In this document: in pieces, positions 1 to 23,502 of the stretch | How the letters are laid out: every line of letters begins with the position of its first letter | How positions within the stretch are numbered: the first letter of the stretch is position 1 | Source: a virus | UHGV virus genome: UHGV-0080740 | Strand: one strand, 5' to 3' | Length of the DNA stretch: 23,502 nucleotides | Position numbers and translations under genes: made by a program | Notes under the pieces: generated by a model | Database searches by the model: none | What the model was told of the DNA's origin: nothing | Seen by the model: the letters and a program-made list of their open reading frames with translations, nothing else

Positions 1-47
1 TGCGTGACATCATTAATTTCAACACTGACTGTGCGATTGTCTGTTAT

Positions 48-73
48 GCCTGCCCACAGGGTAGGCTTTTTTT
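48..73 (+). terminator. rho-independent terminator (8-bp stem, ACA loop, T7 run)
   Basis: gcctgccc-aca-gggtaggc followed by ttttttt, read directly; T-run only on + strand. Confidence 0.5.
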
Positions 74-137
74 CTGTATGCAGGAAAAGAATCACTGAAA
101 AAATGGAAGCAGGTAAGAAAGAGTGCTGACCAGGATA

Positions 138-425
138 TTATTTCATCCGTTCACTGGCGAGATGATAAACGTTGCTGCGTTCACGTTTACCTACTGCGAC
201 GACCGCAATAATTAACATATCATCAATAACCTGATAAACCAGACGAAAACCTGATGCGCGAAGTTTGATTTTATAGCAGTCCTTTAATCCACGTAGTTTT
301 GCAGAAGCTATATGAGGATTTTCACTGCATTTTTTCAGTTTTTTTGCGAACTGCTGCTGAATGGTCTTGTCCAGTCTGAGCCATTCTTTCAGTGCATCAT
401 CCCGGAATTTTACTGTATAAGTCAT
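138..425 (-). CDS. RelE/ParE-family (StbE-like) type II toxin, 95 aa
   Basis: Family-typical C-terminus FRLVYQV...IIAVVAVGKRERSNVY; 4-nt overlap with upstream antitoxin ORF. Confidence 0.8.
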   Translation of the reverse strand: MTYTVKFRDDALKEWLRLDKTIQQQFAKKLKKCSENPHIASAKLRGLKDCYKIKLRASGFRLVYQVIDDMLIIAVVAVGKRERSNVYHLASERMK

Positions 426-673
426 AAATAACTGTCCAGGTCCACATCATGCAGAGGCTGACTGCTGCGTTCAGTAACCAGTTTTACCAGCTCCTGGTCA
501 TCCAAGGCATCAAGCATTCTTTCATAGAGCTCAGCAGGGACACAGTAGAATGCTGGCTGATTCCGGTTAAGAATGGCAACAGGATACCCCTCTCCGGCAC
601 TGACAGTTGCCATCGGATTTTTTTTCAGCTCACTGACGCTTGCACTGGTGTCAGACAAAATGATACTGGGCAT
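422..673 (-). CDS. Phd/YefM (StbD-like) antitoxin, 83 aa
   Basis: Small acidic protein with Phd/YefM-like N-terminus, directly upstream of and overlapping the RelE-like gene; SD GAGGTG 5 nt before ATG. Confidence 0.75.
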   Translation of the reverse strand: MPSIILSDTSASVSELKKNPMATVSAGEGYPVAILNRNQPAFYCVPAELYERMLDALDDQELVKLVTERSSQPLHDVDLDSYL

Positions 674-1171
674 AACACACCTCTGAGACTATTTAACAGG
701 TCTTCAGATTACACCCTGAAAGACTGCTTAACAAGTCTGTTTGATGTTAATGTGCGCCGTCACTCTTCAGTTGTCCTGATGCCGCGCCAGCGGCATGGAA
801 GGCGGCACTCTGTTGTTTCATATGATACCGGAGTAAAACCGCCGAAGCCCGGCGTAAGCCGGTACTGACTGATAGATTTCACCTTACCCACCCCCGGCCC
901 TGCTAAGCCATACCCGTTTTCAGCCATGACAGAGCCTTTGTGCGCGGTCGGAGTGGTCCCGACGAGGGTTTACCCGAAGTCGGGGCGTATCTCCGCGTTA
1001 GCGGGCCGTGAGGGCCGCTTACGAGCGTGTACTGAGGACTTCCAGCCAGAAGACTGACAGCGATGACAATGTACTTACAACATTCATAATTAAAAGCGAT
1101 GTTGTTCCCGCCCTTCGGGTGGGGGCGGCGGCGCTTTTCAGTTATGAGGGGGGGTACAGTGCTGTGTTTGT

Positions 1172-4100
1172 GTGGTGTTTTTTATTCCTGATGTTTTTTT
1201 GTTGTGGTTTCAGAACGGTGAGATTCGGGGCCCGCGCGTTAGCGTGGGAGGTGCTCCTGTTCTTGGTACTGATGGCACTCCAGTTATGCGCGATGCCCTA
1301 AAACTGGCAGATGAAGCCACTATCACGGCGCGGATGAACGCGATCCCGCACTCAAATTACCGTGCAGTCGTGTTTACCAAAGAACAATACGCCCGCATTC
1401 CGCTACGTGATGACACCGTAGATGAGCATGCACAGGATATGCTTTATGACTTCGTTGCCGCCGGGCGCGTAGCCAGCGCAATGGACTCCGACTCCCACCG
1501 CAAAGAGGCCGCGCGTCGCCGGGTATTGTCGGAGTATTCAGATACCGGTACCGAAAAAGCAGAGAAGTATCCGTACTTTGAGGATATGGGCTTCGATAGT
1601 GTGATCGCTGACGAAGGTCACAACTACCGCAATAGCTATAAAAATGGTCGCGAAGCGTCACAACTGGCCTATCTGCCCACCAGCGCGGTGGCGCAATCGG
1701 CGCGGGATATGGCAATTAAAAACGCGTACCTGATGAAAAAGAATGGTGGGCGCGGACCGGTTCTCCTGACTGCAACGCCAGTCGTTAACACCCCGATCGA
1801 TGCATACAACATGCTTTCTCATGTGCTGCCGAAGGAATACTGGCAGAAGATGGGGATCTACGGTCCTGATGACTTCGTTAAATTCTTCGGCAAGACCAGG
1901 CTGGAAACGGTACAGAAAATCAGCGGTGAAGTTGAAGAAAAAATGGCGCTGGTGGGCTTTGAAAACCTTGATGCGCTGCGCGGCATATTCCATCGCTGGA
2001 CAACGCTTAAAACGGCGGAAGACGTTAAGGATACCGTGGAGATCCCGGAACTGGACGAACACCAGCAGGATGCACCACTTACTGAAGAACAACTGGCGGC
2101 GTATGAAGAATTACGCCAGCAGGCGGAAGCGGTGGCCAAAGCCAACAATGGCGTAACGACCTCGGTCGATGAAGACGGAGTGATTGAGCACGAGAAAGCC
2201 CGTCCGATCTTCTCAATAATCAGGGATATGGACCGCGTATGTACTGACATGGACCTGTACTATCGCCGGATCACCTATCGTTTCCTGCCGGAGTACGCCG
2301 ATGCGGTGCAGCAGCTGGCGGACAGTTTGCCTAAACAAGCCACCAGCGAAGACGACGACAGTGATGATTCAATCACGCAGCAATCGCAATACTCCCTGAT
2401 AGATAAGGGCGAGTTTATTCAGTTGCAGGTTCCGGAAGCGTTCGAGCAGGAAGTGAATAAGCGCCTGGCCAGGTTTGGCATTGACGAACAGACCGTAACT
2501 CACCCCGTTACGCCCAAATACGCGAAGCTGATTGCCACGCTGAAGGAGTTTTTCCCGGAAGGGAAGCAAATCATCTTCACCGACGAAAAAACGCAGCACC
2601 AGAAGCTCAAGCGCATTATCTGCAATGTTCTTAACCTTGAACCTTCAATGGTAGGGATCCTGAATGCTCAGACGGTTGCCGAGGCAGGTAAAACCGGTAA
2701 GAAACTGAAAGCGGTTAAACCGCCGAAAGAGTTACCGGATGAACCAACAGATGCACAGATAGCGAAATACAACGAGCAAATGGCTCTGTATGACGCCTAT
2801 ATCGCGCAGCAAAATGAAATGTCGTTGGGCGGTCTGGAAAAGATTGCAGCCGACTTCCAGGAGGGCCGGACTCCGATCATTATCTGCAACAAAAAGGCAG
2901 AGGTGGGTATCAACCTGCATCGAGGAACGACTGACATCCATCATCTGACGTTGCCATGGACACCAGCCAGTGTCGCACAGCGTAACGGTCGCGGTGCCCG
3001 AGTTGGCTCCAACCGTGCAAGCGTTCGCGTTCATTACTACTGCGGCAAGGGTTCTTTCGATGAATACCGACTGAAGACGCTGAAGCGTAAAGCAGGCTGG
3101 ATCTCCGATATCCTCCGTTCAGATAAGTCAGAAATGGAGAACGCCGACGCCAACGATATGATCGAAATGCAGATGTATACCGCTAAGGATGATGGCGAAC
3201 GTCTGGCAATGATGCAGGTTCAAATGGATAAGGCGAAAGCCGCGCAACGCGCCCGCCAGAAAGAACAGGCCGCTATCGACCTTCAGAACTACATCAAGGC
3301 GCAACATGCAGCTGGCGAGGATGTTGCGGCTCTTACCGCTGAATTAGAGCGAAGTAAAGCGGAACTTGAAAAGACCACCGCCGAGGTAGCTAAATTCAAA
3401 CAGGCGGTAATGGCCAAAGCAGCTGATAATGCAGGCTGGAAGGCCCGCTGGGGTAGCGTCCATCACACAGACCGTACGTTGTTAGCACATTATCGCGCGT
3501 CGTTGAAAAGCGCCATTCAGCGCAAGGCTAATATCACTCAAGCCATCTCCCGCTATGAGAAATTATTGAACCGTACTCAGAAGGCCGCGACGGATATCAA
3601 ACGCCTGCGCCCGCTGGTGGAGGATGCAATAAATAAAGGCATTCTGGATGTTGATCCTGATCTGGTTAACCATGCGAATGAGTTCCTTGTTATCGGCGAT
3701 CGCTCATGGCGTGTAGGCCAATACTACGATTGTGCCGGTGATATCGTTCGCATTAAGTCGCTGGACTTCGACAGCCAGCGCGCAGACGTGGAGATCATCT
3801 TTACCTTCAAAGGCACCAAATCGGGTAACTGGGATGTGAAGACGCTGGATAAACAGGTGGATGTAACTCCCGATGAAGATGCTGTTATGCAGAAAATCAG
3901 TGGTGGCGTCTCCATCGCCGGGATTAACGACATCATTTCCTGTGACGATTTCTACCGTTTCCAGCAGCGCGGCATGATCAAAATCACTGACTCATACGGC
4001 GTTCAGACTACAGAGTCAGGCTATAGCATTGATTTTGTTGGTACCTATACGGACCCACTGAAGCATGCGGTTTACCCGGATCGCCGTGACGGCGCGCTGA

Positions 4101-5224
4101 AGTCGTCAATTGCAAAATGGGTGCTTGGTATGATGTCGGAAGGGAATAACCGCCAGGTCCGTTTGGCAGAAGTATTCCTGACTGAACTGTTTGGCTCCAA
4201 TTATGGCGAAGTAATCGCGTCATACGGAGATACGCTATCCCCTGAAGCAATTCAGGAGAAAATAGCGGATGCGATCGCCAGAATGCCGGAGAAAACAAGC
4301 CAGGGGGCTACTCGTAACGGGGATTCTGAACTTGAGGTCACCAATGCCATTTTCGGTACCCATGAGTTCCGGGCGTCAGATTATGAGATCACCACAGCAC
4401 AGTTTGGCACCATTGGCATTTACAGCAATAAAGACGAGATCAAGCAGGCAATGGACGCTGCAAGCGCGCGTATTGCAGCAGAACGGAAAGCCAATCTGAA
4501 TCATGCAGTCGCCGCGCTGACTCAATCGTGGGTAACAGCAATCAGGGAGGCCGCCACCACAGGGAAAATCACACCGGCAATTGCGGATGTCGTAAACGAC
4601 GGCTCTAAATTTATGGATGCCTATCAAATGGATGCGGTGCAGTTGCCATCAGCCTATGGGCAACTCAGCTATCGCATGACCTACAACCTGGTATCAATGT
4701 TTTCCGACCTTGCCATCCTTGGGCTGGTGGACCTTAACGAGGTTACGCCGGAATTGCTTAGCATGCGCAAGAATCATGTTGAGATATTGCAGAGAATTAA
4801 CACGGTTCTTGCCGGGCGCACCGATGAAGAGAAACAGGCCGACGCTGATCGGATAAACCTGGCCCTAGGCAACATCACGGAGGAAGAAATTGCCGCCAGA
4901 AACGAGAAACAAGAAGAGTTATCATCAATACAGGGTGATGCCACCAGCATAGCTCAGTCTCTTGGTCTGAATTATCGCGTATCCACCGCCGACCTGAAGA
5001 TGATGTACGCACCAAAATTCGCAGCTGGTGAGGTATTTGGGCTTCAGGAGGCGTCCGGCATGAAAGGCGTTCTTTTCCGTGCTAAAGACGCAATCAAGGA
5101 AAAATTCGGCGCTCGCTGGCTGCCAGCGAAGGCGAAGAACAGCGATTTCCCGGGCAACTGGTGGATTATCGAGACAAAACACAACGTGGCGGACGTTCTG
5201 GCCGTCATCCAACAATACGCATAA
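1172..5224 (+). CDS. darB: SF2 helicase-domain protein, DarB-like, apparently 5'-truncated (1350 aa from GTG)
   Basis: Helicase motifs II (IADEGH), III (TATPVVN) and VI (QRNGRGARVG) present, no Walker A upstream; in-frame TGA at 1145-1147; position upstream of ulx/lxc-like genes fits P1 darB (about 2255 aa, recalled). Confidence 0.6.
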   Translation: MVFFIPDVFLLWFQNGEIRGPRVSVGGAPVLGTDGTPVMRDALKLADEATITARMNAIPHSNYRAVVFTKEQYARIPLRDDTVDEHAQDMLYDFVAAGRVASAMDSDSHRKEAARRRVLSEYSDTGTEKAEKYPYFEDMGFDSVIADEGHNYRNSYKNGREASQLAYLPTSAVAQSARDMAIKNAYLMKKNGGRGPVLLTATPVVNTPIDAYNMLSHVLPKEYWQKMGIYGPDDFVKFFGKTRLETVQKISGEVEEKMALVGFENLDALRGIFHRWTTLKTAEDVKDTVEIPELDEHQQDAPLTEEQLAAYEELRQQAEAVAKANNGVTTSVDEDGVIEHEKARPIFSIIRDMDRVCTDMDLYYRRITYRFLPEYADAVQQLADSLPKQATSEDDDSDDSITQQSQYSLIDKGEFIQLQVPEAFEQEVNKRLARFGIDEQTVTHPVTPKYAKLIATLKEFFPEGKQIIFTDEKTQHQKLKRIICNVLNLEPSMVGILNAQTVAEAGKTGKKLKAVKPPKELPDEPTDAQIAKYNEQMALYDAYIAQQNEMSLGGLEKIAADFQEGRTPIIICNKKAEVGINLHRGTTDIHHLTLPWTPASVAQRNGRGARVGSNRASVRVHYYCGKGSFDEYRLKTLKRKAGWISDILRSDKSEMENADANDMIEMQMYTAKDDGERLAMMQVQMDKAKAAQRARQKEQAAIDLQNYIKAQHAAGEDVAALTAELERSKAELEKTTAEVAKFKQAVMAKAADNAGWKARWGSVHHTDRTLLAHYRASLKSAIQRKANITQAISRYEKLLNRTQKAATDIKRLRPLVEDAINKGILDVDPDLVNHANEFLVIGDRSWRVGQYYDCAGDIVRIKSLDFDSQRADVEIIFTFKGTKSGNWDVKTLDKQVDVTPDEDAVMQKISGGVSIAGINDIISCDDFYRFQQRGMIKITDSYGVQTTESGYSIDFVGTYTDPLKHAVYPDRRDGALKSSIAKWVLGMMSEGNNRQVRLAEVFLTELFGSNYGEVIASYGDTLSPEAIQEKIADAIARMPEKTSQGATRNGDSELEVTNAIFGTHEFRASDYEITTAQFGTIGIYSNKDEIKQAMDAASARIAAERKANLNHAVAALTQSWVTAIREAATTGKITPAIADVVNDGSKFMDAYQMDAVQLPSAYGQLSYRMTYNLVSMFSDLAILGLVDLNEVTPELLSMRKNHVEILQRINTVLAGRTDEEKQADADRINLALGNITEEEIAARNEKQEELSSIQGDATSIAQSLGLNYRVSTADLKMMYAPKFAAGEVFGLQEASGMKGVLFRAKDAIKEKFGARWLPAKAKNSDFPGNWWIIETKHNVADVLAVIQQYA

Positions 5225-5230
5225 CAGGAG

Positions 5231-5248
5231 CGCCCGGTTCGCCGGGCG
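5231..5248 (+). other. stable RNA hairpin (7-bp GC stem, UUCG tetraloop) between SD and start codon of next gene
   Basis: cgcccgg-ttcg-ccgggcg; AGGAG at 5226-5230 and ATG at 5258 are 27 nt apart, about 9 nt if the hairpin folds. Confidence 0.5.
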
Positions 5249-5257
5249 TCGCATAAT

Positions 5258-5698
5258 ATGGCCACACTATCTGATACAATAAAACCGAATAAAACATATC
5301 TTGAGGCGGTACTCCGTACAGCGTTGTTAGGAAAGACAGAAGACGAATACGTTGATTTCTTCCTGTCAGGGCTACGCGGGCGATTACTGAAAAATCCCCG
5401 CCTGTACCGCAGCTATGGCCCATACTGGCCGGAAATTAAAAAATTATTACTGGAGCGCGGTTATGGTAATTTCGGTCGTCTCGTTGACCGTGACGTTCGC
5501 AAATTTTACCGTTATGACCGCCCGGCGCTAACACTCATAGCCGCGACGCTCTACAGCCAGGAGCGTTTTGATAATGGTCAGATATACTCAGCCTGGCATT
5601 TACTGCCAGTCCCTGAAGAAGTTGACGACCAGGACTATGAGTTTGAGTCTTACGATTTGGAAGTTGAAGCCTTGGCACAGGCTGGAGAGAAAACTTGA
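5258..5698 (+). CDS. hypothetical protein, 146 aa (ulx position, upstream of lxc)
   Basis: Clean ORF between darB-like and lxc-like genes; stop overlaps next start; name is positional only. Confidence 0.55.
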   Translation: MATLSDTIKPNKTYLEAVLRTALLGKTEDEYVDFFLSGLRGRLLKNPRLYRSYGPYWPEIKKLLLERGYGNFGRLVDRDVRKFYRYDRPALTLIAATLYSQERFDNGQIYSAWHLLPVPEEVDDQDYEFESYDLEVEALAQAGEKT

Positions 5699-5943
5699 AA
5701 AAGCGATACTACACAGTAAAGCATGGGACGCTACGAGCATTACAAGAGTTTGCTGACAAGCATAACGTTGAGGTGCGCAGGGAAGGGGGAAGTAAAGCTC
5801 TGCGCATGTACCGTCCGGACGGGAAATGGCGGACGGTCGTCGATTTCAAAACAAACAGCGTTCCCCAGGGCGTCCGCGACCGGGCATTCGAAGAATGGGA
5901 GCAGATCATCATAGATAATGCTCTGCTACTAAATGCTGACTGA
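5695..5943 (+). CDS. lxc: Lxc/Bof-like C1 co-repressor, 82 codons with TTG start
   Basis: 82-codon ORF starting at TTG with SD GGAGA 5 nt upstream; matches my recollection that P1 bof/lxc is an 82-codon TTG-initiated ORF. Confidence 0.55.
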   Translation: MKKRYYTVKHGTLRALQEFADKHNVEVRREGGSKALRMYRPDGKWRTVVDFKTNSVPQGVRDRAFEEWEQIIIDNALLLNAD

Positions 5944-6202
5944 GTTTAATATTACAATATTATCTGGGAGATAAATGCATCTTATTTCCCAGATGATAAC
6001 TGATGTTTTACATATTCACATGGTGTACAATTATAATACTGCCTAAATAGGCACACAAAGTACGATATGCTACTAAAACCACAACTTTTTGATACTTGTT
6101 TGAGGGGGCGGGTTTGCTTTAGTAATTTAATAGCAAAAGCCATTCGTGTATCAAGTAATAACTTACTGAAGGAGGTGTTTTCTAATAAGAGTTTTTTCTT
6201 TA

Positions 6203-6715
6203 TTAAACTCTCACTATGTATAGATAATCAGTTAAGTCTCTTAGTTTCCAATGTTTAGATACATCTGAAAGAAATATGCTGCGTACTTTCCCTGAGAAAG
6301 TAGGCATACCAGACTTAAGAAAAGCTCTAAGGTTGTCAACATCACTAAAAATTGAAAGTAATGAAAAAGTTAAAGCATCCTTAAAATCAGGATGTATATG
6401 ATTCTGGTCACTTATATTATCGATCATCCTGATTAATAAATCAGGATAAGCAAAAGACTTTTTTAGCAAATGTGGGCATTTATCCAGAAGTTGCTTCCCT
6501 TGGTGATTGTGACAAGATAAATAGTTTCTTACAGCACTATCATTAAGTTCGAATTCGATATATTTATCTGAATAGGTTTGTAAGAATTCGCGTTCAGAAT
6601 GTTTAAGCAACAGCACATCACCATAATTTAATATTAAGAAATCCTTAAGAAATTGAAAATTTATCGGTTTCTTTATAAGGATGAAGTAACAGACTCCTGA
6701 CATAGCTACCACCAT
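6203..6715 (-). CDS. hypothetical protein, 166-170 aa, AT-rich cargo gene (alternative start at 6703)
   Basis: Only long ORF on this strand in the AT-rich island; GGTGG precedes ATG at 6703; no recognisable domain; contains R-x5-H (AVRNYLSCH). Confidence 0.5.
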   Translation of the reverse strand: MVVAMSGVCYFILIKKPINFQFLKDFLILNYGDVLLLKHSEREFLQTYSDKYIEFELNDSAVRNYLSCHNHQGKQLLDKCPHLLKKSFAYPDLLIRMIDNISDQNHIHPDFKDALTFSLLSIFSDVDNLRAFLKSGMPTFSGKVRSIFLSDVSKHWKLRDLTDYLYIVRV

Positions 6716-6855
6716 TCTAAAGAGGCTTTGAACAAGAATAGAGATACAGCAGCACTGAAATCAAGAAGTTGTGCAAAAAATAAAAATATTGATTTGTGTC
6801 ATAGTTGCTGCTTTTTATTATTTAATTTTTATCAATTTCACTACAGATAAATAAA

Positions 6856-6887
6856 TTGACATAGTGTGTAACCCCTGTAAATATAAA
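6856..6887 (+). promoter_or_regulatory. candidate sigma70 promoter for the EAL-domain gene
   Basis: TTGACA at 6856-6861, about 16-17 bp spacer, A/T-rich -10-like TAAATA/TATAAA, about 50 bp upstream of ATG 6938. Confidence 0.35.
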
Positions 6888-6937
6888 GGGCACTTTATCT
6901 GCTAAAGCCAACCAATTTAAAAATAGAGGGTGGGAGC

Positions 6938-7627
6938 ATGGAAGTTATCTACATAGTAGAACCAATCATTTCCACAAGCACTAACAAGTTGATAGCAGTG
7001 GAAGTGTTGAGCAGATTTTATTCCAACGAGGGGGCTATTCTTTCTACTCAGAAAGTATTAGGTATGTTTACAAGCAAGATGAAGATTAACTTGCTAAAAT
7101 CTCAACTTAACACAATAATCAAATATAAGTATTTTTTTGAATGCCATAATATATTATGCTCTATCAATGTAGATTATGATACCTGTTTATATATATATGG
7201 CAATAAACAAATTCAAGAACTACTAATAAACAATAAATTTATAGCGATTGAGATATCAGAAAACTATCCTGATTTAAGCGATGAGGATTACATCATATCC
7301 TTTCTACTGACTTTGACAGATAATGTTTGGCTTGATGATTTTGGAAGTGGTAACGCCACCATGAAAGCATTAATTAAAAATAAATATCATGCAATAAAAC
7401 TTGATAAGTCATTTTTTCAAGAGCATATGATTAAGCCTCATTTTGATGTCATTATTAGCAATTTAAAAAAGTTATGTCCGAATATCATCGCTGAAGGCGT
7501 CGAAAACATTGATTGTCATAAGTTATCAAAAGGGATAGGGCTATGGGGCACTCAGGGATATTTTTTCCCATCAATTCCGCTGACGGAGATTGAGTCCATA
7601 GATAGTAAGTGGCTATCAGATTTATGA
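6938..7627 (+). CDS. stand-alone EAL-domain protein, YdiV-like, 229 aa
   Basis: EAL signatures in order: EVLSR (EAL variant), EISE, DDFGSGNATMKAL, KLDKSF, EGVE, QGYFF; no sensor or GGDEF domain; strong SD GGGTGGGAG. Confidence 0.8.
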   Translation: MEVIYIVEPIISTSTNKLIAVEVLSRFYSNEGAILSTQKVLGMFTSKMKINLLKSQLNTIIKYKYFFECHNILCSINVDYDTCLYIYGNKQIQELLINNKFIAIEISENYPDLSDEDYIISFLLTLTDNVWLDDFGSGNATMKALIKNKYHAIKLDKSFFQEHMIKPHFDVIISNLKKLCPNIIAEGVENIDCHKLSKGIGLWGTQGYFFPSIPLTEIESIDSKWLSDL

Positions 7628-7680
7628 GATGCAGAGAGTTAGGATATTGATATGAACATCTAAGCACCTCATTACTGTGC

Positions 7681-8133
7681 TTAAAAGATGTTATCCTTAC
7701 CTGTTAATTTACCTTGAGGAACTTTAGTGAGCTCCATCCGATAAAATGCTTTTATCATATTTACAAATGGCTCATATGGTGAATATTCGTTGTCTTGTTT
7801 AGTAACGGTGTCTGTCATTGTCCTGATGTAGTCTGCGCTTACCACGTTGTTGTTTGCTTCAATTAGTACCGGCCTGCCGTTCATGAAGGGATCACGCAAC
7901 CTTACACGCTGGCCAACTCGACCGGTAATAAAGCTGTTTTCCTCTTCCACCAGCACGATAAAACCCTTTTCCTCTTTTTCTCGCAATTCGCGCAGCAGCT
8001 GGAGTTCCATATCGCGGCGGCGTTCAGGGTAGCTGGTCCGCTCAGCCATTATCAGCTCATTGTTGATCCATGCAGCAGTCATTGACGCCGGTTTGCCGAC
8101 GCTCATTGAAACAACGCATATTTTCTTATCCAT
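7681..8133 (-). CDS. hypothetical protein, about 150 aa (P1 mat position, between ref and the variable locus)
   Basis: ORF with SD AGGGG before ATG at 8133 (track ORF begins at GTG 8160); name is positional only. Confidence 0.5.
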   Translation of the reverse strand: MDKKICVVSMSVGKPASMTAAWINNELIMAERTSYPERRRDMELQLLRELREKEEKGFIVLVEEENSFITGRVGQRVRLRDPFMNGRPVLIEANNNVVSADYIRTMTDTVTKQDNEYSPYEPFVNMIKAFYRMELTKVPQGKLTGKDNIF

Positions 8134-8321
8134 AGCGCCCCTACAAAAAAGAAAAGCCACCAGCGGCGGCTTAGCAATACAACTGAAGGTAGCGCCCGGT
8201 ACTCAGACTGTGCCGTCCATGGAATATTTGAAAGGGGATCCATCCGTACCGGGCATGTGATGATTCTGACTGAAGTCACTTGTCAGTTGTCAATCATTTA
8301 TCATTAAAAATAATATATTTA

Positions 8322-8882
8322 TTAGTGCATGATGTTTGCCATCTCATAGGCGTCAGCCAGTAACTCCATCTCTGACTTGTTCAGCAGGGTGAATTCTTTC
8401 TTGCCTCCAACCACACCATCGGCATGAACAGGGACCAGCCAGGGGTATTTTGCTCTTACTTCAGCCGGAGCTGCATGCTGGTGGTGCCATCTACAAAGAG
8501 GCAATTGCTTTTTATGACAACCCGGCGCGGTACGACCGGCGATATGGTGCAGAGACATCTCATTAGATATTACTCCATGCATATAGCAGGCAATGCAGGG
8601 GAGAGTGCCAAGAGCATTGGCGATGCGCCGTTCCTCCGCCGTTGGTGTTCTCCCCTTCAAGCCACGAGATTTTATTTTTACCGCGCTTTTCCGCGTTTTG
8701 CTGGCTGGTGGGCGCTCTTTCTGTTTAGCGATACGGCGGTCGAGAGTATCCCGCATTTTCTGATATTGAGATTCTCGCCAGACCGGATCAGCCAACTTCT
8801 CCCGTTGCCGAGCGATCGCTCGTTCTCTGGCTGCCTTCTGCCACTTGCGGCACTGTTCAATTTTTTGTTCGATTGTTTTCAT
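8322..8882 (-). CDS. ref: Ref, HNH-family recombination enhancement endonuclease, 186 aa
   Basis: MKTIEQKIEQCRKWQ... with Cys/His cluster CIACYMHG...HHIAG...CHKK...CRWHH, recognised as P1 Ref; C1 operator upstream. Confidence 0.9.
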   Translation of the reverse strand: MKTIEQKIEQCRKWQKAARERAIARQREKLADPVWRESQYQKMRDTLDRRIAKQKERPPASKTRKSAVKIKSRGLKGRTPTAEERRIANALGTLPCIACYMHGVISNEMSLHHIAGRTAPGCHKKQLPLCRWHHQHAAPAEVRAKYPWLVPVHADGVVGGKKEFTLLNKSEMELLADAYEMANIMH

Positions 8883-8886
8883 ATGG

Positions 8887-8913
8887 CAAAAAAAAGGCGG
8901 CCTAATGGCCGCC
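8887..8913 (-). terminator. rho-independent terminator/attenuator just upstream of ref ATG
   Basis: On - strand GGCGGCC-ATTA-GGCCGCC followed by T8, ending 5 nt before ref start, downstream of ref operator/promoter. Confidence 0.55.
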
Positions 8914-8980
8914 AATGATGTCAAGGAGTGAAGTAATGGCAACGTCTTCGTAGTTGACAAAAACTGCGGCTCAATTATAG

Positions 8981-8997
8981 CGATCTATTAGAGCAAT
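8981..8997 (-). promoter_or_regulatory. C1 operator (Op2-like) overlapping ref promoter
   Basis: - strand ATTGCTCTAATAGATCG matches C1 operator consensus ATTGCTCTAATAAATTT; TATAAT follows on - strand. Confidence 0.75.
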
Positions 8998-9102
8998 GAT
9001 AGATATTTTGTTTATCGCTAATCACATTTTTTCACTTCAGTACCTGTGTGCTATACTCCTTCTTGATTGATTGGATGCGGAATACAAACCCGCTCTTTTG
9101 TG

Positions 9103-9129
9103 CAGCCTGGCTCCTTGCCAGGCTTTTTT
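9103..9129 (+). terminator. hairpin with T8 run (+ strand terminator; on - strand a 5' structure preceding the CCAATCAATCA motif)
   Basis: gcctggc-tcctt-gccaggc followed by tttttttt. Confidence 0.45.
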
Positions 9130-9441
9130 TTATTTCATCATGGAAGTTGTTAACGCTTTGGACCTTGCTGAACTGATTGAGAGGGCTTTGTCAACGTGCC
9201 CCAAAAATTCGCCAAACGCAGACATCACTTTAGCAAAACCGCGCCGTGCTTCTTCCTCGGTGGCATTCATCACGAAATGTTCAGCACCACGCATACTTTT
9301 GACAGGGAACGCAACGGATATTGAATCAATATCAGGCATTCTATCGCTCAGCTTTACAGTGACAATGACGGCTGGCGACTGAATATTAGTGCTTACAGAC
9401 AGCACTACATATTTTCCGTCGATGTTGAAATCCTTTCTCAT
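9130..9441 (-). CDS. hypothetical protein, 103 aa (cra position, downstream of cre)
   Basis: SD GGTGA 3 nt before ATG; C1-operator-like site upstream; preferred over the overlapping + strand ORF 9071-9382, which lacks such signals. Confidence 0.45.
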   Translation of the reverse strand: MRKDFNIDGKYVVLSVSTNIQSPAVIVTVKLSDRMPDIDSISVAFPVKSMRGAEHFVMNATEEEARRGFAKVMSAFGEFLGHVDKALSISSARSKALTTSMMK

Positions 9442-9457
9442 ATGTCACCATAAATAT

Positions 9458-9474
9458 CAAAGAATTAGAGCAAT
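9458..9474 (-). promoter_or_regulatory. C1-operator-like site upstream of the 103-aa gene
   Basis: - strand ATTGCTCTAATTCTTTG, about 12/17 match to operator consensus. Confidence 0.5.
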
Positions 9475-9491
9475 CATTTACGCGTTAATGG

Positions 9492-10523
9492 CTAATCGCC
9501 ATCTTCCAGAAGGCGCACCATTGCCCCTGTTTCACTATCCAGGTTACGGATATAGTTCATGACAATATTTACGTTGGTCCAGCCACCAGCTTGCATGATC
9601 TCCGGTATTGAAACTCCGGCACGGGCCATATCTCGCGCGGCTCCGACACGGGCACTGTGTCCAGACCAGGCCAGGTACCTCTGGCCAGAGTCATCCTTAG
9701 CCCCGTAAATCAATCGGTGAGTTGCTTCAAAAATCCCTTCCAGGGCGCGAGTTGATAGCTGGCTGGTGGGTGATGGCGAGGCAACACCATTTTTTCTGAC
9801 CCGGCAAAACAAGTAGTTATTCGGATCATCAGCCACACCAGAGACAGAAATCCATCGTTCGACCAGTTTAGTTACCCCCAGGCTAAGTGCCTTCTCTACA
9901 CCCGCGGTACTAACCAGAGTTTTCGTTCTGCCAATATGGATTAGCATTCTCCCACCGTCTGTACGTGAGATATCTTTAACCCTGATCCTGGCAATTTCGG
10001 CTATACGTAACAGGGTGTTATAAGCGATCCCCAGAAATGCCAGATTACGTATATCCTGGCAGCGATCGCTATTTTCCATGAGTGAACGAACCTGGTCGAA
10101 ATCAGTGCGTTCGAACGCCAATGCCTGTTTTGCACGTTCACCGGCATCAACGTTTTCTTTTCGAATCCGCCGCATGACCAGTGAAACAGCATTGCTGTCA
10201 CTTGGTCGTGGCAGCCCGGACCGACGATGAAGCATGTTTAGCTGGCCCAAATGTTGCTGGATAGTTTTTACTGCCAGACCGCGCGCCTGAAGATATAGAA
10301 GATAATCGCGAACATCTTCAGGTTCTGCGGGAAACCACTTCCGGTTATTCAACTTGCACCATGCCGCCCACGACCGGCAAACGGACAGAAGCATTTTCCA
10401 GGTATGCTCAGAAAACGCCTGGCGATCCCTGAACATGTCCATCAGGTTCTTGCGAACCTCATCACTCGTTGCATCGACCGGTAATGCAGGCAAATTTTGG
10501 TGTACGGTCAGTAAATTGGACAT
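9492..10523 (-). CDS. cre: Cre tyrosine recombinase, 343 aa
   Basis: MSNLLTVHQNLPALPVDATSDEVRKNLMDMFRDRQAFSEHTWK... recognised as P1 Cre with a few substitutions; loxP 419 bp upstream. Confidence 0.97.
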   Translation of the reverse strand: MSNLLTVHQNLPALPVDATSDEVRKNLMDMFRDRQAFSEHTWKMLLSVCRSWAAWCKLNNRKWFPAEPEDVRDYLLYLQARGLAVKTIQQHLGQLNMLHRRSGLPRPSDSNAVSLVMRRIRKENVDAGERAKQALAFERTDFDQVRSLMENSDRCQDIRNLAFLGIAYNTLLRIAEIARIRVKDISRTDGGRMLIHIGRTKTLVSTAGVEKALSLGVTKLVERWISVSGVADDPNNYLFCRVRKNGVASPSPTSQLSTRALEGIFEATHRLIYGAKDDSGQRYLAWSGHSARVGAARDMARAGVSIPEIMQAGGWTNVNIVMNYIRNLDSETGAMVRLLEDGD

Positions 10524-10530
10524 TTAACAC

Positions 10531-10752
10531 TCAGACAATAGTTTTAAGTAAAGTGTACAGGATTGGCTCTGCCTTTACCTGTTTATGGTTCTCGTCATAG
10601 AAACGCCAGCGACCGCGCGTGCGTTCTATTTTCTCTTCACCGCGCGATAATGACAGTTGGCAACTATCACGATCAAACCCTTTTGCCCGCCAGTAACCAC
10701 GGTTTTTCTCAAGCTCAAGATGAGTGGACACTTTAGCAGCTGAATATCCCAT
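10531..10752 (-). CDS. candidate small basic protein, 73 aa, between loxP and cre
   Basis: SD GAGGTG 4 nt before ATG; stop 8 nt before cre ATG; CCAATCAATCA motif directly upstream of SD. Confidence 0.35.
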   Translation of the reverse strand: MGYSAAKVSTHLELEKNRGYWRAKGFDRDSCQLSLSRGEEKIERTRGRWRFYDENHKQVKAEPILYTLLKTIV

Positions 10753-10782
10753 TTTTCACCTCTGATTGATTGGTGGTGCTAA

Positions 10783-10846
10783 GTGCGCTACGCGAAATCT
10801 GGAGCACTAACACTGCCAACATTTCGCAGATTTTACGTAGCGCAAC
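10783..10846. promoter_or_regulatory. imperfect 20-bp inverted repeat in the cre upstream region
   Basis: gtgcgctacgcgaaatctgg ... cagattttacgtagcgcaac (17/20 complementary) around a 24-nt spacer. Confidence 0.4.
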
Positions 10847-10849
10847 CTT

Positions 10850-10922
10850 GATCAAATGATCAAGTGATCACTATTTGACCTGATAAGGTATTGAACTGTA
10901 TTGATTTACAGGTAAATTGATC
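10850..10922. promoter_or_regulatory. cluster of four Dam sites (TGATCA hexamers) in the cre regulatory region
   Basis: GATC at 10850, 10858, 10866 and 10919; Dam-regulated cre promoters are described for P1. Confidence 0.5.
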
Positions 10923-10941
10923 ATGTTCAATAACCCTTAAG

Positions 10942-10975
10942 ATAACTTCGTATAATGTATGCTATACGAAGTTAT
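10942..10975 (+). other. loxP: loxP recombination site (34 bp)
   Basis: Exact ATAACTTCGTATA-ATGTATGC-TATACGAAGTTAT. Confidence 0.99.
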
Positions 10976-11018
10976 CAGGTCCGAAGAGGAGTTTACGTCC
11001 AGCTGCGCACAAAAATCA

Positions 11019-11035
11019 AGAATTATTAGAGCAAT
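11019..11035 (-). promoter_or_regulatory. C1 operator (Op99-like)
   Basis: + strand gaattattagagcaat is the reverse complement of the operator consensus. Confidence 0.7.
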
Positions 11036-11095
11036 AAATTTTGAGAGAAAAATCCCACTCCACCAGCTAAAAACTGGATTGTTTTTCATAGTTGT

Positions 11096-11122
11096 TTGAC
11101 AATTGCTCTAATAAATTATAGT
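11096..11122 (+). promoter_or_regulatory. coi-c1 promoter with embedded C1 operator (P99-like)
   Basis: TTGACA (11096-11101), ATTGCTCTAATAAATT (11102-11117), TATAGT -10 (11117-11122). Confidence 0.75.
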
Positions 11123-11356
11123 TTTGCCGCCGTTACGTAATACGACTTTGGATTCACTATTTAATGTGTCTTCAGCGTTGTAGAGCGGCTCAGAAGGAAA
11201 TGAGCAAACAGGGAAACCTTATACAACGGCATTACAGCTATGCATTGCTCATCTTACACACAGCGCAATGTTGTTAGATTACCCCAGCATGGATCATGGG
11301 TGAAACAGTAGGTCAGAGCTTCAGGCTCTGTGTTGTCAATACAGTGAGGCATAATT

Positions 11357-11566
11357 ATGGCTTTCATTCAACCAACCATCGACGACGTTAGACATTGCTC
11401 TAACGCTTTATCTGTAGACCCTGCCGAAACCGACGCTGCCCGCACCATTGCTGAACACTACTCAAAGATATCCAATCAGGACTACCGCATCACCCAAGAC
11501 GACCTGGATGACCTCACTGACACAATCGAATATCTCATGGCAACTAACCAGTTAGCCTCACAGTAA
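11357..11566 (+). CDS. coi: Coi, C1 inactivator, 69 aa
   Basis: 69-aa ORF directly upstream of c1 downstream of the operator cluster; size and position match P1 Coi. Confidence 0.8.
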   Translation: MAFIQPTIDDVRHCSNALSVDPAETDAARTIAEHYSKISNQDYRITQDDLDDLTDTIEYLMATNQLASQ

Positions 11567-11583
11567 ATGCACTAATAAATCTA
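11567..11583 (+). promoter_or_regulatory. C1-operator-like site between coi and c1
   Basis: atgcactaataaatcta; core tgcActaataaat has 1 mismatch to the consensus core. Confidence 0.45.
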
Positions 11584-11676
11584 TTATTTTTGTTTAATCC
11601 CTCTATAATATAGGTCAGTAATGACCGGTTTTCTCAGCCGGGCGTTATTGACCATGTCAATTCTGGAGGAGGATCA

Positions 11677-12528
11677 ATGATAAATTATGTCTACGGCGAA
11701 CAACTGTACCAGGAGTTCGTCAGCTTCAGGGATCTCTTTCTAAAAAAAGCTGTTGCACGCGCCCAACACGTTGATGCCGCCAGCGACGGTCGTCCTGTTC
11801 GCCCGGTTGTCGTTCTGCCGTTCAAAGAAACGGACAGCATTCAGGCTGAAATTGATAAATGGACTTTAATGGCGCGGGAACTGGAACAGTACCCAGACCT
11901 CAATATCCCAAAGACTATTTTATATCCAGTGCCTAACATCCTTCGCGGTGTACGTAAGGTTACAACTTATCAGACAGAAGCTGTGAACAGCGTCAACATG
12001 ACCGCTGGCCGCATTATTCATCTGATTGATAAGGATATTCGCATCCAAAAAAGCGCGGGGTTCAATGAGCACAGTGCGAAATACATAGAGAACCTGGAAG
12101 CAACAAAAGAGCTAATGAAGCAGTACCCGGAGGATGAAAAATTCCGTATGCGCGTACACGGCTTTAGCGAAACAATGCTGCGCGTCCACTACATTTCCAG
12201 TAGCCCTAACTACAATGATGGTAAATCAGTTAGTTACCATGTGCCACTGTGTGGCGTGTTTATCTGCGATGAAACCCTCCGTGATGGAATCATCATCAAC
12301 GGTGAATTCGAGAAAGCAAAATTTAGCCTTTATGACTCCATAGAACCGATCATCTGCGACCGCTGGCCGCAGGCAAAAATATATCGCCTGGCAGATATTG
12401 AAAATGTAAAAAAACAAATTGCCATCACTCGCGAAGAGAAAAAGGTCAAATCAGCCGCATCAGTTACGCGCAGTCGTAAAACTAAGAAGGGGCAGCCAGT
12501 AAACGACAACCCCGAAAGCGCGCAATAA
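11677..12528 (+). CDS. c1: C1 repressor of lysis, 283 aa
   Basis: MINYVYGEQLYQEFVSFRDLFLKKAVARAQ... recognised as P1 C1; SD GGAGG. Confidence 0.95.
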   Translation: MINYVYGEQLYQEFVSFRDLFLKKAVARAQHVDAASDGRPVRPVVVLPFKETDSIQAEIDKWTLMARELEQYPDLNIPKTILYPVPNILRGVRKVTTYQTEAVNSVNMTAGRIIHLIDKDIRIQKSAGFNEHSAKYIENLEATKELMKQYPEDEKFRMRVHGFSETMLRVHYISSSPNYNDGKSVSYHVPLCGVFICDETLRDGIIINGEFEKAKFSLYDSIEPIICDRWPQAKIYRLADIENVKKQIAITREEKKVKSAASVTRSRKTKKGQPVNDNPESAQ

Positions 12529-12531
12529 ATT

Positions 12532-12553
12532 ATGCCCGGCATCAACCGGGCAT
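12532..12553. terminator. hairpin terminator between convergent c1 and antirepressor-like gene
   Basis: atgcccgg-catcaa-ccgggcat, A/T-rich flanks on both sides. Confidence 0.5.
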
Positions 12554-12560
12554 TCTTCCA

Positions 12561-13706
12561 TTATTCAGCCGCCACCGGTTTTAACAAGCCAGCATCGAGC
12601 AGTTTACGCGTCAACCACTGTTGTCCTTTCCCCGTTAATTGGGGCGTCAGCCGTATCTGGTAGCCATCTTCATCATCCAGCACCACTTCTTTCACTGTGA
12701 AATATCCGGCGTTTATGTACTGCTGGAACGGCACATTTTTACGCCCGCCGGACGCTATCAGAATGCCGTTCTCCCGTAACCAGGCAAACAGCGCGTTTTG
12801 CTTCAGCCCAACAACCTTTGCAAAATTACCAATCAGGATCCCCTTAGCCACTGATACACGGTCGGCAAAATCGACCTTGGGGGCTGCGGCCACCAGTTGT
12901 TGATTTAGCTGGTGGGCCTTCTGTTCCAGTAGCTGCTTTTGTTCAGCCAGCTCGGCAGCCAGGCGCAAGGCTTCAGGTAGTGTTTGGGGGATTGCGACCG
13001 GTTGCTGTTCTTTTTGCCGGAAGTAGCTGTCTTCCAGTTTTTCAAAGAATGCCCATGCTTCATCTGTGTTTACGATCTTAGACATGCGTGCCGCTCCGCG
13101 TTCGGCCCAAAGAATTACCTGGCTTGTATATTTGCTAACCAGGTGACTAGTAGTCACCAGCCTTTTAAATTCCTTTAATTTTGAACCAGTTAAGAGATAG
13201 TAATGCTTACCTTCTTCAAAGCGATCGGAGTTGCGAGACAAATTTTTACGAATATTAGCTTCATCGGTTCCATACCCCTTAGCAAGAGTTTCGGTCGTTA
13301 CTACACGCACTCCCAGCCATTCCAGAACGGGAATTTCATCAGACTGATTCTGAACAACCACCAGCTCTGATTCCTGAACTGAAGTTGCATGAATTTTTTC
13401 TGATTTAACGTTAGTTGCTTTCATTCTGTGTGCCTCCTTGCGTGCTTCGGCTGCGACGGTTGCGTAATTCAGATGACCCTGTTCGAGCAGGTATTCACGG
13501 ATATCGGTCACAGCGATAGCCTTTAAGCGCAGATAAACATCGCGCTTATCGACATCCAGATGCGGGTATTCCTTTTCAAGAATTGCTGCGAGTTCTTTCG
13601 CTGATAGAAGAGATTTAGTGCGGATCATGTAATCCGCAATCTCGTACGATGTTATTCGTGAGTGATTTATTTCCATGAAGTGGCGTCCCTGCCAGTTAAG
13701 TAACAT
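12561..13706 (-). CDS. antirepressor-like protein with KilA-N/ORF6N-type and KilAC (ANT) domains, 371-381 aa
   Basis: Central segment VRVVTTETLAKGYGTDEANIRKNLSRNSDRFEEGKHYYLLTG fits ORF6N/KilA-N; C-terminus GILIGNFAKVVGLKQNALFAWLRENGIL...NVPFQQYINAGYFTV fits KilAC; alternative start at 13676. Confidence 0.7.
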   Translation of the reverse strand: MLLNWQGRHFMEINHSRITSYEIADYMIRTKSLLSAKELAAILEKEYPHLDVDKRDVYLRLKAIAVTDIREYLLEQGHLNYATVAAEARKEAHRMKATNVKSEKIHATSVQESELVVVQNQSDEIPVLEWLGVRVVTTETLAKGYGTDEANIRKNLSRNSDRFEEGKHYYLLTGSKLKEFKRLVTTSHLVSKYTSQVILWAERGAARMSKIVNTDEAWAFFEKLEDSYFRQKEQQPVAIPQTLPEALRLAAELAEQKQLLEQKAHQLNQQLVAAAPKVDFADRVSVAKGILIGNFAKVVGLKQNALFAWLRENGILIASGGRKNVPFQQYINAGYFTVKEVVLDDEDGYQIRLTPQLTGKGQQWLTRKLLDAGLLKPVAAE

Positions 13707-13776
13707 CCTGTCACCTACTGATTAGCCCATGTCAACTAATCAACGTCGAATATAATACCCTCGATTAAAGAAATAG

Positions 13777-13793
13777 CAATACATTAGAGCAAT
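13777..13793 (-). promoter_or_regulatory. C1 operator upstream of the antirepressor-like gene
   Basis: - strand ATTGCTCTAATGTATTG followed by TATTAT -10-like. Confidence 0.6.
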
Positions 13794-13794
13794 T

Positions 13795-14841
13795 TTATCT
13801 AACGCTCGACGAATGACTTGTGATAGCGCCGACTCCAAGCGCGTAATCAAAGAACAATCGTTGATGCATCGCCAGCCTACCGTGCGTCTTCTCCCAATTA
13901 TCGCGGTCACGCTCAATATCACGCTGGCATGACTGGCACAGAGGAATAGCATAAATGTCATGCGCGCATAATCGACTATAACGAACGATATAAGGCGTAA
14001 TGTGAGCGCCAGCTCCCGCCGCTCCACACCCACAGCATGGACGGGAAGCAACAAAGTCCATGTACTCAGGTAATTTTAGCGATTGCAGTTTTGGTATTTT
14101 GAAATGCGCCATACCTGGGTCGGAGTCAACATCCACAGGGCATACTTTTGCACGCATCGGCGCGGCGCGTTCTTCCATCATCTGAACATATGCTGTAGCG
14201 CGATCGTCATACGGGCGAATATCCGCCTCTTTCAGTGGTCCGCTATCCTGCGGAGTAGCCTTCATCTTATTTATTATTGATATGCGGCAGACTTCTTCCG
14301 GCATCAGGTGCATCATGTTGCGCATGAAAGCCCACCAGCACAGCTCCTGAATACTTAAATCATGGCTATTTGAAAGGCCCATTTCCTGACGGGCGACATC
14401 CAGTATCCAGTTAACGCGATTATTGTGCAGCGTTTCTTTCAGCTCATTAAAACCACGCATCCGGTAATGGTTATCGTGATGCCAGCACAACAACACCGCG
14501 CTATTGTCTCGTTCAGCGTGGACAATATGGTTGTCACACCAACTACGATCTGCGGCCTGGCATTGACCCTCTTTCCTACGCAACCACGCCACCAGCGCGT
14601 CAATTCCACCAATACGGCGAAACAGTTCATCGCTGTTAAAAAACGGCTGCAACGCCTCATTTGTTGCCATGGTTTGCTCGGTAACAACGAGGCCGTCTTC
14701 CATGTGCTCGATTAACTCACGCGGCACCGGCTCCATAATAAATTTACGGCCAGCCTCCACCAGCTTTCTGACCTCCTGATCCACTTTGAACGTGGCGAGG
14801 CCAAGCTCTTTCTGTACAAAGGGAGTAATTACGGCTTTCAC
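13795..14841 (-). CDS. hypothetical protein, 348 aa, with C-terminal Cys/His cluster
   Basis: GTG start with SD AAAGG; C-terminus PCCGCG...HITPY...[15 protein letters not shown] resembles a zinc/HNH-like module; possibly pdcB-position gene. Confidence 0.6.
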
Positions 14842-14868
14842 ATCACACCTTTAATCACTGATTGGGCT

Positions 14869-15048
14869 TTATCTGCTGCCCGACATTATCTGTTTAAGCA
14901 CAACCATTTCCTGACGGCATAACACAGCAATAGCGGTCCTGGCACCAATTTGCTTACTAACCAGGTATTGCTTTATCTTGCGGCGACTCACGCCATCAAG
15001 AAGCATCTTTAACGCTTTACGGGACAATTTGTTGTATTTGCGTGCCAT
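14869..15048 (-). CDS. small basic protein, 59 aa (post-doc position)
   Basis: ATG at 15048 with SD GGAG 8 nt upstream, 4 nt after doc stop; track ORF extends to 15069 inside doc. Confidence 0.45.
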   Translation of the reverse strand: MARKYNKLSRKALKMLLDGVSRRKIKQYLVSKQIGARTAIAVLCRQEMVVLKQIMSGSR

Positions 15049-15052
15049 TAAT

Positions 15053-15433
15053 CTACTCCGCAGAACCATACAATCTACGTAACGTGGCGGCGACAGAAGA
15101 TACAGATATCTCGCCAGTCGCAGCGCCTACAGTAAGGTCTGCCAGTTCAGGTGAATCAAATACCTGCACCCCGTTACGGCGTAGAAATAGCAGCGCACTG
15201 TTTAGCGCGGTACGCTTATTGGCATCATTGAATATATGCCCTCTCGCTGTAGCCACCAGGTAGGTGGCGGAGACTTCGAAAAGGTCGGTGATCTCTTCGT
15301 AGGCAACTCTGGCCTGAACTCTCCCGATAATGGCCTCTGCCCTACCCGGATCTGACATTCCCGGCAGGCCGCCGTAGCGGTTTATATTCGCATCATGAAG
15401 CGCAATAAGTTCTTCCGGTGATATATGCCTCAT
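15053..15433 (-). CDS. doc: Doc toxin (Fic-fold kinase), 126 aa
   Basis: [40 protein letters not shown]... recognised as P1 Doc; TAATG overlap with phd. Confidence 0.95.
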
Positions 15434-15654
15434 TATCGGTTAACCAGTTCCTTGTTGGTGGAGTCCAGGGTGTCAAACAGGGATGCAAATTCAGCATCCA
15501 GCGCCGCTTTTTTGTAGGCTTCGAAAGTAGCCTTGCTGACAATTACTGCTGGCTCACGGCCTCTTCGGGTGATTTCAACCTCTTCCCCGGCTTCAACATT
15601 GTTGAGCACTTCAGAAAGGTTGCCGCGCGCGGTACGGAAGTTAATGGATTGCAT
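15433..15654 (-). CDS. phd: Phd antitoxin, 73 aa
   Basis: [73 protein letters not shown]; SD AGGTG 3 nt upstream. Confidence 0.95.
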
Positions 15655-15660
15655 AAACAC

Positions 15661-15691
15661 CTCGTGTACTCGTTATGTGTACACAATTATA
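15661..15691 (-). promoter_or_regulatory. phd-doc promoter/operator with GTGTAC(AC) palindromes
   Basis: GTGTAC at 15664-15669 and GTGTACAC at 15677-15684, plus TATAAT on - strand. Confidence 0.6.
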
Positions 15692-15726
15692 AACTTCACA
15701 GGCATAAAGCACCAGCACTTTGCAGC

Positions 15727-16116
15727 TTAAATCACCGGACAATCATCAAATTCCCCACTTCGGGCATCATTAATGACATGAGTGATCACACCAAACACAG
15801 CATTACTCCCCGTGCATCCATCGTCATCCACTGGTAACGCCTCTTTCTTCCCGGTGCTTAAATCCTCCAGGTGCTGGCGCGGATACTTTCGGTATCTCTT
15901 TATGCGATATTCACCCTCCATAGCGCACACAAGCAGCGAACCATCAACTGGAGTAAGCGAAGAATCAACCACCAGCAAAGCACCCTGCAATATTCCCTCA
16001 CGGTGATGGCTATCAGCTGCCCGCATGAAGTAGGTTGCTGATGGATGTCTAATTATCTGCTGATCAAGAGAAATTCGGCTTTCAACATAATCCGCCGCAG
16101 GAGAAGGGAAACCCAT
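15727..16116 (-). CDS. humD: HumD, UmuD'-like S24 peptidase-family protein, 129 aa
   Basis: Begins MGFPSPAADYVESRISLDQ... (UmuD-like lacking the N-terminal pro-segment); LexA box upstream. Confidence 0.9.
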   Translation of the reverse strand: MGFPSPAADYVESRISLDQQIIRHPSATYFMRAADSHHREGILQGALLVVDSSLTPVDGSLLVCAMEGEYRIKRYRKYPRQHLEDLSTGKKEALPVDDDGCTGSNAVFGVITHVINDARSGEFDDCPVI

Positions 16117-16134
16117 AGCGTTTTACCTCAAAAA

Positions 16135-16154
16135 TACTGTTTATCTATACAGCA
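16135..16154. promoter_or_regulatory. LexA box (SOS operator)
   Basis: TACTGTTTATCTATACAGCA = CTGT-N8-ACAG; 21 nt upstream of humD ATG and about 140 nt upstream of divergent + strand ORF. Confidence 0.8.
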
Positions 16155-16290
16155 TACATTAAAGAAGCACCTTTGGTGCAAACGCGTTATGTACATCAAC
16201 CACCGCTGATGATTTTTGTGCGCTTTGCTACTATTCATCACCGCGGGATCAGCGTAACCTCGTTGCCAATCAGTTAATAAGGAATTAGCT

Positions 16291-16875
16291 ATGCCTAATC
16301 GCATTCCTCTCGATCCTGTATTGCCCAAAAATTTTGACTGCACTCCTAACGAGAAACGCTCTAAAGCTCAGCTGGACGCCTAGTGGGACCATCCATATGG
16401 GGTTACACAACCTGACGGGAAAATTGTAGTTTATTGTCTGAATGGTGGGGCGTGGGACCGTCCATCCGTGCTTTGTTTGGCAGATAACTATGATGAAGCC
16501 TGTGAACTTGCCGAAAGACAGCAGGCAAGCTGGGTAAAAACACGGTCTGAACCGACATTCATGTTTTCAAAAGAACCGCCATTTATACTGGCGAGGATGC
16601 CGCAGCGACCGGATCATCAACAAGAAATTGTTGCTGAATTTTCCTCAAGGGATGAGATGAATCTCTTCTCATTAAAGCAGGAAGAAAGGGATCGCGTCGA
16701 AGTGTCTCCAACTCTCGACCACAACCGGATGAACCTGGCCCAGCTCGCCTGGTACAGCAAAGAATTAGAGATGTCTATTGCCCGGCTTGAAAACGAAAAA
16801 GCCGCTATCCAAGTCCAGCACGAAGTAGTTCTGAACCGGATTAGAGAAATGCAAAACGATAACAGGGGATTTTGA
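16291..16875 (+). pseudogene. LexA-proximal ORF (lxr position) interrupted by in-frame amber at codon 31
   Basis: ATG 16291 with SD AAGGA 7 nt upstream, in frame with the 135-aa track ORF (16468-16875); single TAG at 16381-16383. Confidence 0.5.
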
Positions 16876-17232
16876 ATGGCTAAAATCGAGTACCATCGCG
16901 ATCGCGGTAATTACCTGGAAATATACGATCATGAATCTCTTAACGATATCAACGATGCGTTATATGAATACTGTGAAAAAACGAGCATCACAGATGCACC
17001 TGATGCATTTGTCGAGCTGCCGGTATATCTCCGCGACATCTATGCAATACGAACACCGCCCGTATCGGTGATTCACATTGGCTATGTCCGCCTGTCCATC
17101 GAAGAAGATGAAGATCGTTATATCGTGCGCCACTATACATTGGACAGAAAAGAACTTCCTAATGAATGGAACATGAGTAATTTCTACAACGGTGAATATG
17201 GCTTAAAATCCGCTAATAATTTACGGTCATAA
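16876..17232 (+). CDS. hypothetical protein, 118 aa
   Basis: ATG overlaps preceding stop (TGAATG), translational coupling; no recognisable domain. Confidence 0.55.
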   Translation: MAKIEYHRDRGNYLEIYDHESLNDINDALYEYCEKTSITDAPDAFVELPVYLRDIYAIRTPPVSVIHIGYVRLSIEEDEDRYIVRHYTLDRKELPNEWNMSNFYNGEYGLKSANNLRS

Positions 17233-17299
17233 TCTATACAGGCATGTATAACAACAACGAGCCTATTAGCTGTCAACAACGTTATTTCCTCAAATAAGA

Positions 17300-17342
17300 A
17301 AAAGCAGAAAACAAATTGTTTAAGGTCACAAATTGTGGCCTT
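17300..17342 (-). terminator. rho-independent terminator for a - strand small gene
   Basis: aaggtcacaa/ttgtggcctt hairpin followed on - strand by a U-rich tract. Confidence 0.5.
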
Positions 17343-17358
17343 GATGGAGGAGGGAGGC

Positions 17359-17580
17359 TTATTGGCTATGGCTAAAAATCAAATTAGACACTTCATGTTG
17401 CTGTAGCTCATCAAGATCCGAGGCCACAAAACCTTTTCCGAAAAACTTCACAAGTAACTCACTAGCCGCATCATTGTCACCTATTACACGAAAGTCATAC
17501 GGCAACGTCGCAAGTTGACGATGTAATCCTGCTGAGAAAGTCGAATCTAACAGCGCCCAGAATTCCCACCGCAGGATAAT
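17359..17580 (-). CDS. candidate small protein, about 73 aa, lacking canonical ATG (possible ATT or TTG start)
   Basis: Open frame ...IILRWEFWALLDSTFSAGLHRQLATLPYDFRVIGDNDAASELLVKFFGKGFVASDLDELQQHEVSNLIFSHSQ ending before the terminator; AAGAGG 5 nt before ATT at 17580. Confidence 0.25.
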   Translation of the reverse strand: MILRWEFWALLDSTFSAGLHRQLATLPYDFRVIGDNDAASELLVKFFGKGFVASDLDELQQHEVSNLIFSHSQ

Positions 17581-18077
17581 ACTCGCCTCTTAATACTGTA
17601 TATATGTTGTTACGATATGTTTTTCTGTCTCTAAAAAAAGATGTTTGAAGGGGATAAAAATATACAATTCCAACAAACGTTATTTTTAACAATTTTTTTC
17701 TTTGCGTTGACTTTCCCGGACACCTTGTCTGACCGAAGGTGCGCGAAAGCCACTTTTTCCTTCCTGAGTTATCCACAAAGTTATGCACTTGCAAGAGGGC
17801 CATTTTCTACATATTGTGGTGGCTAACAGATGAAATGAATGTAGATTAATTGAAGATAAGGAGAAAATTTGAGATGCAATCATGACGTTAATAGATAGGG
17901 TCTGCATTACAGACCCCACCCGCATCAAGGAATTAGCCGTTCCCTGATGTTTTTCCGAAAACATGTGCCGTAAGCTCACGTTAACGACTTTCATTCACCG
18001 AATCCAACTATATAGGGGTTGGGTTTCTACGTCAACGTGAGCAAGTGCACCTTTACATTTGACAAGGAACCACCTGA

Positions 18078-18215
18078 ATGAACGCTTTTTTTCAGTTCCT
18101 GAGTGCATTTTTAGATGCGCCTATTATTAGCCAGATTCTGGCTATTATCCTCATCATCGTTTTGATTTTGCTTTTAAGGTCAGTAAAAAATGGAATTATG
18201 CACTGGCTTACTTAA
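18078..18215 (+). CDS. candidate small hydrophobic membrane peptide, 45 aa
   Basis: MNAFFQFLSAFLDAPIISQILAIILIIVLILLLRSVKNGIMHWLT; SD AAGGA 9 nt upstream; below the ORF-track size cutoff. Confidence 0.4.
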   Translation: MNAFFQFLSAFLDAPIISQILAIILIIVLILLLRSVKNGIMHWLT

Positions 18216-18290
18216 TGTTTCAGTGAAACATTAAAATCTCCTTGATGTGGAAACAATCATTTTCTGTATGTGCTGGTGGGCACCTGTAGT

Positions 18291-18653
18291 TCAGCTTTCG
18301 TTGGCATTTAACTTCGTCTTTGCTTTCTCCACCAGCAACTTCCAGATGCCTATTTCATTAGCAGCCGCCTTGATGGCGGCATAAAAAGCATCTTGCTGAT
18401 CGTAACGCTGGATCTGTTTTTTCAGTTTTGCCTCCACCAATTTAATTTCATTACGTGCTTTCTGAAGCCGCATCACCGCCCGGTTACGTCTGTTCTTGTA
18501 TAGCGTGTTAATCTCTGACAATTGCTTTAATTTACCAGCCTGACTGCGGATTATCGCCTCCCTGGCTTCTGCCGTGCGTATCATCTGATCTCTTAAGAGT
18601 TCACCGTTTTCGATAATTCTTTCAAGGTGTTTGATGTGATCTGCAACTCTCAT
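18291..18653 (-). CDS. hypothetical coiled-coil protein, 120 aa
   Basis: Start overlaps stop of upstream gene; last gene of a - strand operon. Confidence 0.55.
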   Translation of the reverse strand: MRVADHIKHLERIIENGELLRDQMIRTAEAREAIIRSQAGKLKQLSEINTLYKNRRNRAVMRLQKARNEIKLVEAKLKKQIQRYDQQDAFYAAIKAAANEIGIWKLLVEKAKTKLNANES

Positions 18654-19531
18654 ACTTCACCCTCGCTTGTATCACCAGCGTCCACCAACGACAATAAAGC
18701 CCTGGCCATCTTATGAACCAACAGTGCATCAATAATGCCAAGCGTATGCCCCGGCTTAATGTTTAATGCTGCCTCAAGATGACACCTTTCCAGACCGCTT
18801 TTCTCGGCTTGTTTATGATGATATGGCGTAATAACGTCGCCCAAAACACGGCTAATTCTTTCTCGTAATTGCTGGGTGCCAGCACACTTGATCGCTGTAT
18901 CGTGGAGACGGTTAACCAGTTCGCGATAAACATGCGGCTTAATGCGGATACGTTCACCGGTGACGCCCTTTCCTGGCGTAGGCACCGAACTATCCGGAAT
19001 ATCCGGATAGTTGCCAGCCAGTCTACGCAAAACAGCCTTAATTGCATCAATACGGTCATCATCAACTTTTTCTACAATATTGGAATTTAAATACTTCGAA
19101 GCCTTGCTATGCCAATCGCTGGTTTTAGGGTCTTGTCCATCCATCAAACGCCAAGCTTCAGCGATTAACTCATAGCCAGTAACAGTGGCTTCCTGCGCAT
19201 CACCAATCAGTTGTGTGATCTCTCTTTCAAGCATGCTTAGAGCGTTAGGCATTGGTTTTTCTTCCGGTACTACTGGAACGGGGGGAGCGGCGTAGACCTC
19301 AATAATTCCATTATCAATAGGCCATTCTCCATCCTTGAGGTAGTCACTTGTGCCGTCAACTTGCTGTTCTGCAATGTGGAATGCACCTATTGGTTTTGCT
19401 TCCAGTGATGCCAGAGCAATTCGTGCCAGTTCTTCCGCTTCTTCTGCTGGCAGTACAACGTTGCTACCAGGTCCGTATGTTTCGCGCCACTGCTTGATTG
19501 TCAGTAGTCGCTCTTTGGTAATAGTGGTCAT
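18650..19531 (-). CDS. hypothetical protein, 293 aa
   Basis: Long ORF, overlapping start/stop with both neighbours. Confidence 0.6.
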   Translation of the reverse strand: MTTITKERLLTIKQWRETYGPGSNVVLPAEEAEELARIALASLEAKPIGAFHIAEQQVDGTSDYLKDGEWPIDNGIIEVYAAPPVPVVPEEKPMPNALSMLEREITQLIGDAQEATVTGYELIAEAWRLMDGQDPKTSDWHSKASKYLNSNIVEKVDDDRIDAIKAVLRRLAGNYPDIPDSSVPTPGKGVTGERIRIKPHVYRELVNRLHDTAIKCAGTQQLRERISRVLGDVITPYHHKQAEKSGLERCHLEAALNIKPGHTLGIIDALLVHKMARALLSLVDAGDTSEGEV

Positions 19532-20043
19532 GCCGCGTTTCCTTCTTTCTTATTAACAATTACACCGTCATATATTTCATTAAGGTGCCCTCTCAACTCC
19601 ATGCGCCTTAATGCAGATAACATGTAATCGCATTCAACCTGCTTATTTCCAGTAAATGGCTTATCGTCAGGATTACCCCAACAGCAATTACCCTTGGGCC
19701 ACCCATGTACTTTCCGTACTCTTCCGTTAACAACGTGAAGTAATCCCCAGCCAGGTGGTAAATCCTCAATTGAAATAATTCCCGGCTCACTAATAAAGAA
19801 TCGCCAGTCGCCCATTCCAAGAGACGGATTTTTACGAAAACGCTTTTTTCTATCTGCCAACAAGTCAGCACGAGAACACTTCGCCTCTATCAGGCATGAT
19901 GCTGAATTTCTGAATCCCATAGCATCTGGCTGTTCTCCGGTACTGGTTACAGCTATAAAGCGGTCATGAAAACAAACCTTGAACCCGTTGCGCTTAAGGA
20001 ACTTGTACGCAATCTGACAGAGTTCGCGGTGTGTTAACGCCAT
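19528..20043 (-). CDS. hypothetical protein, 171 aa, possible PD-(D/E)xK nuclease fold
   Basis: D-x(n)-EAK arrangement (PDAMGF...CLIEAKCS); fold assignment tentative. Confidence 0.5.
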   Translation of the reverse strand: MALTHRELCQIAYKFLKRNGFKVCFHDRFIAVTSTGEQPDAMGFRNSASCLIEAKCSRADLLADRKKRFRKNPSLGMGDWRFFISEPGIISIEDLPPGWGLLHVVNGRVRKVHGWPKGNCCWGNPDDKPFTGNKQVECDYMLSALRRMELRGHLNEIYDGVIVNKKEGNAA

Positions 20044-20044
20044 A

Positions 20045-20411
20045 TCACTCTCCTTTGATGCGAATGCCAGCGTCAGACATCATATGCAGATACTCAACTG
20101 CATCCTGAACCCATTGACCGCCAATCCCGTAATAGCGATGCGTAATGATGTCGATAGTTACTAACGGGTCTTGTTCGATTAACTTCCGTAGAAACTCTTC
20201 CAGGTCACCAGTGCAGTGCTTGATGACAGGAGTTTTCCCAGGATGGCGAACAACAAGAAACTGATTTCCGACTTCACGGACTTCGTTGCTTTCCAGTTCT
20301 GCTATCCATAAAAATGAAATGGACGCTAACGCCAGCTTTTCGCTGTGCTTCCATCAGATGAACGAGATAAGCCGATGTTCGTCCACCTGAAAAGCTGACG
20401 ACTTGATGCAT
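20045..20411 (-). pseudogene. PP-loop ATPase-like gene (SGGxxS motif) split by a frameshift
   Basis: Frame A MHQVVSFSGGRTSAYLVHLMEAQRKAGVSVHFIFMDSRTGKQRSP stops at 20274-20276; the -1 frame is open from 20353 to 20045; frames overlap 20274-20353. Confidence 0.45.
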
Positions 20412-20420
20412 ACTCACGGT

Positions 20421-20999
20421 TTATTCCTGAATGCGCTTAAACTCGATTACCCATACCAACGGGTTAGATAGCCAGTTATCCTGCCCGTAAATACTGCGCC
20501 AGATATCACCAAAACCAACGCGATAAACAGCTTCAGATGGCGTAATCTTGTACGTCGCCGGAGTTGCGCCTTCTGCTTTAGCATCTTCCTCGCTCATGTC
20601 ATGCAGCCGTTCCACACGCACGTCGGTAATTTCCAAAAGAATGCGCGATGCCCAGCGCGGCATGTGAATTGATGGCGTCCACTTTTCTGATACTGGTTTA
20701 TTACAAACCTCGACCGGAACCCGGTGCGTTTGTTCTGTCCAGGAGTTACGCACGCTTGCGCGATAAACCAGCGTTGCGACGTCCGTCGCTTTGCCATGTA
20801 CCCGGTAGGTTTCGCGAACCCAAATACGATCGCCCGGTTGACCATATGGACAATGCTTGGCAAGCAACTCTGCGGCCACTGCCCGTCCATAGAATTTTTC
20901 TTCAACAATCCTGCGAGTCTGTGTTTTATTCCCGCCAAGAATTGCCCGGACCATCTCATCGTTAAAAATCATGCCGCGCTCTTTCACTTCGCCTTTCAT
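20421..20999 (-). CDS. hypothetical protein, 192 aa, ASCH/PUA-like N-terminus (tentative)
   Basis: N-terminus IFNDEMVRAILGGNKTQTRR resembles the ASCH GxKxxExR region. Confidence 0.55.
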   Translation of the reverse strand: MKGEVKERGMIFNDEMVRAILGGNKTQTRRIVEEKFYGRAVAAELLAKHCPYGQPGDRIWVRETYRVHGKATDVATLVYRASVRNSWTEQTHRVPVEVCNKPVSEKWTPSIHMPRWASRILLEITDVRVERLHDMSEEDAKAEGATPATYKITPSEAVYRVGFGDIWRSIYGQDNWLSNPLVWVIEFKRIQE

Positions 21000-21008
21000 G
21001 CATCCCCC

Positions 21009-21095
21009 TTACCCATGTGCGACGATGCCGCCAAAAGTGATAGAGAACAGCCAGAAATAGATCGCGGCCATAATGATTTTGAATGCCGTGTTCAT
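21009..21095 (-). CDS. candidate hydrophobic micro-protein, 28 aa
   Basis: MNTAFKIIMAAIYFWLFSITFGGIVAHG; SD AGGAG 8 nt upstream; CCAATCAATCA just upstream of SD. Confidence 0.35.
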   Translation of the reverse strand: MNTAFKIIMAAIYFWLFSITFGGIVAHG

Positions 21096-21123
21096 ATTTT
21101 CAGCTCCTGTGATTGATTGGATA

Positions 21124-21149
21124 CATGCCGCGCCTTGCGGCATGTTTTT
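21124..21149 (+). terminator. hairpin plus T-run (+ strand terminator; on - strand a 5'-UTR stem-loop downstream of C1 operator)
   Basis: catgccgc-gcctt-gcggcatg followed by tttttatttt. Confidence 0.45.
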
Positions 21150-21177
21150 ATTTTCACTTTCTCTGTTTTAAAAATCA

Positions 21178-21194
21178 TTATTTATTAGAGCAAT
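21178..21194 (-). promoter_or_regulatory. C1 operator
   Basis: - strand ATTGCTCTAATAAATAA, 15/17 to consensus; at the 3' end of the HAD-like gene, upstream of the micro-ORF/ASCH operon. Confidence 0.7.
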
Positions 21195-21700
21195 TATTGT
21201 TGATGGAGAAGCGCGTTTTCATACTCCCTGACCATTAACGTAAGCACGCCGTGCCTCCTGAAAACACGCGCCACTTCAATCTTATCTTCCAGCGCGAACG
21301 CAATTTTGCTTAGACCAATTTTCTTAAGGAGATCAATCTTTGCTGGACCGTCATTTCTGTCATCGGTGGCGGGACGCATAGATAGCAAAGGCTCTGCCCC
21401 ATTTGTTACGTGCTTACGCAACCAGGCTCGTGTTTTATCCCTGGCTATCTCACAGCGCCCGGTTACAAACCAGAGCGTGTAAATGCTGGACAACTGGCGC
21501 ACCATATCAATAACTGGAGTGATGGAAGCATCAGTGTCACAGGCAAGGTTAAACTCGTTCCAGTGCTCTGTTAATGCACCGTTGCCAGGCGGTGGAAGTA
21601 AATGCAGCCTGTCTTCCGTTGCCTCCGATATCGTTCCATCAATATCTACTATGACAATGTACGGACGTTCCTGGTGTGCGTGTTTATTGAAAATACTCAA
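21194..21700 (-). CDS. HAD-superfamily phosphatase-like protein, 168 aa (TTG start)
   Basis: Motif I IVIVDIDGTI (DxDGT); strong SD GAGGAGGG before TTG. Confidence 0.6.
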   Translation of the reverse strand: MSIFNKHAHQERPYIVIVDIDGTISEATEDRLHLLPPPGNGALTEHWNEFNLACDTDASITPVIDMVRQLSSIYTLWFVTGRCEIARDKTRAWLRKHVTNGAEPLLSMRPATDDRNDGPAKIDLLKKIGLSKIAFALEDKIEVARVFRRHGVLTLMVREYENALLHQQ

Positions 21701-21716
21701 ATGCCCTCCTCATTGG

Positions 21717-21752
21717 ACGAAAAAAATGCTGGTGGGCGCACTCCACCAGCAT
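21717..21752 (-). terminator. rho-independent terminator between the 420-aa gene and HAD-like gene
   Basis: On - strand ATGCTGGTGG-agtgcgc-CCACCAGCAT followed by T7. Confidence 0.6.
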
Positions 21753-21772
21753 TAAAAGTGACACTGTAACTA

Positions 21773-23035
21773 TCAGCGAACGTAAATAGTGCCGCCGTTC
21801 ACTTTTTCCCATGCATCGCTAAGTGCATAGCAAACATCAAGAAGTCTTCTTGCCGCTGTTTCCTCTAAACCCAATTCGACAACCAACTGCTCATGACGGC
21901 GGGTAACCACATCAAACAGGGTATGCAGCCCTTTAGCTGCCAGATCATCAATAAATTCCGGTTCGAACGGCAGCTCTGCATCTGCCAACATAACCTCTTG
22001 CGCCCACTCAACTCGACGGACCAGTTCCGGGCGGCGGCTTTCCATCTCTTTACAGATCAATTCATGGAAGAACTCTACCCAACCTTCCGGCTGGAACTCG
22101 CGGAAAATTGCCAACGGCTGGAAGTTTGGCATCAACCATTCGTTGATTCGGATATCAATGGCATAGCCCATGTCGCAGCAGAACTGATAAGCAAAGTCCA
22201 GCTTAGAAACGATATAAGGACGCTCGTTATTGAACTCTTTAGGCGATGAGATCCCATAAGCCAGGAGGCGCGGGAAGAATGAGATTTGCCCTAACGTCGG
22301 ATGGAGTTTGCTTGCAGGAAAACGGCGCTCAGTAATGCCATACATTTCCTTCTTGAGCGTCGCAAATTTAGCATTTTCATTAACCAGCGCGGTAACCTCT
22401 GCTTTTTTATTAGCAAATGCCACGCGCGCTTCGCTTGCATCTTTAATAGTTTTTTTGAGCTGTTGGTTAAGATCGGCGACCTGCTTACGCAGTTCCTGTC
22501 GCTCGCTTTTAGCTTTGTTATAGCGTTTCTCAAGGTTAAAAGGATCAAGTTTCATGATCTCTTTATATTGAGATTTTAGCGTTGAAATCTGTGAGTTCCG
22601 CAGTTCAACCATCGCGGTCATTTCATTGAGTTTTGTTTCCAGCTCAATGCTTATACGTTCGGCATTATCAGCACGCTGGTTGGCGTCATGCGTCGCATCG
22701 TCGATCGCGTCCTGTTGCTGGCGTTTCAAATGTTCAATTTGCAGCTGAAGCTCTTCAATTTCTTTACCCTTCAGACCGAGATCCAACTGCATATTTTCAG
22801 CTGCATCTACCAGGGAGTTATGGCTATCAGCTTCTGCGTTATAAACATCAATAAGCTGTGCGTGAAGCATCTCCGCTGACTGAACCGCATTATCAAAAAA
22901 ACGCGCTGTGAGGTCATCACAACTAACGCGGCGTTGCGCGGCCCGGATGTTCTGGATAATGGCCGGGATACCGGCATTCAGGACGTCAGGGATAGATACA
23001 TTTTCGATTGATTGGTTTTGTGCTGAAGTGCTCAT
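21773..23035 (-). CDS. hypothetical protein, 420 aa, N-terminal coiled coil plus globular C-terminal domain
   Basis: Long ORF with heptad-like charged region aa 90-230; start 1 nt after stop of upstream 72-aa ORF. Confidence 0.65.
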   Translation of the reverse strand: MSTSAQNQSIENVSIPDVLNAGIPAIIQNIRAAQRRVSCDDLTARFFDNAVQSAEMLHAQLIDVYNAEADSHNSLVDAAENMQLDLGLKGKEIEELQLQIEHLKRQQQDAIDDATHDANQRADNAERISIELETKLNEMTAMVELRNSQISTLKSQYKEIMKLDPFNLEKRYNKAKSERQELRKQVADLNQQLKKTIKDASEARVAFANKKAEVTALVNENAKFATLKKEMYGITERRFPASKLHPTLGQISFFPRLLAYGISSPKEFNNERPYIVSKLDFAYQFCCDMGYAIDIRINEWLMPNFQPLAIFREFQPEGWVEFFHELICKEMESRRPELVRRVEWAQEVMLADAELPFEPEFIDDLAAKGLHTLFDVVTRRHEQLVVELGLEETAARRLLDVCYALSDAWEKVNGGTIYVR

Positions 23036-23036
23036 T

Positions 23037-23255
23037 TCAAAGTTCCGTATTAGCTTTTGCTTCGGTCATTTTTCCTAAGTATGAAGGAGGAAGGACTACG
23101 CAATTTTTATCCAGTCCCTCACCTATGGCAGCCTGTAAAATTCTGGCTAAGGTGAGTCTCTTGTTGCGATACCTGGTGATGACATGCCTGATACCGCCGG
23201 TCGGCGTAACAAAGGCGATCAGCCAGTAGTGATATTTCCGTCGGAATGGCCACAT
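23037..23255 (-). CDS. hypothetical basic protein, 72 aa, first gene of a C1-controlled unit
   Basis: SD AAGGTG 5 nt before ATG; operator-like site directly upstream. Confidence 0.5.
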   Translation of the reverse strand: MWPFRRKYHYWLIAFVTPTGGIRHVITRYRNKRLTLARILQAAIGEGLDKNCVVLPPSYLGKMTEAKANTEL

Positions 23256-23269
23256 AGTGCACCTTGTAG

Positions 23270-23286
23270 ATTGTTCTAATAAAAAA
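23270..23286 (+). promoter_or_regulatory. C1-operator-like site
   Basis: attgttctaataaaaaa, 1 mismatch in the conserved core. Confidence 0.5.
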
Positions 23287-23318
23287 CGTTATGAGTGTAC
23301 ATCACGTTTTAAAAATAT

Positions 23319-23335
23319 GGAATTATTAGAGCAAT
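23319..23335 (-). promoter_or_regulatory. C1 operator, inverted relative to the neighbouring site
   Basis: + strand ggaattattagagcaat. Confidence 0.65.
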
Positions 23336-23502
23336 ACTATTCTGATTCTCGCTCAAAAAACGCGCTAATGAGAGGAAGCCAATCCTCTGACACTTCACGC
23401 GGTCGCGGTTTGCCATGGAAGAAGATTATTCGGCAGTCTTTTGGTAATGATCTTACCCAGCAATAGTGGACACGCGGCTAAGTGAGTAAACTCTCAGTCA
23501 GA

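Follow-up and report, generated by a model that had tools for sequence, protein, structure and literature searches.

In natural plasmids with IncFII and I-complex (IncI1, IncK, and IncB/O) replicons, the repA4 region follows immediately after oriR, starting at its distal edge. repA4 is the subject of Jiang et al. 1993, and the start of the leading strand in R1 that of Bernander et al. 1992. Ter sites have been placed in the repA4 region (PMC4398462), and in pEntH10407, with the gene order repA1-ori-repA4-stbD-stbE, stbD and stbE have the same sizes and order as the antitoxin and toxin genes described below (PMC2762410). The DarB protein of phage P1, a virion protein with N6-adenine methyltransferase and SF2 helicase domains, serves in defense against restriction. 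It carries its capsid-targeting signal in the first 30 residues (PMC9024508). When analyzed with Pfam, the full-length protein (2255 aa) contained N6_Mtase and Eco57I domains (aa 145-290) and an SNF2/ResIII N-lobe (aa 833-911); motif II (DEGH) was located at 1052, downstream of Walker A (GTGLGKT; about aa 854-860).

The window, i.e., the whole stretch of 23,502 nucleotides that was analyzed (virus genome UHGV-0080740), contains parts of both systems side by side. In our interpretation (probability about 0.88), a 1.1-kb remnant of an IncFII-type replicon was fused to the middle of darB in a degraded P1-derived plasmid, leaving an ordinary recombination scar. The features of the region were as follows.

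138-425, minus strand: gene for a RelE/StbE-family toxin of 95 aa (Pfam ParE_toxin, E=3.6e-15)
422-673, minus strand: gene for a Phd/YefM-type (StbD-like) antitoxin of 83 aa, overlapping the toxin gene by 4 nt
674-778, minus strand: putative promoter/operator region of the toxin-antitoxin (TA) pair, in which AGACnnnTTAACAnGTCT occurs twice as an 18-nt palindrome (686-703 and 721-738)
449-868, plus strand: mechanically called ORF of 139 aa
760-927, minus strand: ORF of 55 aa, hypothetical in the annotations of natural plasmids
779-1255, unstranded: repA4 region of an IncFII/I-complex replicon, 477 bp
779-867, plus strand: candidate G4-type primase signal (G-site), with hairpins at 779-796, 801-843, and 849-862, then TACTG at 863-867
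940-1030, unstranded: near-invariant hairpin-rich core (80 of 91 columns invariant in 82 natural replicons)
1008-1301, plus strand: mechanically called ORF of 97 aa
1071-1090, minus strand: Ter-like (Tus-binding) site, ATTATGAATGTTGTAAGTAC, mutated in its core, and a partial inverted copy, GCGATGTTGTTCCC, at 1096-1109 (plus strand)
1145-1154, plus strand: TGA and G-run, part of the plasmid block and not a scar, at positions kept in natural plasmids
1225-1255, unstranded: 31-bp end of the block, CGGGGCCCGCGCGTTAGCGTGGGAGGTGCT (27 of 30 columns invariant), with a final base that abuts the junction on its left
1256-5224, plus strand: darB remnant, P1 darB codons 934-2255 plus the stop codon
5258-5698, plus strand: ulx, in P1 synteny (about 98% identity)
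5695-5943, plus strand: lxc, in P1 synteny (about 98% identity)

The accessory region around the joint was rich in copies of IS1, IS3, IS26, and IS91.

In the alignment, homology with P1 darB began at 1256 and homology of the pCT type stopped at 1255 (window coordinates). Partial matches to a junction-spanning query in database searches broke between query positions 69-70 and 71, corresponding to 1254-1255 and 1256, and the exact joint consisted of GGGAGGTGCT followed by CCTGTTCTTGG. The original prediction had implied a breakpoint at the TGA and G-run (1145-1172); the true joint was 84-110 bp to the right, beyond the span (674-1200) that it had considered. An in-frame TGA at 1145-1147 ahead of the ORF at 1172-5224 was present as described, followed by a run of seven G at 1148-1154, and natural plasmids have GAGGGGTGGGCACGG or GAGGGGGGGGTACAG at the same position. 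A comparison of the flanks with both source sequences revealed no overlap, filler DNA, or microhomology at 1255/1256, and neither a flanking inverted nor a direct repeat was found. Inspection by eye gave no convincing match to an Xer/dif-like or Chi-like motif at this boundary. A search for IS ends and inverted terminal repeats was also negative, in agreement with the earlier statement that no IS end was recognizable. Although the neighborhood is full of IS1, IS3, IS26, and IS91 copies, formation of the junction by an IS or transposon with an end that is now unrecognizable is extremely improbable: both sides of the joint match their own sources up to the final nucleotide, with no terminal inverted repeat, target duplication, or filler at 1255/1256, and IS-mediated adjacent deletions usually leave the IS at the joint.

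The ORF at 1172-5224 (plus strand) encodes 1350 aa from a GTG start. Its first 28 codons are plasmid DNA that happens to be in frame with darB. The remaining 1322 codons are the 3' part of darB, with 97.8% nucleotide identity over 3969 nt and 98.6% amino acid identity to P1, and ulx and lxc come next in the same order as in the phage. The N-terminus of P1 DarB did not fall at ~1172, and position 1256 corresponded to codon 934, in support of the proposed breakpoint in darB. With codon 934 as the first P1 codon in the alignment, the capsid-targeting (packaging) signal, methyltransferase domain, and helicase motif I were lost together with codons 1-933. In the window ORF, Pfam detected Helicase_C and, of the SNF2-related domain, the distal portion alone. 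N6_Mtase and Eco57I were absent, as expected from the predicted loss of the methyltransferase part, and the description of a protein with motifs II onward and no Walker A was also accurate: DEGH and Helicase_C were kept, and GTGLGKT (the P-loop) was gone. The remnant further differed from the P1 locus in lacking the whole Walker A/motif Ia lobe, PdarB, and the divergent prt/pro genes, and in relatives this gene is being lost piecemeal. In RefSeq, it is labeled 'helicase-related protein' with a start at ATG 1334. Expression of a truncated DarB protein may be possible, given the uninterrupted frame of 1322 codons and the presence of the gene in RefSeq. A promoter-like site upstream of the remnant (1063-1090) had 10 of 12 consensus matches, while one such match is the chance expectation, and this candidate was rejected.

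Two complete relatives with 99.9% identity to the window, NZ_CP036204.1 and pMRE162, contained no 5' darB, prt, or pro. Because these sequences were absent from complete relatives, the event was a deletion or replacement and not a simple insertion, and of the "deletion or insertion" originally proposed only the deletion can be maintained. A blunt, homology-free recombination or deletion would have joined the ori-proximal end of the plasmid fragment to darB codon 934, taking repA, copA, CIS, and oriR from the plasmid side and darB codons 1-933 with the prt/pro neighbors from the P1 side.

The sequence left of 1256 was, as suspected, foreign to P1: it is a fragment of the replication region of an IncFII-family plasmid (RepFIIA/I-complex type) and not P1 backbone. 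The segment at 779-1255 showed 93.8% identity to IncK pCT (L002, 4001-4479), 92.6% to IncI1 R64, and 93.9% to pE15-3, and the range was 90-94% in the eight natural replicons examined. It matched 88 distinct copies; at least 5000 plasmids contained it, as did 4079 of the 5426 E. coli genomes, and one RefSeq record (H69) bears the annotation 'RepA4' on the block. The features shared with the blocks of NR1/R100/R1 (IncFII) and R64/pCT were the sequence itself (92-94%), the Ter-like inverted repeat, GC hairpins, a T-rich tract, and the 31-bp end, and a TA pair of the stbDE type on the far side of the block was common to the window, pEntH10407, pE15-3, and pE2855-1. On the other hand, the distance from the block end to the repA stop was 366-370 bp in each of the eight natural replicons studied closely, whereas the block of the window lacks repA, CIS, and oriR, which naturally lie within this distance, and is fused to a phage gene instead. 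Positions 139-1254 aligned in a single piece with pE15-3 (93.9%) and pPK8261 (93.5%); the TA pair, operator region, and repA4 block thus form one collinear fragment of 1117 bp (139-1255). Since the closest natural plasmid was only about 94% identical, the donor is unsampled. The GC content was 0.55-0.61 over about 751-1125 versus about 0.41 in the TA genes. The description of this stretch as GC-rich was therefore correct, while the statement that it lacks ORFs of at least 60 aa was only approximate: the ORFs at 449-868 and 1008-1301 overlap its edges.

The presence of a stbDE-like RelE/Phd pair beside the GC-rich stretch was verified. The toxin scored 35.8 bits with NCBIfam TIGR02385 RelE_StbE (cut-off 27.9), matched a solved E. 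coli RelE over its full length (E=1e-29), and was annotated as a RelE/ParE toxin in all matching records. The antitoxin remained below the curated cut-offs, with 24 bits for Pfam PhdYeFM_antitox (PF02604; cut-off 29.8) and a YafN-like score of 41 bits (cut-off 99), and no solved homologue was found for it. In their sizes, overlapping genes, and upstream palindromes, the pair resembled StbDE and RelE-Phd hybrid type II modules, from which nothing else notable differed. The AGACnnnTTAACAnGTCT palindromes were retained in the divergent allele of a relative (L105) and are probable operators. This intact pair probably remains active in plasmid addiction, and such activity would favor retention of the scar.

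No RepA homologue was detected in the whole window by tblastn with RepA of pCT and pE15-3. Similarity to ori/CIS was not significant in the whole window, with a single 14-nt match at chance level (E=0.06), and no DnaA box was found at 1-1600; in pCT, the DnaA box lies about 200 bp past the equivalent of the junction. A surviving replicon was therefore rejected, and the repA4 fragment cannot replicate anything because no replication initiator or origin is left.

Alternatively, the actual functional unit might be a product of the GC-rich stretch, either a regulatory RNA with a defined fold or a small protein (RepA4, or that of the 55-aa ORF at 760-927). Both strands gave hairpin-rich folds (z of about -2.5), the 91-nt core is nearly invariant (the single-stranded fold of 900-1045 had z=-2.5), and some records carry RepA4 or hypothetical ORF annotations. 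However, a scan of the whole window with Rfam at the gathering threshold was negative, and allowing E values up to 10 at 600-1400 added just two hits at chance level (E 3-4), leaving the structured RNA raised for 860-1170 in the original prediction with no credible match. Furthermore, the invariance of the core leaves no covariation signal, many plasmids have a repA4 ORF that is split or not annotated, and its frame in the window would begin in present-day darB. An RNA or protein product is thus very unlikely, and the un-annotated GC-rich DNA beside the darB remnant is better regarded as a replicon fossil than as a new element or RNA.

The junction was carried by 133 PLSDB plasmids and, among the 5426 complete E. 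coli genomes, by 137. Most carriers were typed as mobilizable or non-mobilizable, and the natural hosts of the block are conjugative. Junction contigs with 89-97% identity to the window first suggested that the junction had formed recurrently. This was rejected: L105 was identical to the window from about 940 through the joint, including the junction surroundings, and its left part was another allele, with a crossover near 940. Since L105 differed only further left, a later homologous exchange accounts for the divergence, and the darB joint is a single historical event. Homology to common IncF/IncI plasmids over 1.1 kb can serve as a substrate for homologous recombination, as shown once, in L105, and is a plausible route for cointegration or allele exchange. 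Signs of decay were also found: relatives carried six independent lesions, and IS and deletion events had hit the junction area in two of the relatives (L008 and L009). The ratio of nonsynonymous to synonymous changes was 16:12 within the lineage versus 19:66 against P1 (Fisher p=0.0009, from small counts and sequences that are not independent).

The distance between the G-site and oriR in plasmids of this kind is about 400 bp. At the candidate G-site, the single-stranded fold had z=-2.6, the distance from the ori-proximal end of the block was 388-392 bp, and CTG was present at the corresponding position in 73 of the 88 aligned blocks (absent in 15). It shares with phage G4 oric, where the annotated primer start is at CTACTG, an arrangement of three hairpins, the last of which has a 4-nt loop in the window, and, like a G4-type ssi, its orientation would prime away from the origin; nevertheless, there is no sequence homology with G4 oric, and the fold is weaker (z=-2.6 vs -5.1). 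A second primase candidate, GTGTACTG at 1030-1036, was rejected, and 863-867 was preferred, because the trinucleotide after GTA(C/T) is highly variable in natural copies and about 220 bp separate the site from the edge of the origin. Concerning the Ter-like site, the conserved core GTTGTAAC(T/G)A of Tus-Ter replication fork barriers was not matched: the window has GTTGTAAGTA, versus GTTGTAACTA in 83 of 88 blocks. Natural replicons contain GTTGTAACTAC (83 of 88 rows), while C at 1074, giving GTTGTAAG, was limited to five rows, all of them bearing the darB junction. These Ter and G-site assignments, based on position, fold, and background literature, are putative.

That the fragment still works as a primase site, as a Tus-Ter barrier, or as a 'homology handle' through which the P1-derived plasmid would be mobilized in cointegrates with conjugative IncF/IncI plasmids is unlikely. 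The three hairpins and the CTG layout are intact in the window, the block is otherwise well conserved in the 133 plasmids, L105 has exchanged homologous sequence with the allele of another plasmid inside the block, and the carriers differ in mobility type from the conjugative natural hosts, all of which are compatible with a retained function. However, the Ter core is altered at a base for which the 83 remaining rows, every natural replicon among them, uniformly have G, the junction area has been disrupted in L008 and L009, and the conservation among carriers is accounted for by recency, clonality (99-100% identity), and linkage to the addictive TA pair. The Ter and primase sites are presumably relics without a role.

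The position of the joint itself was peculiar. The terminal 31 bp matched by 100% even in a plasmid (L015) whose R100-like IncFII homology pauses at 1145-1154 and picks up again at 1225, and 27 of the 30 terminal columns were invariant even though the neighboring 70 bp had diverged. The two natural ori classes became unalignable immediately after ...GGGAGGTGC(T/A), and darB follows the same T. The joint was thus within 1 nt of the point at which these classes lose similarity, a coincidence that a random end point would give only ~3 times in 860. These data could mean that the repA4 block has at its ori-distal end, …GCGTGGGAGGTGC^, a mechanistically determined DNA terminus or a hot spot of recombination, where replication intermediates of IncFII/I-complex plasmids would stop and be readily joined illegitimately, for instance through nascent strands halting at RepA-bound oriR; if true, this would cover both the sharp I-complex/FII module boundary and the darB joint at the same nucleotide. 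We nonetheless consider it unlikely, since the darB joint is a single event, the comparison was post hoc, and no Xer-, Chi-, or IS-like motif was visible by eye. Moreover, only three partners were found after the terminal motif in one scan each of metagenomes (104 contigs) and species genomes (four): 54 I-complex, 45 FII, and five darB among the contigs (one contig was too short to class), and I-complex in 4/4 species genomes. Unless this coincidence proves mechanistic, the locus does not imply new biology.

The recombination scar is of practical relevance to plasmid annotation. The 'helicase-related protein' of 1296-1350 aa in >100 RefSeq plasmids is a pseudogene remnant of darB, and a repA4 fragment without repA may mislead homology-based typing of replicons or relatedness. 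Conversely, the joint GGGAGGTGCT/CCTGTTCTTGG provides a handy clonal marker for these widespread, degraded P1-derived plasmids. pMRE162 has this joint, as do plasmids carrying CTX-M-55, qnrS1, and oqxAB.

The left end of the window carries a recombination scar in which a truncated P1 darB is fused to the stbDE-repA4 tail of an IncFII-family replicon, both of them well known, and the original prediction of a truncated darB beside foreign DNA was essentially right. In a megablast search against phage genomes, homology with the darB-ulx-lxc region of P1, P7, and SJ46 (97-98%) ran from position 1256 on, corresponding to codon 934 of P1 darB (2255 codons). Alignment with pCT (IncK) covered 779-1255 at 93.8% identity, with the last base directly before 1256. 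When the window was compared side by side with plasmid and P1, plasmid sequence extended up to ...GGGAGGTGCT and P1 sequence from CCTGTTCTTGG... on, and no shared bases, filler, or repeats were found at 1255/1256; neither IS ends nor a target duplication were found at the joint, and no Rfam family matched. A query of 140 nt centred on 1255/1256 was searched against PLSDB and 5426 complete E. coli genomes: 133 PLSDB records contained full-length matches, as did 139 records from 137 of the 5426 genomes, and half-matches broke at query positions 69-70/71 (window 1254-1255/1256). The ORF at 1172-5224 (+) was confirmed, as were the in-frame TGA (1145-1147) and the seven consecutive G that precede it; however, the TGA and G-run are not the breakpoint proposed earlier, being plasmid-derived, present in natural plasmids, and located 84-110 bp left of the joint.

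The GC-rich character of the adjoining DNA was also confirmed (GC of 0.55-0.61 over 751 to ~1125, versus 0.41 in the toxin-antitoxin (TA) genes), and this block is the "repA4 region". Matches to 779-1154 (or 779-1255) at ~90-94% were found in at least 5000 records of plasmids and in 4079 of the 5426 E. coli genomes. In all eight natural replicons examined in detail (pCT, R64, pSE11-1, an O178 plasmid, pE2855-1, pE15-3, pPK8261, and an R100-like Shigella plasmid), repA of the IncFII family or the I-complex (IncI1, IncK, and IncB/O) was just upstream of the block, and 366-370 bp separated the equivalent of 1255 from the repA stop codon. Since this distance is accompanied in pCT by a DnaA box (TTATCCACA) ~200 bp past the equivalent of 1255, and the minimal oriR is 188 bp (PMC5883639), the block starts approximately at the distal edge of oriR. 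RepA4 was annotated on the block in one RefSeq record (H69). The gene order of pEntH10407 is repA1, repA4, a small ORF, stbD, and stbE, with matching distances (PMC2762410); for pEC958, the ori is placed between repA1 and repA4, and repA4 is stated to carry the ter sites and to be important for stability (PMC4398462). Positions 139-1254 aligned in a single piece with pE15-3 (93.9%) and pPK8261 (93.5%), both arranged as relE-phd-block-ori-repA, and homology was limited on the left just beyond the relE stop codon and on the right by the darB joint; therefore, the foreign insert amounts to 1117 bp of a replication region. The window contains no other part of this replicon: neither a RepA homologue nor significant ori/CIS similarity was detected in it (one 14-nt match was at chance level, E=0.06), and a DnaA box was absent from 1-1600.

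Alignment of 88 distinct copies of the block revealed the following features.

779-867 (+): candidate G4-type priming site; three hairpins, then TACTG, the last hairpin being CCGGC-GTAA-GCCGG
940-1030: hairpin-rich core; 80 of 91 columns invariant in 82 natural replicons, z=-2.5
1071-1090 (-): Ter-like site; 83 of 88 copies read ATTATGAATGTTGTAACTAC, and 1096-1109 is a partial inverted copy
~1107-1131: GC hairpin preceding a short T-run (~1136-1139)
~1160-1210: longer T-rich tract, 3' of the G-run
1225-1254: invariant block end; 27 of 30 columns invariant

The first site has its layout in common with the complementary-strand origin of phage G4, in which the third hairpin is followed by the CTG where the annotated primer begins; among the 88 copies of the block, 73 have CTG at this place. 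A distance of 388-392 bp separates the site from the origin edge, and its strand would serve as template for synthesis running away from the origin. In R1 and NR1, leading-strand synthesis begins at a primase "G-site", located ~400 bp downstream of oriR and close to the 3' end of repA4. The site fits this arrangement, and 779-867 may be a primase G-site of the G4 type. The flanks of the 940-1030 core were variable across the 82 natural IncFII/I-complex replicons, and the core had no Rfam family. At base 1074, the Ter-like core was GTTGTAAG only in five junction-bearing rows (the window and four others), whereas the remaining 83 aligned repA4 blocks all had GTTGTAAC, the position being otherwise fixed. 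This change, specific to the junction lineage, is consistent with a loss of constraint on the Ter core.

The I-complex origin (…GGTGCT/TTTAGATTCTGAGCGG) and the FII origin (…GGTGCA/TATTTGTCTGTCCACAGG) were unalignable from the same nucleotide as the darB joint (window 1225-1256 compared with pCT at 4479 and a further compared sequence, L007, at 3636). Among 104 metagenome contigs, the terminal motif was followed by the I-complex origin (54), the FII origin (45), or darB (5), with one too short to classify, and in 4 species genomes by the I-complex origin only; no other partner was found at the block end (108 contigs). Given a single darB event, this coincidence of joint and module boundary may be chance: an end point placed uniformly would give it in ~3 of 860 cases, by a post hoc estimate. 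Alternatively, the oriR edge may have a preferred DNA end, a reading that we regard as improbable.

The joint arose in a single event, and the scar is an ordinary one that spread clonally within one family of plasmids, degraded derivatives of P1; its worth is in annotation and plasmid typing, rather than in new biology. A junction-bearing metagenome contig (L105; equivalent of 151-1394) appeared only 89% similar, yet from ~940 onward, across the joint and into darB, it matched the window exactly; its TA genes and left block were of another allele (~87% identity), with a crossover near 940. This pattern indicates a later homologous exchange with the TA/repA4 allele of another plasmid. The complete relatives NZ_CP036204.1 (65.9 kb) and pMRE162 (76.9 kb) both lacked 5' darB, prt, and pro, and no phage morphogenesis genes were annotated in either. 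Rather than a clean insertion, the event was therefore a deletion or replacement within an already mosaic, IS-rich, P1-derived plasmid. pMRE162 (NZ_CP119405.1, from the laboratory strain E. coli MRE162) was 99.9% identical to the window except for a deletion in the darB remnant and 20040-21628, which it lacks; it still has a RepB-family replication initiator, parAB-like partition genes, cre, and c1, without phage structural genes.

The predicted RelE/Phd pair was found as two overlapping minus-strand genes at the window start.

138-425 (-): RelE/StbE-family toxin, 95 aa
422-673 (-): Phd/YefM-like antitoxin, 83 aa
686-703 and 721-738: palindromes of 18 nt each, AGACTATTTAACAGGTCT and AGACTGCTTAACAAGTCT, in the stretch that separates the antitoxin start from the block

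Both palindromes, kept in the divergent L105 allele, are probably antitoxin operators. The TA genes are intact in the window, and we infer that they are the likeliest reason for the persistence of the scar.

As predicted, the remnant (1256-5224) contains helicase motifs from II onward without Walker A, and Pfam detected only the distal half of an SNF2-related domain and Helicase_C. Full-length P1 DarB has N6_Mtase (aa 145-290), the SNF2/ResIII N-lobe (aa 833-911), and GTGLGKT (~854-860), and its capsid-targeting signal is the N-terminal 30 residues (PMC9024508); in contrast, the remnant is without this signal, the methyltransferase domain, and the P-loop. Plasmid sequence, in frame by chance, makes up the first 28 codons of the mechanical ORF, and the gene start in RefSeq is ATG 1334. 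No convincing promoter for the remnant was found, one match being at chance level. Comparison of 1256-5224 with relatives (L008, L009, L051, L086, L124, and L126) revealed six independent lesions.

Deletion of 1287-3407
Deletion of 2719-3817, in pMRE162
Deletion of 1525-3098
54-nt deletion
Frameshifting 7-nt insertion
IS3 at 1247

The nonsynonymous:synonymous ratio was 16:12 in the lineage versus 19:66 against P1 (Fisher p=0.0009, with small counts and non-independent sequences). The remnant has a pseudogene pattern, although the frame remains open in the window copy.

The flank left of the TA module is a hot zone of IS activity. In NZ_CP101265.1 (L004, positions 1-42, lying 174 bp to the left of window position 1), an apparent IS1 end breaks the conserved left flank, and a class 1 integron integrase lies shortly past it. 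Other relatives have a flank that runs on into pseudogene fragments and an autotransporter gene. Elsewhere in the window, region 6203-7627 holds, in the place of mod/res (EcoP1I) in P1, a YdeO-like AraC-family fragment on the minus strand (6203-6715), which is a pseudogene in relatives, as well as an EAL-domain c-di-GMP phosphodiesterase-like gene on the plus strand (6938-7627). A 381-aa gene adjoining c1 (12561-13706), the counterpart of which is annotated as a KilAC-domain antirepressor in relatives, is intact in the window and a pseudogene in NZ_CP101265.1, NZ_CP036204.1, and pMRE162.

Follow-up and report, generated by a model that had tools for sequence, protein, structure and literature searches.

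The window analysed here, 23,502 nucleotides of the virus genome UHGV-0080740, carries between its lxc and mat genes an A/T-rich island that stands at the place occupied by the EcoPI restriction-modification genes in the reference P1 genome. With a probability of roughly 0.6, we consider that a mobile accessory cassette, made of an EAL-domain c-di-GMP phosphodiesterase and of an AraC-type activator that is broken in this copy, supplanted the EcoPI system in one P1-like lineage. The cassette is accessory cargo of familiar kinds, albeit uncharacterised, and does not imply a new kind of system.

The segment exchanged for res-mod

The features of the locus, in window coordinates, are as follows.
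5695-5943, plus strand: lxc (bof), assigned from the lxc/bof annotation in homologous loci and from P1 homology up to 5939
5940-7815, no strand: A/T-rich segment (GC 0.32) substituting for P1 res-mod, delimited by the ends of homology to NC_005856
5958-5998, no strand: hairpin with a 17-bp stem, likely a bidirectional terminator, from a terminator scan and RNA folding
5982-6703, minus strand: AraC/XylS-family (YdeO/Rns-like) regulator gene, a frameshifted pseudogene, from three-frame translations and profile matches
6215/6216, no strand: site of a 1-bp deletion, ctcact^atg here and ctcactCatg in aligned intact alleles
6704-6937, no strand: divergent intergenic control region, from the sequence and the alignment of its versions
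6856-6861 (TTGACA) and 6879-6884 (AAATAT), plus strand: candidate EAL promoter with a 17-bp spacer and a TG at 6876-6877, inferred by eye
6938-7627, plus strand: stand-alone EAL-domain protein of 229 aa, predicted c-di-GMP phosphodiesterase, from the Pfam EAL match, catalytic residues and AF2 model
7681-8133, minus strand: mat (maturation control), from blastn against pTB211, P1vir, P1 and others and from translations

Positions 5944-7680 have a GC content of 0.321 and practically coincide with the lowest-GC stretch of this length (1,737 bp) in the whole window, 5927-7663, whereas sliding windows of the same size outside the island average 0.476 (sd 0.029, minimum 0.406). The marked A/T-richness relative to the flanks, already noticed in the initial annotation, is therefore confirmed. 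Alignment with P1 (NC_005856) shows that homology ends at window position 5939, corresponding to P1 9754, and comparison of the island-bearing loci with the same record indicates that it restarts at P1 3336, around window position 7816. The portion of P1 that is absent or exchanged, positions 3337-9753, holds EcoPI res-mod, and the reference has both res and mod between mat and lxc, in agreement with the proposed placement of the island. The IS1 element that had also been expected in this interval of P1 is not what the reference record shows, since an IS5 is found there, inside mod.

The borders first drawn at 5944 and 7680 stand as regards the position of the island between lxc, whose stop codon forms its left border, and mat, but the right edge has to be moved: the exchanged A/T-rich DNA also takes in the 3'-terminal 135 bp or so of mat, which are diverged, and the GC content of 7681-7853 is 0.364. 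Furthermore, mat bears a 192-bp in-frame deletion at 7853/7854, an identical 453-nt mat being carried by pMRE162, and darB is 5'-truncated in the window. The darB remnant of pMRE162 is 1,110 bp shorter than that of the window. Direct and inverted repeats were searched at the island borders and only short chance pairs were found; a transposon-like origin of the borders was rejected, the flanking repeats not being meaningful.

At the left end of the island, the hairpin at 5958-5998 (-23.8 kcal/mol, z = -6.2; none of 200 shuffled sequences folded equally well) sits between the convergent lxc and regulator genes, overlaps the stop codon of the latter and is almost unchanged in three aligned island variants. 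A known regulatory RNA at the locus, such as a riboswitch, was also considered and rejected, as a search of positions 5700-8000 against Rfam at E <= 1 returned no match, including no c-di-GMP riboswitch in the EAL leader.

A divergent gene pair with a broken regulator

Both divergent open reading frames of the initial annotation, 6203-6715 on the minus strand and 6938-7627 on the plus strand, are present. The former had been described as a 170-aa protein devoid of recognisable domain, a description that has to be replaced: it is the 5' part, encoding the N-terminal domain, of a broken AraC/XylS-family gene whose helix-turn-helix part carries on in another frame, as the open reading frame 5982-6143 (second HTH). 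As a consequence of the 1-bp deletion, the annotated protein ends at residue 166, so that the N-terminal and DNA-binding domains are not in one uninterrupted frame, and restoring the base in silico yields an open reading frame of 240 aa collinear with the intact alleles. The frameshift does not originate from a sequencing error, a possibility rejected on the grounds that the site is not a homopolymer, that the exact 81-mer with the deletion occurs in 85 independent complete E. coli genomes, and that PGAP labels the gene as frameshifted in two independent assemblies, pTB211 and pMRE162. The repaired version of this haplotype was found in none of the complete genomes, and the deletion allele accounts for about two-thirds of the P1-type copies of the island. 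For annotation, the lesson is that what stands beside the EAL gene as a "hypothetical protein" is the remnant of an AraC-family regulator.

Intact 240-aa alleles match Pfam HTH_18 (50.7 bits for a cut-off of 33.6) and HTH_AraC (38.5 bits for a cut-off of 26.6) over residues 160-233, and align over residues 1-233 with positions 1-232 of the NCBIfam YdeO model (PRK09940, 2.4e-45); the score of 155 bits is below the cut-off of 348, which makes the regulator a paralogue and not YdeO itself. The best full-length structural matches of the predicted model of the intact protein, a model of moderate confidence (pLDDT 75), are CsvR, Rns and ToxT, at 22% identity, with TM-scores that are low owing to a differing orientation of the domains. 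Comparison of the P1, IncFII and O111 versions gives a dN/dS of 0.08-0.13, that is, purifying selection on the regulator.

The island was counted in 147 of 5,426 complete E. coli genomes (about 2.7%), in 152 PLSDB plasmids and in a laboratory P1vir stock (OP279344), the last having been sequenced for pAgo work and the island not commented on. Elsewhere, the intact divergent pair is encoded on IncX1 plasmids (regulator 83% and EAL protein 66% identical) and on IncFII contigs, the identity across IncX1 and IncFII being 66-67% for the EAL protein and 83% for the regulator. Its neighbours there are either plasmid backbones with hns, hha and topB or replication and toxin-antitoxin genes. The same divergent layout is thus observed on three replicon types, which establishes the co-occurrence of the two genes. 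The earlier view of a horizontally acquired two-gene module is upheld. The pairing does not hold throughout in more distant homologues, where it was considered and rejected: an EAL homologue of 50% identity lies downstream of a pap-like fimbrial operon, those of the 43% class have unrelated AraC genes of the Rob/SoxS type as neighbours, and the regulator homologues of 58% and 49% identity lack a neighbouring EAL gene and are found beside a K88-type fimbrial gene or in the vicinity of a motA-like one. Neither gene of the pair has been functionally characterised and a literature search returned no paper connecting P1-like elements with an EAL gene.

In the intergenic region, the regulator-proximal half is conserved in the P1, IncX1 and IncFII versions whereas the EAL-proximal half is not. 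The candidate EAL promoter located in the latter part of the region consists of a perfect -35 hexamer and an extended -10, and the EAL ATG is preceded by a strong Shine-Dalgarno sequence, GGGTGGGAG. The statement that each gene has its own promoter signals could not be substantiated, since a scan for sigma-70-like sites gave 11 of them for 10.3 ± 3.4 in shuffled sequences, and 0 in 6704-6937 under the rule of the scan; with a scan no better than shuffles, the promoter retained here is a candidate one.

These observations bear on an alternative that we regard as doubtful, namely that the island is inert, decaying cargo in this plasmid, its EAL gene being silent without the activator and hitch-hiking on a successful plasmid lineage. 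The identity of the pseudogene allele in 85 genomes is indeed consistent with clonal spread rather than with repeated selection, the lesions of mat and darB lie nearby, other plasmids have insertions of IS5, IS3, IS1 and IS903B within the island, phage Ro157c2YLVW has a frameshift in its EAL gene, and no promoter exceeds chance in the scan. On the other hand, most P1-type copies have an uninterrupted EAL open reading frame with an identity of 99% or more, the dN/dS of the gene over the longer term is about 0.13 (0.13 with respect to the IncFII homologue), a sign of purifying selection, and its upstream region carries the -35 hexamer, extended -10 and Shine-Dalgarno sequence described above; close copies differ at too few positions for relaxed selection to be either shown or dismissed. 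Independent decay of both genes in separate lineages suggests weak or conditional selection. In the window itself, the EAL gene may be silent as a result of the loss of its activator. Both points were also counted against the preferred reading, as was the lack of a statistically prominent promoter.

The EAL protein and its active site

The 229-aa protein matches Pfam PF00563 over residues 8-210 with 63.7 bits for a cut-off of 31.3. The full set of 11 catalytic and metal-binding residues is retained (E22, R26, N77, E105, E108, D133, D134, K154, E186, E189 and Q206), aligning with the EVLxR, N, ELTE, DDFG, KID, EGVE and QG elements of YahA, while PdeH scores 10/11, STM1697 7/11 and YdiV 4/11. 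Nine of these residues (E22, E105, E108, D133, D134, K154, E186, E189 and Q206) are invariant in 19 relatives whose identity goes down to 22%, and most of the nearest representatives of 50%-identity clusters (E < 1e-25) keep 10-11 of the 11 positions. The AF2 model (pLDDT 91.7) predicts a TIM-barrel-like fold with 103 matches in the PDB at E <= 1e-3, the best 50 of the 103 being all EAL or EAL-like domains. Judging from this sequence conservation, the protein is probably active as a c-di-GMP phosphodiesterase.

Several features were counted against this assignment. The score against the NCBIfam PdeH model (PRK11596, 3.8e-26) is 91.9 bits for an equivalog cut-off of 190. Loop 6 reads DDFGSGNATM in place of the canonical DFG(T/A)GYSS, a variant in which DFG and the second G are kept and YSS is replaced, and which is common to SfaY and the whole clade; this non-canonical loop was likewise weighed on the negative side. 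So was the fact that the closest matches in both sequence and structure are the non-catalytic YdiV and STM1697.

This last point is the basis of a second alternative, in which the protein would act as YdiV (RflP) or STM1697 do, binding FlhD, blocking FlhD4C2 and thereby switching off the flagella of the host, whether or not some enzyme activity remained. The best PDB sequence matches are STM1697 (1.6e-28) and YdiV (4e-19), ahead of the active YahA (1e-8), and YdiV (TM 0.88, rmsd 1.9 Å) and STM1697 (TM 0.84/0.91) give the best superpositions with the AF2 model, active EAL domains giving a TM of about 0.75 and an rmsd of about 3.5 Å. The loop GSGNAT is similar to those of STM1697 and YdiV (GVGNAT and GAGNST), and among 11 residues of the FlhD interface of STM1697, F160 and K167 are identical (F159 and K166 in the island protein), with conservative substitutions at V147, L172 and L173 (I146, V171 and I172). 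We nevertheless hold this alternative to be unlikely. The degeneracy that defines these factors is absent, with 11/11 catalytic residues instead of 7 and 4, and the conservation of these residues in relatives of as little as 22% identity would be difficult to account for in a non-catalytic protein. The interface itself is only partly kept: F159, which corresponds to YdiV F168 and STM1697 F160, is non-diagnostic because it is universal in EAL domains, the key YdiV contacts F181 and R183 have no counterpart owing to a gap of 4 residues, V stands for A184 and I for F155, while in STM1697 the polar contacts K175 and H176 correspond to S and N, and V115 and L116 to S and D. Furthermore, over-expression of the truncated plasmid homologue xeal left swimming unaltered, and catalytically complete proteins 42-49% identical to STM1697 exist, which suggests that STM1697 is a degenerate branch of a clade of enzymes. 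The term "YdiV-like" used initially is hence appropriate for the nearest neighbours in sequence and fold, but not as a default assignment of the non-enzymatic role of YdiV.

A combined scheme is distinctly improbable: the EAL protein would be a living intermediate between phosphodiesterases and YdiV/STM1697, hydrolysing c-di-GMP as well as binding FlhD in a two-pronged control of the motile-sessile switch, with the AraC partner as environmental sensor. Were it true, the prophage-plasmid might alter the flagellar or matrix exposure of its host to other phages or to the animal host, and the recurrent loss of the AraC partner would fix the cassette in one expression state.

Predicted role and comparison with known systems

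Returning to the preferred reading of a phosphodiesterase-activator cassette, the short stand-alone EAL protein would most likely hydrolyse c-di-GMP to pGpG, and the divergent YdeO/Rns-type activator would most likely turn on, upon some signal, an A/T-rich cassette that is probably silenced by H-NS. We infer this control of the EAL gene by the regulator solely from the conserved divergent synteny. In the window, the 1-bp deletion has inactivated the regulator, and the EAL gene would be expressed at the basal level of its own putative weak promoter. When made, the enzyme would lower the c-di-GMP pool of the lysogen, which is expected to result in less curli and cellulose matrix and in more motility. 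The role of the cassette would then lie in host behaviour (lysogenic conversion) and not in defence. That the pair would instead be an anti-phage defence or counter-defence module, for example by removing a cyclic-dinucleotide signal, is highly improbable: the location at the res-mod site beside the anti-restriction genes darB and ulx, a purely positional argument, and the action of EAL enzymes on a cyclic dinucleotide would speak for it, but both proteins come from ordinary signalling and regulatory families, PADLOC-DB 2.0 at E <= 0.01 gave 0 families for the EAL protein, the intact regulator and the 170-aa fragment, the same pair sits elsewhere in plasmid backbones and not in defence islands, more distant EAL relatives come after fimbrial operons, and the PHROG families matched by the pair (phrog_1450 for the regulator) are of unknown function. 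No sign of a role in defence was obtained.

Resistance genes in animal and human isolates of E. coli commonly travel on P1-like phage-plasmids. Provided that the EAL protein is active, such elements would change the c-di-GMP of their host, and with it the matrix of biofilms and motility, both of which matter for colonisation, for the adsorption of phages and for the spread of plasmids. The protein also provides a useful comparator for the origin of the YdiV/STM1697 regulators from enzymes, and the res-mod site of P1 appears as an exchange point for unrelated cargo rather than as a dedicated defence locus.

Compared with known systems, the island shares with EcoPI res-mod of the reference P1 only the site, the mat-lxc interval, with no kinship in sequence or function, and spans about 1.9 kb as against about 6.4 kb for the type III system (IS5 of the reference record included). 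The regulator is comparable with YdeO, AppY and GadX, horizontally acquired AraC-family proteins of E. coli, in size, A/T-richness and location on mobile DNA, the window copy differing in being a pseudogene. It also resembles Rns, CsvR and ToxT, AraC-family virulence activators whose N-terminal domain binds a ligand, in its small size, its two-domain make-up and its origin from A/T-rich mobile DNA, but no fimbrial or toxin target lies near it.

Among EAL proteins, PdeH (YhjH) of E. coli, a known active enzyme, is similarly a stand-alone, single-domain phosphodiesterase of similar size, gives the best NCBIfam match and has the WLDDFG motif in common with the island protein; it is only 24-25% identical, far under the equivalog cut-off. 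Unlike PdeH, the island protein is plasmid- or phage-borne, encoded in A/T-rich DNA, paired with an AraC-type gene and, as far as known, outside the flagellar regulon. The anti-FlhD4C2 factors STM1697 and YdiV/RflP (PDB 5HXG, 3TLQ and 4ES4) are equal in length and have a similar GxGNxT loop 6, but they lack 4 and 7 catalytic positions out of 11, respectively, and the island protein none; the two factors neither bind nor cleave c-di-GMP (PMC3510510, PMC5622320). SfaY, encoded at the end of the S-fimbrial operon and described as a stand-alone phosphodiesterase (PMC6385356), is likewise a short EAL protein from horizontally acquired DNA, with the WLDDFGSGNA loop of the island protein and 10/11 catalytic residues; it is 23% identical and tied, along with SfaX, to a fimbrial operon and not to a divergent AraC-type gene.

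The closest studied relative is Xeal of the IncX1 plasmids pOLA52 and pIS15_43, a homologous plasmid cargo termed 'putative degenerate' (Madsen et al. 2016, PMC5023117). The pOLA52 xeal has 64% identity to the island EAL and 98% to the full-length IncX1 EAL protein, over residues 92-226 of the latter, such that the form studied is a 135-aa C-terminal remnant which lacks E22, R26 and N77 as well as the AraC partner. At native expression, truncated xeal had no effect on biofilm or motility (PMC5023117), which we also counted against a phosphodiesterase, whereas its over-expression lowered Congo-red binding and left swimming unchanged (PMC5023117), the lower binding being in the direction expected of c-di-GMP depletion.

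A cargo island in place of the type III restriction-modification genes

The best-supported reading of the A/T-rich island is that of a mobile host-modulating cassette in which a predicted c-di-GMP phosphodiesterase gene lies beside the gene of its putative cognate activator, of the YdeO/Rns type (probability about 0.6). A P1-like phage-plasmid makes up the window: stretches 1256-5939 and 7854-10958 share 97.5-97.9% identity with reference P1 (NC_005856), and cre, c8, ref and mat are followed by lxc, ulx and a remnant of darB. Coordinates of the main genes are:

cre: 9492-10523, minus strand
mat: 7681-8133, minus strand
EAL-domain gene: 6938-7627, plus strand, 229 aa
AraC-family regulator gene: 5982-6703, minus strand, frameshifted (170-aa remnant, 6203-6715)
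lxc: 5695-5943, plus strand

In the reference, res and mod of EcoPI separate mat (2716-3468) from lxc (9750-9998). This stretch is missing from the window and the island sits at its position, as the initial annotation proposed; in the NC_005856 record, the insertion sequence inside mod is an IS5 and not the IS1 which that annotation named. On the left, P1 homology stops at window 5939, 4 bases short of the lxc end; on the right, as island-bearing relatives with a complete mat indicate, it restarts at P1 3336, inside mat, so that the exchanged segment (about window 5940-7815) holds the diverged last ~44 codons of mat. The best-supported scenario is that recombination put the gene pair in place of the type III restriction-modification genes in a P1 lineage, the junctions being the lxc stop codon on one side and a point within the 3' end of mat on the other.

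Compared with P1, pTB211, P1vir and all other loci in the comparison, mat has moreover lost 192 internal bp (64 codons) in frame at 7853/7854, and the pMRE162 annotation has the identical shortened 453-nt gene. Window 1-1255 is non-P1 DNA, 100% identical to several E. coli plasmids (e.g. pMRE162). Offsets from the pMRE162 annotation place a minus-strand RelE/Phd-YefM toxin-antitoxin pair in it, near 138-673; the stretch stands in for the 5' ~2.8 kb of darB, of which only the C-terminal part is left (ORF 1172-5224). The element probably derives from P1 and has since degraded.

The A/T-rich character of the island is real and far outside local fluctuation, GC content being 0.321 for 5944-7680, with the lowest-GC 1,737-bp window at 5927-7663, against a mean of 0.476 (sd 0.029, minimum 0.406) for such windows outside the island. 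It indeed contains the two divergent ORFs first described. The promoter signals ascribed to each gene did not hold up in a scan: the 11 sigma-70-like sites it counted compare with 10.3 ± 3.4 for shuffled sequence, and the intergenic region had none. By eye, a candidate EAL promoter may consist of a perfect TTGACA (6856-6861), a 17-bp spacer that includes a TG (6876-6877), and a weak -10, AAATAT (6879-6884); a strong Shine-Dalgarno sequence precedes the ATG. Between the convergent lxc and leftward gene, positions 5958-5998 form a predicted hairpin of high stability (-23.8 kcal/mol, z = -6.2) that resembles a bidirectional terminator, and Rfam gave no family match in the island region.

A frameshifted AraC-family regulator in a widespread gene pair

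The 170-aa ORF terminates in ...HWKLRDLTDYLYIVRV* and, in the three-frame translation, a second minus-strand frame carries on with ...SESLIKKKLLLENTSFSKLLLDTRMAFAIKLLKQ...CGFSSISYFVCLFRQYYNCTPCEY..., a typical AraC-family double helix-turn-helix. One base is missing between 6215 and 6216 (ctcact^atg in the window, ctcactCatg in the three other island versions aligned with it), and with that base put back the product is 240 aa long and collinear with intact alleles, which are present in NCCP 15734, O111:H2 p08_3342-2 and phage vB_EcoM-Ro157c2YLVW. The partner had been taken for an unknown protein lacking a recognisable domain. Profile searches of the intact alleles nevertheless match Pfam HTH_18 and HTH_AraC above threshold, the phage family phrog_1450 and, over their own full length, the NCBIfam YdeO model (2.4e-45; 155 bits, below the 348-bit cut-off), followed by GadX and HilD/HilC, while the AF2 model of the intact regulator (pLDDT 75) finds CsvR, Rns and ToxT as full-length structural matches.

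A sequencing artefact was ruled out as the cause of the frameshift on the basis of the non-homopolymer site, PGAP flags and recurrence in 85 genomes. The exact deletion-bearing 81-mer occurs in 85 complete E. coli genomes and the repaired version of that haplotype in 0; the NCBI pipeline labels the gene "frameshifted" in pTB211 and pMRE162, and tblastn on an evenly spaced sample of P1-type plasmids found it split in two pieces in 12 of 18 copies. With its putative activator dead, the EAL gene is orphaned in the window. In OP279344, a laboratory P1vir ('del res del mod'), the island replaces res-mod at 3083-4708; its EAL gene is intact, whereas the regulator has lost 21 bp in frame and is 233 aa long. 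The island is thus no bar to lytic growth, and the genotype of some P1vir stocks departs from the reference.

Of 5,426 complete E. coli genomes, 147 contain the 1.8-kb island, at 150 plasmid and 6 chromosomal places; it is also carried by 152 plasmids of PLSDB and by 4 phage records, one of them the P1vir stock sequenced for pAgo studies; by tblastn, 260 plasmids carry the EAL family and 415 the regulator family. Co-occurrence of the two genes elsewhere was borne out by intact divergent pairs adjoining hns, hha and topB on an IncX1 plasmid (regulator 83%, EAL 66% identical) and relBE-type toxin-antitoxin and repA genes on IncFII contigs. The dN/dS ratios between P1 and IncFII versions (EAL 0.13, regulator 0.08-0.09, with dS near saturation) show that purifying selection has kept both genes as a unit. 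Among the P1, IncX1 and IncFII versions, conservation of the intergenic region is confined to the half next to the regulator and does not extend to the half next to the EAL gene. The island is mosaic internally: compared with p08_3342-2, window 5982-7627 has a dS of ~0.44 for the regulator and only ~0.045 for the EAL gene, which implies a recombination break between them.

More distant homologues are not paired in divergent layout, a 50%-identical EAL homologue lying downstream of a pap-like fimbrial operon and a 43%-identical class being flanked by unrelated AraC-type genes. The latter is seen on the IncF plasmid pRHB04-C05_2 (3009-5721), where the AraC-family genes on both sides have an N-terminal HTH and, in one, a GyrI-like domain; this is another regulator-EAL arrangement on IncF plasmids. 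On E. coli contigs, regulator homologues of 49% identity have a motA-like gene within a few kb, and on IncFII plasmids those of 58% neighbour the gene of a K88-type fimbrial subunit, which hints that the family is generally tied to surface-structure or motility loci.

In vB_EcoM-Ro157c2YLVW (NC_050153, ~4058-4750), the decay is reciprocal to that of the window: the regulator is intact, but a frameshift near codon 175 of the EAL gene removes E186, E189 and Q206, and the gene is annotated as a 199-aa hypothetical protein. IS903B, IS5, IS3 and IS1 interrupt the island in several plasmids (e.g. NZ_AP027845, NZ_CP081699, NZ_CP123964, NZ_JBYPZB010000002), and phage SJ1 keeps the EAL gene alone, adjoining IS1 and a mer transposon. 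That one gene or the other has decayed separately in different lineages argues for conditional selection on the cassette. The explanation that the island is inert, decaying cargo in this lineage, which the dead activator favours and the dN/dS ratios speak against, is doubtful.

An EAL protein with a complete active site

The 229-aa product matches Pfam EAL, and its best curated family is PdeH/YhjH (3.8e-26; 91.9 bits, below the 190-bit cut-off). Among solved structures, sequence ranks STM1697 (1.6e-28) and YdiV (4e-19) before the active YahA/PdeL (1e-8), and YdiV (TM 0.88, rmsd 1.9 Å) and STM1697 give the best superpositions with the confident AF2 model (pLDDT 91.7), against TM ~0.75 and rmsd ~3.5 Å for active EAL domains. 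The epithet "YdiV-like" is therefore fair for its neighbours, but not for its functional signature: the catalytic and metal-binding set is complete (E22, R26, N77, E105, E108, D133, D134, K154, E186, E189, Q206) and lines up with that of YahA.

Table. Catalytic positions kept
Window EAL protein: 11/11
PdeH: 10/11
SfaY: 10/11
STM1697: 7/11
YdiV: 4/11

The core positions are invariant among 19 relatives, with identity down to 22%. Of 1.84 billion cluster representatives, searched exhaustively with HMMER, only 12 reached E ≤ 1e-30 and only 89 reached E ≤ 1e-10. The short stand-alone EAL proteins thus form a small clade, whose nearest members mostly keep 10-11 of the 11 positions. Since catalytically complete proteins 42-49% identical to STM1697 were found, STM1697 looks like a degenerate offshoot of the putatively enzymatic clade that includes the window protein. 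The one point of interest is that a scaffold resembling YdiV and STM1697 has retained a complete active site.

Table. Published FlhD contacts and their counterparts in the window protein
YdiV F181, R183: within a 4-residue gap
YdiV A184: V
YdiV F155: I
STM1697 F160: F (identical)
STM1697 K167: K (identical)
STM1697 L172, L173: V, I
STM1697 K175, H176: S, N
STM1697 V115, L116: S, D

These contacts are kept only in part, so FlhD binding may occur but is not the default reading; a protein-protein mechanism of the YdiV/STM1697 type, to which the fold points, is rather unlikely. Under the preferred phosphodiesterase-activator cassette, the stand-alone enzyme would, by analogy with EAL enzymes such as PdeH, lower c-di-GMP, leading to less matrix and favouring motility; the regulator would control the EAL gene, and H-NS may silence the 32%-GC DNA.

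Relation to described systems

The initial annotation recorded a real object and partly misread it. The novel, possibly defensive two-gene system that it proposed found no support. A defence or counter-defence role is very unlikely, the res-mod site offering positional evidence only and a PADLOC scan of the island proteins giving no defence-system match. The pair is rather an uncharacterised, widespread member of familiar families, a predicted EAL phosphodiesterase and an AraC-family regulator. The literature search found no paper on the P1 island. SfaY, described as a stand-alone phosphodiesterase (PMC6385356), is 23% identical to the window EAL protein and has the same loop sequence. The IncX1 homologue xeal, the "putative degenerate EAL domain" gene of pOLA52 and pIS15_43, left crystal-violet biofilm and swimming unaffected and decreased Congo-red binding on over-expression only (PMC5023117). 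The annotated pOLA52 protein comprises the C-terminal 135 residues alone (98% identity with positions 92-226 of the complete IncX1 protein, 64% with the window protein), so these negative results concern a truncated protein; pOLA52 xeal adjoins IS1 and the mrk cassette and is without an AraC partner.

Follow-up and report, generated by a model that had tools for sequence, protein, structure and literature searches.

The open reading frame at 6938–7627 of the window (the whole 23,502-nt stretch of DNA analyzed here) encodes a stand-alone EAL-domain protein that, judged from its residues and relatives, is probably an active c-di-GMP phosphodiesterase that would lower c-di-GMP in the cells that carry it. 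As a metal-dependent (Mg2+/Mn2+) enzyme, it would linearize c-di-GMP to pGpG, and the expected outcome is a smaller c-di-GMP pool in the carrier cell, which would favor flagellar motility through less YcgR braking and would cut CsgD-dependent production of curli and cellulose. In E. coli, low c-di-GMP promotes motility and moves cells away from the curli/cellulose biofilm. Together with the gene for a YdeO-like AraC regulator, it is carried as accessory cargo by P1-type phage-plasmids, in their mat–lxc slot. It is an uncharacterized addition to the known EAL family, and its phage location is unusual.

The EAL gene and its P1-type element

The initial annotation placed the EAL gene on a phage-plasmid, and this location holds: the genes for DarB, Ulx, and Lxc lie to the left and those for Mat, Ref, C8, and Cre to the right, with 97–98% DNA identity to P1 (NC_005856) on both sides by blastn. 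Between these flanks lies a low-GC cassette (~5950–7680; about 1.9 kb; 29–36% GC versus roughly 50% in the flanks) of two divergent genes, the EAL gene and a YdeO-like AraC-family gene. The corresponding slot in P1 contains the 3′ end of mat, res, and mod (P1 3337–9753, undeleted allele); res and mod, which lie between lxc and mat in classical P1, encode the EcoP1I type III restriction-modification system. The features of the region are as follows.

5695–5943, + strand: lxc (bof), the left flanking P1 gene, from annotation
5940–7853: segment without a counterpart in classical P1, from blastn against NC_005856, composition, and P1 annotation
5958–5998: hairpin resembling a terminator (17-bp stem) on the left margin of the cassette, between the stop codons of lxc and of the AraC-like gene
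5982–6715, − strand: YdeO/GadX-like AraC-family gene, divergent from the EAL gene and a pseudogene in the window
6716–6937: divergent intergenic control region, with TTGACA (6856–6861), TAAATA / TGT-AAATAT (6876–6884), and AGAGGG (6925–6930)
6938–7627, + strand: stand-alone EAL-domain gene, 229 aa plus stop, from the Pfam EAL profile, residue alignment, and AF2/Foldseek
7681–8160, − strand: mat, which flanks the cassette on the right and converges on the EAL gene, with a 192-bp in-frame deletion at 7853/7854

The element in the window is eroded, with a frameshift in the AraC-like gene, the 192-bp deletion in mat (relative to OP279344 and NC_050153), and a 5′-truncated darB.

The EAL ORF begins with ATG, 7–8 nt 3′ of the AGAGGG Shine–Dalgarno sequence, and its translation contains every EAL-domain motif named in the initial annotation, including EVL in place of EAL at residues 22–24 (EVLSR, 22–26), EISE (105–108), DDFGSG (133–138), KLDKSF (154–159), EGVE (186–189), and QGY (206–208), as well as N77. 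The Pfam EAL profile (PF00563) matched the ORF with E = 2.1e-17 and 63.7 bits (cut-off 31.3) over profile positions 18–233 of 236, and the alignment to STM1697 reached E = 1.6e-28; the motif matches are genuine and far beyond chance. A profile search found no second domain in the ORF, neither a sensor nor GGDEF, as had been proposed. An AF2 model built from 21 sequences has the EAL TIM-barrel fold (pLDDT 93, pTM 0.89), and a Foldseek search of the PDB with this model gave 103 matches at E ≤ 1e-3, the best 50 of which were all EAL or EAL-like proteins. Existing labels say little more: PHROG 32988 lists the protein as 'unknown function', the cluster names of its nearest representatives are uniformly the generic 'EAL domain-containing protein', and literature searches on the P1-like EAL protein and on phage-encoded EAL phosphodiesterases returned nothing specific to it or its immediate clade. 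One GenBank record labels it 'YdiV anti-FlhC(2)FlhD(4) factor', which looks like an over-annotation.

Active-site residues, relatives, and selection

The best sequence match in the PDB was STM1697 (5hxg; residues 3–221 aligned), and other matches included YdiV (4e-19) and the active YahA/PdeL (1e-8). Foldseek comparison with the AF2 model gave TM-scores of 0.88 for YdiV, 0.84–0.91 for STM1697, and 0.76 for YahA. The best NCBIfam model was PdeH/YhjH (NF008617) at 91.9 bits; because this score falls below the 190-bit equivalog cut-off, the EAL protein is not a PdeH orthologue. The YdiV-like size and stand-alone EAL architecture proposed initially are borne out by the ORF and the PDB matches, and the comparison with YdiV is apt for the backbone; the active site differs. 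That the nearest solved relatives in sequence and backbone, STM1697 and YdiV, are inactive FlhD binders counts against phosphodiesterase activity.

To score the active site, we used the 13 residues of active EAL domains (PMC11537037), which comprise four c-di-GMP contacts, seven metal ligands, the loop-6 stabilizer, and the water-coordinating Glu, in an alignment of 123 stand-alone EALs with PdeH, YdiV, STM1697, and YahA. The EAL ORF keeps 12 of the 13 (E22, R26, N77, E105, E108, D133, D134, K154, D156, E186, E189, and Q206), the sole change being Q to E at residue 8 in the QP motif. The metal/catalytic set (E22, N77, E105, E108, D133, K154, E186, E189, and Q206) is complete and invariant in the clade. 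Among the c-di-GMP contacts, R26, D134, and D156 are kept and the Gln of the QP motif is E8; replacement of this substrate-contacting residue counts against activity, and Glu occupies the same position in 84 of the 123 aligned stand-alone EALs. At the 12 scored positions of the active-site set, the EAL ORF retains all 12 and YdiV retains five. The signature at 18 alignment positions is ELRNEEDDFGGNKDEEQG for the EAL ORF, ELRNEEDDFGGYKDEEQG for active YahA/PdeL, EIHNLEGNLGGNMDGDQG for YdiV, and EIHNQEGDLGGNKDGEQG for STM1697, with YahA and the EAL ORF identical at 17 of the 18. The degenerate, YdiV-like site suggested by the initial annotation is not supported by these results, as the metal-binding and catalytic residues lost by YdiV and STM1697 are all kept in the EAL ORF. 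Further support for the phosphodiesterase reading comes from E108, which aligns with PdeH E136; the PdeH E136A variant is catalytically dead in vivo and is the standard dead control (PMC6401482).

EVL and a missing FxPxAEE-type loop had also been taken as marks of degeneracy, and this interpretation is not supported by comparison with active enzymes. EVL is also found in active PdeL/YahA, which favors activity, and the accepted EAL-domain motif is ExL (PMC12943098). The FIPxAE stretch is indeed absent in the alignment to YahA, with 'FIPLAESSGLIVIM' in YahA opposite 'VLGMFTSK' plus a five-residue gap in the EAL ORF. The Glu of this stretch is T in active PdeH, however, most compact stand-alone EALs have T or S in its place, and the five-residue shortening is a trait common to that class. 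Loop 6 of the EAL ORF reads DFGSGNATM (134–142), and DFGSGNAT agrees with DFG(T/A)GYSS at five of eight positions, about the same divergence as in active PdeH (DFGTGMAN); YahA has DFGTGYAT. That loop 6 and the FIPxAE loss are no worse than in active PdeH counts for the phosphodiesterase reading. Counting against it are the partial degeneracy of loop 6, as degeneracy of this loop can have a down-regulating effect in about half of EAL domains, and the fact that conserved catalytic residues do not guarantee activity, for which GdpS is a GGDEF precedent (PMC10333796).

The clade containing the EAL ORF keeps all 12 residues while identity drops from 99% to 27–35%, and this invariance argues for catalysis. 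Its members include P0001–P0013 (from P1-like and IncF plasmids) and P0015, P0016, and P0036 (43–50% identity), and it extends down to P0021–P0025. As a sign of selection, we gave little weight to the >120 genomes in which the ORF is intact, because copies at ≥99% identity point to recent spread, and used dN/dS between diverged alleles instead. This ratio was 0.15 against the 91%-identical CP007393 allele (dS 0.32) and 0.13 against an IncF homologue. The EAL gene is thus under purifying selection, which, together with the confident EAL TIM-barrel model, also favors the phosphodiesterase reading. In a neighbor-joining tree, which lacks bootstrap support and serves as a rough guide, the clade falls inside a large group with Glu at residue 8 (E8), most members of which keep 11–12 of the 12 residues, and the degenerate lineages of STM1697 and YdiV branch from inside the same group.

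The relatives occur on several kinds of mobile DNA. A 67%-identical homologue is part of a divergent AraC–EAL pair on an IncFII plasmid, beside a ParE/RelB toxin–antitoxin system; a pap-like fimbrial operon has the 50%-identical P0016 at its 3′ end, a placement like that of sfaY in sfa, and is followed by a SPATE autotransporter gene and hlyCA; and a 46%-identical, plasmid-borne homologue adjoins a SPATE gene. More distantly related is SfaY/PdeY, the EAL protein encoded in the S-fimbrial operon. Because relatives occur on IncF plasmids and on fimbrial, SPATE, and haemolysin islands, the family is mobile 'host-behavior' cargo of E. coli plasmids and islands rather than phage-specific. A scan of 185,579 species representatives turned up no chromosomal donor of the cassette, the best match being 32% identical; the relatives at ≤32% identity were in Yersinia, Serratia, Pantoea, and Enterobacter, and of ten such loci that were checked, nine carry Q in the QP motif and one was cut short by the ORF call.

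Expression and distribution of the cassette

The intact 240-aa allele of the AraC-like protein scores 151.7 bits on the NCBIfam YdeO model (cut-off 348). In the window, a 1-bp deletion near 6215/6216 splits this gene into a 170-aa ORF for the N-terminal domain and a 53-aa ORF for the HTH. PGAP annotates the gene as 'frameshifted' in the identical plasmid pMRE162, and of 107 E. coli genomes that matched an 80-bp probe over the lesion, 85 did so at 100% identity. The AraC-like gene has a lesion in the OP279344 allele as in the window allele, and both also lack 15–19 bp of intergenic sequence found in the three alleles whose regulator is intact. Because of this loss, −35 and −10-like elements are in register, with a consensus TTGACA positioned 16–17 bp upstream of TAAATA / TGT-AAATAT in the window allele, and we infer that the small deletion may have created a regulator-independent, sigma-70-like promoter. 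A promoter scan did not list this intergenic candidate, whose −10 fails the scan rule, and returned no more sites than shuffled sequence. An operator scan found no P1 C1 operator in the cassette, the nearest being Oref at 8981–8997. With no C1 operator and an in-register promoter, the EAL gene is probably expressed in the plasmid-prophage state, independently of the frameshifted regulator, and the same two features count for the phosphodiesterase reading. Against it count possible H-NS silencing, the pseudogene regulator, and the failure of the scan to list the promoter. AT-rich DNA is typically silenced by H-NS, and the low-GC cassette may be so silenced.

Of 5,426 complete E. coli genomes, 137 carried the EAL gene, equal to about one-fifth of those with P1 cre (695), and 134 of its places were on plasmids. 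EcoP1I res was found in 88 genomes, with only 57 places on plasmids, and is thus less common there than the EAL gene. The one chromosomal EAL-gene copy examined was in an integrated P1-like element. The ORF is intact at ≥99% identity in at least 121 genomes, and truncated variants also exist. Among 50,697 phage records, close homologues occurred only in P1-like records, and the BFVD set of viral structures yielded no EAL fold. A virion isolate, NC_050153, carries the cassette with a frameshifted EAL gene (199 aa). The cassette is also present in OP279344, the genome of a laboratory P1vir stock for infection experiments (bioRxiv 10.1101/2022.09.09.507302), and the EAL gene is therefore packaged in a working phage.

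Enzymes of c-di-GMP metabolism are very rare on phages, and the EAL gene is nonetheless common in E. coli P1-type plasmids. Such plasmids are frequent carriers of resistance genes. If the EAL protein is active, many of them would alter the motility/biofilm switch of their hosts, and P1vir experiments may bring in an unnoticed c-di-GMP phosphodiesterase.

Alternative functions and comparison with known EAL proteins

The initial annotation had offered three functions: c-di-GMP phosphodiesterase, counter-defense enzyme, or non-catalytic regulator of host motility. Retention of the catalytic set clearly favors the first as the predicted function. An anti-FlhD4C2 factor of the YdiV/STM1697 type would bind FlhD and repress flagellar class II genes, acting either non-catalytically or as a c-di-GMP-responsive bifunctional 'trigger' enzyme; lysogens would in that case carry fewer flagella, with possible effects on immune evasion or the exclusion of flagellotropic phages. 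We consider this role unlikely, although STM1697 is by far the best PDB match (1.6e-28 versus 1e-8 for YahA), the top fold similarities are to YdiV and STM1697 (TM 0.84–0.91), both lineages are nested in the E8 super-group of the clade in the neighbor-joining tree, and one GenBank record carries the ydiV annotation. The STM1697–FlhD interface consists of eleven residues, with F160 and L173 central and K167, K175, and H176 polar (PMC5622320). Two of these positions are identical in the EAL ORF (F159 and K166, corresponding to F160 and K167) and four are conservative (I146 for V147, V171 and I172 for L172 and L173, and F135), whereas the remaining five differ (S114, D115, S174, N175, and L179), with loss of the polar contacts K175 (S174) and H176 (N175) and replacement of V115/L116 by S114/D115. 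The kept positions are class-wide, moreover, as active PdeH also has F, L, L, Y, and C in the same helix, and we therefore rejected conservation of the STM1697 interface as evidence of FlhD binding. The key YdiV residues F155, F168, F181, and A184 (PMC3510510) correspond to I146, F159, a gap, and V171, so that only F168 is kept, and this match is part of the universal KxDxSF motif. All FlhD binders known from the compact EAL-only class have lost catalytic residues, and invariance of the 12 catalytic residues down to 27% identity would have no reason if catalysis were irrelevant.

A combination of the two activities is quite unlikely in our estimation: the EAL protein could be an intermediate between PdeH-type enzymes and YdiV/STM1697 regulators, a phage-carried 'trigger' EAL that couples c-di-GMP hydrolysis to docking onto FlhD or another regulator through the YdiV-like helix surface. 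If so, P1-type elements would reprogram host motility and biofilm formation, with lysogens, for example, spread or shielded from flagellum- or matrix-dependent phages, and the mat–lxc slot would exchange a defense system, EcoP1I, for a behavior-modifying one. It is very unlikely that the gene is a mere hitch-hiker in the window element, silent or decaying and currently without function. The erosion of the element, the frameshift in one phage isolate, the truncated variants, and the typical H-NS silencing of AT-rich DNA are consistent with decay, but dN/dS of about 0.13–0.15 across diverged alleles and the invariant catalytic residues speak against it, as does, weakly in view of recent spread, the number of genomes with an intact ORF. 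Least likely is a counter-defense enzyme that would destroy a cyclic-dinucleotide immune signal (CBASS-type, such as 3′3′-cGAMP) and so protect P1 or the plasmid state. The slot houses a defense system in classical P1, the anti-restriction genes darB and ulx adjoin it, EAL folds are otherwise almost absent from phages, and VcEAL (PDB 6ifq), deposited as a cyclic-dinucleotide phosphodiesterase, is a weak match. PADLOC-DB, however, gave no match for the EAL protein, the intact AraC-like protein, or Mat; the AraC–EAL pair and its relatives also occur in contexts that are not phage-specific, namely IncF plasmids and the neighborhood of virulence genes for fimbriae, SPATE proteins, and haemolysin; the regulator is of the YdeO/GadX type that controls host physiology; the residue set is that of c-di-GMP-specific EALs; and NC_050153 is a viable phage despite its frameshifted EAL gene.

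The EAL protein belongs to the compact enterobacterial 'EAL-only' subclass, which includes active PdeH and the inactive FlhD4C2 binders YdiV and STM1697. To our knowledge, PdeH is the sole characterized active member of this class. PdeH/YhjH shares ExL (ELL in PdeH), DDFG, EGVE, and QG with the EAL ORF, has no FIPxAE Glu either, and diverges in loop 6 to a comparable degree, but is only ~24% identical, has Q at the QP position, and is encoded by a chromosomal flagellar class III gene; in the neighbor-joining tree, which has no bootstrap support, the EAL ORF is closer to the STM1697 group than to PdeH. STM1697, a Salmonella anti-FlhD4C2 protein, matches the EAL ORF in its compact EAL-only fold (about 230 aa), in having E at the QP position, in a loop 6 that ends in GNAT, and in a short alpha2 region. 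It differs in that D133, E186, E105, and R26, all four kept by the EAL ORF, are replaced by G, G, Q, and H, respectively, and it neither binds nor hydrolyzes c-di-GMP (PMC5622320). YdiV/RflP/STM1344 (3tlq, 4es4) is a stand-alone EAL of similar length and the top structural match, with a loop-6 tail, 'GNSTMKA', that resembles 'GNATMKA' of the EAL ORF. The YdiV class is marked by loss of catalytic residues (8 of 10 are not preserved in YdiV); YdiV lacks D133, D134, K154, E186, E105, and R26, whereas the EAL ORF keeps these residues and lacks the four-residue YdiV insertion carrying F181. Many EAL domains need to dimerize for full activity. YdiV does not dimerize (PMC3510510), a further point against the phosphodiesterase reading.

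The EAL domain of PdeL/YahA (4lj3, 4lyk) is an active phosphodiesterase with the EVL motif and a signature like that of the EAL ORF, but is part of a two-domain LuxR–EAL transcription factor with the canonical long alpha2 (FIPLAESSGLIVIM). SfaY/PdeY and other horizontally acquired E. coli EAL-only proteins are, like the EAL ORF, small, located on mobile DNA, and E at the QP position; they are borne by fimbrial operons or islands and, unlike the EAL ORF, none is phage-borne. SfaY is 24% identical to the EAL ORF and lacks R26 and D156, and a role in biofilm regulation has been reported upon PdeY over-expression (PMC5635171). PdeU1–3 (Cimdins et al.) were considered as an identity for the EAL ORF and rejected, being different, Tn21-type proteins.

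Among YdiV-related stand-alone EALs, El Mouali and colleagues reportedly found in 2017 that intact YE2225 is a phosphodiesterase and that its paralogue YE1324 is an FlhD-type regulator. YE2225, from Yersinia enterocolitica, has been used as an active phosphodiesterase with catalytic-mutant controls (PMC6401482). This pair may offer a precedent that matches the pattern of the EAL ORF clade. The EAL ORF provides a useful natural contrast for the changes that turn EAL enzymes into FlhD-binding regulators: it resembles STM1697 and YdiV in looks, would resemble PdeH in working, and is an orthologue of none of the three.

The AraC–EAL cassette in phage records

The AraC–EAL cassette replaces res/mod in OP279344, a laboratory P1vir stock used in infection assays. 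Its EAL gene (5019–5708) encodes a protein 99.6% identical to that of the window and is annotated merely as hypothetical. In the virion isolate vB_EcoM-Ro157c2YLVW (NC_050153, 4058–4747), the EAL gene is frameshifted past approximately codon 177, with loss of the EGVE and QG motifs, indicating that the gene is dispensable for lytic growth. The same EAL gene is present at 5001–5690 of OQ595196, a phage-labelled record of 24.5 kb ('Salmonella phage SJ1'), where it adjoins IS1 and a Tn21 mer operon and is annotated 'ydiV anti-FlhC(2)FlhD(4) factor'. This label looks like an over-annotation, and the record itself looks like a plasmid fragment.

Regulator alleles and a candidate promoter

The partner of the EAL gene and the region between the two genes carry the following features in the window:

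5982–6715, minus strand: YdeO-like AraC regulator gene, frameshifted by a 1-bp deletion near 6215/6216
6856–6884: candidate promoter in the AraC–EAL intergenic region, TTGACA + TAAATA / TGT-AAATAT

Among the 107 E. coli genomes matched by an 80-bp probe across the lesion, 85 carry the frameshifted regulator allele of the window at 100% identity. The regulator gene of OP279344 has lost 21 bp in frame near this site instead of the single base pair, and the gene is intact (240 aa) in three other alleles. Compared to alleles with an intact regulator, the intergenic allele of the window lacks 15–19 bp, a loss that places the consensus TTGACA in a 16–17 bp register with the −10-like TAAATA / TGT-AAATAT. 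A regulator-independent promoter may have arisen at 6856–6884 together with decay of the regulator.

Apparent erosion of the P1-type element, and an ORF beside c1

Features flanking the cassette on both sides, and one near c1, are altered or joined as follows:

1–1255: RelE/ParE–Phd/YefM toxin–antitoxin segment, fused to darB
1256–5224: 5'-truncated darB, with P1 homology beginning at 1256
7681–8160, minus strand: mat, with a 192-bp in-frame deletion (junction 7853/7854) relative to OP279344 and NC_050153
12561–13706, minus strand: 381-aa ORF with an Lpa-like (late promoter activator) N-terminal segment plus ORF6N and KilAC antirepressor domains

The RelE/ParE–Phd/YefM segment joined to darB is common across conjugative enterobacterial plasmids. 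The junction segment 1–1255 recurs with 100% identity in pMRE162, a plasmid of 76.8 kb, and the element in the window thus looks like an eroded P1 derivative. In all cassette-bearing elements, the 3' end of mat diverges from P1 mat past P1 position 3336. Separately, the 381-aa ORF adjoins c1 (11677–12528) as a single reading frame, an arrangement that differs from that of classical P1.

Relatives of the EAL protein

Across the whole stand-alone EAL alignment, the majority of compact proteins related to YdiV and STM1697 keep all metal ligands but have Glu where the QP motif has its substrate-contacting Gln; the Gln-to-Glu replacement is a class-wide change among compact stand-alone EALs. Outside phages, one relative, on an IncFII plasmid, retains the AraC partner and has ParE/RelB as its neighbour (L008, 429–2976), another ends a pap-like fimbrial operon that is followed by SPATE and hlyCA (L010, 1–12711), and a third adjoins a SPATE gene on a plasmid (L011). 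The distribution of these relatives is virulence- and adhesion-linked, a placement that recalls sfaY.

Follow-up and report, generated by a model that had tools for sequence, protein, structure and literature searches.

Phage P1 is among the most thoroughly annotated of phages, and its Cre/lox system has become a universal tool. By its sequence, the stretch of DNA analysed here (23,502 nt, hereafter the window) belongs to a P1-like phage-plasmid, and it raises the question of why a ten-nucleotide word, GATTGATTGG, recurs in it at four sites, none of which is covered by the annotation of P1 and P7, although their records list several hundred features. An earlier note on this DNA had read the word as one element of mRNA leaders, placed between a hairpin and the Shine-Dalgarno (SD) sequence of several genes on the - strand. 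In this study, we followed the word through the window, through P1 and through two distant relatives. We are fairly confident that the copy between c8 and ref is part of a real, unannotated small RNA gene of about 67 nt. With more reservation, we favor a reading in which the word is both the seed of this undescribed trans-acting small RNA and, at the other sites, its target in mRNAs.

Genomes and map

Sequence matches place window positions 1256-10958 on P1 9876-1, reversed, from darB to lox, and positions 10959-12527 on the immC end of P1, whereas 13509-16858 and 20908-23449 correspond to about 90.2-86.8 kb and 84.6-82.0 kb of P1, respectively. The features discussed below are collected in Table 1. 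P1 holds a fifth copy of the word, in the opposite orientation and within dbn, which is absent from JK004.

Table 1. Features of the candidate RNA gene and of its predicted target sites, in window coordinates, with the P1 positions of the four copies of the word
Feature	Window	Strand	P1 position	Remarks
Oref C1 operator core	8986-8997	-		some 70-80 bp before the RNA is predicted to start
Predicted promoter	9029-9057	+		-35 TTTTCA 9029-9034, 17-nt spacer, TG 9049-9050, -10 TATACT 9052-9057
Candidate small RNA, ~67 nt	9065-9131	+		5′ seed, stem-loop 1, U-rich linker, terminator, U tail; complement of P1 1894-1828
Seed GAUUGAUUGG	9065-9074	+	1885-1894 (window 9074-9065)	predicted 5′ end; T9064 possibly transcribed as well; interval between c8 and the ref promoters
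Stem-loop 1	9073-9096	+		hairpin at the same place, sequence lineage-specific
Intrinsic terminator AGCCTGGCtccttGCCAGGCT + T8	9104-9132	+		called by terminator scans
Target site A, CCAAUCAAUC	10764-10773	-	186-195 (window 10773-10764)	adjoins cra SD GAGGUG, 11 nt before cra; cra ATG at 10752; leader of the cra-cre-c8 operon
Long leader hairpin, arms GCGCTACGTAAAATCTG and CAGATTTCGCGTAGCGC	10785-10843	-		5′ of site A
28-aa hydrophobic ORF MNTAFKIIMAAIYFWLFSITFGGIVAHG	21009-21095	-		first cistron after site C
Target site C, CCAAUCAAUC	21111-21120	-	about 84367 (window 21120-21111)	hairpin, then site, then SD AGGAG of the 28-aa ORF before pmgT; interval from OpmgT/P1pmgT to pmgT
Hairpin ACATGCCGCaaggcGCGGCATGT	21123-21145	-		predicted 5′ end of the OpmgT-controlled transcript; promoter positions from the P1 record
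OpmgT C1 operator core	21183-21194	-		upstream of site C
pmgS target site, aaC CAA TCA ATC	23006-23015	-	about 82472 (window 23015-23006)	codons 7-10 of pmgS, 19-28 nt after the start

Two distant relatives were compared over their full genomes, Cronobacter phage JK004 and the Salmonella arizonae plasmid CP053320. The PmgS protein of JK004 is 69% identical to that of the window, and across the lineages the amino acid identity of PmgS is 69-75%. The collections searched held three independent lineages only, namely the P1 type, JK004 and the Salmonella plasmid. A BLAST search with the Salmonella-type RNA region returned only 5 near-identical plasmids, and when the genome collection was scanned with a pattern, 2 matches came from Escherichia; all 47 matches of a metagenome scan were of the three known types, mostly P1-type, and a scan of viral contigs yielded the three known types again together with chance matches. 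The more distant phage-plasmid CP111090, whose Cre is 41% identical, has neither the word nor a match to the covariance model described below.

The recurrent word

The word is far more frequent than expected, as the earlier note had stated. Its four exact copies on the + strand of the window compare with 0.09 expected from dinucleotide shuffles, 0 of 100 of which reached four copies, and with 0.083 expected under a first-order Markov model (Poisson P about 2e-6). An 11-mer, TGATTGATTGG, is exact at 9064-9074, 10763-10773 and 21110-21120, and the site at 23006 reads CGATTGATTGG. The excess recurs in the relatives, with 6 exact copies in JK004 against 0.25 expected, and 4 exact copies plus a near-exact one (TCAATCAATC) in the Salmonella plasmid against 0.32 expected; in both genomes the copies lie on one strand throughout. 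Because the flanks are unrelated from copy to copy, they are not duplicated blocks, an origin that the note had raised.

Shorter, CCAATCA-like versions had also been described before SD sequences. Such strings are indeed present immediately 5′ of an SD at 14865 (- strand) and 16266 (+ strand), and CTAATCA stands before the antirepressor-like gene. However, CCAATCA occurs five times per strand against about 1.4 expected, and since four of the five - strand copies are full motifs, the short versions are within reach of chance.

The comparison with P1 control sequences that the note had proposed did not identify the word with any DNA signal known from P1. Both the C1 operators (ATTGCTCTAATAAATNT) and the -22 boxes of the Lpa-dependent late promoters (AAGTGACTT) differ from it in sequence, and identity with IHF, lox or Dam-cluster sites was rejected, as the word neither matches nor overlaps the annotated P1 sites of these kinds. 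It is not palindromic. Its complementarity to 16S rRNA reaches at most 7 contiguous pairs, G-U included, a run which speaks against a translation enhancer of the epsilon or downstream-box type; 23S rRNA offers 6 pairs, and nothing notable was found in 5S rRNA or in the tRNAs of the rrn operons. In the literature, the 10-mer turns up in 118 papers, and its 20 best-ranked occurrences are primers or eukaryotic sequences without relation to P1.

A candidate small RNA gene between c8 and ref

On the + strand, the copy between c8 and ref is surrounded by the predicted components of a small RNA gene, which follow one another as TTTTCA, 17 nt, TGcTATACT, 7 nt, GATTGATTGG, a hairpin, CUCUUUUGUGC, and AGCCTGGCtccttGCCAGGCT with a run of eight T residues. 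A promoter scan scored 9 of 12 matches, and the TG that is present makes TGcTATACT an extended -10 element. An RNA of 67-69 nt from this region folds with a predicted energy of -23.2 kcal/mol (z = -3.0) into two hairpins with a free 5′ end and a U tail, and nucleotides 1-8 of the seed are unpaired in all minimum-energy folds. The terminator adjoins the c8 stop codon (9130-9132, - strand), and its stem, when read on the c8 strand, has no U tail. The Oref core does not overlap the predicted promoter, from which the ref promoters diverge. The candidate RNA is accordingly arranged as, and is predicted to be, an independent intergenic transcription unit with its own promoter and its own Rho-independent terminator.

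Neither the P1 nor the P7 record annotates anything at 1830-1956, and no Rfam family matches the candidate RNA, none having reached its gathering threshold in the window. The sequence of the RNA gene is absent from the searchable papers, in a search covering literature other than the 2004 P1 genome paper. We also considered whether the copy at 21111 marks another RNA gene, and rejected this, since that copy has a + strand terminator without a + strand promoter and scores only 15.5 bits with the covariance model. A genome-wide search for another phage-encoded RNA complementary to the word, with G-U pairs allowed, gave no complementary site beyond the motif sites that P1, JK004 and the Salmonella plasmid all share.

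Conservation of the candidate gene

Within intergenic surroundings that have diverged, TGnTATACT, the 7-nt spacing and the seed are kept in JK004 and the Salmonella plasmid (TGaTATACT). GTGCAGCC and the terminator on the same strand are invariant in the window and in both relatives. By promoter scan, neither of these relatives has a good -35 element, which leaves the extended -10 as the sole basis for calling a promoter in the two lineages. All 10 seed positions are invariant among 14 aligned variants from the three lineages, in which stem-loop 1 is variable, and the seed is exact in 76 of the 80 loci anchored on Cra. Against the model, three variants from IMG/VR have a changed seed and have lost the TG, with site A unaltered.

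The predicted structure is conserved as well. In the 14-sequence alignment, 95.6% of the cells can pair, compared with at most 56% for controls in which the structure was slid along the alignment. Four pairs have changed on both sides, three in stem-loop 1 and one in the terminator; as the searched collections hold only three independent lineages, the covariation statistics are thin and the support they lend is modest. In the terminator 100% of the cells pair, and its compensatory change is from U-A to C-G. The covariance model R1 found one strong copy per genome (93.7 bits in the window, 70.1 in JK004 and 55.4 in the Salmonella plasmid) and no paralogue in any of the three. No C1 operator lies beside the RNA promoter in JK004 or in the Salmonella plasmid.

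The opposite strand of this locus behaves differently. In the window the c8-ref copy does follow a hairpin and precede AAGGAG on the - strand, without a start codon, but the AAGGAG of P1 is replaced by GCGAATGAG in JK004 and the Salmonella plasmid. The ORF that would follow is not conserved either: where JK004 and the Salmonella plasmid have an ATG, L109 has ACG and P1 has AGG. Since the SD and the ORF are not conserved, while the -10 element and the terminator on the + strand are, a small RNA is the better reading of this copy.

Predicted target sites

The exact 10-nt complements of the seed number three in the window and four or five in each relative, and they lie 0-16 nt from an SD or a start codon, or else in codons 7-10. 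Site A is exact in all 80 IMG/VR loci and is found, exact and at the same position, in JK004 and the Salmonella plasmid, even though the first cistron behind it varies among cra, a 356-aa gene and a 68-aa ORF. Its duplex with the candidate RNA has a predicted energy of -17.8 kcal/mol. In the long hairpin that precedes it, the base of the stem (GCTACG...CGTAGC) is conserved and the interior differs between lineages.

Site C lies within a C1-repressed transcript, as judged from the OpmgT core upstream of it. JK004 has the site unchanged, whereas the Salmonella plasmid reads UCAAUCAAUC, with which a G-U pair is still possible. With the P1-type RNA, pairing is predicted to extend 5 bp past the core, to 15 bp in total and -22.4 kcal/mol. 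The stem at 21123-21145 carries a compensatory difference (GGCCGC/GCGGCC in JK004 versus GGCCAC/GTGGCC in the Salmonella plasmid). Read on the + strand, where a T-run comes after it, this stem scores as a terminator. The N-terminal hydrophobic segment of the 28-aa ORF behind site C is conserved in both relatives. Pfam has no family for this ORF and returned nothing informative for the target proteins.

The third site is inside a gene. The start of pmgS overlaps the stop of pmgR, with which it forms an operon repressed by C1, and codons 8-10 of pmgS (CAA TCA ATC) are identical in the three lineages, in an N-terminus that is otherwise variable. Elsewhere in pmgS, conserved residues are encoded by identical codons at a rate of 0.29, against which baseline three synonymous sites are frozen at the word. 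It should be said against the model that this site lies just beyond the first five codons.

The relatives have additional copies. Both carry one in the leader of a gene for a membrane peptide of 50-52 aa, where, as at the 28-aa ORF, a transcript under C1 control is predicted to begin with the leader hairpin. A further copy, found only in JK004, lies between the attenuator hairpin of ref and its ATG. Copies occupy orthologous places in the three lineages, namely the cre operon leader, the c8-ref interval, the leader that lies between a C1 operator and a small hydrophobic ORF, and codons 7-10 of pmgS. Some 75% of the word is predicted to be unpaired in the leaders, where it comes right after a stable hairpin. 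Three-way alignments show it as an island of identity amid diverged leaders, which, together with the frozen codons of pmgS, argues that the word is under selection at the nucleotide level.

A model of pairing in trans

In the model that we favor, transcription from the extended -10 promoter would start at, or 1 nt before, GAUUGAUUGG and give an RNA with a single-stranded 5′ seed. This RNA would pair with the CCAAUCAAUC sites over 10-15 bp, with predicted energies of -15 to -29 kcal/mol, and the pairing would block 30S binding, trigger mRNA decay, or both. Its targets would be the first cistron of the cra-cre-c8 operon, the 28-aa ORF that heads the pmgT transcript, and pmgS, with the membrane peptide gene and ref added in the relatives. 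What the sequences show is the anatomy of the locus, how it is conserved, the covariation of its structure and the complementarity of the sites; that the RNA is expressed we infer, and its regulatory direction, its biological role and any use of Hfq are put forward here in the same conditional sense. Repression appears to be the likelier outcome, because the duplex abuts the SD, although activation is conceivable, since the motif and the SD can form weak CC...GG pairs in the predicted leaders; we would put repression ahead by a fair but not a wide distance.

Most of the targets are in C1-repressed operons, to judge from the operators found at 21183-21194 and at 23324-23335 and, for JK004, from Oref. 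If the RNA is made constitutively in the lysogen, it could serve as a post-transcriptional back-up that places a threshold on leaky expression from C1-controlled promoters and sets the level of Cre, and it would be titrated out once the target promoters fire.

The evidence from pairing outside the core is mixed. Of the three lineage combinations, the cognate RNA-target duplex is the most stable in 9 of 12 cases. In JK004 a G precedes the word at every site and a C follows the RNA seed; in the Salmonella plasmid the corresponding bases are A and, in the RNA, U. Such a base, uniform within a lineage, fits pairing, but because the RNA gene is itself among the copies of the word, it fits recognition by any shared factor equally well. 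In P1 and the window, the A after the seed leaves the cra and pmgS sites unpaired at this position, which counts against the model, and pairing gives no reason, for JK004 or the Salmonella plasmid, why most targets have an A at motif position 11.

If the model is correct, P1 would have a second regulatory RNA, acting in trans over the cre operon, pmgS and genes for small membrane peptides, and the picture of P1 immunity would have to be revised. In the searchable annotation and papers, the only regulatory RNA of P1 is C4, apart from a kilA antisense RNA in the P1 record, and recent studies of the P1 transcriptome and of hfq mention C4 as the sole one. The model would add an RNA layer to gene control in P1, and it would account for the conserved, unannotated intergenic region beside the c8 gene, which has been linked to how lysogeny is established. 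It would also provide a compact natural case of a phage small RNA with a regulon of several operons in its own genome.

Alternative explanations

The reading closest to that of the earlier note is that all copies are one cis-acting element of mRNA leaders, a protein site or a sequence that recruits ribosomes or enhances translation; no dedicated small RNA would then exist, and the promoter and terminator on the other strand of the c8-ref copy would be there by coincidence. The layout of hairpin, motif and SD on the - strand does hold at cra (GAGGTG, ATG) and at the 28-aa ORF (AGGAG, ATG), and it recurs at the 50-52-aa peptide gene of the relatives and at ref of JK004; the motif is free of G and unpaired in predicted leaders, and the lineage-uniform base 5′ of it would be equally expected of a lineage-specific binding factor. 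The third case of the note, the c8-ref copy, falls away with its non-conserved AAGGAG, there being no conserved SD or ORF downstream of it in the relatives, and the pmgS copy sits within a coding region, 19 nt past the start, so that a single leader element does not cover all copies. A translation enhancer would have at most 7 contiguous rRNA pairs at its disposal, G-U allowed. Moreover, a cis element leaves unexplained why one copy should have, on its other strand, TGnTATACT at a 7-nt spacing, a hairpin and a compensated terminator. We therefore regard this explanation as unlikely. Still less probable, to the point of being very hard to sustain, is a role of the word at the DNA level, as a linker or crossover point in module exchange or a protein-binding site, or its spread by duplication or gene conversion. 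The change of the first cistron after site A from lineage to lineage behind a retained leader, and the extra copy before ref in JK004, are what such a process might produce. But the flanks of the copies are unrelated to one another, the breakpoints of homology between the window and P1 lie off the copies (the nearest, at 20908, is about 200 bp from 21111), and the copy at ref of JK004 is not a module junction, given that ref keeps its own operator, promoter and attenuator. A non-palindromic word that matches none of the annotated P1 sites, and one copy of which lies inside the pmgS ORF with frozen synonymous sites, does not resemble a DNA signal.

It could also be that the partner of the word is, instead of or alongside the phage RNA, a small RNA of the host. 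OmrA and OmrB, two RNAs conserved in Enterobacteriaceae, pair close to ribosome-binding sites through a 5′ region that is itself conserved. Motif positions 1-9 can pair without a mismatch with nucleotides 10-18 of E. coli K-12 OmrA (AUUGAUUGG), which belong to its 5′ region, and OmrB differs from this 9-mer by one base; in addition, 11 of the 12 trans sites have a purine immediately 5′ of the motif, which could pair with U19 of OmrA. Cross-talk of this Hfq-dependent RNA at the word sites is thus possible on grounds of complementarity. On the other hand, the match was picked post hoc among many known small RNAs, with a rough chance of 0.01-0.1 that some seed would match, and the C at motif position 10, invariant at every site, would face U9 of OmrA. 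Nor does OmrA account for the promoter and terminator anatomy or for the conservation of the c8-ref copy. That the copies are OmrA sites is in our view improbable, and so, to the same degree, is what would follow from it, namely that the phage genes are tied to envelope or stationary-phase signals through OmpR or sigma-S. A bolder combination would make the phage RNA, transcribed constitutively, a fourth layer of immunity that silences cre and leaky C1-controlled transcripts with a seed copied from that of OmrA, so that OmpR and sigma-S signalling through OmrA converges on the same sites and feeds the decision between maintenance and lysis; we offer it as a long shot. Compared with these possibilities, pairing of a phage-encoded small RNA in trans remains the reading that we prefer.

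Relation to known systems

The nearest precedents in phages are C4 of P1 and P7 (immI) and CI of P4, small RNAs that provide immunity, for which they pair with short repeats beside ribosome-binding sites (a2/b2 before icd-ant in the case of C4). As C4 acts in this way, the P1 family already employs the logic of RNA pairing. C4 is cut by RNase P from the very transcript that it controls, so that its targets are on its own transcript, and its pairing sequences are in internal loops. The candidate, in contrast, has its own promoter, a seed at the primary 5′ end, and predicted targets that lie 2-14 kb from it and belong to no fewer than three operons. Its seed GAUUGAUUGG differs from the UUGACAG and GUUAGUG targets of C4, the sequence and the a/b target sites of C4 are unrelated to the motif (so that C4 was rejected as the partner of the word), and the Rfam family of C4 gave no match around 8950-9250 at E values up to 10.

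In its design, the candidate is similar to enterobacterial, Hfq-dependent small RNAs of the OmrA/OmrB, RybB and MicA type, which are 65-90 nt long and have a single-stranded 5′ seed, a U-rich stretch before the terminator and several targets adjacent to an SD. It differs from them in being encoded by a phage-plasmid and in that its predicted targets are genes of the phage itself. The 9-mer AUUGAUUGG is the only part that it shares with OmrA, and the OmrA-B model of Rfam is absent among the matches to the candidate region at E values up to 10.

There is also some resemblance to IstR-1/TisB and OhsC/ShoB, in which a small RNA acts on the leader of an mRNA for a tiny hydrophobic peptide, a place taken here by the 28-aa ORF and, in the relatives, the 50-52-aa peptide. 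However, the genes for IstR-1 and OhsC lie beside a single toxin gene, and the pairing spans 18-30 nt, whereas the candidate is about 12 kb from the peptide gene, has a common core of 10 nt, and has predicted targets that are not toxins (the cra/cre operon, pmgS, and ref of JK004). For these reasons, namely the distance of the RNA gene, the 10-nt core and the several unrelated targets, a trans-encoded type I toxin-antitoxin system was rejected.

Finally, the genomes of Cluster K mycobacteriophages contain SAS elements, a short conserved word that some of their genes have immediately before the start codon. SAS elements include the SD itself and, to our knowledge, have no complementary RNA gene. 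The word described here stands apart from the SD, occurs in only 3-6 copies, and complements the predicted 5′ end of an RNA gene.

Sequence similarity to OmrA and variation of the candidate RNA gene

The seed region of the candidate phage RNA resembles a host small RNA, as nucleotides 10-18 of OmrA (AUUGAUUGG) are the same as nucleotides 2-10 of the phage RNA, whereas OmrB differs by one base from the sequence that these two have in common. Among the IMG/VR loci (L004-L083), the c8-ref copy of the word, which lies at the RNA gene, is altered in several cases. Three loci carry TCAATCAATC, in which G10 of the seed is replaced by A, and in the same three the extended -10 has lost its TG (TGC to TAC); one further locus has ACAATCAATC. 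The predicted target 5' of the cra Shine-Dalgarno (SD) sequence in the cre operon leader is unaltered in all 80 loci. In a few elements, the RNA gene may be undergoing decay.

Additional copies of the word and the ref leader

In P1, an exact match to the word is present at a fifth site, about 73519-73528 of AF234172 (28719-28728 of the P1 sequence L002), within dbn. This copy is in the opposite orientation, and therefore the dbn mRNA would not contain a target but the seed sequence itself. By gene order only, dbn appears to be missing from the Cronobacter phage JK004. A 7-nt partial match to the target word, CCAATCAGT, is located at 14865 on the - strand and at 16266 on the + strand, immediately upstream of the SD of the 348-aa gene and of the SD of the ORF that begins at 16291, respectively. 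Although such matches occur at chance frequency, their position is right, and these two sites could be weak targets.

In all three lineages compared, the ref leader contains a GC hairpin with a run of seven to eight T residues, which stops 5-12 nt upstream of the start codon of ref and has the features of an attenuator-like terminator directly at the start codon. In JK004, the motif is inserted between this terminator and the ref ATG.

Coordinates of features in the window, its relatives and E. coli K-12
Feature	Location	Strand	Remark
28-aa hydrophobic ORF (MNTAFKIIMAAIYFWLFSITFGGIVAHG)	21009-21095	-	own SD; upstream of pmgT position
Hairpin 5' of 28-aa-ORF target, with T-run	21123-21145	+	scores as intrinsic terminator
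52-aa very hydrophobic ORF	JK004 44948-45106	-	between c8 and candidate RNA gene
52-aa very hydrophobic ORF	CP053320 13212-13367	-	between c8 and candidate RNA gene
ref leader GC hairpin and T7-8 run	about 8883-8925	-	attenuator-like terminator
ref leader GC hairpin and T7-8 run	JK004 42402-42440		attenuator-like terminator
ref leader GC hairpin and T7-8 run	CP053320 about 10855-10900		attenuator-like terminator
omrA, E. coli K-12	NC_000913.3 2976102-2976189		sequence comparison
omrA, E. coli K-12	L086 403-490	-	sequence comparison

Small hydrophobic ORFs

The P1 record does not annotate the 28-aa ORF, whose N-terminus is kept in JK004 and the Salmonella plasmid CP053320, and Pfam gave no match; the ORF may encode a small peptide that is toxic or located in the membrane. 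On the + strand, the neighboring terminator-like hairpin immediately follows the copy of the seed word, and a search for a promoter on this strand upstream of it found none. Its T-run is missing in JK004 and the Salmonella plasmid. In these two relatives, the stop codon of the 52-aa ORF adjoins the terminator of the candidate RNA; this ORF is absent from P1 and the window.

The packaging region

Between c1 and the lpa/pdc region, the packaging genes pacA and pacB of P1 (P1 region of about 90189-93231) are absent, and about 1 kb of other DNA (window 12528-13508) takes their place, in which 12571-12992 has 80% identity to the 3' part of P1 ant1. The closest plasmid, NZ_CP119405.1 (99.9% identity), is only 76.9 kb in size, and the element may therefore be packaging-defective.

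Follow-up and report, generated by a model that had tools for sequence, protein, structure and literature searches.

A P1-like phage-plasmid lineage that has probably lost its packaging genes and most of lpa through one deletion

Lpa is the late promoter activator of P1, and PacA and PacB are the proteins that cut at pac. The genes in this part of the P1 genome (NC_005856) read phd-doc-pdcA-pdcB-lpa-pacA(pac)-pacB-c1, an order that the preliminary description of the present locus had given correctly. We analyzed a stretch of 23,502 nucleotides of the virus genome UHGV-0080740 (hereafter the window), in which the interval between c1 and doc (positions 12529–15052) measures 2,524 bp, in agreement with the earlier estimate of about 2.5 kb, and the equivalent interval of P1 is 4.6 kb. 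The locus raises the question of what became of the late activator and packaging genes, which the preliminary description answered by proposing that the element may be packaging-defective or organised differently. Our analysis points to a descendant of a P1-like phage-plasmid that very probably lost the packaging genes, pac and most of lpa by one deletion.

Three ORFs are located within the interval according to the ORF list, tblastn, Pfam and PHROG, namely an ORF of 381 aa, PdcB and PdcA (Table 1). Neither PacA nor PacB of P1 has a match in the window (tblastn with P1 queries, E ≤ 1e-3); pQ502, where both genes are found, served as the positive control for this search. As had been proposed from the sequence, a Walker A motif is absent from all three interval proteins, and no terminase family was matched when 17 different larger ORFs of the window were scanned against Pfam and PHROG. 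The P1-type pac array, which consists of 4+3 TGATCA/G hexamers and lies inside pacA, was not found in the window. The sole TGATCA cluster in the window (10849–10918) was considered as a pac-like site and rejected, because it comprises only four sites, lies between the cre-cra genes and lox and does not form a 4+3 array. The claim that the interval holds no pac or lpa genes consequently holds for pacA, pacB and pac but not for lpa, of which codons 1–66 are present.

Table 1. Features of the c1-doc region of the window (positions in the window).
Feature	Position	Strand	Evidence
c1, primary immunity repressor, intact, 283 aa	11677–12528	+	tblastn: 99.3% identity to P1 C1, residues 1–283
GC-rich hairpin, terminator-like	12532–12553	none	Pattern scan: 9-pair stem, 6 GC pairs; sequence read directly
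Chimeric lpa::ant ORF, 381 aa	12561–13706	-	BPP1_LPA, ORF6N and ANT (Pfam, PHROG)
ant-derived part: codons 56–370 of a 370-aa Ant paralogue plus stop codon	12561–13508	-	Pfam; collinearity with pRHB07-C04_2
Deletion junction	13508–13509	none	blastn breakpoints; pRHB07-C04_2 has 3,760 bp more (L024 6110–9869)
lpa remnant: start codon and codons 1–66	13509–13706	-	P1 homology; Pfam BPP1_LPA
Promoter Plpa	-35 at 13774–13779, -10 at 13752–13757	-	Promoter scan: TTGCTA-16-TATTAT, 13779–13752
C1 operator Olpa	13777–13793	-	100-bp match to annotated P1 region
pdcB, 348 aa, DUF968	13795–14841	-	98.3% identical to P1 PdcB (tblastn); Pfam DUF968; PHROG 96
pdcA, small basic protein	14869–15069	-	92% identical to P1 PdcA (tblastn); PHROG 3345
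doc, toxin gene of the phd-doc addiction module; bounds the interval on the right	15053–15433	-	ORF list; collinear with P1 and SJ46 doc

Two of the three interval genes had been described accurately, namely the 348-aa protein rich in Cys and His (PdcB, with 12 Cys and 15 His residues) and the small basic protein (PdcA, with 17 Lys and Arg residues; the ORF encodes 66 aa and the RefSeq annotation 59 aa). The RefSeq annotation of P1 lists pdcB as an HNH endonuclease, and the Pfam family Fic is matched on the doc gene of related contigs. The remaining gene had been called antirepressor-like, which is correct only in part since its first 66 codons are lpa. Its stop codon and that of c1 are convergent and separated by a 32-bp spacer containing the hairpin, which is called terminator-like on a consensus match only.

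The composition of the 381-aa ORF follows from the points where similarity to P1 breaks off. The P1-like backbone is interrupted at 12527/12528, where P1 homology stops at the c1 stop codon, and at 13508/13509 in the middle of lpa, where homology restarts (window position 13509 corresponds to P1 position 90188, within lpa at 89991–90443). Residues 1–66 represent the N-terminus of Lpa; Lpa residues 1–77 align at 87% identity (tblastn), and the remnant matches positions 1–60 of 131 in the BPP1_LPA profile of Pfam and positions 1–69 of 148 in PHROG 1704. The Pfam domains of the chimera are ORF6N (residues 128–211) and ANT (KilAC, PF03374; residues 269–370, E = 2.8e-32), the latter being the C-terminal domain expected of an Ant antirepressor. 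The product as a whole is 51% identical to P1 Ant1 and retains the Met aligned with the start of P1 Ant2. The native N-terminus of Ant is gone together with translational control by c4 and icd (ant codons 1–55, icd and c4 are deleted), and C4 and isrK RNAs were not detected in the window. Upstream of the ORF, the Plpa/Olpa region differs by one mismatch in 100 bp from P1 89898–89998, where both elements are annotated; Plpa and Olpa are intact and would now drive the chimera. A comparison of the chimera with solved structures returned only spurious matches to ribosomal L9.

The undeleted state is represented by pRHB07-C04_2 (CP057976) and pQ502 (NZ_CP127257), where the layout is c1 / ant-icd-c4-isrK-like RNA / pacB-pacA-lpa-pdcB and where the C4 and isrK RNAs are detected. 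Both share with the window the c1/ant junction, the ant paralogue (94–97% identical DNA) and the flanks; they differ in that they keep the isrK-like RNA, c4, icd, pacB, pacA and lpa, a full-length ant of 370–372 aa and a full virion gene set across 93–98 kb, with a second immI-like module adjoining c1. Positions 7854–13508 of the window are collinear with pRHB07-C04_2 (L024 455–6109) from c1 through ant at 95.3% identity. The presence of an immunity-type module between pacB and c1 in this lineage explains the ant-like gene beside c1. Of the two alternatives offered in the preliminary description, packaging-defective is therefore the one supported, and organised differently is true only with respect to this extra module of isrK-like RNA, c4, icd and ant.

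We propose an ancestor with the layout c1 / ant <- icd <- c4 RNA <- isrK-like RNA <- pacB <- pacA(pac) <- lpa <- pdcB <- pdcA <- doc, in which one non-homologous deletion of about 3.76 kb would have fused lpa codon 66 to ant codon 56. Missing on the lpa side are the C-terminal 84 codons of lpa (67–150), LPpac as the late promoter, pacA together with its pac site, and pacB; missing relative to the ancestral layout are also the isrK-like leader, the antisense RNA c4, icd and codons 1–55 of ant. The nucleotide junction, GCTGTG/ACCGAT, is codon-exact and in frame and is situated in unique sequence without a repeat. A microhomology-mediated deletion, as suggested by a 10-bp overlap in the first blastn comparison, was rejected since a three-way comparison with pRHB07-C04_2 as the closer parental allele leaves no shared bases at the junction; an IS-mediated deletion was rejected since there is no IS at the junction. 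On sequence grounds the event would be one of illegitimate recombination. Extrapolating from P1 biology, the late promoters could then no longer be activated, concatemers could be neither cut nor packaged, and the element would be locked in the plasmid state.

The identical junction is found in both distinct complete plasmids that carry it, namely pMRE162 (NZ_CP119405; 76.8 kb, three substrain records, from a strain isolated in 1949) and pMTY9803_untypable1 (NZ_CP135674; 61.4 kb). Retrieval by exact protein match places the chimeric protein on 168 public contigs; the carriers are 99–99.9% identical, and the best collinear contig is 99.91% identical to the window. The two complete plasmids are 99.7–99.9% identical to the window and share with it both the truncation of darB and the boundary beyond pmgS. 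In the window and pMTY9803, a foreign Phd/RelE segment abuts the darB 5' end, and an IS3 element lies 11 bp from the boundary beyond pmgS. They differ from the window in that pMRE162 lacks the segments corresponding to 2718–3818 and 20039–21629, and in that res/mod replaces the low-GC EAL island of the window in pMTY9803, where ISVsa5 has also inserted. In at least three further plasmids pacAB was lost by different deletions at the same locus, and these do not yield the same fusion.

The alternative of relocation, in which lpa and the packaging genes would lie at another place on the replicon of a still intact but differently ordered phage-plasmid, has some basis in that P1-like gene order varies, with the extra c4-icd-ant module located between pacB and c1 in many relatives. 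Moreover, the evidence from complete plasmids comes from relatives of the replicon of the window rather than from that molecule, and a 98-kb contig (L013; CAXJUW010000004.1, GCA_964046225.1) has the same fusion with a full-length darB, from which it follows that some junction carriers may retain more phage genes (the remaining ~77 kb of this contig lie outside the comparison). Nevertheless, tblastn finds no match to PacA or PacB anywhere in the complete pMRE162 or pMTY9803_untypable1, and about 70% of the backbone is missing from these plasmids; because both lack PacA and PacB, the genes appear to have been lost and not relocated. The preliminary description had named, as the finding that would speak against it, the presence of pacAB and lpa in intact form at another site of the replicon, and neither complete carrier bears this out. 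In addition, the 5' third of lpa is still in its original place and fused to ant, which is a signature of deletion and not of transposition, and two further truncations are common to the window and the complete carriers. We consider relocation very unlikely. Even less credible, to the point of being negligible, is an assembly or sequencing artefact in which a collapsed or chimeric contig accounts for the short interval: many carriers are short-read draft contigs, which is nothing specific, but the junction sequence is 100% identical across four complete circularised long-read records of two unrelated origins, both Illumina and Nanopore reads went into the MRE162 assemblies, 168 independent contigs agree, and the junction does not fall in a repeat.

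A different question is whether Lpa(1–66)::Ant(56–370) is itself a selected, functional gene, acting as a C1-controlled antirepressor or a dominant-negative Lpa and thereby causing the deletion to persist. In its favour, the reading frame runs through the fusion, the lpa start codon is kept along with its C1-repressed promoter and operator, as are both Ant domains and the Ant2-aligned Met, and the exact sequence recurs on the 168 contigs with a junction that extends from the 1949 strain to recent assemblies. Against this, an in-frame outcome is expected by chance in about one case in three, and codon 175 of the copy in pMRE162 is a nonsense codon, which makes the chimera dispensable in that plasmid. 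Its conservation is uninformative because the carriers are 99–99.9% identical, and the other pacAB deletions at the locus form no such fusion. When the chimera was aligned with P1 Ant1 by BLASTP, the match ran on into the Lpa-derived residues, which prompted the idea of a homology-guided swap of the Ant N-terminus for that of Lpa; this was rejected because Lpa gives E > 9 against either Ant, and the N-termini being non-homologous, there was no like-for-like domain swap. We regard a functional chimera as improbable, and it is equally improbable that the chimera is a domesticated regulator, freed from control by c4 RNA and icd and wired directly to C1. Were it functional, a dominant-negative Lpa fragment would block late transcription of superinfecting P1-like phages, and either function would aid persistence of the plasmid lineage. 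Most likely the deletion produced the in-frame ORF incidentally and left the C1-repressed lpa promoter, operator and start codon in place.

The deletion reading is in accord with what remains of the backbone. A functional P1-like phage-plasmid (Punavirus) would have a full-length Lpa as well as PacA, PacB and pac; the window retains 66 of 150 lpa codons and none of the latter three, and pMRE162 and pMTY9803 also lack PacA and PacB. These complete carriers keep 30–32% of pQ502 and about 30% of a P1-like backbone, namely replication, partition, cre-lox, c1 and phd-doc, and relative to pQ502 they lack the tail-fibre, holin, lysozyme, head-processing, ban/dnaB, immI/repL, kilA and sit-type regions; the complete set for virion, lysis and lytic replication is thus absent from them. 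C1 immunity, Cre-lox and Phd-Doc are present in the window, where the 343-aa cre ORF and the lox-adjacent region as well as doc and phd are collinear with P1. A RepA-type initiator and ParA/ParB, encoded outside the window, are annotated in pMRE162 and pMTY9803, which accordingly have the autonomous replication and partition of a P1-derived defective plasmid. Gene content points to a loss of phage function and would explain why the element is unable to behave as a phage.

The junction provides a base-exact example of the transition from phage-plasmid to plain plasmid, in which one deletion would have eliminated the master activator of the late genes along with the packaging machinery, and its presence in a strain isolated in 1949 dates the loss. 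The repeated independent hits at the locus are compatible with either recurrent selection against the lytic programme or simple decay by mutation. There is also a consequence for surveillance, where such plasmids would be miscalled as P1-like phages by P1-like replicon typing and by PCR for markers such as pdcB, pmgS or phd-doc, and by their gene content these plasmids should be unable to transduce themselves.

Compared with known systems, the window is 96–98% identical to P1 and SJ46 over c1-coi-lox-cre-ref and over lpa(5')-pdcB-pdcA-doc-phd-humD, pmgT/U/V, pap and pmgS, and has the same Plpa/Olpa control region. In P1 and SJ46, however, lpa-pacA(pac)-pacB adjoin c1, whereas the window lacks the packaging genes and has a 981-bp ant-derived segment in place of 3,043 bp of P1 (90189–93231). 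The immI operon of P1 (c4-icd-ant1/ant2) has the same order of c4 RNA, icd and ant as the ancestral module, and the ant part of the chimera is nearly identical to P1 Ant1 in the C-terminal KilAC region; the ant module of the window lineage is a second copy at a locus other than P1 immI, with an ORF6N middle domain, and in the window c4, icd and an N-terminus of the Ant1 type are gone from it, and it stands behind Plpa instead. In P1-like elements, pacA belongs to the 21 genes that are most conserved (PMC9603915), and P1-like phage-plasmids become plasmids through gene loss (PMC10879196). The window is a member of this published class of P1-like phage-plasmids decayed into plain plasmids, which that study characterizes as P1-related replicons with many conserved P1 genes, devoid of essential phage functions and maintained as plasmids with cargo genes, a description that fits the present lineage. 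The kind of decay is hence already known and nothing here is new in kind. The lpa::ant junction and its recurrence at the locus do not appear in the part of PMC10879196 consulted, which describes the class by gene repertoire.

Sequence comparison identifies the 23.5-kb window as a segment of a P1-family replicon, matched at 96–98% identity by Salmonella phage SJ46, P1, P7 and many E. coli P1-like plasmids. Two complete plasmids match at higher identity, namely pMRE162 of E. coli MRE162 (NZ_CP119405, 76,855 bp; 99.9%), from which window segments 2718-3818 and 20039-21629 are missing, and pMTY9803_untypable1 (NZ_CP135674, 61,392 bp; 99.7–99.9% over most of the window length). The searched collections contain no exact match; among collinear draft contigs the nearest, GCA_037355595.1, shows 17 differences in 20.9 kb. 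Window segments 16826-17738 and 19020-20943, which have no P1 counterpart, belong to the accessory regions that vary within the P1 family; the former, matched by SJ46, occupies the place of hot and the lxr end in P1, and the latter is matched by SJ46 only in part. At the ISVsa5 insertion point of pMTY9803 (window 19877-19885), the blastn pieces overlap by 9 bp, an overlap that fits a target-site duplication, with the window as the uninterrupted state.

The P1 record gives the order phd, doc, pdcA, pdcB, Olpa/Plpa (C1 operator and lpa promoter), lpa, LPpac, pacA, pacB and then the convergent c1, in agreement with the preliminary description, which places lpa-pacA-pacB between the post-doc genes and c1. 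The c1-doc interval, put there at about 2.5 kb, measures 2,524 bp versus 4,583 bp in P1, and its reported antirepressor-like gene, Cys/His-cluster protein and small protein correspond to a chimeric 381-aa ORF, PdcB and PdcA. The claim that the interval lacks Walker A or terminase features, and the window any such gene, is likewise borne out: tblastn with P1 PacA and PacB found no match in the window, none of the three interval proteins has a Walker A motif, and no terminase family came up when 17 different larger window ORFs were scanned against Pfam and PHROG. The claimed absence of a late-activator gene holds for full-length Lpa only, as the first 66 Lpa residues persist in the 381-aa ORF. 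The sole TGATCA cluster in the window, four Dam sites within 70 bp (10849-10918) between the cre-cra genes and lox, resembles a pac array only superficially, having one arm rather than 4+3 and lying outside pacA.

Features discussed in the text (L024, undeleted region of pRHB07-C04_2, CP057976; L008, region of pQ502, NZ_CP127257; L006, L007 and L025, loci of the plasmids named)
Feature	Position	Strand	Remarks
lpa	P1 89991-90443		
pacA	P1 90529-91722		pac cleavage sites near 90805-90813
pacB	P1 91722-93206		
c1	P1 93231-94082		convergent
Non-P1 Phd/YefM-RelE pair	window 138-425 and 422-673	-	within 138-673
darB remnant	window 1172-5224		1,350-aa ORF; P1-like homology starts at 1256
170-aa ORF	window 6203-6715	-	in low-GC island
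EAL-domain gene	window 6938-7627	+	in low-GC island
c1	window 11677-12528	+	
381-aa chimeric ORF	window 12561-13706	-	
Remnant of second immI-like module	window 12561-13508		
Olpa and Plpa	window 13752-13793		intact; 1 mismatch in 100 bp vs P1
PdcB	window 13795-14841	-	DUF968; 12 Cys, 15 His
PdcA	window 14869-15069	-	
doc	window 15053-15433	-	
Second immI-like module	L024 5162-6757		pRHB07-C04_2
Second immI-like module	L008 10948-12284		pQ502
pSF10EC-2 deletion	L024 6196-9689		locus L006 8510-8776
pTetA_020022 deletion	L024 7217-10060		locus L007 9710-10815
pYLMB64a deletion	L024 6479-9884		locus L025 4271-4659

P1 homology continues past the end of pdcB, through Olpa and Plpa, into lpa up to window 13509 (P1 90188). 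The 381-aa ORF has the start codon of lpa, and its residues 1-66 are Lpa (positions 1-60 of 131 in Pfam BPP1_LPA and 1-69 of 148 in PHROG 1704); the remainder carries ORF6N and ANT (KilAC) antirepressor domains and retains a Met aligned with the P1 Ant2 start. In the complete plasmids pQ502 (98.3 kb) and pRHB07-C04_2 (93.6 kb), a 370-372-aa ant paralogue directly follows c1 and is preceded by an icd-like gene, upstream of which Rfam identifies C4 antisense RNA and an isrK-like RNA. This set is a second immI-like module (immI being the P1 immunity operon c4-icd-ant) inserted between pacB and c1; the canonical c4-icd-ant-kilA-repL region is also present elsewhere in pQ502. Many P1-like plasmids carry such a module (isrK-like RNA, C4 antisense RNA, icd-like gene and a 370-aa ant whose middle domain is ORF6N) between pacB and c1, beside the canonical immI region, and we found no discussion of it in the accessible portions of the literature on P1-like elements. 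A paralogue of the PacB N-terminus lies outside the pac operon in pQ502 (15589-16335 in region L022; 35% identity to P1 PacB residues 11-259, E=6e-45) and is absent from pMRE162 and pMTY9803.

The window's collinearity with pRHB07-C04_2 extends from ref past c1 and into ant (L024 455-6109, window 7854-13508) and resumes in mid-lpa (L024 9870-12118, window 13509-15760); the deleted span is L024 6110-9869, or 3,760 bp. The junction, in coding orientation ...GCT GTG / ACC GAT ATC..., joins Lpa Val66 in frame to Ant Thr56, with no bases common to both parental sequences. Of Lpa, residues 67-150 are lost, together with LPpac, both pac genes and the pac site within pacA; on the ant side the deletion took the isrK-like RNA, c4, icd and the first 55 residues of Ant. 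An Rfam scan of the whole window gave no family above threshold.

The search of full replicons for packaging genes, proposed earlier, could be made in complete junction carriers. Just four complete records match the 221-bp junction sequence at 100% identity, three of pMRE162 substrains and pMTY9803_untypable1. By tblastn, neither plasmid has a match to PacA or PacB anywhere, and Lpa is represented only by residues 1-77, at the fusion; all three queries were recovered from pQ502 as a positive control. The two plasmids match no more than 30-32% of pQ502. They keep a RepA-type initiator, ParA, ParB, genes 23, 22 and 21, pmgS, pmgT, pmgU, pmgV, humD, phd-doc, pdcAB, c1, coi, cre, ref and part of darB, and lack pQ502's regions for tail fibre, holin, lysozyme, head-processing protein, replicative helicase, Dam methylase, icd/ant/kilA/repL and large transglycosylase, in place of which they carry cargo that includes an autotransporter, genes for cellulose synthase and several IS copies. 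Two further truncation points are common to the window and pMTY9803. The darB gene lacks its 5' part and adjoins a foreign Phd/YefM-RelE toxin-antitoxin pair at a junction that is the same in the window, pMRE162 and pMTY9803; the P1-like backbone ends just past pmgS, where pMTY9803 has an IS3 element 11 bp away. From the shared truncations and the absence of PacA and PacB in the complete carriers, we infer that the window's own molecule probably belongs to this degraded lineage, its packaging genes having been lost rather than moved.

Window 5940-7853 is a low-GC island (31-40%, versus ~47-50% in the adjacent backbone) at a site that holds the res/mod restriction genes in P1 and pMTY9803. The cellulose synthase (bcs) genes of the complete relatives belong to a c-di-GMP-regulated pathway.

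Going by the established functions annotated for the P1 genes, the late promoters would stay silent without Lpa, and without PacA, PacB and pac DNA would be neither cut nor packaged. Such an element would thus be passed on only vertically, as a low-copy plasmid stabilised by Par, Cre-lox and Phd-Doc, with C1 still made. Because Plpa and Olpa are retained, the chimera should be under C1 repression. That this C1-controlled Lpa'-'Ant protein has acquired a function is very improbable, given that an in-frame outcome arises by chance one time in three, the N-termini of Lpa and Ant are non-homologous, the carriers are too alike for their conservation to inform, and the pMRE162 copy (NZ_CP119405 8148-9293) has a nonsense codon at position 175, where a C-to-A change at ORF nt 524 (window 13183) turns Ser175 into a stop. 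RefSeq treats that copy as a pseudogene; the window copy is open.

The exact 381-aa protein occurs on 168 contigs in public databases, of up to 162 kb, where its annotation reads only "phage antirepressor Ant". The deletion is old, since it is present in a strain isolated in 1949; the MRE162 paper does not mention the plasmid's phage ancestry. Packaging-gene loss at this locus is also recurrent, as three other P1-like plasmids have lost pacAB through other deletions in the stretch from lpa to the immI-like module, each with its own end points (see the table), a lower bound biased to deletions of such shape because the query demanded both flanks.

PMC9603915 reports pacA as one of the 21 genes most conserved in P1-like elements, and this high conservation makes its absence a good sign that an element is defective. 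That P1-like phage-plasmids turn into plasmids when genes are lost has already been published (PMC10879196). The window, likewise a P1-like element turned plasmid through gene loss, is a well-resolved further case of that known class and no new kind of system.

Follow-up and report, generated by a model that had tools for sequence, protein, structure and literature searches.

The gene that lies next to the c1 repressor gene in this P1-like element raises the question of whether an additional immunity circuit is present there, or whether a gene of this kind has come about in some other way. In the stretch of DNA analysed here (virus genome UHGV-0080740, 23,502 nucleotides, called the window in what follows), a preliminary description had noted an ORF with an ORF6N/KilA-N-type domain and a KilAC (ANT) C-terminus directly downstream of c1, with a C1-operator-like 17-mer and a -10 element in front of it, and had proposed that an antirepressor-type gene wired to C1 at this position looks like a rearranged or extra immunity circuit. 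Our analysis indicates that the ORF is very probably an in-frame fusion which arose when a P1-like plasmid prophage underwent an illegitimate deletion, and that it is most likely a tolerated by-product of the decay from prophage to plasmid and not a purpose-built circuit. The features of the locus are the following:

11677-12528, plus strand: c1, encoding the repressor (283 aa) and convergent to the fusion ORF; 281 of 283 residues as in P1 C1.100
12532-12553, no strand assigned: hairpin separating the stop codons of c1 and ant, with a 9-bp stem containing 6 GC pairs
12561-13706, minus strand: chimeric ORF of 381 aa, Lpa(1-66)::Ant1-type(57-371), delimited by Pfam, the blast split and protein alignment
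12561-13508, minus strand: ant1/ant2-derived part of the ORF (Ant1-type codons 57-371, with ORF6N and KilAC), corresponding to the ant that adjoins c1 in RCS47, JL22 and HB-Coli0
12561-13424, minus strand: putative internal Ant2-like product (M95-E381, 287 aa), from sequence reading and alignment with P1 ant2
13509-13706, minus strand: lpa-derived part of the ORF (codons 1-66); 198 of 198 nt identical to P1 lpa
13752-13779, minus strand: sigma-70 promoter Plpa (formerly P94), from a promoter scan; maps onto the annotated P1 -35/-10
13777-13793, minus strand: C1 operator Olpa (formerly Op94), overlapping the -35; 17 of 17 positions identical to the annotated P1 operator
13795-14841, minus strand: pdcB (DUF968/HNH); Pfam DUF968, E=1.2e-48

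When the 381-aa ORF was searched with Pfam, ORF6N (PF10543) was found at aa 128-211 (E=4.9e-17) and ANT/KilAC (PF03374) at aa 269-370 (E=2.8e-32), which confirmed an antirepressor-like ORF convergent with c1, its stop lying 32 bp from the end of that gene. The ORF6N/KilA-N-type domain of the preliminary description was borne out as ORF6N but not as KilA-N. No KilA-N (PF04383) match was obtained on the whole ORF at E<=0.01, nor on residues 94-219 (the ORF6N region) even at E<=10, while a P1 KilA control gave E=2.8e-21; since the N-module has no PF04383 match, 'KilA-N-type' is a loose label for it. A further match, to BPP1_LPA, was located at aa 15-74 (E=2.6e-22) and comprises only positions 1-60 of the 131 in the profile; full-length Lpa of P1/RCS47 covers positions 1-130. 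This Lpa N-terminus (residues 1-66) had been missed before. The possibility that the Lpa-like segment is native to Ant was considered and rejected, as RCS47 Ant and P1 Ant1 have no BPP1_LPA match in Pfam. A search of 1.84 billion representative proteins with Lpa 1-66 recovered P1-type Lpa N-termini and, apart from them, just a few distant homologues of Lpa; no Ant protein of a phage unrelated to P1 was among the matches. The RefSeq name of the fusion protein is 'phage antirepressor Ant'. A PDB sequence search returned just spurious L9 matches (E=0.001) and no relative, and AlphaFold2, run on the 381 aa with an 11-sequence alignment, yielded an unusable model (mean pLDDT 39.6, pTM 0.28).

On the other side of the 32-bp gap, c1 is intact, its product being 99% identical to C1 of P1, and it is annotated as C1 in all relatives. 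The hairpin at 12532-12553 is followed by a T-rich tail when read on the minus strand and is kept in the plasmids pMRE162 and pMTY9803; from its sequence, it is likely to be a bidirectional terminator of c1 and ant.

Upstream of the ORF, the operator at 13777-13793 reads ATTGCTCTAATGTATTG on the minus strand and shares 14 of 17 positions with the C1 consensus ATTGCTCTAATAAATTT; it is one of 7 operator-like sites observed in the whole window, versus 0.13 expected by chance. In P1 records, the identical sequence bears the annotation 'c1 repressor binding site / Olpa'. The promoter is composed of a -35 TTGCTA (13779-13774), a 16-nt spacer and a -10 TATTAT (13757-13752). Both hexamers are identical to those of P1, and the untranslated leader is that of P1 lpa bar one substitution. 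The 17-mer and its -10 element were thus correctly recognized in the preliminary description, but they are not the antirepressor's own: by sequence, the predicted C1 operator and promoter ahead of the ORF are Olpa and Plpa of P1 itself, which normally belong to the late activator gene lpa. Next to them lies pdcB, the usual upstream neighbour of lpa, which occupies the same place in P1 and RCS47, and the window from 13509 to 15100 is 98.5% identical to P1.

These data bear directly on the idea of a native, dedicated KilA-like antirepressor with a C1 operator of its own, that is, of a purpose-made extra immunity locus. The layout of the protein, with a DNA-binding-type N-module followed by KilAC, does parallel that of P1 KilA, and there is a real C1 operator sequence with a promoter ahead of the ORF. 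However, the operator, the promoter, the leader (with the one exception mentioned) and codons 1-66 all correspond to P1 lpa, and the Lpa profile is matched at just 60 of its 131 positions. In the intact relatives, moreover, ant1 has another N-terminus and is accompanied by an icd, a C4 and an operator of its own, with pacAB-lpa intervening. Because the junction is chimeric, we regard the native gene as refuted and scarcely credible any longer.

The position of the junction was obtained from megablast/blastn, which split the region into 12401-13505, matching the ant of RCS47, and 13509 onward, matching lpa and pdcB of P1/RCS47; the sequence at the junction is GCTGTG/ACCGAT (13509/13508). In RCS47, the two matching pieces are 3,763 bp apart, and the ant1 5' end, icd, the C4 RNA, pacB, pacA and the lpa 3' part are what the window is missing by comparison. 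The source of the ant part is a second immI-like unit located between pacB and c1 and consisting of a C1 operator, C4 RNA, icd and ant1/2, which is found in many P1-like plasmids (RCS47, pTZ20_1P) and also in JL22 and the HB-Coli0 plasmid. In RCS47, its C4 RNA was detected by Rfam (RF01695, 75 bits), as was C4 in P1 immI, and its C1-operator-like site aligns with P1 Oc4. No C4 RNA was found in the 23.5-kb window at Rfam gathering thresholds, and icd, present in RCS47, HB-Coli0 and P1, is absent between Plpa and the ORF.

From this comparison, we infer an ancestor similar to RCS47 or the HB-Coli0 plasmid, with the order c1, convergent ant1/ant2, icd, C4 RNA with its own C1 operator, pacB, pacA, lpa and pdcB. 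The loss of about 3.76 kb joined lpa codon 66 to ant1 codon 57 and took with it, besides the ant1 5' end and icd, the C4 antisense RNA together with its promoter and operator, both terminase genes and the pac site, as well as the C-terminal 84 codons of Lpa (residues 67-150 of 150). That the deletion occurred in a single step is an inference, since the direct parent of the exact fusion allele was not recovered. Homologous recombination between lpa and ant1 was rejected as its origin, since the similarity is confined to a short patch and the microhomology at the breakpoint amounts to 0-2 nt with the alleles available. A deletion mediated by an IS was also considered: in phi456, an IS1 does lie between ant and pdcB, but the junction in the window carries no IS remnant. 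On the alignments, the structural reading of the ORF as a chimera and deletion scar is secure.

Canonical P1 has pacB next to c1, and its ant1/ant2 and kilA lie about 45 kb away, in immI and kilA-repL. P1 thus has no such gene at this position, as the preliminary description had supposed. An ant gene at c1 is nevertheless not the unusual arrangement it had been taken for: in 391 of 5,426 complete E. coli genomes c1 is followed directly by a convergent ant gene, this order is annotated in RCS47, and ant convergent with c1 among P1 relatives is noted in PMC6906374. Moreover, the connection to C1 is ancestral, since the intact cassette has its own C1 operator and C4 RNA; through the deletion, only the operator was exchanged and the C4/icd layer lost. 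Of the rearranged or extra immunity circuit that had been proposed, the rearrangement stands, in the form of an lpa-ant chimera, while the new kind of circuit does not, as the ancestral cassette already bore a C1 operator. The fusion is a rearrangement scar and not a new kind of immunity circuit.

Four complete plasmid records, representing two strains, have the same junction base for base: three are of pMRE162, sequenced from different laboratory clones of a single strain, and the fourth is pMTY9803_untypable1. The exact fusion protein is encoded on 168 contigs or more, which come from many assemblies (361 index blocks). This independent recurrence refutes the notion that lpa and ant were brought together by faulty assembly or chimeric reads, a possibility to which we attach practically no probability. 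In the 10 places examined with the exact protein, the local synteny was constant and the outer cargo varied. Other lpa'-'ant1 and lpa'-icd junctions exist at different positions. The reading frame was followed directly for three lpa'-'ant1 junction types only, 66/57, 34/27 and 126/27, which are all in frame; two of the three are widespread, and the 34/27 allele, present on 120 contigs or more, is combined with either of two ORF6N alleles. Out-of-frame cases (P0135, P0140) and amber-terminated variants also exist, and in the databases the Lpa N-terminus is joined to many different tails. Judged from these sequences, lpa is a recurrent deletion breakpoint.

The variety of Lpa fragments also speaks to the proposal that Lpa(1-66) is the functional part of the fusion, a dominant-negative or decoy form that would block late transcription of incoming P1-like phages (exclusion), with Ant as a mere carrier. 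Such a role would be in line with the 100% conservation of the Lpa fragment DNA, with its predicted production exactly upon C1 inactivation and with the frequency of Lpa N-terminal fragments in the databases. However, the sister fusion retains just 34 Lpa residues and the other truncations end at many positions, so that no particular Lpa fragment is conserved, and we consider a decoy function very improbable.

Both complete carriers, pMRE162 and pMTY9803, are degraded P1-derived plasmids. In the parts of them that were examined, terminase, icd and kilA/repL were not found and ant occurs only as the fusion; both plasmids are rich in IS elements and cargo genes. In pMRE162 the fusion ORF has acquired a nonsense mutation, which argues for its dispensability, although the clones concerned have been held in the laboratory. 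The deletion of pacA/pacB and of the lpa 3' part leaves an element with neither terminase nor late activator. Having lost the genes for late-promoter activation and packaging, the element would, to judge from its gene content, be a plasmid and not a phage. [quoted passage not shown]

For the possible consequences of the fusion, the roles of Ant1/Ant2, C4 and Lpa were taken from P1 annotation and PMC8546580. The antirepressor now stands behind Plpa/Olpa and would be silenced in the maintained state by C1 and its corepressor. Upon inactivation of C1, a transcript should be made that gives the 381-aa Lpa'-Ant1 hybrid, to which the internal GGAGG-ATG at M95 would add the Ant2-like protein of 287 aa. 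The ATG of M95 lies at 13424-13422 with GGAGG 8 nt upstream (13437-13433); M95 aligns with the annotated ant2 start of P1, and the PGAP annotation of pSF10EC-2 uses an Ant2 start of the M95 type. The antirepressor is predicted to be gated now by C1 alone and, by analogy with P1, antagonism of C1 by an Ant1/Ant2 complex derived from the fusion is expected. If C1 binding like that of P1 Ant1/Ant2 were retained, a double-negative loop that depends only on C1 and is independent of C4 would be formed; with the late genes gone, this loop would have little left to switch on. The activator function of Lpa is presumably lost in the fusion, since Lpa residues 67-150 are missing. In this way, the deletions would incidentally have shifted the antirepressor from dual control, by C1 and C4 RNA, to control by C1 alone.

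It could be argued that this shift was adaptive and that the in-frame lpa'-'ant1 fusion was selected as a useful C4-independent, C1-gated antirepressor. It may then act as a bistable latch derepressing the remaining C1 regulon, or as a sensor of superinfecting P1-like phage inactivating C1. The three distinct lpa'-'ant1 junctions all being in frame would fit with this, as would the abundance of the 66/57 and 34/27 alleles, the latter with its two ORF6N alleles. Further, the ORF has remained intact and identical while the outer cargo of the plasmid lineage, which is at least as old as a 1949 isolate, diversified, and the Ant2 start is preserved with its Shine-Dalgarno. However, identical sequences imply recent clonal spread and therefore provide no power to detect purifying selection. 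The premature stop in pMRE162 and the occurrence of out-of-frame and amber-terminated variants also count against it, and the many unrelated lpa truncations fit selection against lytic functions, not for Ant. Even three of three junctions in frame corresponds to p of about 0.04 at best, with two of the events sharing a breakpoint and maybe not being independent. We therefore deem selection of the fusion unlikely, and find it just as doubtful that selection has favoured the recurrent lpa'-'ant1 fusions in domesticated P1 plasmids as a simpler form of immunity, a C1/Ant toggle whose antirepressor has shed its C4 RNA/icd brake and come under the late-activator operator. If true, such a toggle could flip the remaining C1 regulon or answer superinfecting P1-like phages.

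Taken as a deletion fusion tolerated during plasmid decay, the ORF has its chief value for correct annotation, being mistakable for a novel immunity gene. It is also a marker of a P1-derived plasmid lineage without terminase and late activator, and provides an example, at the level of single bases, of the decay from phage-plasmid to plasmid. Should the fusion proteins prove active, nature would have provided in this lineage a test case of a repressor/antirepressor toggle reduced to its minimum. The current view of P1 regulation is not challenged by the fusion.

Among known systems, P1 KilA has the same arrangement of two modules ending in KilAC/ANT; unlike KilA, the fusion has ORF6N as its N-module, and KilA itself is expressed from PkilA/OrepL, upstream of repL. 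Alignment to the P1 proteins, in agreement with the antirepressor affinity first proposed, showed 60% identity to the KilAC domain of KilA over 164 aa and 76% identity to P1 Ant2 over the 179 aa of the shared C-terminal part, the divergence from Ant2 lying mostly at the N-terminal end of this stretch. Roi-type proteins of lambdoid/Stx phages likewise combine ORF6N and KilAC and are 44-56% identical within aa 115-376 (tblastn). To our knowledge, Roi-type ORF6N-KilAC genes are found in other genomic contexts, have no Ant1/Ant2 dual start and have no link to C1 operators.

The carriers of the fusion resemble the P1-derived plasmids described by Pfeifer & Rocha (2024) and pJIE250-3 (Venturini 2019), which have a P1 backbone without terminase and lytic-replication genes and are rich in IS elements and cargo; as far as these papers were searched, they describe neither the lpa'-'ant junction nor the operator swap that results from it. 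With P1 immI (Oc4/Op51, C4, icd, ant1/ant2), the fusion further shares the Ant1-specific linker segment and a putative internal in-frame Ant2 start, at the same aligned position. It differs from immI in having no icd, C4 RNA or Oc4-type operator at its locus, in the replacement of the first 56 Ant1 codons by 66 Lpa codons, and in its middle domain, which is ORF6N and is not present in P1 Ant; moreover, the fusion adjoins c1, whereas P1 immI adjoins kilA-repL. The second immI-like cassette, the direct source of the ant part, has the same position, orientation and terminator, with 87-100% nucleotide identity, but its ant1 is complete (370-371 aa), it also carries icd, C4 RNA and a C1-operator-like site of its own, and pacB-pacA-lpa come next. 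Finally, with P1 lpa (gene 10) the fusion has in common the operator, the promoter hexamers, codons 1-66 and pdcB upstream; where P1 lpa continues with residues 67-150, the frame of the fusion runs on into ant.

The window represents a plasmid prophage of the P1 type, and both cre and loxP are kept in this degraded element. The landmarks around the gene under study are the following:

9492-10523, cre, intact
10942-10975, loxP, perfect 34-bp site
11357-11566, coi
11677-12528, c1, product 281/283 identical to P1 C1
12532-12553, strong hairpin between c1 and the fusion ORF
12561-13706, minus strand, fusion ORF of 381 aa
13795-14841, minus strand, pdcB/DUF968

After c1, the minus strand carries the 381-aa ORF, pdcB/DUF968, pdcA, doc, phd and humD, and 32 bp separate the end of the ORF from the c1 stop codon. 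The preliminary description had placed an antirepressor-like ORF with a KilAC (ANT) C-terminus next to c1, and Pfam bore this out (aa 269-370, E=2.8e-32). The ORF6N/KilA-N-type domain also described proved to be ORF6N (aa 128-211, E=4.9e-17); the product is not a KilA-N protein. A further match, to BPP1_LPA, the P1 late-promoter-activating protein, was found at aa 15-74 (E=2.6e-22) and covers 60 of the 131 profile positions, those at the N-terminal end. An AlphaFold model of the fusion protein from a shallow alignment was uninformative, and no relatives were found in the PDB.

Up to codon 66, the coding sequence is identical to P1 lpa at 198/198 nt. Past this codon the DNA no longer matches lpa and matches the ant gene convergent to c1 in the P1-like phage RCS47, in JL22, vB_EcoM-673R5 and many plasmids. 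Lpa(1-66) is joined in frame with Ant1-type residues 57-371, the junction being GCTGTG/ACCGAT at 13509/13508. The internal ATG at 13424-13422 (M95) is kept with GGAGG upstream, and initiation there would yield an Ant2-like product of 287 aa. In protein alignments, RCS47-type Ant and P1 Ant1 share an Ant1-specific N-terminal segment, an internal Met corresponding to the P1 ant2 start and closely related C-terminal KilAC domains, whereas ORF6N forms the middle of RCS47-type Ant and is missing from P1 Ant. In this middle domain, the ant alleles are mosaic (window ~12990-13300 versus RCS47 ant): the overall identity of 87% reflects one strongly divergent segment between flanks of at least 95%, and at least three ORF6N allele types circulate, those of the window and database protein P0002, of RCS47 and of database protein P0020.

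It had also been proposed that the antirepressor is wired to C1 through an operator-like 17-mer with a -10 element. The site, at 13777-13793, is one of 7 C1-operator-like sites in the window, where 0.13 would be expected by chance, and a sigma-70-type promoter, TTGCTA-16-TATTAT, overlaps it. In P1 records, the annotation ahead of lpa (gene 10) comprises a ribosome-binding site, a mapped start of transcription, the -10/-35 elements of Plpa (formerly P94) and the 'c1 repressor binding site' Olpa (formerly Op94). When the window was aligned with P1 and RCS47, the operator (17/17) and both promoter hexamers were identical, and the upstream neighbour pdcB is the same in window and P1. Together with the 198 identical nucleotides of lpa, these matches identify the operator before the antirepressor as the well-known control region of the late-gene activator lpa, its first 66 codons still attached. 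The operator is thus genuine by its identity to Olpa, but operator and promoter belong to lpa. Six more operator-like 17-mers lie at 8981-8997, 11019-11035, 11102-11118, 11566-11582, 21178-21194 and 23319-23335; by position, three correspond to P1 Oc1e, Oc1d and Oc1a (immC region) and one to OpmgT (formerly Op88), upstream of pap-side genes, and one of the six is directly upstream of ref. As predicted sites, the operators of the C1 regulon are mostly kept despite the defective phage.

RCS47 has the order c1, ant (371 aa), a 578-bp gap, pacB, pacA, lpa, pdcB, pdcA and doc; the genes of the HB-Coli0 plasmid are arranged likewise, and there icd is annotated. In the gap upstream of RCS47 ant lie a reading frame for icd (in the related plasmid L005, its product shows clear homology to P1 Icd), a C1-operator-like site aligning with P1 Oc4/Op51 and, by Rfam, a C4 antisense RNA (RF01695, 75 bits). 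The cassette next to c1 is therefore a second copy of the immI operon; the canonical c4-icd-ant1-ant2-kilA-repL locus is also kept in RCS47. The leader of the second cassette is of the isrK type (Rfam, 60 bits, positions 8782-8860 of the RCS47 locus L001, upstream of C4) and not of the P1 type, where the c4-a1b1 target-site family occupies this place. An 'ash family protein' CDS called by PGAP between icd and pacB in another P1-like locus (L025, 8581-8700), where RCS47 has the C4 RNA, is probably a spurious ORF call over the RNA gene.

The two blocks matching the fusion ORF are 3,763 bp apart in RCS47 coordinates. Lost relative to RCS47 are ant1 codons 1-56, icd, the C4 RNA with its promoter and operator, pacB, pacA (which contains the pac site in P1, according to the P1 annotation), the late promoter LPpac and lpa codons 67-150; no C4 RNA was detectable with Rfam anywhere in the window. 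With the alleles available, microhomology at the junction is at most 2 nt, which points to illegitimate rather than homologous recombination. Judged from sequence, we regard this structural account of the fusion as highly probable.

An assembly artefact was excluded: four complete plasmid records (three of pMRE162, each from another laboratory clone of one strain isolated in 1949, and one of pMTY9803_untypable1) agree base for base at the junction, and at least 168 contigs (361 index blocks) carry exactly this 381-aa protein. In all 10 places examined, the ORF lies between pdcB and c1, while more distant flanks differ. In this region, pMRE162 differs from the window by two substitutions only, a TCA-to-TAA nonsense change in the fusion ORF (~13183) and, 2 bp ahead of the -10 hexamer of Plpa, a change from G to T (~13760).

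In the window, a 1350-aa helicase-related ORF (1172-5224) appears to be an N-terminally truncated form of a 2255-aa protein at the same position in L020, another carrier; the latter has N6_Mtase and helicase Pfam matches, and we take it to be DarB-like. An EAL-domain gene (6938-7627, 229 aa, PF00563, E=2e-17) is flanked by the ref side of the P1 backbone and by its darB side; it is missing from those regions of P1 that were examined and probably represents cargo. With the cellulose-synthase (bcs) operon of the complete carriers, it may form a c-di-GMP-related cargo linkage. Where the two complete carriers were examined, the annotation shows no gene for terminase, icd or kilA/repL, few P1 structural genes are left, IS elements are many, and the cargo includes genes for cellulose synthase, for an EAL-domain protein and for an autotransporter. 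The carriers are P1-derived plasmids, not phages, in line with gene loss as a documented route by which P1-like phage-plasmids turn into plasmids (PMC10879196).

The arrangement had been read as a rearranged or extra immunity circuit. Rearranged it is, at the lpa/ant junction, but ant convergent with c1 is the more common layout. Of 5,426 complete E. coli genomes, about 700 match a query that runs across the 3' ends of c1 and ant, and in 391 of these c1 and ant are contiguous; the layout has been noted for pTZ20_1P and RCS47 (PMC6906374). Deletions between lpa and the cassette have happened several times with differing endpoints. One variant, Lpa 1-34 joined to Ant1 27-370, is in frame (378 aa); it is combined with either of two ORF6N alleles and was found on at least 120 contigs. 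Another joins Lpa 1-126 to Ant1 27-41, followed by an amber codon, and a third joins Lpa 1-61 out of frame to icd. Against 1.84 billion representative proteins, Lpa 1-66 gave only 21 matches, mostly P1-type Lpa N-termini on unrelated tails, including PacA in frame. Evidently, lpa is a frequent breakpoint when P1-like elements shed lytic functions. The Lpa N-terminus ends between about residues 49 and 126 (proteins P0135-P0144; loci L004, L005 and L008), its partners being PacA in frame, icd out of frame, a pacA fragment with out-of-frame ant1, and several unrelated tails. The Lpa 1-126 and 1-34 fusions have the same ant1-side breakpoint, ATA/CCGGGC at codon 27 (L004 ~5330, L008 ~3243), each with a 2-nt 'TA' microhomology, pointing either to a history in several steps or to a hotspot of breakage.

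In P1, C1 represses lpa, the Ant1/Ant2 complex antagonises C1, and C4 RNA blocks icd/ant translation (P1 annotation; PMC8546580). Here, the fusion ORF stands behind Plpa/Olpa with C1 intact, and C4, icd, the late activator and terminase are gone. In the maintained plasmid, C1 would keep the fusion silent; once C1 activity falls, Plpa would fire and yield both the long hybrid and the short, Ant2-like protein, in-frame translation of the lpa' segment replacing the icd translation on which ant expression normally depends. If both forms keep C1-binding activity, derepression would be reinforced in a double-negative loop without an RNA brake. The product is about equally likely to be active or inactive. 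Late genes and packaging are absent, as is lytic replication in the sequenced carriers, which leaves little for such a switch to control; on these grounds, we rate the fusion as a by-product of decay that is tolerated, and adaptive significance as very unlikely.

No description of the lpa'-'ant junction or of the operator swap was found in the literature searched. The parts are all known: Olpa/Plpa with lpa, the Ant1/Ant2 family, ORF6N-KilAC (Roi-like) proteins and the second immI cassette of RCS47-type elements. The fusion ORF has the domains of the Ant family but lacks two regulatory features that help define immI, icd coupling and C4 control; it is not a full-length Lpa, nor does it belong to the KilA-N proteins. 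What is new is only this particular junction and the operator swap resulting from it.

Follow-up and report, generated by a model that had tools for sequence, protein, structure and literature searches.

Layout of the locus and identity of the interrupted gene

The window analysed here, i.e. the whole 23,502-nt stretch of DNA of the virus genome UHGV-0080740, contains doc, phd and humD on one strand and, divergent from humD across a predicted LexA box, an interrupted open reading frame that is followed by a homolog of upf93.6 (Table 1). The interrupted frame is opened by an ATG (16291-16293), which is preceded at a spacing of 7 nt by the Shine-Dalgarno motif AAGGA (16279-16283). Up to position 16875 its sole interruption is an amber codon, TAG at 16381-16383, which forms codon 31 of the frame. 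The GTG at 16468 is in frame with this ATG, 59 codons on, and the stop codon of the frame directly abuts the ATG of upf93.6 (TGAATG). The coordinates, the Shine-Dalgarno motif, the start codon, the in-frame TAG and the 135-aa ORF, all reported in a preliminary description of this DNA, hold when the sequence is checked.

Table 1. Features of the humD-lxr region, with positions given in the window.
Feature	Position	Strand or site	Remarks
doc	15053-15433	- strand	
phd	15433-15660	- strand	
humD, intact	15727-16116	- strand	UmuD'-like S24 peptidase; annotated as humD in P7 and P1
Predicted LexA box core, CTGTTTATCTATACAG	16137-16152	humD-lxr intergenic	CTGT-N8-ACAG; 14/16 vs consensus core
Native ribosome-binding site (AAGGA) and ATG start of lxr	16279-16293	+ strand	start shared with P7 upf94.2 and P1 lxr
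Truncated lxr product	16291-16383	+ strand	30 codons, then amber
Mutated Dcm site	16379-16383		CCTGG to CCTAG; G>A at 16382, Trp31 TGG to TAG
Direct repeat copy 1, GTGGGACCATCCAT	16383-16396	+ strand	WDHP motif
Direct repeat copy 2, GTGGGACCGTCCAT	16452-16465	+ strand	WDRP motif; contains Trp55
Residual lxr, open 135-codon frame	16468 (GTG)-16875 (TGA)	+ strand	codons 60-194
upf93.6 homolog	16876-17232	+ strand	118 aa; phrog_5797

The predicted LexA box corresponds to a LexA protein_bind feature that is annotated in both P1 and P7. Going by the P1 annotation, lxr would be under LexA control, of which the operator sequence alone is visible here; a simple scan found no sigma-70-like promoter for lxr. 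Position 16153 is C in the window, in the identical TAG loci L003 and L027 and in L014, and T in all other haplotypes, including the sub-lineage that carries a TGA in addition to the TAG (see below). Hereby, the C turns the flank of the LexA box from the consensus CAGTA into CAGCA.

The 1.2 kb around the site show 98.7% DNA identity to P7 and, over the first 726 nt, 95.3% identity to P1. In P7 (upf94.2, AAQ07574.1; 585 nt, 194 aa) as well as in P1 (lxr, YP_006568.1, "LexA regulated function"; 573 nt, 190 aa) the same ATG and the same Shine-Dalgarno motif open one annotated gene, whose position, divergent from humD across the LexA box and near phd/doc, is that seen in the window. Unlike P1 and P7, which both have TGG at codon 31, the window has TAG, so that it encodes a 30-residue peptide only and an intact frame for the ~190-aa protein is absent. 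This is the sole difference from P7 within the first 250 nt of the alignment, and the conceptual translation departs from P7 Upf94.2 only at codon 31 and at one residue near the C-terminus. P7 Upf94.2, to which this conceptual translation is thus near-identical, matches phrog_6164 over 194/194 positions (E = 3.5e-135). The 3' end of the window's gene and the gene downstream of it are of the P7 type (upf93.6), not of the P1 type (hot). Across related loci the lxr 3' end (16860-16880 in the window) is a mosaic junction with three C-terminal/downstream types: the P1-type end, ..REVQNG and stop, precedes hot, which is encoded on the other strand, the P7-type end, ..NDNRGF and stop, abuts upf93.6, and a third type ends in ..NDNRG and stop.

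A single base, the one within the TGG codon, separates the window from the IMG/VR locus L022 over 520 nt of the ORF, and by this comparison L022 represents the immediate intact parent haplotype of the window allele. The suggestion that the two open frames are one interrupted coding sequence is therefore borne out: the P1 and P7 orthologs, with which comparison had been proposed, are single uninterrupted genes with Trp31, and no ortholog with two separate genes and a start of its own near 16468 or 16561 was seen. Judged by sequence, the locus is by descent an lxr ortholog, whose present state is that of a null allele or pseudogene.

Over its whole length the window is matched best by pMRE162 of E. 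coli MRE162 (99.9%). Between c1 (11677-12528) and pdcB (13795-14841) the window carries ~1 kb (12528-13800) in place of ~3 kb of P1, and pacA and pacB are missing altogether and lpa for the most part; a 381-aa ORF (12561-13706, - strand) lies at the P1 lpa position, with its start within the P1-alignable region. The element, like the 76.8-kb pMRE162, thus has the appearance of a P1-like plasmid that is defective and would be unable to activate late genes or to package DNA. Elsewhere in the window, a 1350-aa ORF starting from GTG spans 1172-5224, for which the pMRE162 annotation gives a 926-aa hypothetical protein, and a gene for an EAL-domain protein (6938-7627) represents cargo absent from P1.

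The amber codon replaces an invariant tryptophan

Homologs of Lxr were collected by a search of a protein collection, which returned full-length proteins in P1-like elements and many stand-alone relatives of 130-135 aa. The latter are encoded on plasmids and phage-plasmids of Salmonella, Klebsiella, Pseudomonas, Xanthomonas, Burkholderia and Bradyrhizobium (e.g. P0045, P0059, P0080), share 50-69% identity with Lxr over residues 1 to ~125 with invariant WWDHP and CLNGGAWDR motifs, and do not have the P1-type C-terminal helix. In the predicted structure of Lxr a separate long helix (residues 149-192) is joined via a low-confidence segment. An alignment of 18 sequences shows W31, W32, D33, P35, C49-L-N-G-G53, W55, D56 and R57 to be invariant; Trp31 is retained in 18/18 homologs from E. 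coli to Bradyrhizobium, down to ~50% identity. As Trp31 is invariant and lies in the most conserved motif, the amber codon replaces an invariant tryptophan of a conserved domain.

The likeness between the residues flanking the stop (A-stop-WDHP) and a later segment (AWDRP), which had been taken earlier as a sign of continuous coding sequence, is real. Both motifs are invariant in the family, and at the DNA level the likeness amounts to a 14-nt direct repeat, GTGGGACC[A/G]TCCAT, whose two copies (Table 1) show 13/14 identity at a spacing of 69 nt, which is beyond chance.

A sequence match of the stand-alone N-domain homologs was found neither in Pfam or NCBIfam nor in the PDB, and no LexA box was found upstream of them. 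Their neighbours vary, being a serine resolvase gene, a HEPN-Toprim gene or small plasmid genes. With contexts this heterogeneous, and with LexA boxes lacking, a function cannot be inferred from the neighbourhood. On the Pseudomonas/Xanthomonas-type plasmids L044-L047 (5788-7040) an ORF of 66-67 aa, the 135-aa Lxr homolog and an overlapping serine resolvase gene form a conserved three-gene row that is divergent from a VbhA/Fic toxin-antitoxin pair, and on Klebsiella phage-plasmids it is the HEPN-Toprim gene that adjoins the Lxr N-domain homolog.

The TAG allele is common in natural plasmids

The two alleles were counted by megablast with 55-nt probes that had the polymorphic base at their centre, so that the 28-nt seed has to include this base. 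Among PLSDB plasmids TAG was found in 30 (17 from E. coli, 11 from Salmonella and 2 from Shigella) and TGG in 154; among complete E. coli genomes, in each of which lxr is single-copy, the respective counts are 24 and 185. In IMG/VR, TAG occurs in 3/39 contigs. Exact protein look-up placed the 135-aa remnant on 310 contigs, an alternative call of 132 aa on 57 and the intact parent protein on 800. The allele is thus common in natural plasmids of E. coli, Salmonella and Shigella.

These counts also bear on whether the TAG merely reflects a mistake in sequencing or assembly, for which a check of the base call had been recommended. Errors of this kind are a general possibility, and the related record CP042641.1 looks error-ridden: the 1-nt indel in its lxr copy was discounted here as a probable assembly error, since the record has 49 annotated features in 95 kb and leaves humD uncalled. 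Against an error at 16382, the same base has been read independently in dozens of complete plasmids, which stem from three genera and from several countries, and the TAG allele has given rise to nested derived variants. We regard the probability of an error as negligible; at 16381-16383 the base call stands.

Origin of the stop codon at a Dcm site

In P7, P1 and L022 positions 16379-16383 read CCTGG, which is the ancestral pentamer and a Dcm site, one of only three in the lxr ORF. The G>A change affects the fourth base of CCTGG, opposite the inner C of the bottom-strand CCAGG, and deamination of this C yields exactly the Trp31 amber codon. Amber hotspots at Dcm sites in lacI were reportedly described by Coulondre, Miller, Farabaugh and Gilbert in 1978. 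As at those hotspots, a C:G to T:A change at the inner C of CC(A/T)GG creates an amber codon, and the same nucleotide has been hit in independent lineages; unlike in lacI, where the mutants belonged to a laboratory collection, the change is a polymorphism of natural populations and affects a gene of a phage-plasmid. Deamination of 5-methylcytosine at Dcm sites underlies the classical lacI amber hotspots and is countered by Vsr very-short-patch repair (PMC12606429, PMC2715241).

The recurrence of the mutation is apparent from the loci L062 and L063. Both have the same TAG as codon 31, but their haplotype departs from that of the window at 28/520 nt (~5%), and their backbone is a different one, in which parA adjoins humD. 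The differences closest to the mutated base are found 10 nt before and 13 nt after it. Since a conversion tract of less than 23 nt is implausible, the TAG must have arisen at least twice. In L035, according to a MAFFT alignment, the TAG is combined with an upstream haplotype that is recombinant.

The G>A signature is also seen at a second of the Dcm sites of lxr, where it forms a synonymous polymorphism (G447A). This polymorphism and the recurrence described above are both in keeping with a hotspot, the recurrence carrying the greater weight. Within the first 520 nt, deamination-type variants occupy 2/6 Dcm positions compared to 18/245 other G/C positions; this excess at Dcm positions (odds ratio 6.3, Fisher p = 0.07) is only suggestive. 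Based on the sequence context we infer that the mutation was Dcm-dependent, i.e. that the Dcm-methylated inner C of the bottom strand was deaminated from 5-methylcytosine to T and escaped very-short-patch repair, which would have produced the TAG.

Decay of the broken gene, and readthrough and restart as unlikely alternatives

Within the TAG-carrying plasmids further changes have accumulated. A nested sub-lineage that comprises 23 of the 30 TAG plasmids in PLSDB adds V38I, E131K and a change of Trp55 from TGG to TGA, i.e. a second, opal stop 24 codons past the TAG, and within the E131K lineage P0036 shows a 7-codon deletion. Of the other carriers, L014 adds V60M and L035 adds S24F and P104S. 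All six substitutions that followed the TAG (6/6) are non-synonymous or nonsense. Between intact lxr alleles of the P1 and P7 type dN/dS is 0.18-0.20. At a dN/dS of ~0.2 about 43% of changes are expected to be non-synonymous, so that 6/6 would have a probability of ~0.006, compared to ~0.18 under neutrality, an argument whose power is low with only ~6 mutations in the clade. This pattern indicates that the TAG allele behaves as a decaying pseudogene under what appears to be relaxed constraint.

The preliminary description had left three options for the stop codon, namely a natural amber allele, a pseudogene or a site of regulated readthrough. The first two are supported. Readthrough, by which a suppressor tRNA or the codon context would still yield full-length Lxr in a regulated or host-dependent manner, is in our view highly improbable. 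The start is good, the remaining frame is undamaged in the window, and laboratory supE hosts decode UAG as Gln, so that such hosts would read the codon. Contrary to what is expected of a readthrough site, the stop is derived and replaces an invariant Trp that is kept as TGG in 154 plasmids and 185 genomes, and the 23 plasmids of the sub-lineage also bear a TGA, which an amber suppressor cannot read. The window contains no tRNA genes, and no Rfam element was found. A stable downstream structure is lacking as well: compared with shuffled controls, the fold of the 100-nt stretch around the stop and beyond it is the less stable one (z = +1.4). The base that follows the TAG is U, which Poole et al. 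are said to have found in 1995 to be the most efficient context for termination in E. coli. The later substitutions, finally, point to relaxed constraint and thus speak against continued production of the full-length protein.

Somewhat more weight, though still little, can be given to a split gene, in which translation would restart at GTG 16468, at TTG 16477 or at an ATG (codon 91, 103 or 123) and produce an Lxr that has lost its N-terminal part but retains the P1-specific coiled-coil helix at the C-terminus as well as some activity. In line with this reading, none of the TAG carriers examined shows a stop within the 135-codon frame, the second stop (W55 to TGA) sits upstream of codon 60, an SD-like AAGGGA (-5.1 kcal/mol) precedes the ATG at codon 123, and the long helix 149-192 is predicted to be separate. 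In addition, GTG60 has become ATG in L014 (V60M), a single observation that hints at selection for C-terminal expression and may be due to chance. The initiation sites argue otherwise. Hereby, the Shine-Dalgarno pairing is weak at GTG60 (-3.9 kcal/mol), which lies 85 nt past the stop, and absent at TTG63 (+0.6 kcal/mol), whereas the native site is the strongest in-frame one (-6.2 kcal/mol); the start assigned by PGAP is itself inconsistent, being GTG60 in one record and TTG63 in another. Moreover, the invariant positions fall mostly within residues 1-59, so that a product restarted at codon 60 or later would be without most of them. P104S, E131K and the 7-codon deletion all lie inside the remnant, and an open frame is expected by chance, as a stop would result from only 77 of the 1755 single-base changes that are possible, and few mutations have occurred so far. 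The 135-aa downstream ORF is thus most likely a remnant and not an independent gene.

Recurrent loss of lxr

The W31 stop is one of several lesions in this 585-nt gene. Among elements that are >95% identical we found at least ten independent disruptions of lxr, with the W31 stop counted twice. A change of E112 to TAA is present in 6 IMG/VR loci and 5 PLSDB plasmids, including the pO111-type NC_013370.1, and its fragment occurs on at least 1000 contigs; E137 is changed to TAA in L008, and W55 to TGA in the TAG sub-lineage described above. Frameshifts follow codon 35 in L059-L061 and occur near codons 147 and 151 in P0137 and P0021, respectively. In P0038 the C-terminal part is replaced, in P0028 an in-frame deletion of 23 codons joins the two direct-repeat copies ("AWWDRPS"), and in L031 an IS3-family element truncates the gene. 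In the neighbouring genes of the same loci disruptions were found in 0/41 (humD), 0/34 (doc), 0/36 (phd) and 1/26 (upf93.6) cases, the last one being an internal stop in the IMG/VR locus L020. The families phrog_17145 and phrog_10721 match Lxr residues 1-111 and 123-193 exactly and end to end; they are probably the two fragments of the E112 to TAA allele, i.e. database artefacts of a pseudogene.

The number of lesions raises the question of whether lxr knockouts are common because inactivation is favoured in lysogens, e.g. due to an SOS-induced cost or to defence sensing. Positive selection for lxr loss is possible. The at least ten independent disruptions, the lack of any in humD, phd and doc with only one in upf93.6, and the frequency of the truncated forms (the E112 fragment occurs on at least 1000 contigs, the W31 remnant on 310) are all in its favour. 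The contig counts, however, mirror clonal expansion of host lineages and not independent events, and the data are accounted for by a mutational hotspot and relaxed selection, lxr being non-essential, with no need to invoke positive selection. Furthermore, the long-term dN/dS of ~0.2 and the 50-69% identity in distant genera argue that the protein is normally maintained. We thus consider adaptive loss unlikely, although it is the alternative to which we would give the most weight; somewhat less likely again is the fuller proposal that natural P1-like phage-plasmids repeatedly lose lxr adaptively, with SOS-induced Lxr being costly or exposing the lysogen to host defence. If adaptive loss were true, the conserved N-terminal domain of Lxr would have a function worth finding.

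That lxr is non-essential for lytic growth of P1 has been seen in a CRISPRi screen (PMC10695390), and the gene lies within a hypervariable region of P1-like phage-plasmids (PMC9603915). We infer that the amber allele persists because lxr is dispensable.

Conclusion

When these observations are taken together, the interval is best described, with a probability of about 85%, as the lxr gene of a P1/P7-like plasmid prophage that carries a natural loss-of-function nonsense allele. Ribosomes that start at ATG 16291 would halt after 30 residues, so that the conserved N-terminal domain would not be made, and the ~490 nt of untranslated mRNA that follow may reduce the expression of upf93.6 through lost coupling or Rho polarity. 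The hypothetical proteins of 135 aa and 132 aa that annotation pipelines call at this position (WP_001354543.1, WP_001648136.1) are most likely remnants of a broken lxr. As such the allele would be a natural instance of the textbook amber hotspot at a Dcm site, repeated in wild plasmids, and an ordinary nonsense allele of a dispensable accessory gene. The wider pattern, a gene that is conserved from E. coli to Bradyrhizobium and yet is often broken in P1-like elements, leaves the current understanding unchanged but may merit the attention of specialists.

Follow-up and report, generated by a model that had tools for sequence, protein, structure and literature searches.

What is the function, if any, of a kilobase of phage DNA in which no convincing long gene can be recognized? 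The window, that is, the whole stretch of 23,502 nt which we have analyzed, is a P1/P7-like phage-plasmid, and the kilobase in question sits between an upf93.6-like gene and pmgV. An earlier note on this sequence had described the kilobase as poor in open reading frames (ORFs), which holds. Its longest mechanical ORFs are two of 102 aa each, both on the minus strand, neither of them is kept in a diverged allele (the ~81% allele in what follows), and RefSeq annotates zero CDS in the plasmid stretch which is 100% identical to the window here. All the features listed in that note are found where it had placed them. Prior annotations of the region mention neither a P1 origin nor a structural RNA, only an 'nrdA-like promoter', DnaA boxes and hypothetical minus-strand ORFs.

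The note had treated the kilobase as a single locus, and this must be abandoned: its left half consists of a gene remnant and a captured host promoter. The kilobase is a mosaic junction made of several pieces, in a known variable region of P1-like phage-plasmids. It shows 98.7% identity to P7 and SJ46, and the match to P1 begins at 17739 and extends rightwards. This region counts among eight variable regions of P1-like plasmids. About 4% of complete E. coli genomes contain a P1-like phage-plasmid, and resistance genes are spread by these elements (PMC9603915).

The leftmost piece, from 17233 to 17678, is decayed DNA: what is left of the 3' part of a primase-like gene, terminator hairpin included, followed by a remnant of the region upstream of humD (Table 1). 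The primase-like remnant matches phrog_17952 'DNA primase' (E 2.4e-26), and it is 88% identical to residues 109-174 of a protein of phage PhiR41_1 (BLASTP, E 4e-40). At the DNA level the homology spans 17306 to ~17575, the hairpin aligns with the 3' end of the intact PhiR41_1 gene, and in P7 an IS903 is inserted within the remnant. The humD-upstream remnant contains half a LexA box, TACTGTATATAT (17594-17605), whose right half is missing. In pAVS0225-A a complete LexA box, TACTGTATATGCATACAGTA, adjoins humD.

The next piece comes from the host. It has 94-95% identity to the chromosome in 5426 of 5426 complete E. coli genomes, where its counterpart immediately precedes nrdA and is covered by the ypaB annotation. 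The double DnaA box, the -35 and the -10 keep their native arrangement, the aligned E. coli promoter being TTGCAA-17-TATCTT. The phage promoter scores 8/12, under the threshold of our scan, and its predicted start would be at ~17822-17826. The double box is identical across the three main allele groups, with single-base variants in two rare alleles. The resemblance to the E. coli nrdAB promoter breaks off at 17807, about the -10 box, with unrelated sequence beyond. The phage copy lacks the NrdR-box region downstream, the nrdA leader and the reductase genes, and it is fused to an unrelated phage leader. In E. coli, the part beyond the -10 box carries the second NrdR box. In P1, the corresponding segment is labelled 'nrdA-like promoter' (GenBank M95666), and the nrdA double DnaA box is bound by DnaA in ChIP-seq (PMC11317965).

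Table 1. Features of the kilobase, with coordinates in the window.
Feature	Coordinates	Strand	Remarks
Terminator-like hairpin AAGGCCACAATTTGTGACCTT, then T-rich tract	17322..17342	-	3' end of remnant gene
5'-truncated primase-like gene remnant, last 66 codons and stop	17359..17559	-	Intact gene 174 aa
humD-upstream intergenic remnant	17577..17678		Alignment with pAVS0225-A
Host-derived segment, upstream regulatory region of E. coli nrdA promoter	17679..17807	+	129 bp
Double DnaA box TTATCCACA-aag-TTATGCACT	17769..17789	+	Letter-identical to nrdA site
Inferred sigma-70 promoter TTGCAA-17-TATTGT	17789..17817	+	Register shared with nrdA -35/-10
Conserved cassette, about half a kilobase	~17826-18290		Kept in three allele groups
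Exposed strong Shine-Dalgarno AAGGAG and mini-ORF ATG CAA TCA TGA	17858..17885	+	AAGGAG 17858-17863, mini-ORF 17874-17885
21-codon leader ORF spanning antisense-target region	17882..17947	+	Length kept
Predicted cis-antisense RNA, ~110 nt, three stem-loops	17886..18000	-	Folding, consensus structure; both ends inferred
Predicted antisense stem-loops	SL1 17955-17987, SL2 17923-17949, SL3 17893-17921	-	Predicted fold
Palindrome 1, ATGTTTTtccgAAAACAT	17947..17964		Read directly
Long inverted repeat, GCTCACGTTAACG (17974-17986) / CGTCAACGTGAGC (18030-18042)	17974..18042	+	13 bp, one mismatch
Minus-strand promoter TTGACG-17-TATAGT	18007..18035	-	10/12 matches
Peptide-gene Shine-Dalgarno AAGGAAC paired with GUUCCU inside codons 6-8	18064..18100	+	Predicted fold
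Hydrophobic 45-aa peptide gene, MNAFFQFLSAFLDAPIISQILAIILIIVLILLLRSVKNGIMHWLT	18078..18215	+	ORF list; conserved across alleles
Palindrome 2, perfect 23-nt TTAATGTTTCAGTGAAACATTAA, 11+1+11, TTAATGTTTCA-G-TGAAACATTAA	18212..18234		Spans stop codon
3' element UCCUUGAUGUGG	18239..18250	+	Complementary to leader segment CCGCAUCAAGGA (17920-17931)

To the right of the captured promoter lies a conserved cassette, whose neighbours vary on either side: to the left there is hot or remnant DNA, to the right pmgV or hsdM. It is surrounded by IS elements, gene remnants and exchanged cargo, and the phd-doc addiction genes are ~2 kb away, in a region rich in accessory cargo. Divergence between the window and the ~81% allele is 8.9% in the leader core, 23.9% in the CDS and 27-36% in the flanks. 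In the 86 nt of 17956-18041, located 180-270 bp downstream of the DnaA boxes, only 3 substitutions are found, while the alleles differ by 24-36% elsewhere. Frameshifted and IS-truncated alleles of the cassette also occur. A search for distant relatives in a word-indexed protein database, 1.84 billion protein representatives, species-representative genomes, viral contigs and metagenomes gave the same three allele groups only. We rejected two additional viral-contig pattern matches as chance, and a single genome match as a 221-bp contaminant contig. Very few independent covariation events are available, because there are just three allele groups. No P1 late-promoter box is found in the cassette, and a tRNA search gave nothing.

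Our answer for this part, held tentatively, is that ~17826-18290 may work as a type I toxin-antitoxin-like cassette. A small toxin or membrane-peptide locus under RNA- or protein-mediated control had already been suggested for the whole kilobase. We retain the suggestion, with RNA control, for the cassette alone, as its best reading, because the ORF is conserved, its Shine-Dalgarno is predicted to be sequestered, the leader is the most constrained part, signatures of RNA structure are present and the antisense promoter is invariant; on the other hand, no known family matches. A plus-strand transcript would begin near 17824, driven by the captured nrdA upstream region and the double DnaA box, -35 and -10 which it carries. 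The leader of this mRNA, of ~250 nt, would present an exposed strong Shine-Dalgarno and short leader ORFs. The 45-codon ORF which follows would give a peptide with a single membrane-spanning helix, and its own Shine-Dalgarno would be held in a local hairpin. From the near-consensus promoter at 18035..18007, an antisense RNA of ~110 nt with three stem-loops would be transcribed, fully complementary to the leader. Pairing of both RNAs may block ribosome loading or leader-ORF translation, or else trigger cleavage of the duplex: The membrane peptide would be kept silent in this way.

The 45-aa ORF with a hydrophobic core, already pointed out in the earlier note, is indeed present, and it stays open across alleles which are 24% apart in DNA. 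Each of the three allele groups keeps it at 45 codons, and here an AAGGA precedes its ATG by 9 nt. In P1 it corresponds to complement 85995-86129. The core averages 3.4 on the Kyte-Doolittle scale in the window (2.8 in the diverged allele), and the C-terminus is basic. The peptide has the features by which type I toxins are recognized: fewer than 60 aa, hydrophobic, one membrane-spanning helix. In the predicted fold, the GGA core of its Shine-Dalgarno has an unpaired probability of ~0. In the ~81% allele, five of the six pairs of this hairpin are kept via G.U wobble on the plus strand, just 3/6 on the minus strand.

The leader shows the opposite situation at its own AAGGAG, whose predicted unpaired probability is ~1. 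A string of 22 nt, GATAAGGAGAAAATTTGAGATG, at this Shine-Dalgarno and mini-ORF is invariant across all alleles. The mini-ORF of three codons which had been noted after this site is present, its TGA overlapping the following ATG, but its length is not kept: it varies among alleles, and it is ATG TAA in the ~81% allele. In the 21-codon leader ORF the alleles differ at 7 codons, with another amino acid at 6 of them; the sequence of the leader peptide is therefore not conserved. We have considered the 21-aa and 25-aa leader ORFs as proteins and rejected them, since the changes are mostly non-synonymous, or too few to judge.

Folding of the leader region favours the minus strand: minimum free energy is -45.5 kcal/mol (z -3.55), against -34.1 (z -2.45) for the plus strand, and the energy of the consensus structure is -42.5 kcal/mol against -27.6. 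The favoured strand flips at ~18000, precisely where the minus-strand promoter would initiate. The three-stem-loop fold is identical in the ~81% allele. In SL3 one U-A pair is replaced by C-G, a compensatory change, and three G.U pairs by A-U; in SL2 the three substitutions found (3/3) are confined to the loop. Both hexamers of the minus-strand promoter, which is the predicted 'PupfN' of the P1 record (P1 86172-86200), are invariant in 21/21 alleles. A promoter match of 10/12 arises by chance in 41% of shuffles, and the score taken by itself is not significant. The predicted antisense RNA has no canonical U-tail terminator. Duplex predictions between this RNA and the non-overlapping parts of the mRNA are no better than with shuffles, and a covariance-model search of the window gave no RNA paralogues.

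The cassette DNA is not empty in the reference annotations: P1 upfM, upfN and upfO (upf91.3 to upf91.7 in P7) occupy it as hypothetical genes. These ORFs are on the minus strand, whereas the conserved 45-aa ORF lies on the plus strand. No minus-strand ORFs equivalent to upfM or upfN are found in L007, which has the ~81% allele. The upfN-like ORF measures 102 aa in the window, against 65 aa in P1 and 42 aa in L007, and neither of the latter two retains its ATG. Since upfM and upfN are interrupted or absent in this allele, they are probably not genes, judging from such sequence comparison. The same is probably true of upfO (P1 86403-86543), which is partly in P1-specific DNA to the left of 17739; the comparison with L007 covers upfM and upfN only. 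In a published study, knock-down of upfN and upfO left lytic growth unaffected, and the same applies to the deletions cited in that study.

We have compared the cassette with known type I toxins (Hok, Ldr, TisB, Ibs, ShoB, DinQ, ZorO, Fst) and antitoxin RNAs (Sok, Rdl, Sib, IstR and others). The peptide has no relevant match in Pfam (E up to 10), NCBIfam (E up to 1), PADLOC or PHROGs, and no BLASTP alignment with LdrA; phmmer across 1.84 billion proteins gives P1-type alleles only. Nothing relevant was found in Rfam, at the gathering threshold or with E up to 10, including any antitoxin RNA. For this region, a literature search gave neither a transcriptome of P1 nor a report of a type I toxin. 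We have considered membership in Ldr/Fst, on account of a shared D-x-A-A-P-I motif, and rejected it: neither BLASTP nor the profiles of Pfam and NCBIfam reveal any similarity.

The closest system in organization is Ldr/Rdl of E. coli, and more loosely tisB/istR-1 and zorO/orzO. In Ldr/Rdl, a hydrophobic peptide with a single helix is preceded by a long structured 5' leader, with a small RNA on the opposite strand. This RNA pairs with the leader well upstream of the ribosome-binding site of the toxin, whose Shine-Dalgarno is sequestered. The cassette would have the same layout, its antisense RNA and the sequestration of its Shine-Dalgarno being predicted. It differs in its longer peptide (45 aa), of putative toxicity and no sequence similarity, in its location on a phage-plasmid and in its promoter, a captured nrdA/DnaA-box promoter which is not LexA-controlled or constitutive. 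Similarities to hok/sok of plasmid R1 are the plasmid location and the leader ORFs with a strong Shine-Dalgarno ahead, one of which starts at the edge of the antisense-target region, as mok does. In this allele, 12-bp pairing between the 5' leader and the 3' element also resembles the fold-back inhibition of hok. We have rejected such inhibition, since the pairing, part of the minimum-energy fold here, is lost in the ~81% allele: its energy is -21.5 kcal/mol here and -8.9 kcal/mol there. In addition, none of the leader ORFs overlaps that of the peptide, which lacks the Hok signature or any family match, and the predicted antisense RNA is longer, with three hairpins.

This lack of a toxin family match is also consistent with a real but harmless peptide. 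As a small protein of the membrane, it might for example modulate a host membrane protein, take part in exclusion or set the timing of lysis. The DnaA-box promoter would drive its expression, under control of the structured leader and free of any toxin-antitoxin logic. The antisense promoter would then be ordinary control or irrelevant. The evidence from ORF and leader is the same as for a toxin. Some alleles persist in which the C-terminus is damaged while the antisense promoter is intact, so no observation shows a need to neutralise the peptide, and the unaffected lytic growth after upfN and upfO knock-down and in the cited deletions points in the same direction. We nevertheless consider a harmless peptide rather unlikely: the leader/antisense region is far more constrained than the protein, which fits an RNA silencing a harmful product. 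Small size, single helix, basic C-terminus, long leader and convergent antisense promoter are the standard type I layout, and proximity to phd-doc among accessory cargo also argues for a toxin.

A quite improbable explanation is that the RNA alone is functional, with a core at ~17886-18040, and that the 45-codon ORF is fortuitous in AT-rich DNA. The minus-strand small RNA would act in trans on targets of the host or the phage, or would be a terminator or processing element for leftward transcription. No other part is as well conserved as the core, which has its best fold on the minus strand, and the coding signal of the ORF is weak. Its substitutions at codon positions 1/2/3 are 12, 8 and 13, therefore there is no third-position excess, and its divergence nearly matches that of the non-coding flanks. 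With random substitution, the probability of an intact ORF is 0.14 and that of the observed similarity 0.12. PGAP calls the P1-type allele as a CDS (WP_000123562.1), yet it makes no call in the plasmid identical to the window, and the P1 and P7 reference annotations omit the ORF. Against a fortuitous ORF, frame, length, start, stop and Shine-Dalgarno spacing are retained despite 33 substitutions, and hydrophobicity is preserved: dN/dS is 0.41, with conservative replacements such as I/V, L/F and K/R, and the joint probability of an intact ORF and the observed similarity with random substitution is ~0.017. The wobble pairs which keep the Shine-Dalgarno hairpin are workable on the plus strand only, the cassette moves as a unit, ORF included, between differing neighbours, and the RNA has neither a U-tail nor an Rfam relative.

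Palindromes are abundant in the kilobase. Perfect hairpins with arms of at least 7 bp were scored 8 times, collapsing to 4 distinct palindromes, and dinucleotide shuffles give an expectation of 0.74 +/- 1.0 (0/300 reached the observed count). The perfect hairpin GGGTCTG-catta-CAGACCC (17898-17916) and the long-range inverted repeat described in the earlier note were both found again; inside the latter, a hairpin at 18000-18026 has three G.U pairs, possible on the plus strand only. The two ATGTTT/AAACAT palindromes are present as described, the second one, ATGTTTCAgTGAAACAT (18215-18231), overlapping the TAA stop of the peptide gene as part of a larger palindrome. As control elements, however, they fare badly, being the least conserved pieces. 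Both P1 (ATGTTGT) and the ~81% allele have a degenerate palindrome 1, while palindrome 2 lacks 1 nt in the commonest P1 allele and retains 7/10 pairs in the ~81% allele. We have rejected them as operators, since they are not conserved between alleles.

The enrichment in palindromes, the almost invariant double box, which is a proven strong DnaA site, and the location in a variable region flanked by IS elements, remnants and swapped cargo might suggest that the region matters as DNA, proteins binding to the double box and the inverted repeats (DnaA titration, regulation of the neighbouring hot gene, an anchor for recombination where a cargo hot spot ends), or is a neutral scar, with neither RNA nor peptide functional; this is very unlikely, as the DnaA boxes leave the 86-nt stretch, the strand-specific G.U pairs and the loop-only changes unexplained, the cassette lacks a P1 late-promoter box, the known P1 origins, pac, lox and par sites are elsewhere on the P1 map, and a neutral scar would not hold 91% identity while its surroundings drop to 64-76%.

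If the type I cassette is real, phd-doc would not stand alone in P1, a reference phage and cloning workhorse: a second element for killing or stabilising, controlled by RNA, would lie next to it. The P1 and P7 references would list the wrong strand (upfM, upfN and probably upfO) instead of the 45-aa ORF. If it is not, we are dealing with an ordinary scar of recombination, in a part of the genome already known to be variable. A more specific version, which we regard as improbable, is that fusion of the DnaA-sensing half of the nrdA promoter to an antisense-guarded membrane-toxin gene forms a type I cassette coupled to replication status. Output of toxin mRNA would then track the DnaA-ATP level or replication stress, and the cassette could be a second addiction or abortive-infection device beside phd-doc. 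In any case, the captured nrdA promoter is a directly testable example of a mobile element borrowing a host switch controlled by the cell cycle and DnaA. The nrdA promoter has been borrowed likewise in another phage-plasmid family.

Searches at the DNA and protein level, covering plasmids, phages, E. coli genomes, viral contigs and metagenomes, placed the cassette at about 17826-18290, which contains a 45-aa ORF, in P1-like elements only. It is present in 216 of the 5426 complete E. coli genomes, nearly always on plasmids. Among the loci compared there are 58 full-length copies, which reduce to 21 distinct sequences in three groups: the window/P7 type, the P1 type (about 96.6% identity) and a type with about 81% identity. 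In this last type hot is the neighbour of the cassette on one side and a type I restriction-modification cassette (hsdM/hsdS) on the other, and pmgV does not adjoin it. The neighbours differ on both sides and the cassette is retained, so it may be considered as a unit. It appears to lie at the border of a hot spot of cargo exchange, because hsdM/hsdS replaces pmgV beside the 81% allele. In plasmids L007 and L008, which carry this allele, hsdM and hsdS (3677-6135) abut the cassette in the place of pmgV.

Features in and around the kilobase at 17240-18290, with the divergence between the window allele and the 81% allele
Feature	Position	Strand	Divergence	Remark
upf93.6-like gene	16876-17232	+		left neighbour of the kilobase
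Hairpin	17322-17342			3' end of primase-like gene
nrdA-like upstream region	17679-17795		32%	
-35 to start	17790-17826		27%	
Proximal leader	17827-17860		30%	plus 19-nt insertion
Leader core	17861-18040		8.9%	
Predicted promoter TTGACG-17-TATAGT	18035..18007	-		10/12 matches
Distal leader	18041-18077		36%	
Peptide CDS	18078-18215	+	23.9%	
3' tail	18216-18290		29%	
pmgV	18291-18653	-		right neighbour of the kilobase

The most constrained stretch of the cassette is non-coding. Within the nrdA-like upstream region, the 29 nt spanning the DnaA boxes and the -35 have no substitutions between the window and the 81% allele. Both hexamers of the minus-strand promoter, predicted as 'PupfN' in the P1 record, are invariant in all 21 alleles; a promoter match of this quality occurs in 41% of shuffles, so it is not rare by chance. 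Downstream of this promoter, the predicted fold of 17860-18003 has -45.5 kcal/mol (z -3.55) in the minus strand and -34.1 (z -2.45) in the plus strand, and the consensus structure of six distinct core sequences gives -42.5 vs. -27.6 kcal/mol. Three stem-loops are predicted in the minus strand, and the 81% allele folds alike. SL3 has one compensatory change (U-A to C-G), three changes from G.U to A-U and one break, and the three substitutions in SL2 are all in the loop. In sliding windows of 70 nt, the minus strand has the advantage by 6-11 kcal/mol from 17860 to 18010, and the plus strand outside; this switch coincides with the position at which transcription from the minus-strand promoter would begin. 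No paralogue was found in the window with a covariance model of this RNA, and Rfam at a relaxed threshold gave nothing relevant.

The predicted plus-strand-specific structure is located outside the antisense region; the hairpin at 18000-18026 has three pairs that are G.U in the plus strand only. The Shine-Dalgarno sequence of the peptide (18065-18070) is predicted to be paired with codons 6-8, and five of these six pairs are kept, allowing wobble, in the 81% allele. On the other hand, AAGGAG at 17858-17863 is invariant and exposed in the predicted fold. It precedes tiny leader ORFs, in which neither sequence nor length is conserved. The minimum-energy fold of the window allele also has a 12-bp 5'/3' pairing (17920-17931 with 18239-18250) which resembles the fold-back inhibition of hok, but this pairing is lost in the 81% allele. 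We found no late-promoter box in the cassette.

The peptide ORF has 45 codons in all three allele groups, and its start, its stop and the spacing of its Shine-Dalgarno are retained. Most replacements are conservative (MNAFFQFLSAFLDAPIISQILAIILIIVLILLLRSVKNGIMHWLT vs. MIVFFQFLSAFLNAPVLSQVLAIVFIVVLIWFFKSVINRGVRWLI), with a dN/dS of 0.41. When 33 random substitutions are simulated, the ORF remains intact in 14% of cases, 12% of which reach the observed similarity (joint value about 0.017); such figures may be taken as supportive, not strong. The product of this conserved ORF could also be a harmless small membrane protein, which we consider unlikely. Substitutions at the three codon positions are 12, 8 and 13, with no excess at the third. 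It is nevertheless rather improbable that the ORF is fortuitous and the minus-strand RNA alone is functional. Less likely still is that the region matters at the DNA level or is a neutral scar.

PGAP annotates the P1-type allele as a CDS (WP_000123562.1) and leaves the window type unannotated. Searches in Pfam, NCBIfam, PHROGs and PADLOC gave no family for the peptide, and an exhaustive phmmer comparison with 1.84 billion proteins found only its P1-type alleles; among the matches listed (P0001-P0004), the C-termini are frameshifted or truncated. A supposed likeness to Ldr toxins was not borne out by direct BLASTP. In plasmid pNord122_1 (L009 3001-3829) the ORF is cut by IS1 after codon 41. Two plus-strand hairpins are found inside the CDS. 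The first (18103-18120, GTGCATTTTTAGATGCGC) is terminator-like and followed by a T-rich tract; its seven pairs are all kept in the diverged allele, one changing from G.U to A-U, and it may serve as an attenuator or belong to the mRNA fold. The second (18162-18183) keeps eight of nine pairs, and one pair is altered on both sides (U-A to G-C), coinciding with the L31W and L33F replacements; this may be chance or an RNA-level constraint on the coding sequence.

We tentatively suggest, as the likeliest of these readings though at slightly less than even odds, that the cassette follows a type I toxin-antitoxin logic. The analysis shows the anatomy of the sequence and its conservation; both transcripts, their regulation and the toxicity we infer. 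The mRNA would be driven from the plus strand by the host-copied DnaA-box promoter. Ribosomes could load at the exposed upstream Shine-Dalgarno and the leader ORFs, the ribosome-binding site of the peptide gene itself being closed. The antisense RNA, constitutively made and about 110 nt long, would pair with the leader, reaching the start of a 21-codon leader ORF, and either stop ribosome loading or prompt cleavage of the duplex, so that no membrane peptide is made. Loss or dilution of the antisense RNA, for example by plasmid loss or a burst of promoter activity, would allow its synthesis. The closest layout among type I systems is Ldr/Rdl. In the literature we have searched, we found no description of this conserved plus-strand peptide gene with its structured leader and its probable antisense RNA; if real, the cassette would constitute a new family of an already known type of system.

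A small toxin or membrane-peptide locus with RNA- or protein-mediated control had been proposed for the whole kilobase in the earlier note. This is partly supported: it holds in kind for the right half, but the kilobase is not one locus. All the features listed there are present at the positions given, and no credible long ORF is found; in a plasmid with 100% identity, RefSeq has no annotation here. The two ATGTTT/AAACAT palindromes on which the note placed its stress (17947-17964 and 18215-18231) are not conserved between alleles; the second is larger than described, a perfect 11+1+11 at 18212-18234. There is an excess of perfect hairpins whose arms measure at least 7 bp: eight are scored, corresponding to four distinct palindromes, while shuffles have 0.74 +/- 1.0, and none of 300 reaches this count. 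Rfam at the gathering threshold and a tRNA scan gave no match in the window. As for the small minus-strand ORFs of P1/P7 (upfM, upfN, upfO; upf91.x), at least upfM and upfN are interrupted or absent in the diverged allele. Knock-down of upfN and upfO, together with deletions cited in the same study, shows that lytic growth does not require the region (PMC10695390), which fits an accessory module.

The 1.5 kb around the kilobase are 98.7% identical to Salmonella phage SJ46, P7 (where the match is broken by IS903) and several records filed as P1. In the P1 reference genome, whose coordinates run as the reverse complement of the window plus strand, the match begins at 17739 and extends rightwards only. 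The phd-doc and humD genes are found about 1-2 kb to the left. This region is one of eight highly variable regions in a survey of P1-like phage-plasmids (PMC9603915). Just upstream of pmgV, a minus-strand gene (18650-19531) is PmgT-like by position; its weak PADLOC match to PglZ (E 0.001, 15.6 bits) is probably noise.

The left half of the kilobase is, judging by its matches, decayed DNA. A minus-strand ORF (17359-17505) matches the phage 'DNA primase' family phrog_17952 (E 2.4e-26), and the frame translated from 17580 has 88% identity with a PhiR41_1 phage protein of 174 aa over its residues 109-174 (E 4e-40); the primase-like gene has lost its 5' two-thirds. The IS903 of P7 (L002 2997-4053) is inserted within this remnant. 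Positions 17577-17678 match the humD-adjoining intergenic region of plasmid pAVS0225-A, with only the left half of its LexA box retained.

A captured host promoter region, as indicated by homology, follows at 17679-17807. It is 94-95% identical to the chromosome in all 5426 complete E. coli genomes, where its counterpart sits immediately upstream of nrdA. The nrdA -35 (TTGCAA) is present and a -10 (TATTGT) is in register with the TATCTT of nrdA; homology goes no further than about the -10 box, which leaves out the nrdA leader and genes. Its double DnaA box gTTATCCACAaagTTATGCACTt is identical, letter for letter, to one of only 16 regions that ChIP-seq found bound by DnaA (PMC11317965). The controllers of nrdAB are DnaA, Fis, IciA and NrdR, plus an upstream inverted repeat (PMC2500167). 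This promoter is not new: An 'nrdA-like promoter' and DnaA boxes are already annotated in GenBank M95666 and in the P1 record. Its upstream part (17679-17795) is 25% diverged from the copy in P1, while the remaining cassette is about 97% identical, which points to a recombination patch acquired from the host or another phage-plasmid. A 221-bp contig of the Acinetobacter idrijaensis assembly (JQCU01000035.1) is identical to window 17742-17962, most likely P1-derived contamination. A different family of phage-plasmids of about 110 kb (pAVS0225-A, PhiR41_1) has host-like metG and apbC beside humD. In pAVS0225-A (L011 3140-3365) there is also an nrdA-like promoter with a double DnaA box, followed after about 70 nt by a GC hairpin and a T-run, which looks like a small-RNA unit under the same borrowed promoter.

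Follow-up and report, generated by a model that had tools for sequence, protein, structure and literature searches.

The locus lies on the minus strand between positions 18291 and 21194 of UHGV virus genome UHGV-0080740, a stretch of 23,502 nucleotides that is referred to below as the window. Judged by synteny and orthology, it is the known and annotated C1-repressed pmgT-pmgU-pmgV accessory operon of P1/P7-like phage-plasmids (the 'hea' operon in P7), with pmgS and pap upstream and upfM downstream. Its 192-aa product is a homologue of PmgT (Upf86.8 in P7), its 171-aa product corresponds to P7 Upf89.0, the C-terminus of its 293-aa product is PmgU and its 120-aa product is PmgV. The original prediction had found no way of mapping these genes onto named P1 functions, and this has to be corrected: they are pmgT, pmgU and pmgV of P1 and P7. 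The objection that it had raised against itself, that all might be conserved P1 genes of established unrelated function, is right as to the genes, which belong to P1 and P7, and fails as to the function, none being established. The tight coupling that it had noticed is real, being visible as ATGA overlaps at 19528-19531 and 18650-18653.

Operator, leader and first reading frame

The C1 repressor operator ATTGCTCTAATAAATAA, at 21178-21194 on the minus strand, is the equivalent of P1 Op88/OpmgT and of P7 "Op(hea)". It matches the 17-bp, asymmetric C1 operator consensus ATTGCTCTAATAAATTT at 15 of 17 positions and aligns column for column with the annotated protein_bind features of P1 and P7, as expected of the operator first proposed from the letters alone. 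Fifteen of its 17 positions are invariant across five aligned elements, the varying two being the 3'-terminal bases. Seven C1-operator-like sites are observed in the window, against a chance expectation of 0.13, and the cognate C1 is encoded there as well, by a 283-aa open reading frame (11677-12528) that is covered by a 95% DNA match to RCS47 ant / c1 / coi. As for the annotated P1 operator, the site sits downstream of pap, sharing its first base with the end of the pap stop codon, and overlaps a predicted promoter. Two sigma-70 promoters, P1pmgT and P2pmgT, are predicted at 21150-21193 on the minus strand by transfer of the P1 annotation via the blastn offset, and the -35 boxes of both overlap or abut the operator; our own promoter scan returned no strong sigma-70 site, just a weak match at 21222-21193. 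C1 control and the operon architecture, as originally predicted, are both supported.

A GC-rich stem-loop with a 9-bp stem, ACAUGCCGC-AAGGC-GCGGCAUGU (21123-21145, minus strand), lies where the mRNA is predicted to begin or close by. It had also been recognized in the original prediction, and not one of its bases differs among P1, P7 and two plasmids. On the plus strand it looks like a terminator hairpin followed by a T-run; its reading as an attenuator or terminator of the operon was rejected because the coding strand carries no U-tract. Rfam recognized no known RNA family across the entire window.

The hydrophobic 28-aa peptide MNTAFKIIMAAIYFWLFSITFGGIVAHG is encoded at 21009-21095 on the minus strand, in the reading frame that had been predicted, with AGGAG placed 8 nt upstream of its ATG. 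Mean Kyte-Doolittle hydropathy reaches 2.1 over residues 7-26. The peptide is identical in other P1-like plasmids, and across five elements its reading frame varies at one site only, the third position of an Ala codon, where the change is synonymous. The P1 record leaves it without annotation, and RefSeq offers a 44-aa alternative starting at 21143. Since the ATG of that longer version lies inside the hairpin and lacks a Shine-Dalgarno sequence, the 28-aa call suits the sequence better.

Immediately upstream of the operator, at 21194-21700 on the minus strand, is the pap gene. Its product, which shares 95% identity with P1 Pap, is a HAD 3'-phosphatase that stands alone and is of the polynucleotide kinase-phosphatase type; it matches Pfam HAD_PNKP above threshold (E 3.5e-11). 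The gene is the HAD-phosphatase-like one that had been assigned to a separate unit, and it does lie outside the operator-controlled one. A strong terminator-like hairpin (21753-21725) stands between it and pmgS.

Encoded proteins and a deletion scar

The 192-aa protein of the PmgT family (20421-20999, minus strand), of the P7 Upf86.8 type, contains a YqfB-type (GxKxxTxR) ASCH domain, enlarged by insertions and extended at the C-terminus; it is 84% identical to P7 Upf86.8 and just 43% to P1 PmgT. The PUA-like beta-barrel of the ASCH fold is recognizable, and the octapeptide GxKxx[T/S]xR is conserved as G23, K25, T28 and R30. Three of these residues, K25, T28 and R30, are invariant in 57 homologues together with E143, which aligns with Glu74 of YqfB; in the latter enzyme catalytic roles are held by Lys21, Thr24, Arg26 and Glu74, the acid (PMC6972931). 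Profile matches are faint: Pfam ASCH (PF04266) scores 16.9 bits, under its gathering threshold of 21.2, and matches weakly in 11 of the 57 homologues, and hhalign to YqfB yields a local alignment only, at a probability of 18%. The earlier ASCH-like call is nonetheless borne out by the fold and by the invariance of the residues that match the YqfB Lys/Thr/Arg/Glu set, so that the protein can be described as a YqfB-type ASCH protein of putative activity, in which the catalytic set of YqfB is complete.

A first homologue search with this protein recovered near-identical sequences only; its diversity emerged from an exhaustive search of representatives, in which the family numbers more than 43,000 cluster representatives, with its clusters mostly located where temperate phages keep their early accessory genes. 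Its neighbours in 79 other viral contigs include a RecT-type recombinase, RdgC, Dam and MT-A70 methylases, a DksA/TraR zinc finger and excisionase, which places the habitat of the family, as far as gene neighbourhoods tell, in the early-left accessory region. No constant partner gene was found across these 79 loci (their neighbours form 165 clusters, the largest of which occurs at 15), and a functional pairing of ASCH with the PP-loop protein was dropped for that reason. The context of one distant homologue, on a 1.5-kb contig, gave nothing useful; literature searches returned nothing specific for a link between ASCH and phages, and for 'pmgT' nearly all matches were unrelated.

The PP-loop-like protein of the original prediction does not correspond to a gene. 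What remains is a stub of a PAPS reductase gene, codons 1-37 of 290 (20301-20417, minus strand, from tblastn and a RefSeq pseudogene; surviving codons 20411-20301), followed in a different frame by 86 codons of an ead/Ea22-like gene. The 47-aa reading frame that carries the stub still has a PP-loop motif of the SGGxDS-like kind (SFSGGRTS), and the stub is identical at 35 of 37 residues to the intact 290-aa protein of CP142546 (tblastn), with a sub-threshold Pfam PAPS_reduct match. Beyond residue 37 the catalytic domain is missing and the frame runs on into the Ea22 remnant, out of phase, to a stop at 20274. That remnant (20045-20305, minus strand) comprises codons 141-226 and the stop, with the last 86 codons at 20305-20048, and lacks an in-frame start codon, no open reading frame of at least 25 aa being listed in its frame; it is identical (86/86) to the C-terminus of the Ea22-like protein of pJIE250_3. 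RefSeq, in NZ_CP135674, calls the first stub a pseudogene without C-terminus and the second a pseudogene without N-terminus. The junction occurs in one other record only, and the two stubs together are, on these alignments, a deletion scar. A literature search for a link between PAPS reductase, BREX and anti-defence returned nothing specific.

The 171-aa protein (19528-20043, minus strand), identical (100%) to P7 Upf89.0, had been put forward as a possible PD-(D/E)xK nuclease, and both the fold and the catalytic signature hold. Its core follows the alpha-beta-beta-beta-alpha-beta order, and the D...(D/E)xK residues D40, E53 and K55, with E37 in addition, do not vary among 42 homologues, which reach down to 59% identity. 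Pfam and NCBIfam gave no match for the protein itself; in its family the best Pfam match is Hjc (E 0.018), matched weakly in 17 of the 42 members, and a PDB profile search reached 3dnx at E 0.46. We take it to be an MmcB-like PD-(D/E)xK protein and probably a small DNA nuclease.

The 293-aa protein (18650-19531, minus strand) is a hybrid. Its N-terminal part, about 180 aa, is common to prophage 'DUF551/EaA' proteins, and its residues 183-293 (111 aa) are 93% identical to P1 PmgU; the N-terminal 62% is 96-97% identical to proteins with a DUF551 domain, that domain itself being replaced here. The breakpoint of DNA homology with P1 falls within the gene, at 19019. Neither Pfam nor PDB matched this protein, and a PglZ match (E 0.001, 15.6 bits) was disregarded as noise. 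The last gene of the operon (18291-18653, minus strand) encodes the 120-aa PmgV (P7 Upf90.8), 96% identical to P1 PmgV, with a full-length match to phrog_4403. Other matches of PmgV, to sub-threshold NCBIfam models (best DndD) and to ribosomal protein L17, are weak and not significant; that to DndD, far under its threshold, was disregarded, and we take it to reflect a coiled-coil-like composition. For all four proteins, PDB sequence searches, single-protein and profile, gave no significant match, and NCBIfam and PADLOC returned noise only.

A mosaic between conserved flanks

The genes just described lie between two conserved flanks. At the 5' side the hairpin, the 28-aa membrane-peptide frame and the first codons of pmgT are near-invariant; at the 3' side the PmgU domain and pmgV are conserved. 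Gene content in between varies from element to element, and close relatives carry quite different sets. The window holds an intact YqfB-type ASCH gene, the PAPS reductase/Ea22 scar, an intact MmcB-like gene and the hybrid of a DUF551 partner with PmgU. P1 has just a scarred ASCH gene, PmgU and PmgV between the same flanks, and the reference P1 arrangement (pmgT/pmgU) derives from a longer operon by a deletion fusion of its own. The region that follows pap has been published as hypervariable, as RD-5 (PMC6906374) and as region 8 (PMC9603915).

A source can be named for this cargo. Gp11-gp16 of Shigella phage Ss-VASD, namely a PAPS reductase, two small reading frames, an Ea22-like protein, a homologue of Upf89.0 and a DUF551-type protein, match it in genes and in their order, with 96-97% DNA identity over 19232-20072; the P1-like plasmid CP142546 has the same order, to the extent that it is annotated in an incomplete PLSDB table. 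In lambdoid phages such a block resides within the pL operon, between the recombination genes and xis/int; in the window it has moved behind a C1 operator of P1 and has lost part of its sequence. As these comparisons read, the cargo comes from the early-left (exo-xis or 'ea') region of lambdoid prophages, swapped in between the conserved flanks, and the region acts as a slot for cassettes, taking up early-left genes of lambdoid origin. The element that bears it looks defective, with the N-terminus of lpa fused to an antirepressor and with neither pacA nor pacB between pdcB and c1 in the window. Because of these defects, and because a sister plasmid has an insertion sequence in the nuclease gene, the cargo may be decaying in this element, and not under selection.

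Proposed role and known relatives

We consider it probable, from sequence comparison, that the locus is an early, C1-repressed accessory operon following pap, here mosaic and partly decayed, whose products have separate and dispensable functions. In the plasmid state, C1 bound to the operator would keep the operon off. Derepression or infection would then allow early transcription starting close to the hairpin, and the hairpin would stabilize the mRNA at its 5' end. The ASCH protein would hydrolyse an N4-acylated cytosine substrate, either a free nucleoside or ac4C in tRNA, and the PD-(D/E)xK protein would cut or process DNA. Both would serve in host conditioning or counter-defence, each dispensable individually, and they would belong neither to one pathway nor to virion morphogenesis.

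One may ask whether the cargo has any function at all, the region being just a recombination hotspot in which hitch-hiking genes decay and intact reading frames escape selection. Two gene stubs within the operon, the deletion fusion of P1's own pmgT/pmgU, the ISVsa5 that interrupts the nuclease gene of a near-identical plasmid, the absence of pacA/pacB and the dispensability of the genes in P1 (PMC10695390) all speak for it. We nevertheless find it unlikely: catalytic residues of both enzymes are invariant across diverged homologues, the ASCH family is very large as counted above, reading frames and translational coupling are intact, and hundreds of contigs encode exact copies of the 192-aa and 293-aa proteins.

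Improbable too is the coherent module of the original prediction, in which ASCH, PP-loop and nuclease proteins, possibly with Pap, would jointly modify or repair nucleic acids or tRNA, or counter restriction. Its appeal is that every recognisable domain acts on nucleic acids or nucleotides, and Pap falls in the Pnkp phosphatase family, which T4 uses in tRNA repair. In CP142546, moreover, an intact PAPS reductase gene is immediately preceded by an ASCH gene. One coherent module is nevertheless hard to reconcile with the locus, because the PP-loop gene is dead, reduced here to 37 codons, and the genes come from different sources, lambdoid 'ea' cargo and P1 backbone. Gene sets also differ among relatives: P7 has ASCH and nuclease genes without PAPS reductase, P1 a scarred ASCH gene only, Ss-VASD PAPS reductase and nuclease with no ASCH gene annotated. 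The ASCH family, besides, keeps no constant neighbour in the 79 viral contigs, and Pap stands outside the operator-controlled unit.

A cassette expressed in the lysogen for defence or superinfection exclusion, protecting the host, would fit the general literature, where variable regions of phage-plasmids often hold defence genes, and a small membrane peptide with a nuclease is typical of such systems; it is very unlikely here, since an operon behind a C1 operator should be off in the lysogen, and no PADLOC model rose above noise in a library that covers defence systems, not counter-defence proteins. As for virion morphogenesis, the P1 record labels pmgT, pmgU and pmgV putative morphogenetic and neighbouring P7 genes are named for head and sheath functions, but this is largely refuted, the label being misleading and contradicted by the non-essentiality of P1 pap, pmgT, pmgU and pmgV in CRISPRi and a deletion library (PMC10695390), by early C1 operator control with no late promoter between pap and pmgV in the P1 record, by folds that are those of enzymes, and by viable relatives in which the content is replaced wholesale.

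Returning to the accessory operon with separate functions, we may push the reading of its first enzyme further, though we hold this extension rather doubtful. The PmgT family might be a phage-deployed N4-acylcytosine amidohydrolase of the YqfB type, expressed at once upon derepression, that would strip ac4C from the tRNA of the host, or else free nucleotides or DNA of an N4-acyl mark, with the possible effect that translation is reprogrammed or a modification-dependent defence evaded. The ac4C of E. coli tRNA sits at the wobble base of elongator tRNA-Met. Diverse ASCH proteins remove tRNA ac4C (bioRxiv 10.64898/2026.02.27.708502). If true, a P1 'pmg' accessory gene would for the first time have a function assigned to it, viruses would have their first RNA-modification eraser of the YqfB type, and action on tRNA ac4C would give a very large, unstudied phage protein family a testable function. 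The locus as such adds little, its operator, operon and hypervariability being already annotated or published and a near-identical RefSeq plasmid carrying the same pseudogene calls; the useful point is that, despite the 'pmg' names, PmgT appears to be an ASCH enzyme and P7 Upf89.0 an MmcB-like nuclease.

Set against YqfB, the N4-acetylcytidine amidohydrolase of E. coli (ASCH, GK[T/S]R subgroup; PDB 9kyf), the protein of the window has 192 aa instead of 103, with two insertions and a helical C-terminal extension, has Asp139 in place of His70, and is phage-borne and repressor-controlled; its roughly 90 extra residues could alter the substrate. The 171-aa family resembles MmcB-like PD-(D/E)xK proteins (structure 3dnx, SPO1766) and Hjc-type resolvases, while staying below every Pfam threshold. 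At the level of the operon, P1 pmgT-pmgU-pmgV (NC_005856) and P7 upf86.8-upf90.8 (NC_050152) occupy the same position between pap and upfM, with the same operator, leader hairpin and small reading frame at 99% mean column identity. P7 has upf87.4, upf87.6 and an intact Ea22, all absent from the window, and lacks the PAPS reductase stub that the window has; where the window encodes the 293-aa hybrid, P7 encodes the 432-aa Upf89.5 and P1 the 111-aa PmgU. The E. coli plasmid pMTY9803_untypable1 (NZ_CP135674.1) shares 99.9% identity with the window throughout this region, the PAPS reductase/Ea22 junction included, and RefSeq marks both pseudogenes there as well as the ASCH protein. Its gene for the 171-aa nuclease, intact in the window, carries an insertion of ISVsa5.

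The pmgT operon and its layout

The window derives, as megablast indicates, from a P1/P7-like phage-plasmid, and its locus is one that was known and annotated before. The observation is largely confirmed and its interpretation partly supported. All elements of the operon lie on the minus strand. In the ORF listing pmgS (21773-23035) and pap (21194-21700) precede it, and the C1 operator ATTGCTCTAATAAATAA (21178-21194), which fits the consensus for P1 C1 operators in 15 of its 17 positions, opens it; with up to three mismatches allowed, the window holds seven operator-like sites against 0.13 expected from shuffles. Downstream come a GC-rich stem-loop of 9 bp (21123-21145) and a hydrophobic ORF of 28 codons (21009-21095) with AGGAG 8 nt 5' of its ATG, followed by ORFs of 192, 47, 171, 293 and 120 codons separated by short gaps or ATGA overlaps. 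The anatomy originally described (operator, stem-loop, peptide ORF, tight gene spacing) was accurate, save for one gene, the PP-loop member.

RefSeq calls the leader ORF as a 44-aa protein (WP_001312275.1, 21009-21143, minus strand), whose ATG falls inside the hairpin and lacks a Shine-Dalgarno sequence; a 28-aa membrane peptide from the internal ATG at 21095, with AGGAG upstream, seems more plausible. The ORF is absent from the P1 annotation, though its sequence is conserved there. A T-run follows the hairpin on the plus strand only, and the structure is therefore scored as an intrinsic terminator, one that would act on antisense transcripts heading towards pap.

The genes had been thought impossible to map onto P1 functions, which was wrong, since protein comparison places every one of them on P1/P7 names. 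In the P1 record the homologous 17-mer is the 'monovalent C1-controlled operator OpmgT; corresponds to former Op88', which overlaps two predicted promoters, P1pmgT and P2pmgT, and has pmgT, pmgU and pmgV behind it; the P7 record has 'Op(hea)', then upf86.8 to upf90.8. The 192-aa protein is 84% identical to P7 Upf86.8 and 43% to P1 PmgT residues 1-239, the 171-aa protein 100% to P7 Upf89.0, residues 183-293 of the 293-aa protein 93% to P1 PmgU, the 120-aa protein 96% to P1 PmgV, and the window's Pap 95% to that of P1. The P1 names pmgT, pmgU and pmgV carry no established function.

A variable cassette between conserved flanks

P1, P7 and two plasmids share 99% identity over a 5' flank made up of operator, hairpin, small ORF and the first codons of pmgT, the small ORF varying at a single, synonymous third position. 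Matching plasmids number roughly 1,300. The 3' flank (17901-19019: PmgU domain, pmgV and beyond) is likewise common to all elements compared, and between the flanks gene content differs in every element examined. Published comparisons already list this stretch as a shared hotspot, under the names RD-5, between pap and lxr (PMC6906374), and variable region 8 (PMC9603915). The cargo matches the early-left region of lambdoid phages: Shigella phage Ss-VASD has the order exo, ssb, ..., PAPS reductase, two small genes, Ea22-like, Upf89.0 homologue, DUF551 protein, ..., xis, int, and the P1-like plasmid CP142546 follows it as far as it is annotated, its PLSDB table being incomplete.

It is in this cargo that the PP-loop-like gene of the original prediction turns out to be a scar, with 37 of 290 residues left and joined out of frame to an Ea22-like remnant. 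By tblastn, 20411-20301 codes for residues 1-37 of a 290-aa PAPS reductase family protein, the gene of which is intact in CP142546, and 20305-20048 codes, in another frame and without a start codon, for residues 141-226 of an ead/Ea22-like protein. As translated, the 47-aa ORF is a PAPS reductase stub continuing into the wrong frame. Exactly these two pieces are marked as pseudogenes by RefSeq in NZ_CP135674.1, a nearly identical sister plasmid from E. coli; a search of 72,556 plasmids and 5,426 complete E. coli genomes showed the junction in no further record.

The 293-aa protein is a hybrid. Prophage proteins with a DUF551 domain at their C-terminus share 96-97% identity with its first ~180 residues; in the window's protein the PmgU domain stands in place of DUF551, and 19019 is the breakpoint of DNA homology between window and P1. 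P1's own pmgT/pmgU pair (NC_005856, 3651-4720, breakpoint about 4020-4025) has the look of a deletion fusion. Over residues 1-232, PmgT shares 99% identity with a 242-aa ASCH protein of CP142546; beyond, the frame enters, out of phase, the 3' part of a gene of the Upf89.5/293-aa type, and PmgU, which starts at a GTG, is what remains of that gene as a C-terminal ORF. For PmgV, weak, sub-threshold hits were obtained and no informative match. Opposite, between pmgV and upfM and overlapping the upfM start, a strongly hydrophobic 45-aa ORF (18078-18215, plus strand), annotated 'hypothetical protein' in CP142546 and with no PHROG match, could encode a small membrane protein or toxin, or be spurious.

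State of the element

In a 381-aa ORF (12561-13706, minus) the N-terminal ~70 residues of Lpa, the late-promoter activator, are fused to an ORF6N/KilAC antirepressor. The ORF lies between pdcB (13795-14841) and c1 (11677-12528), an interval without pacA/pacB or room for them. The element is probably a P1-like plasmid defective in packaging and in late genes. In the sister plasmid, ISVsa5 lies inside the 171-aa nuclease gene, at window 19877-19885, where the two blast segments share 9 bp, the pattern that a target-site duplication would leave. Both features temper the functional reading. Elsewhere, a 1350-aa ORF (1172-5224, plus) aligns with a DarB-like PHROG (methyltransferase/helicase, antirestriction) over no more than positions 921-2278 of its 2278 and appears to be darB with a truncated N-terminus or a frameshift. 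Between it and ref/cre, a 229-aa EAL-domain protein of c-di-GMP phosphodiesterase type (6938-7627, plus) occupies the site that in P1 is the res-mod variable region.

What the cassette may do

The ASCH fold of the 192-aa protein and the PD-(D/E)xK-like fold of the 171-aa protein, both originally proposed, hold. That the genes make up one coherent pathway of modification or repair is unlikely: the window has only a dead remnant of the PP-loop gene, and elsewhere the operon genes are found in other combinations. The 'morphogenetic' label is disposed of by enzyme folds, early C1 control and non-essentiality, P1 pap, pmgT, pmgU and pmgV being dispensable by CRISPRi knock-down and in a deletion library (PMC10695390). 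The operon is best supported as an early, repressor-controlled accessory cassette, the intact products of which are probably an N4-acylcytosine-type hydrolase and a DNA nuclease, each acting independently. As for its target and benefit, we infer that it would contribute to host conditioning or counter-defence.

Neighbours of the PmgT-like ASCH gene in 79 other viral contigs include RecT-type recombinases, RdgC, Dam and MT-A70 methylases, a DksA/TraR zinc finger, excisionase and small DUFs, none of them a constant partner. Many of these IMG/VR contigs (L010-L089) carry it within 0.5-3 kb of a contig end, often adjoining an excisionase, which places it, in integrated prophages, near that end of the early-left operon where the attachment site lies. 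The completeness of the catalytic residues in this very large PmgT/ASCH family is the sole lead worth an experiment.

Predicted structural matches of the 192-aa protein include PH0355, EF3133, 3iuw, PF0470 and Zymomonas ASCH, its Pfam ASCH score being under threshold. According to a 2026 preprint, all 19 diverse ASCH proteins removed ac4C from tRNA (bioRxiv 10.64898/2026.02.27.708502). The motif G23-N-K25-T-Q-T28-R-R30 is the YqfB-type 'GK[T/S]R' octapeptide, and hhalign, in a local alignment of low probability, sets E143 opposite YqfB Glu74 and D139 opposite His70. The window protein is nearly twice as long as YqfB, an enzyme in which Lys21, Thr24 and Arg26 are essential and turnover is 100- to 1000-fold lower in the Glu74Ala variant (PMC6972931).
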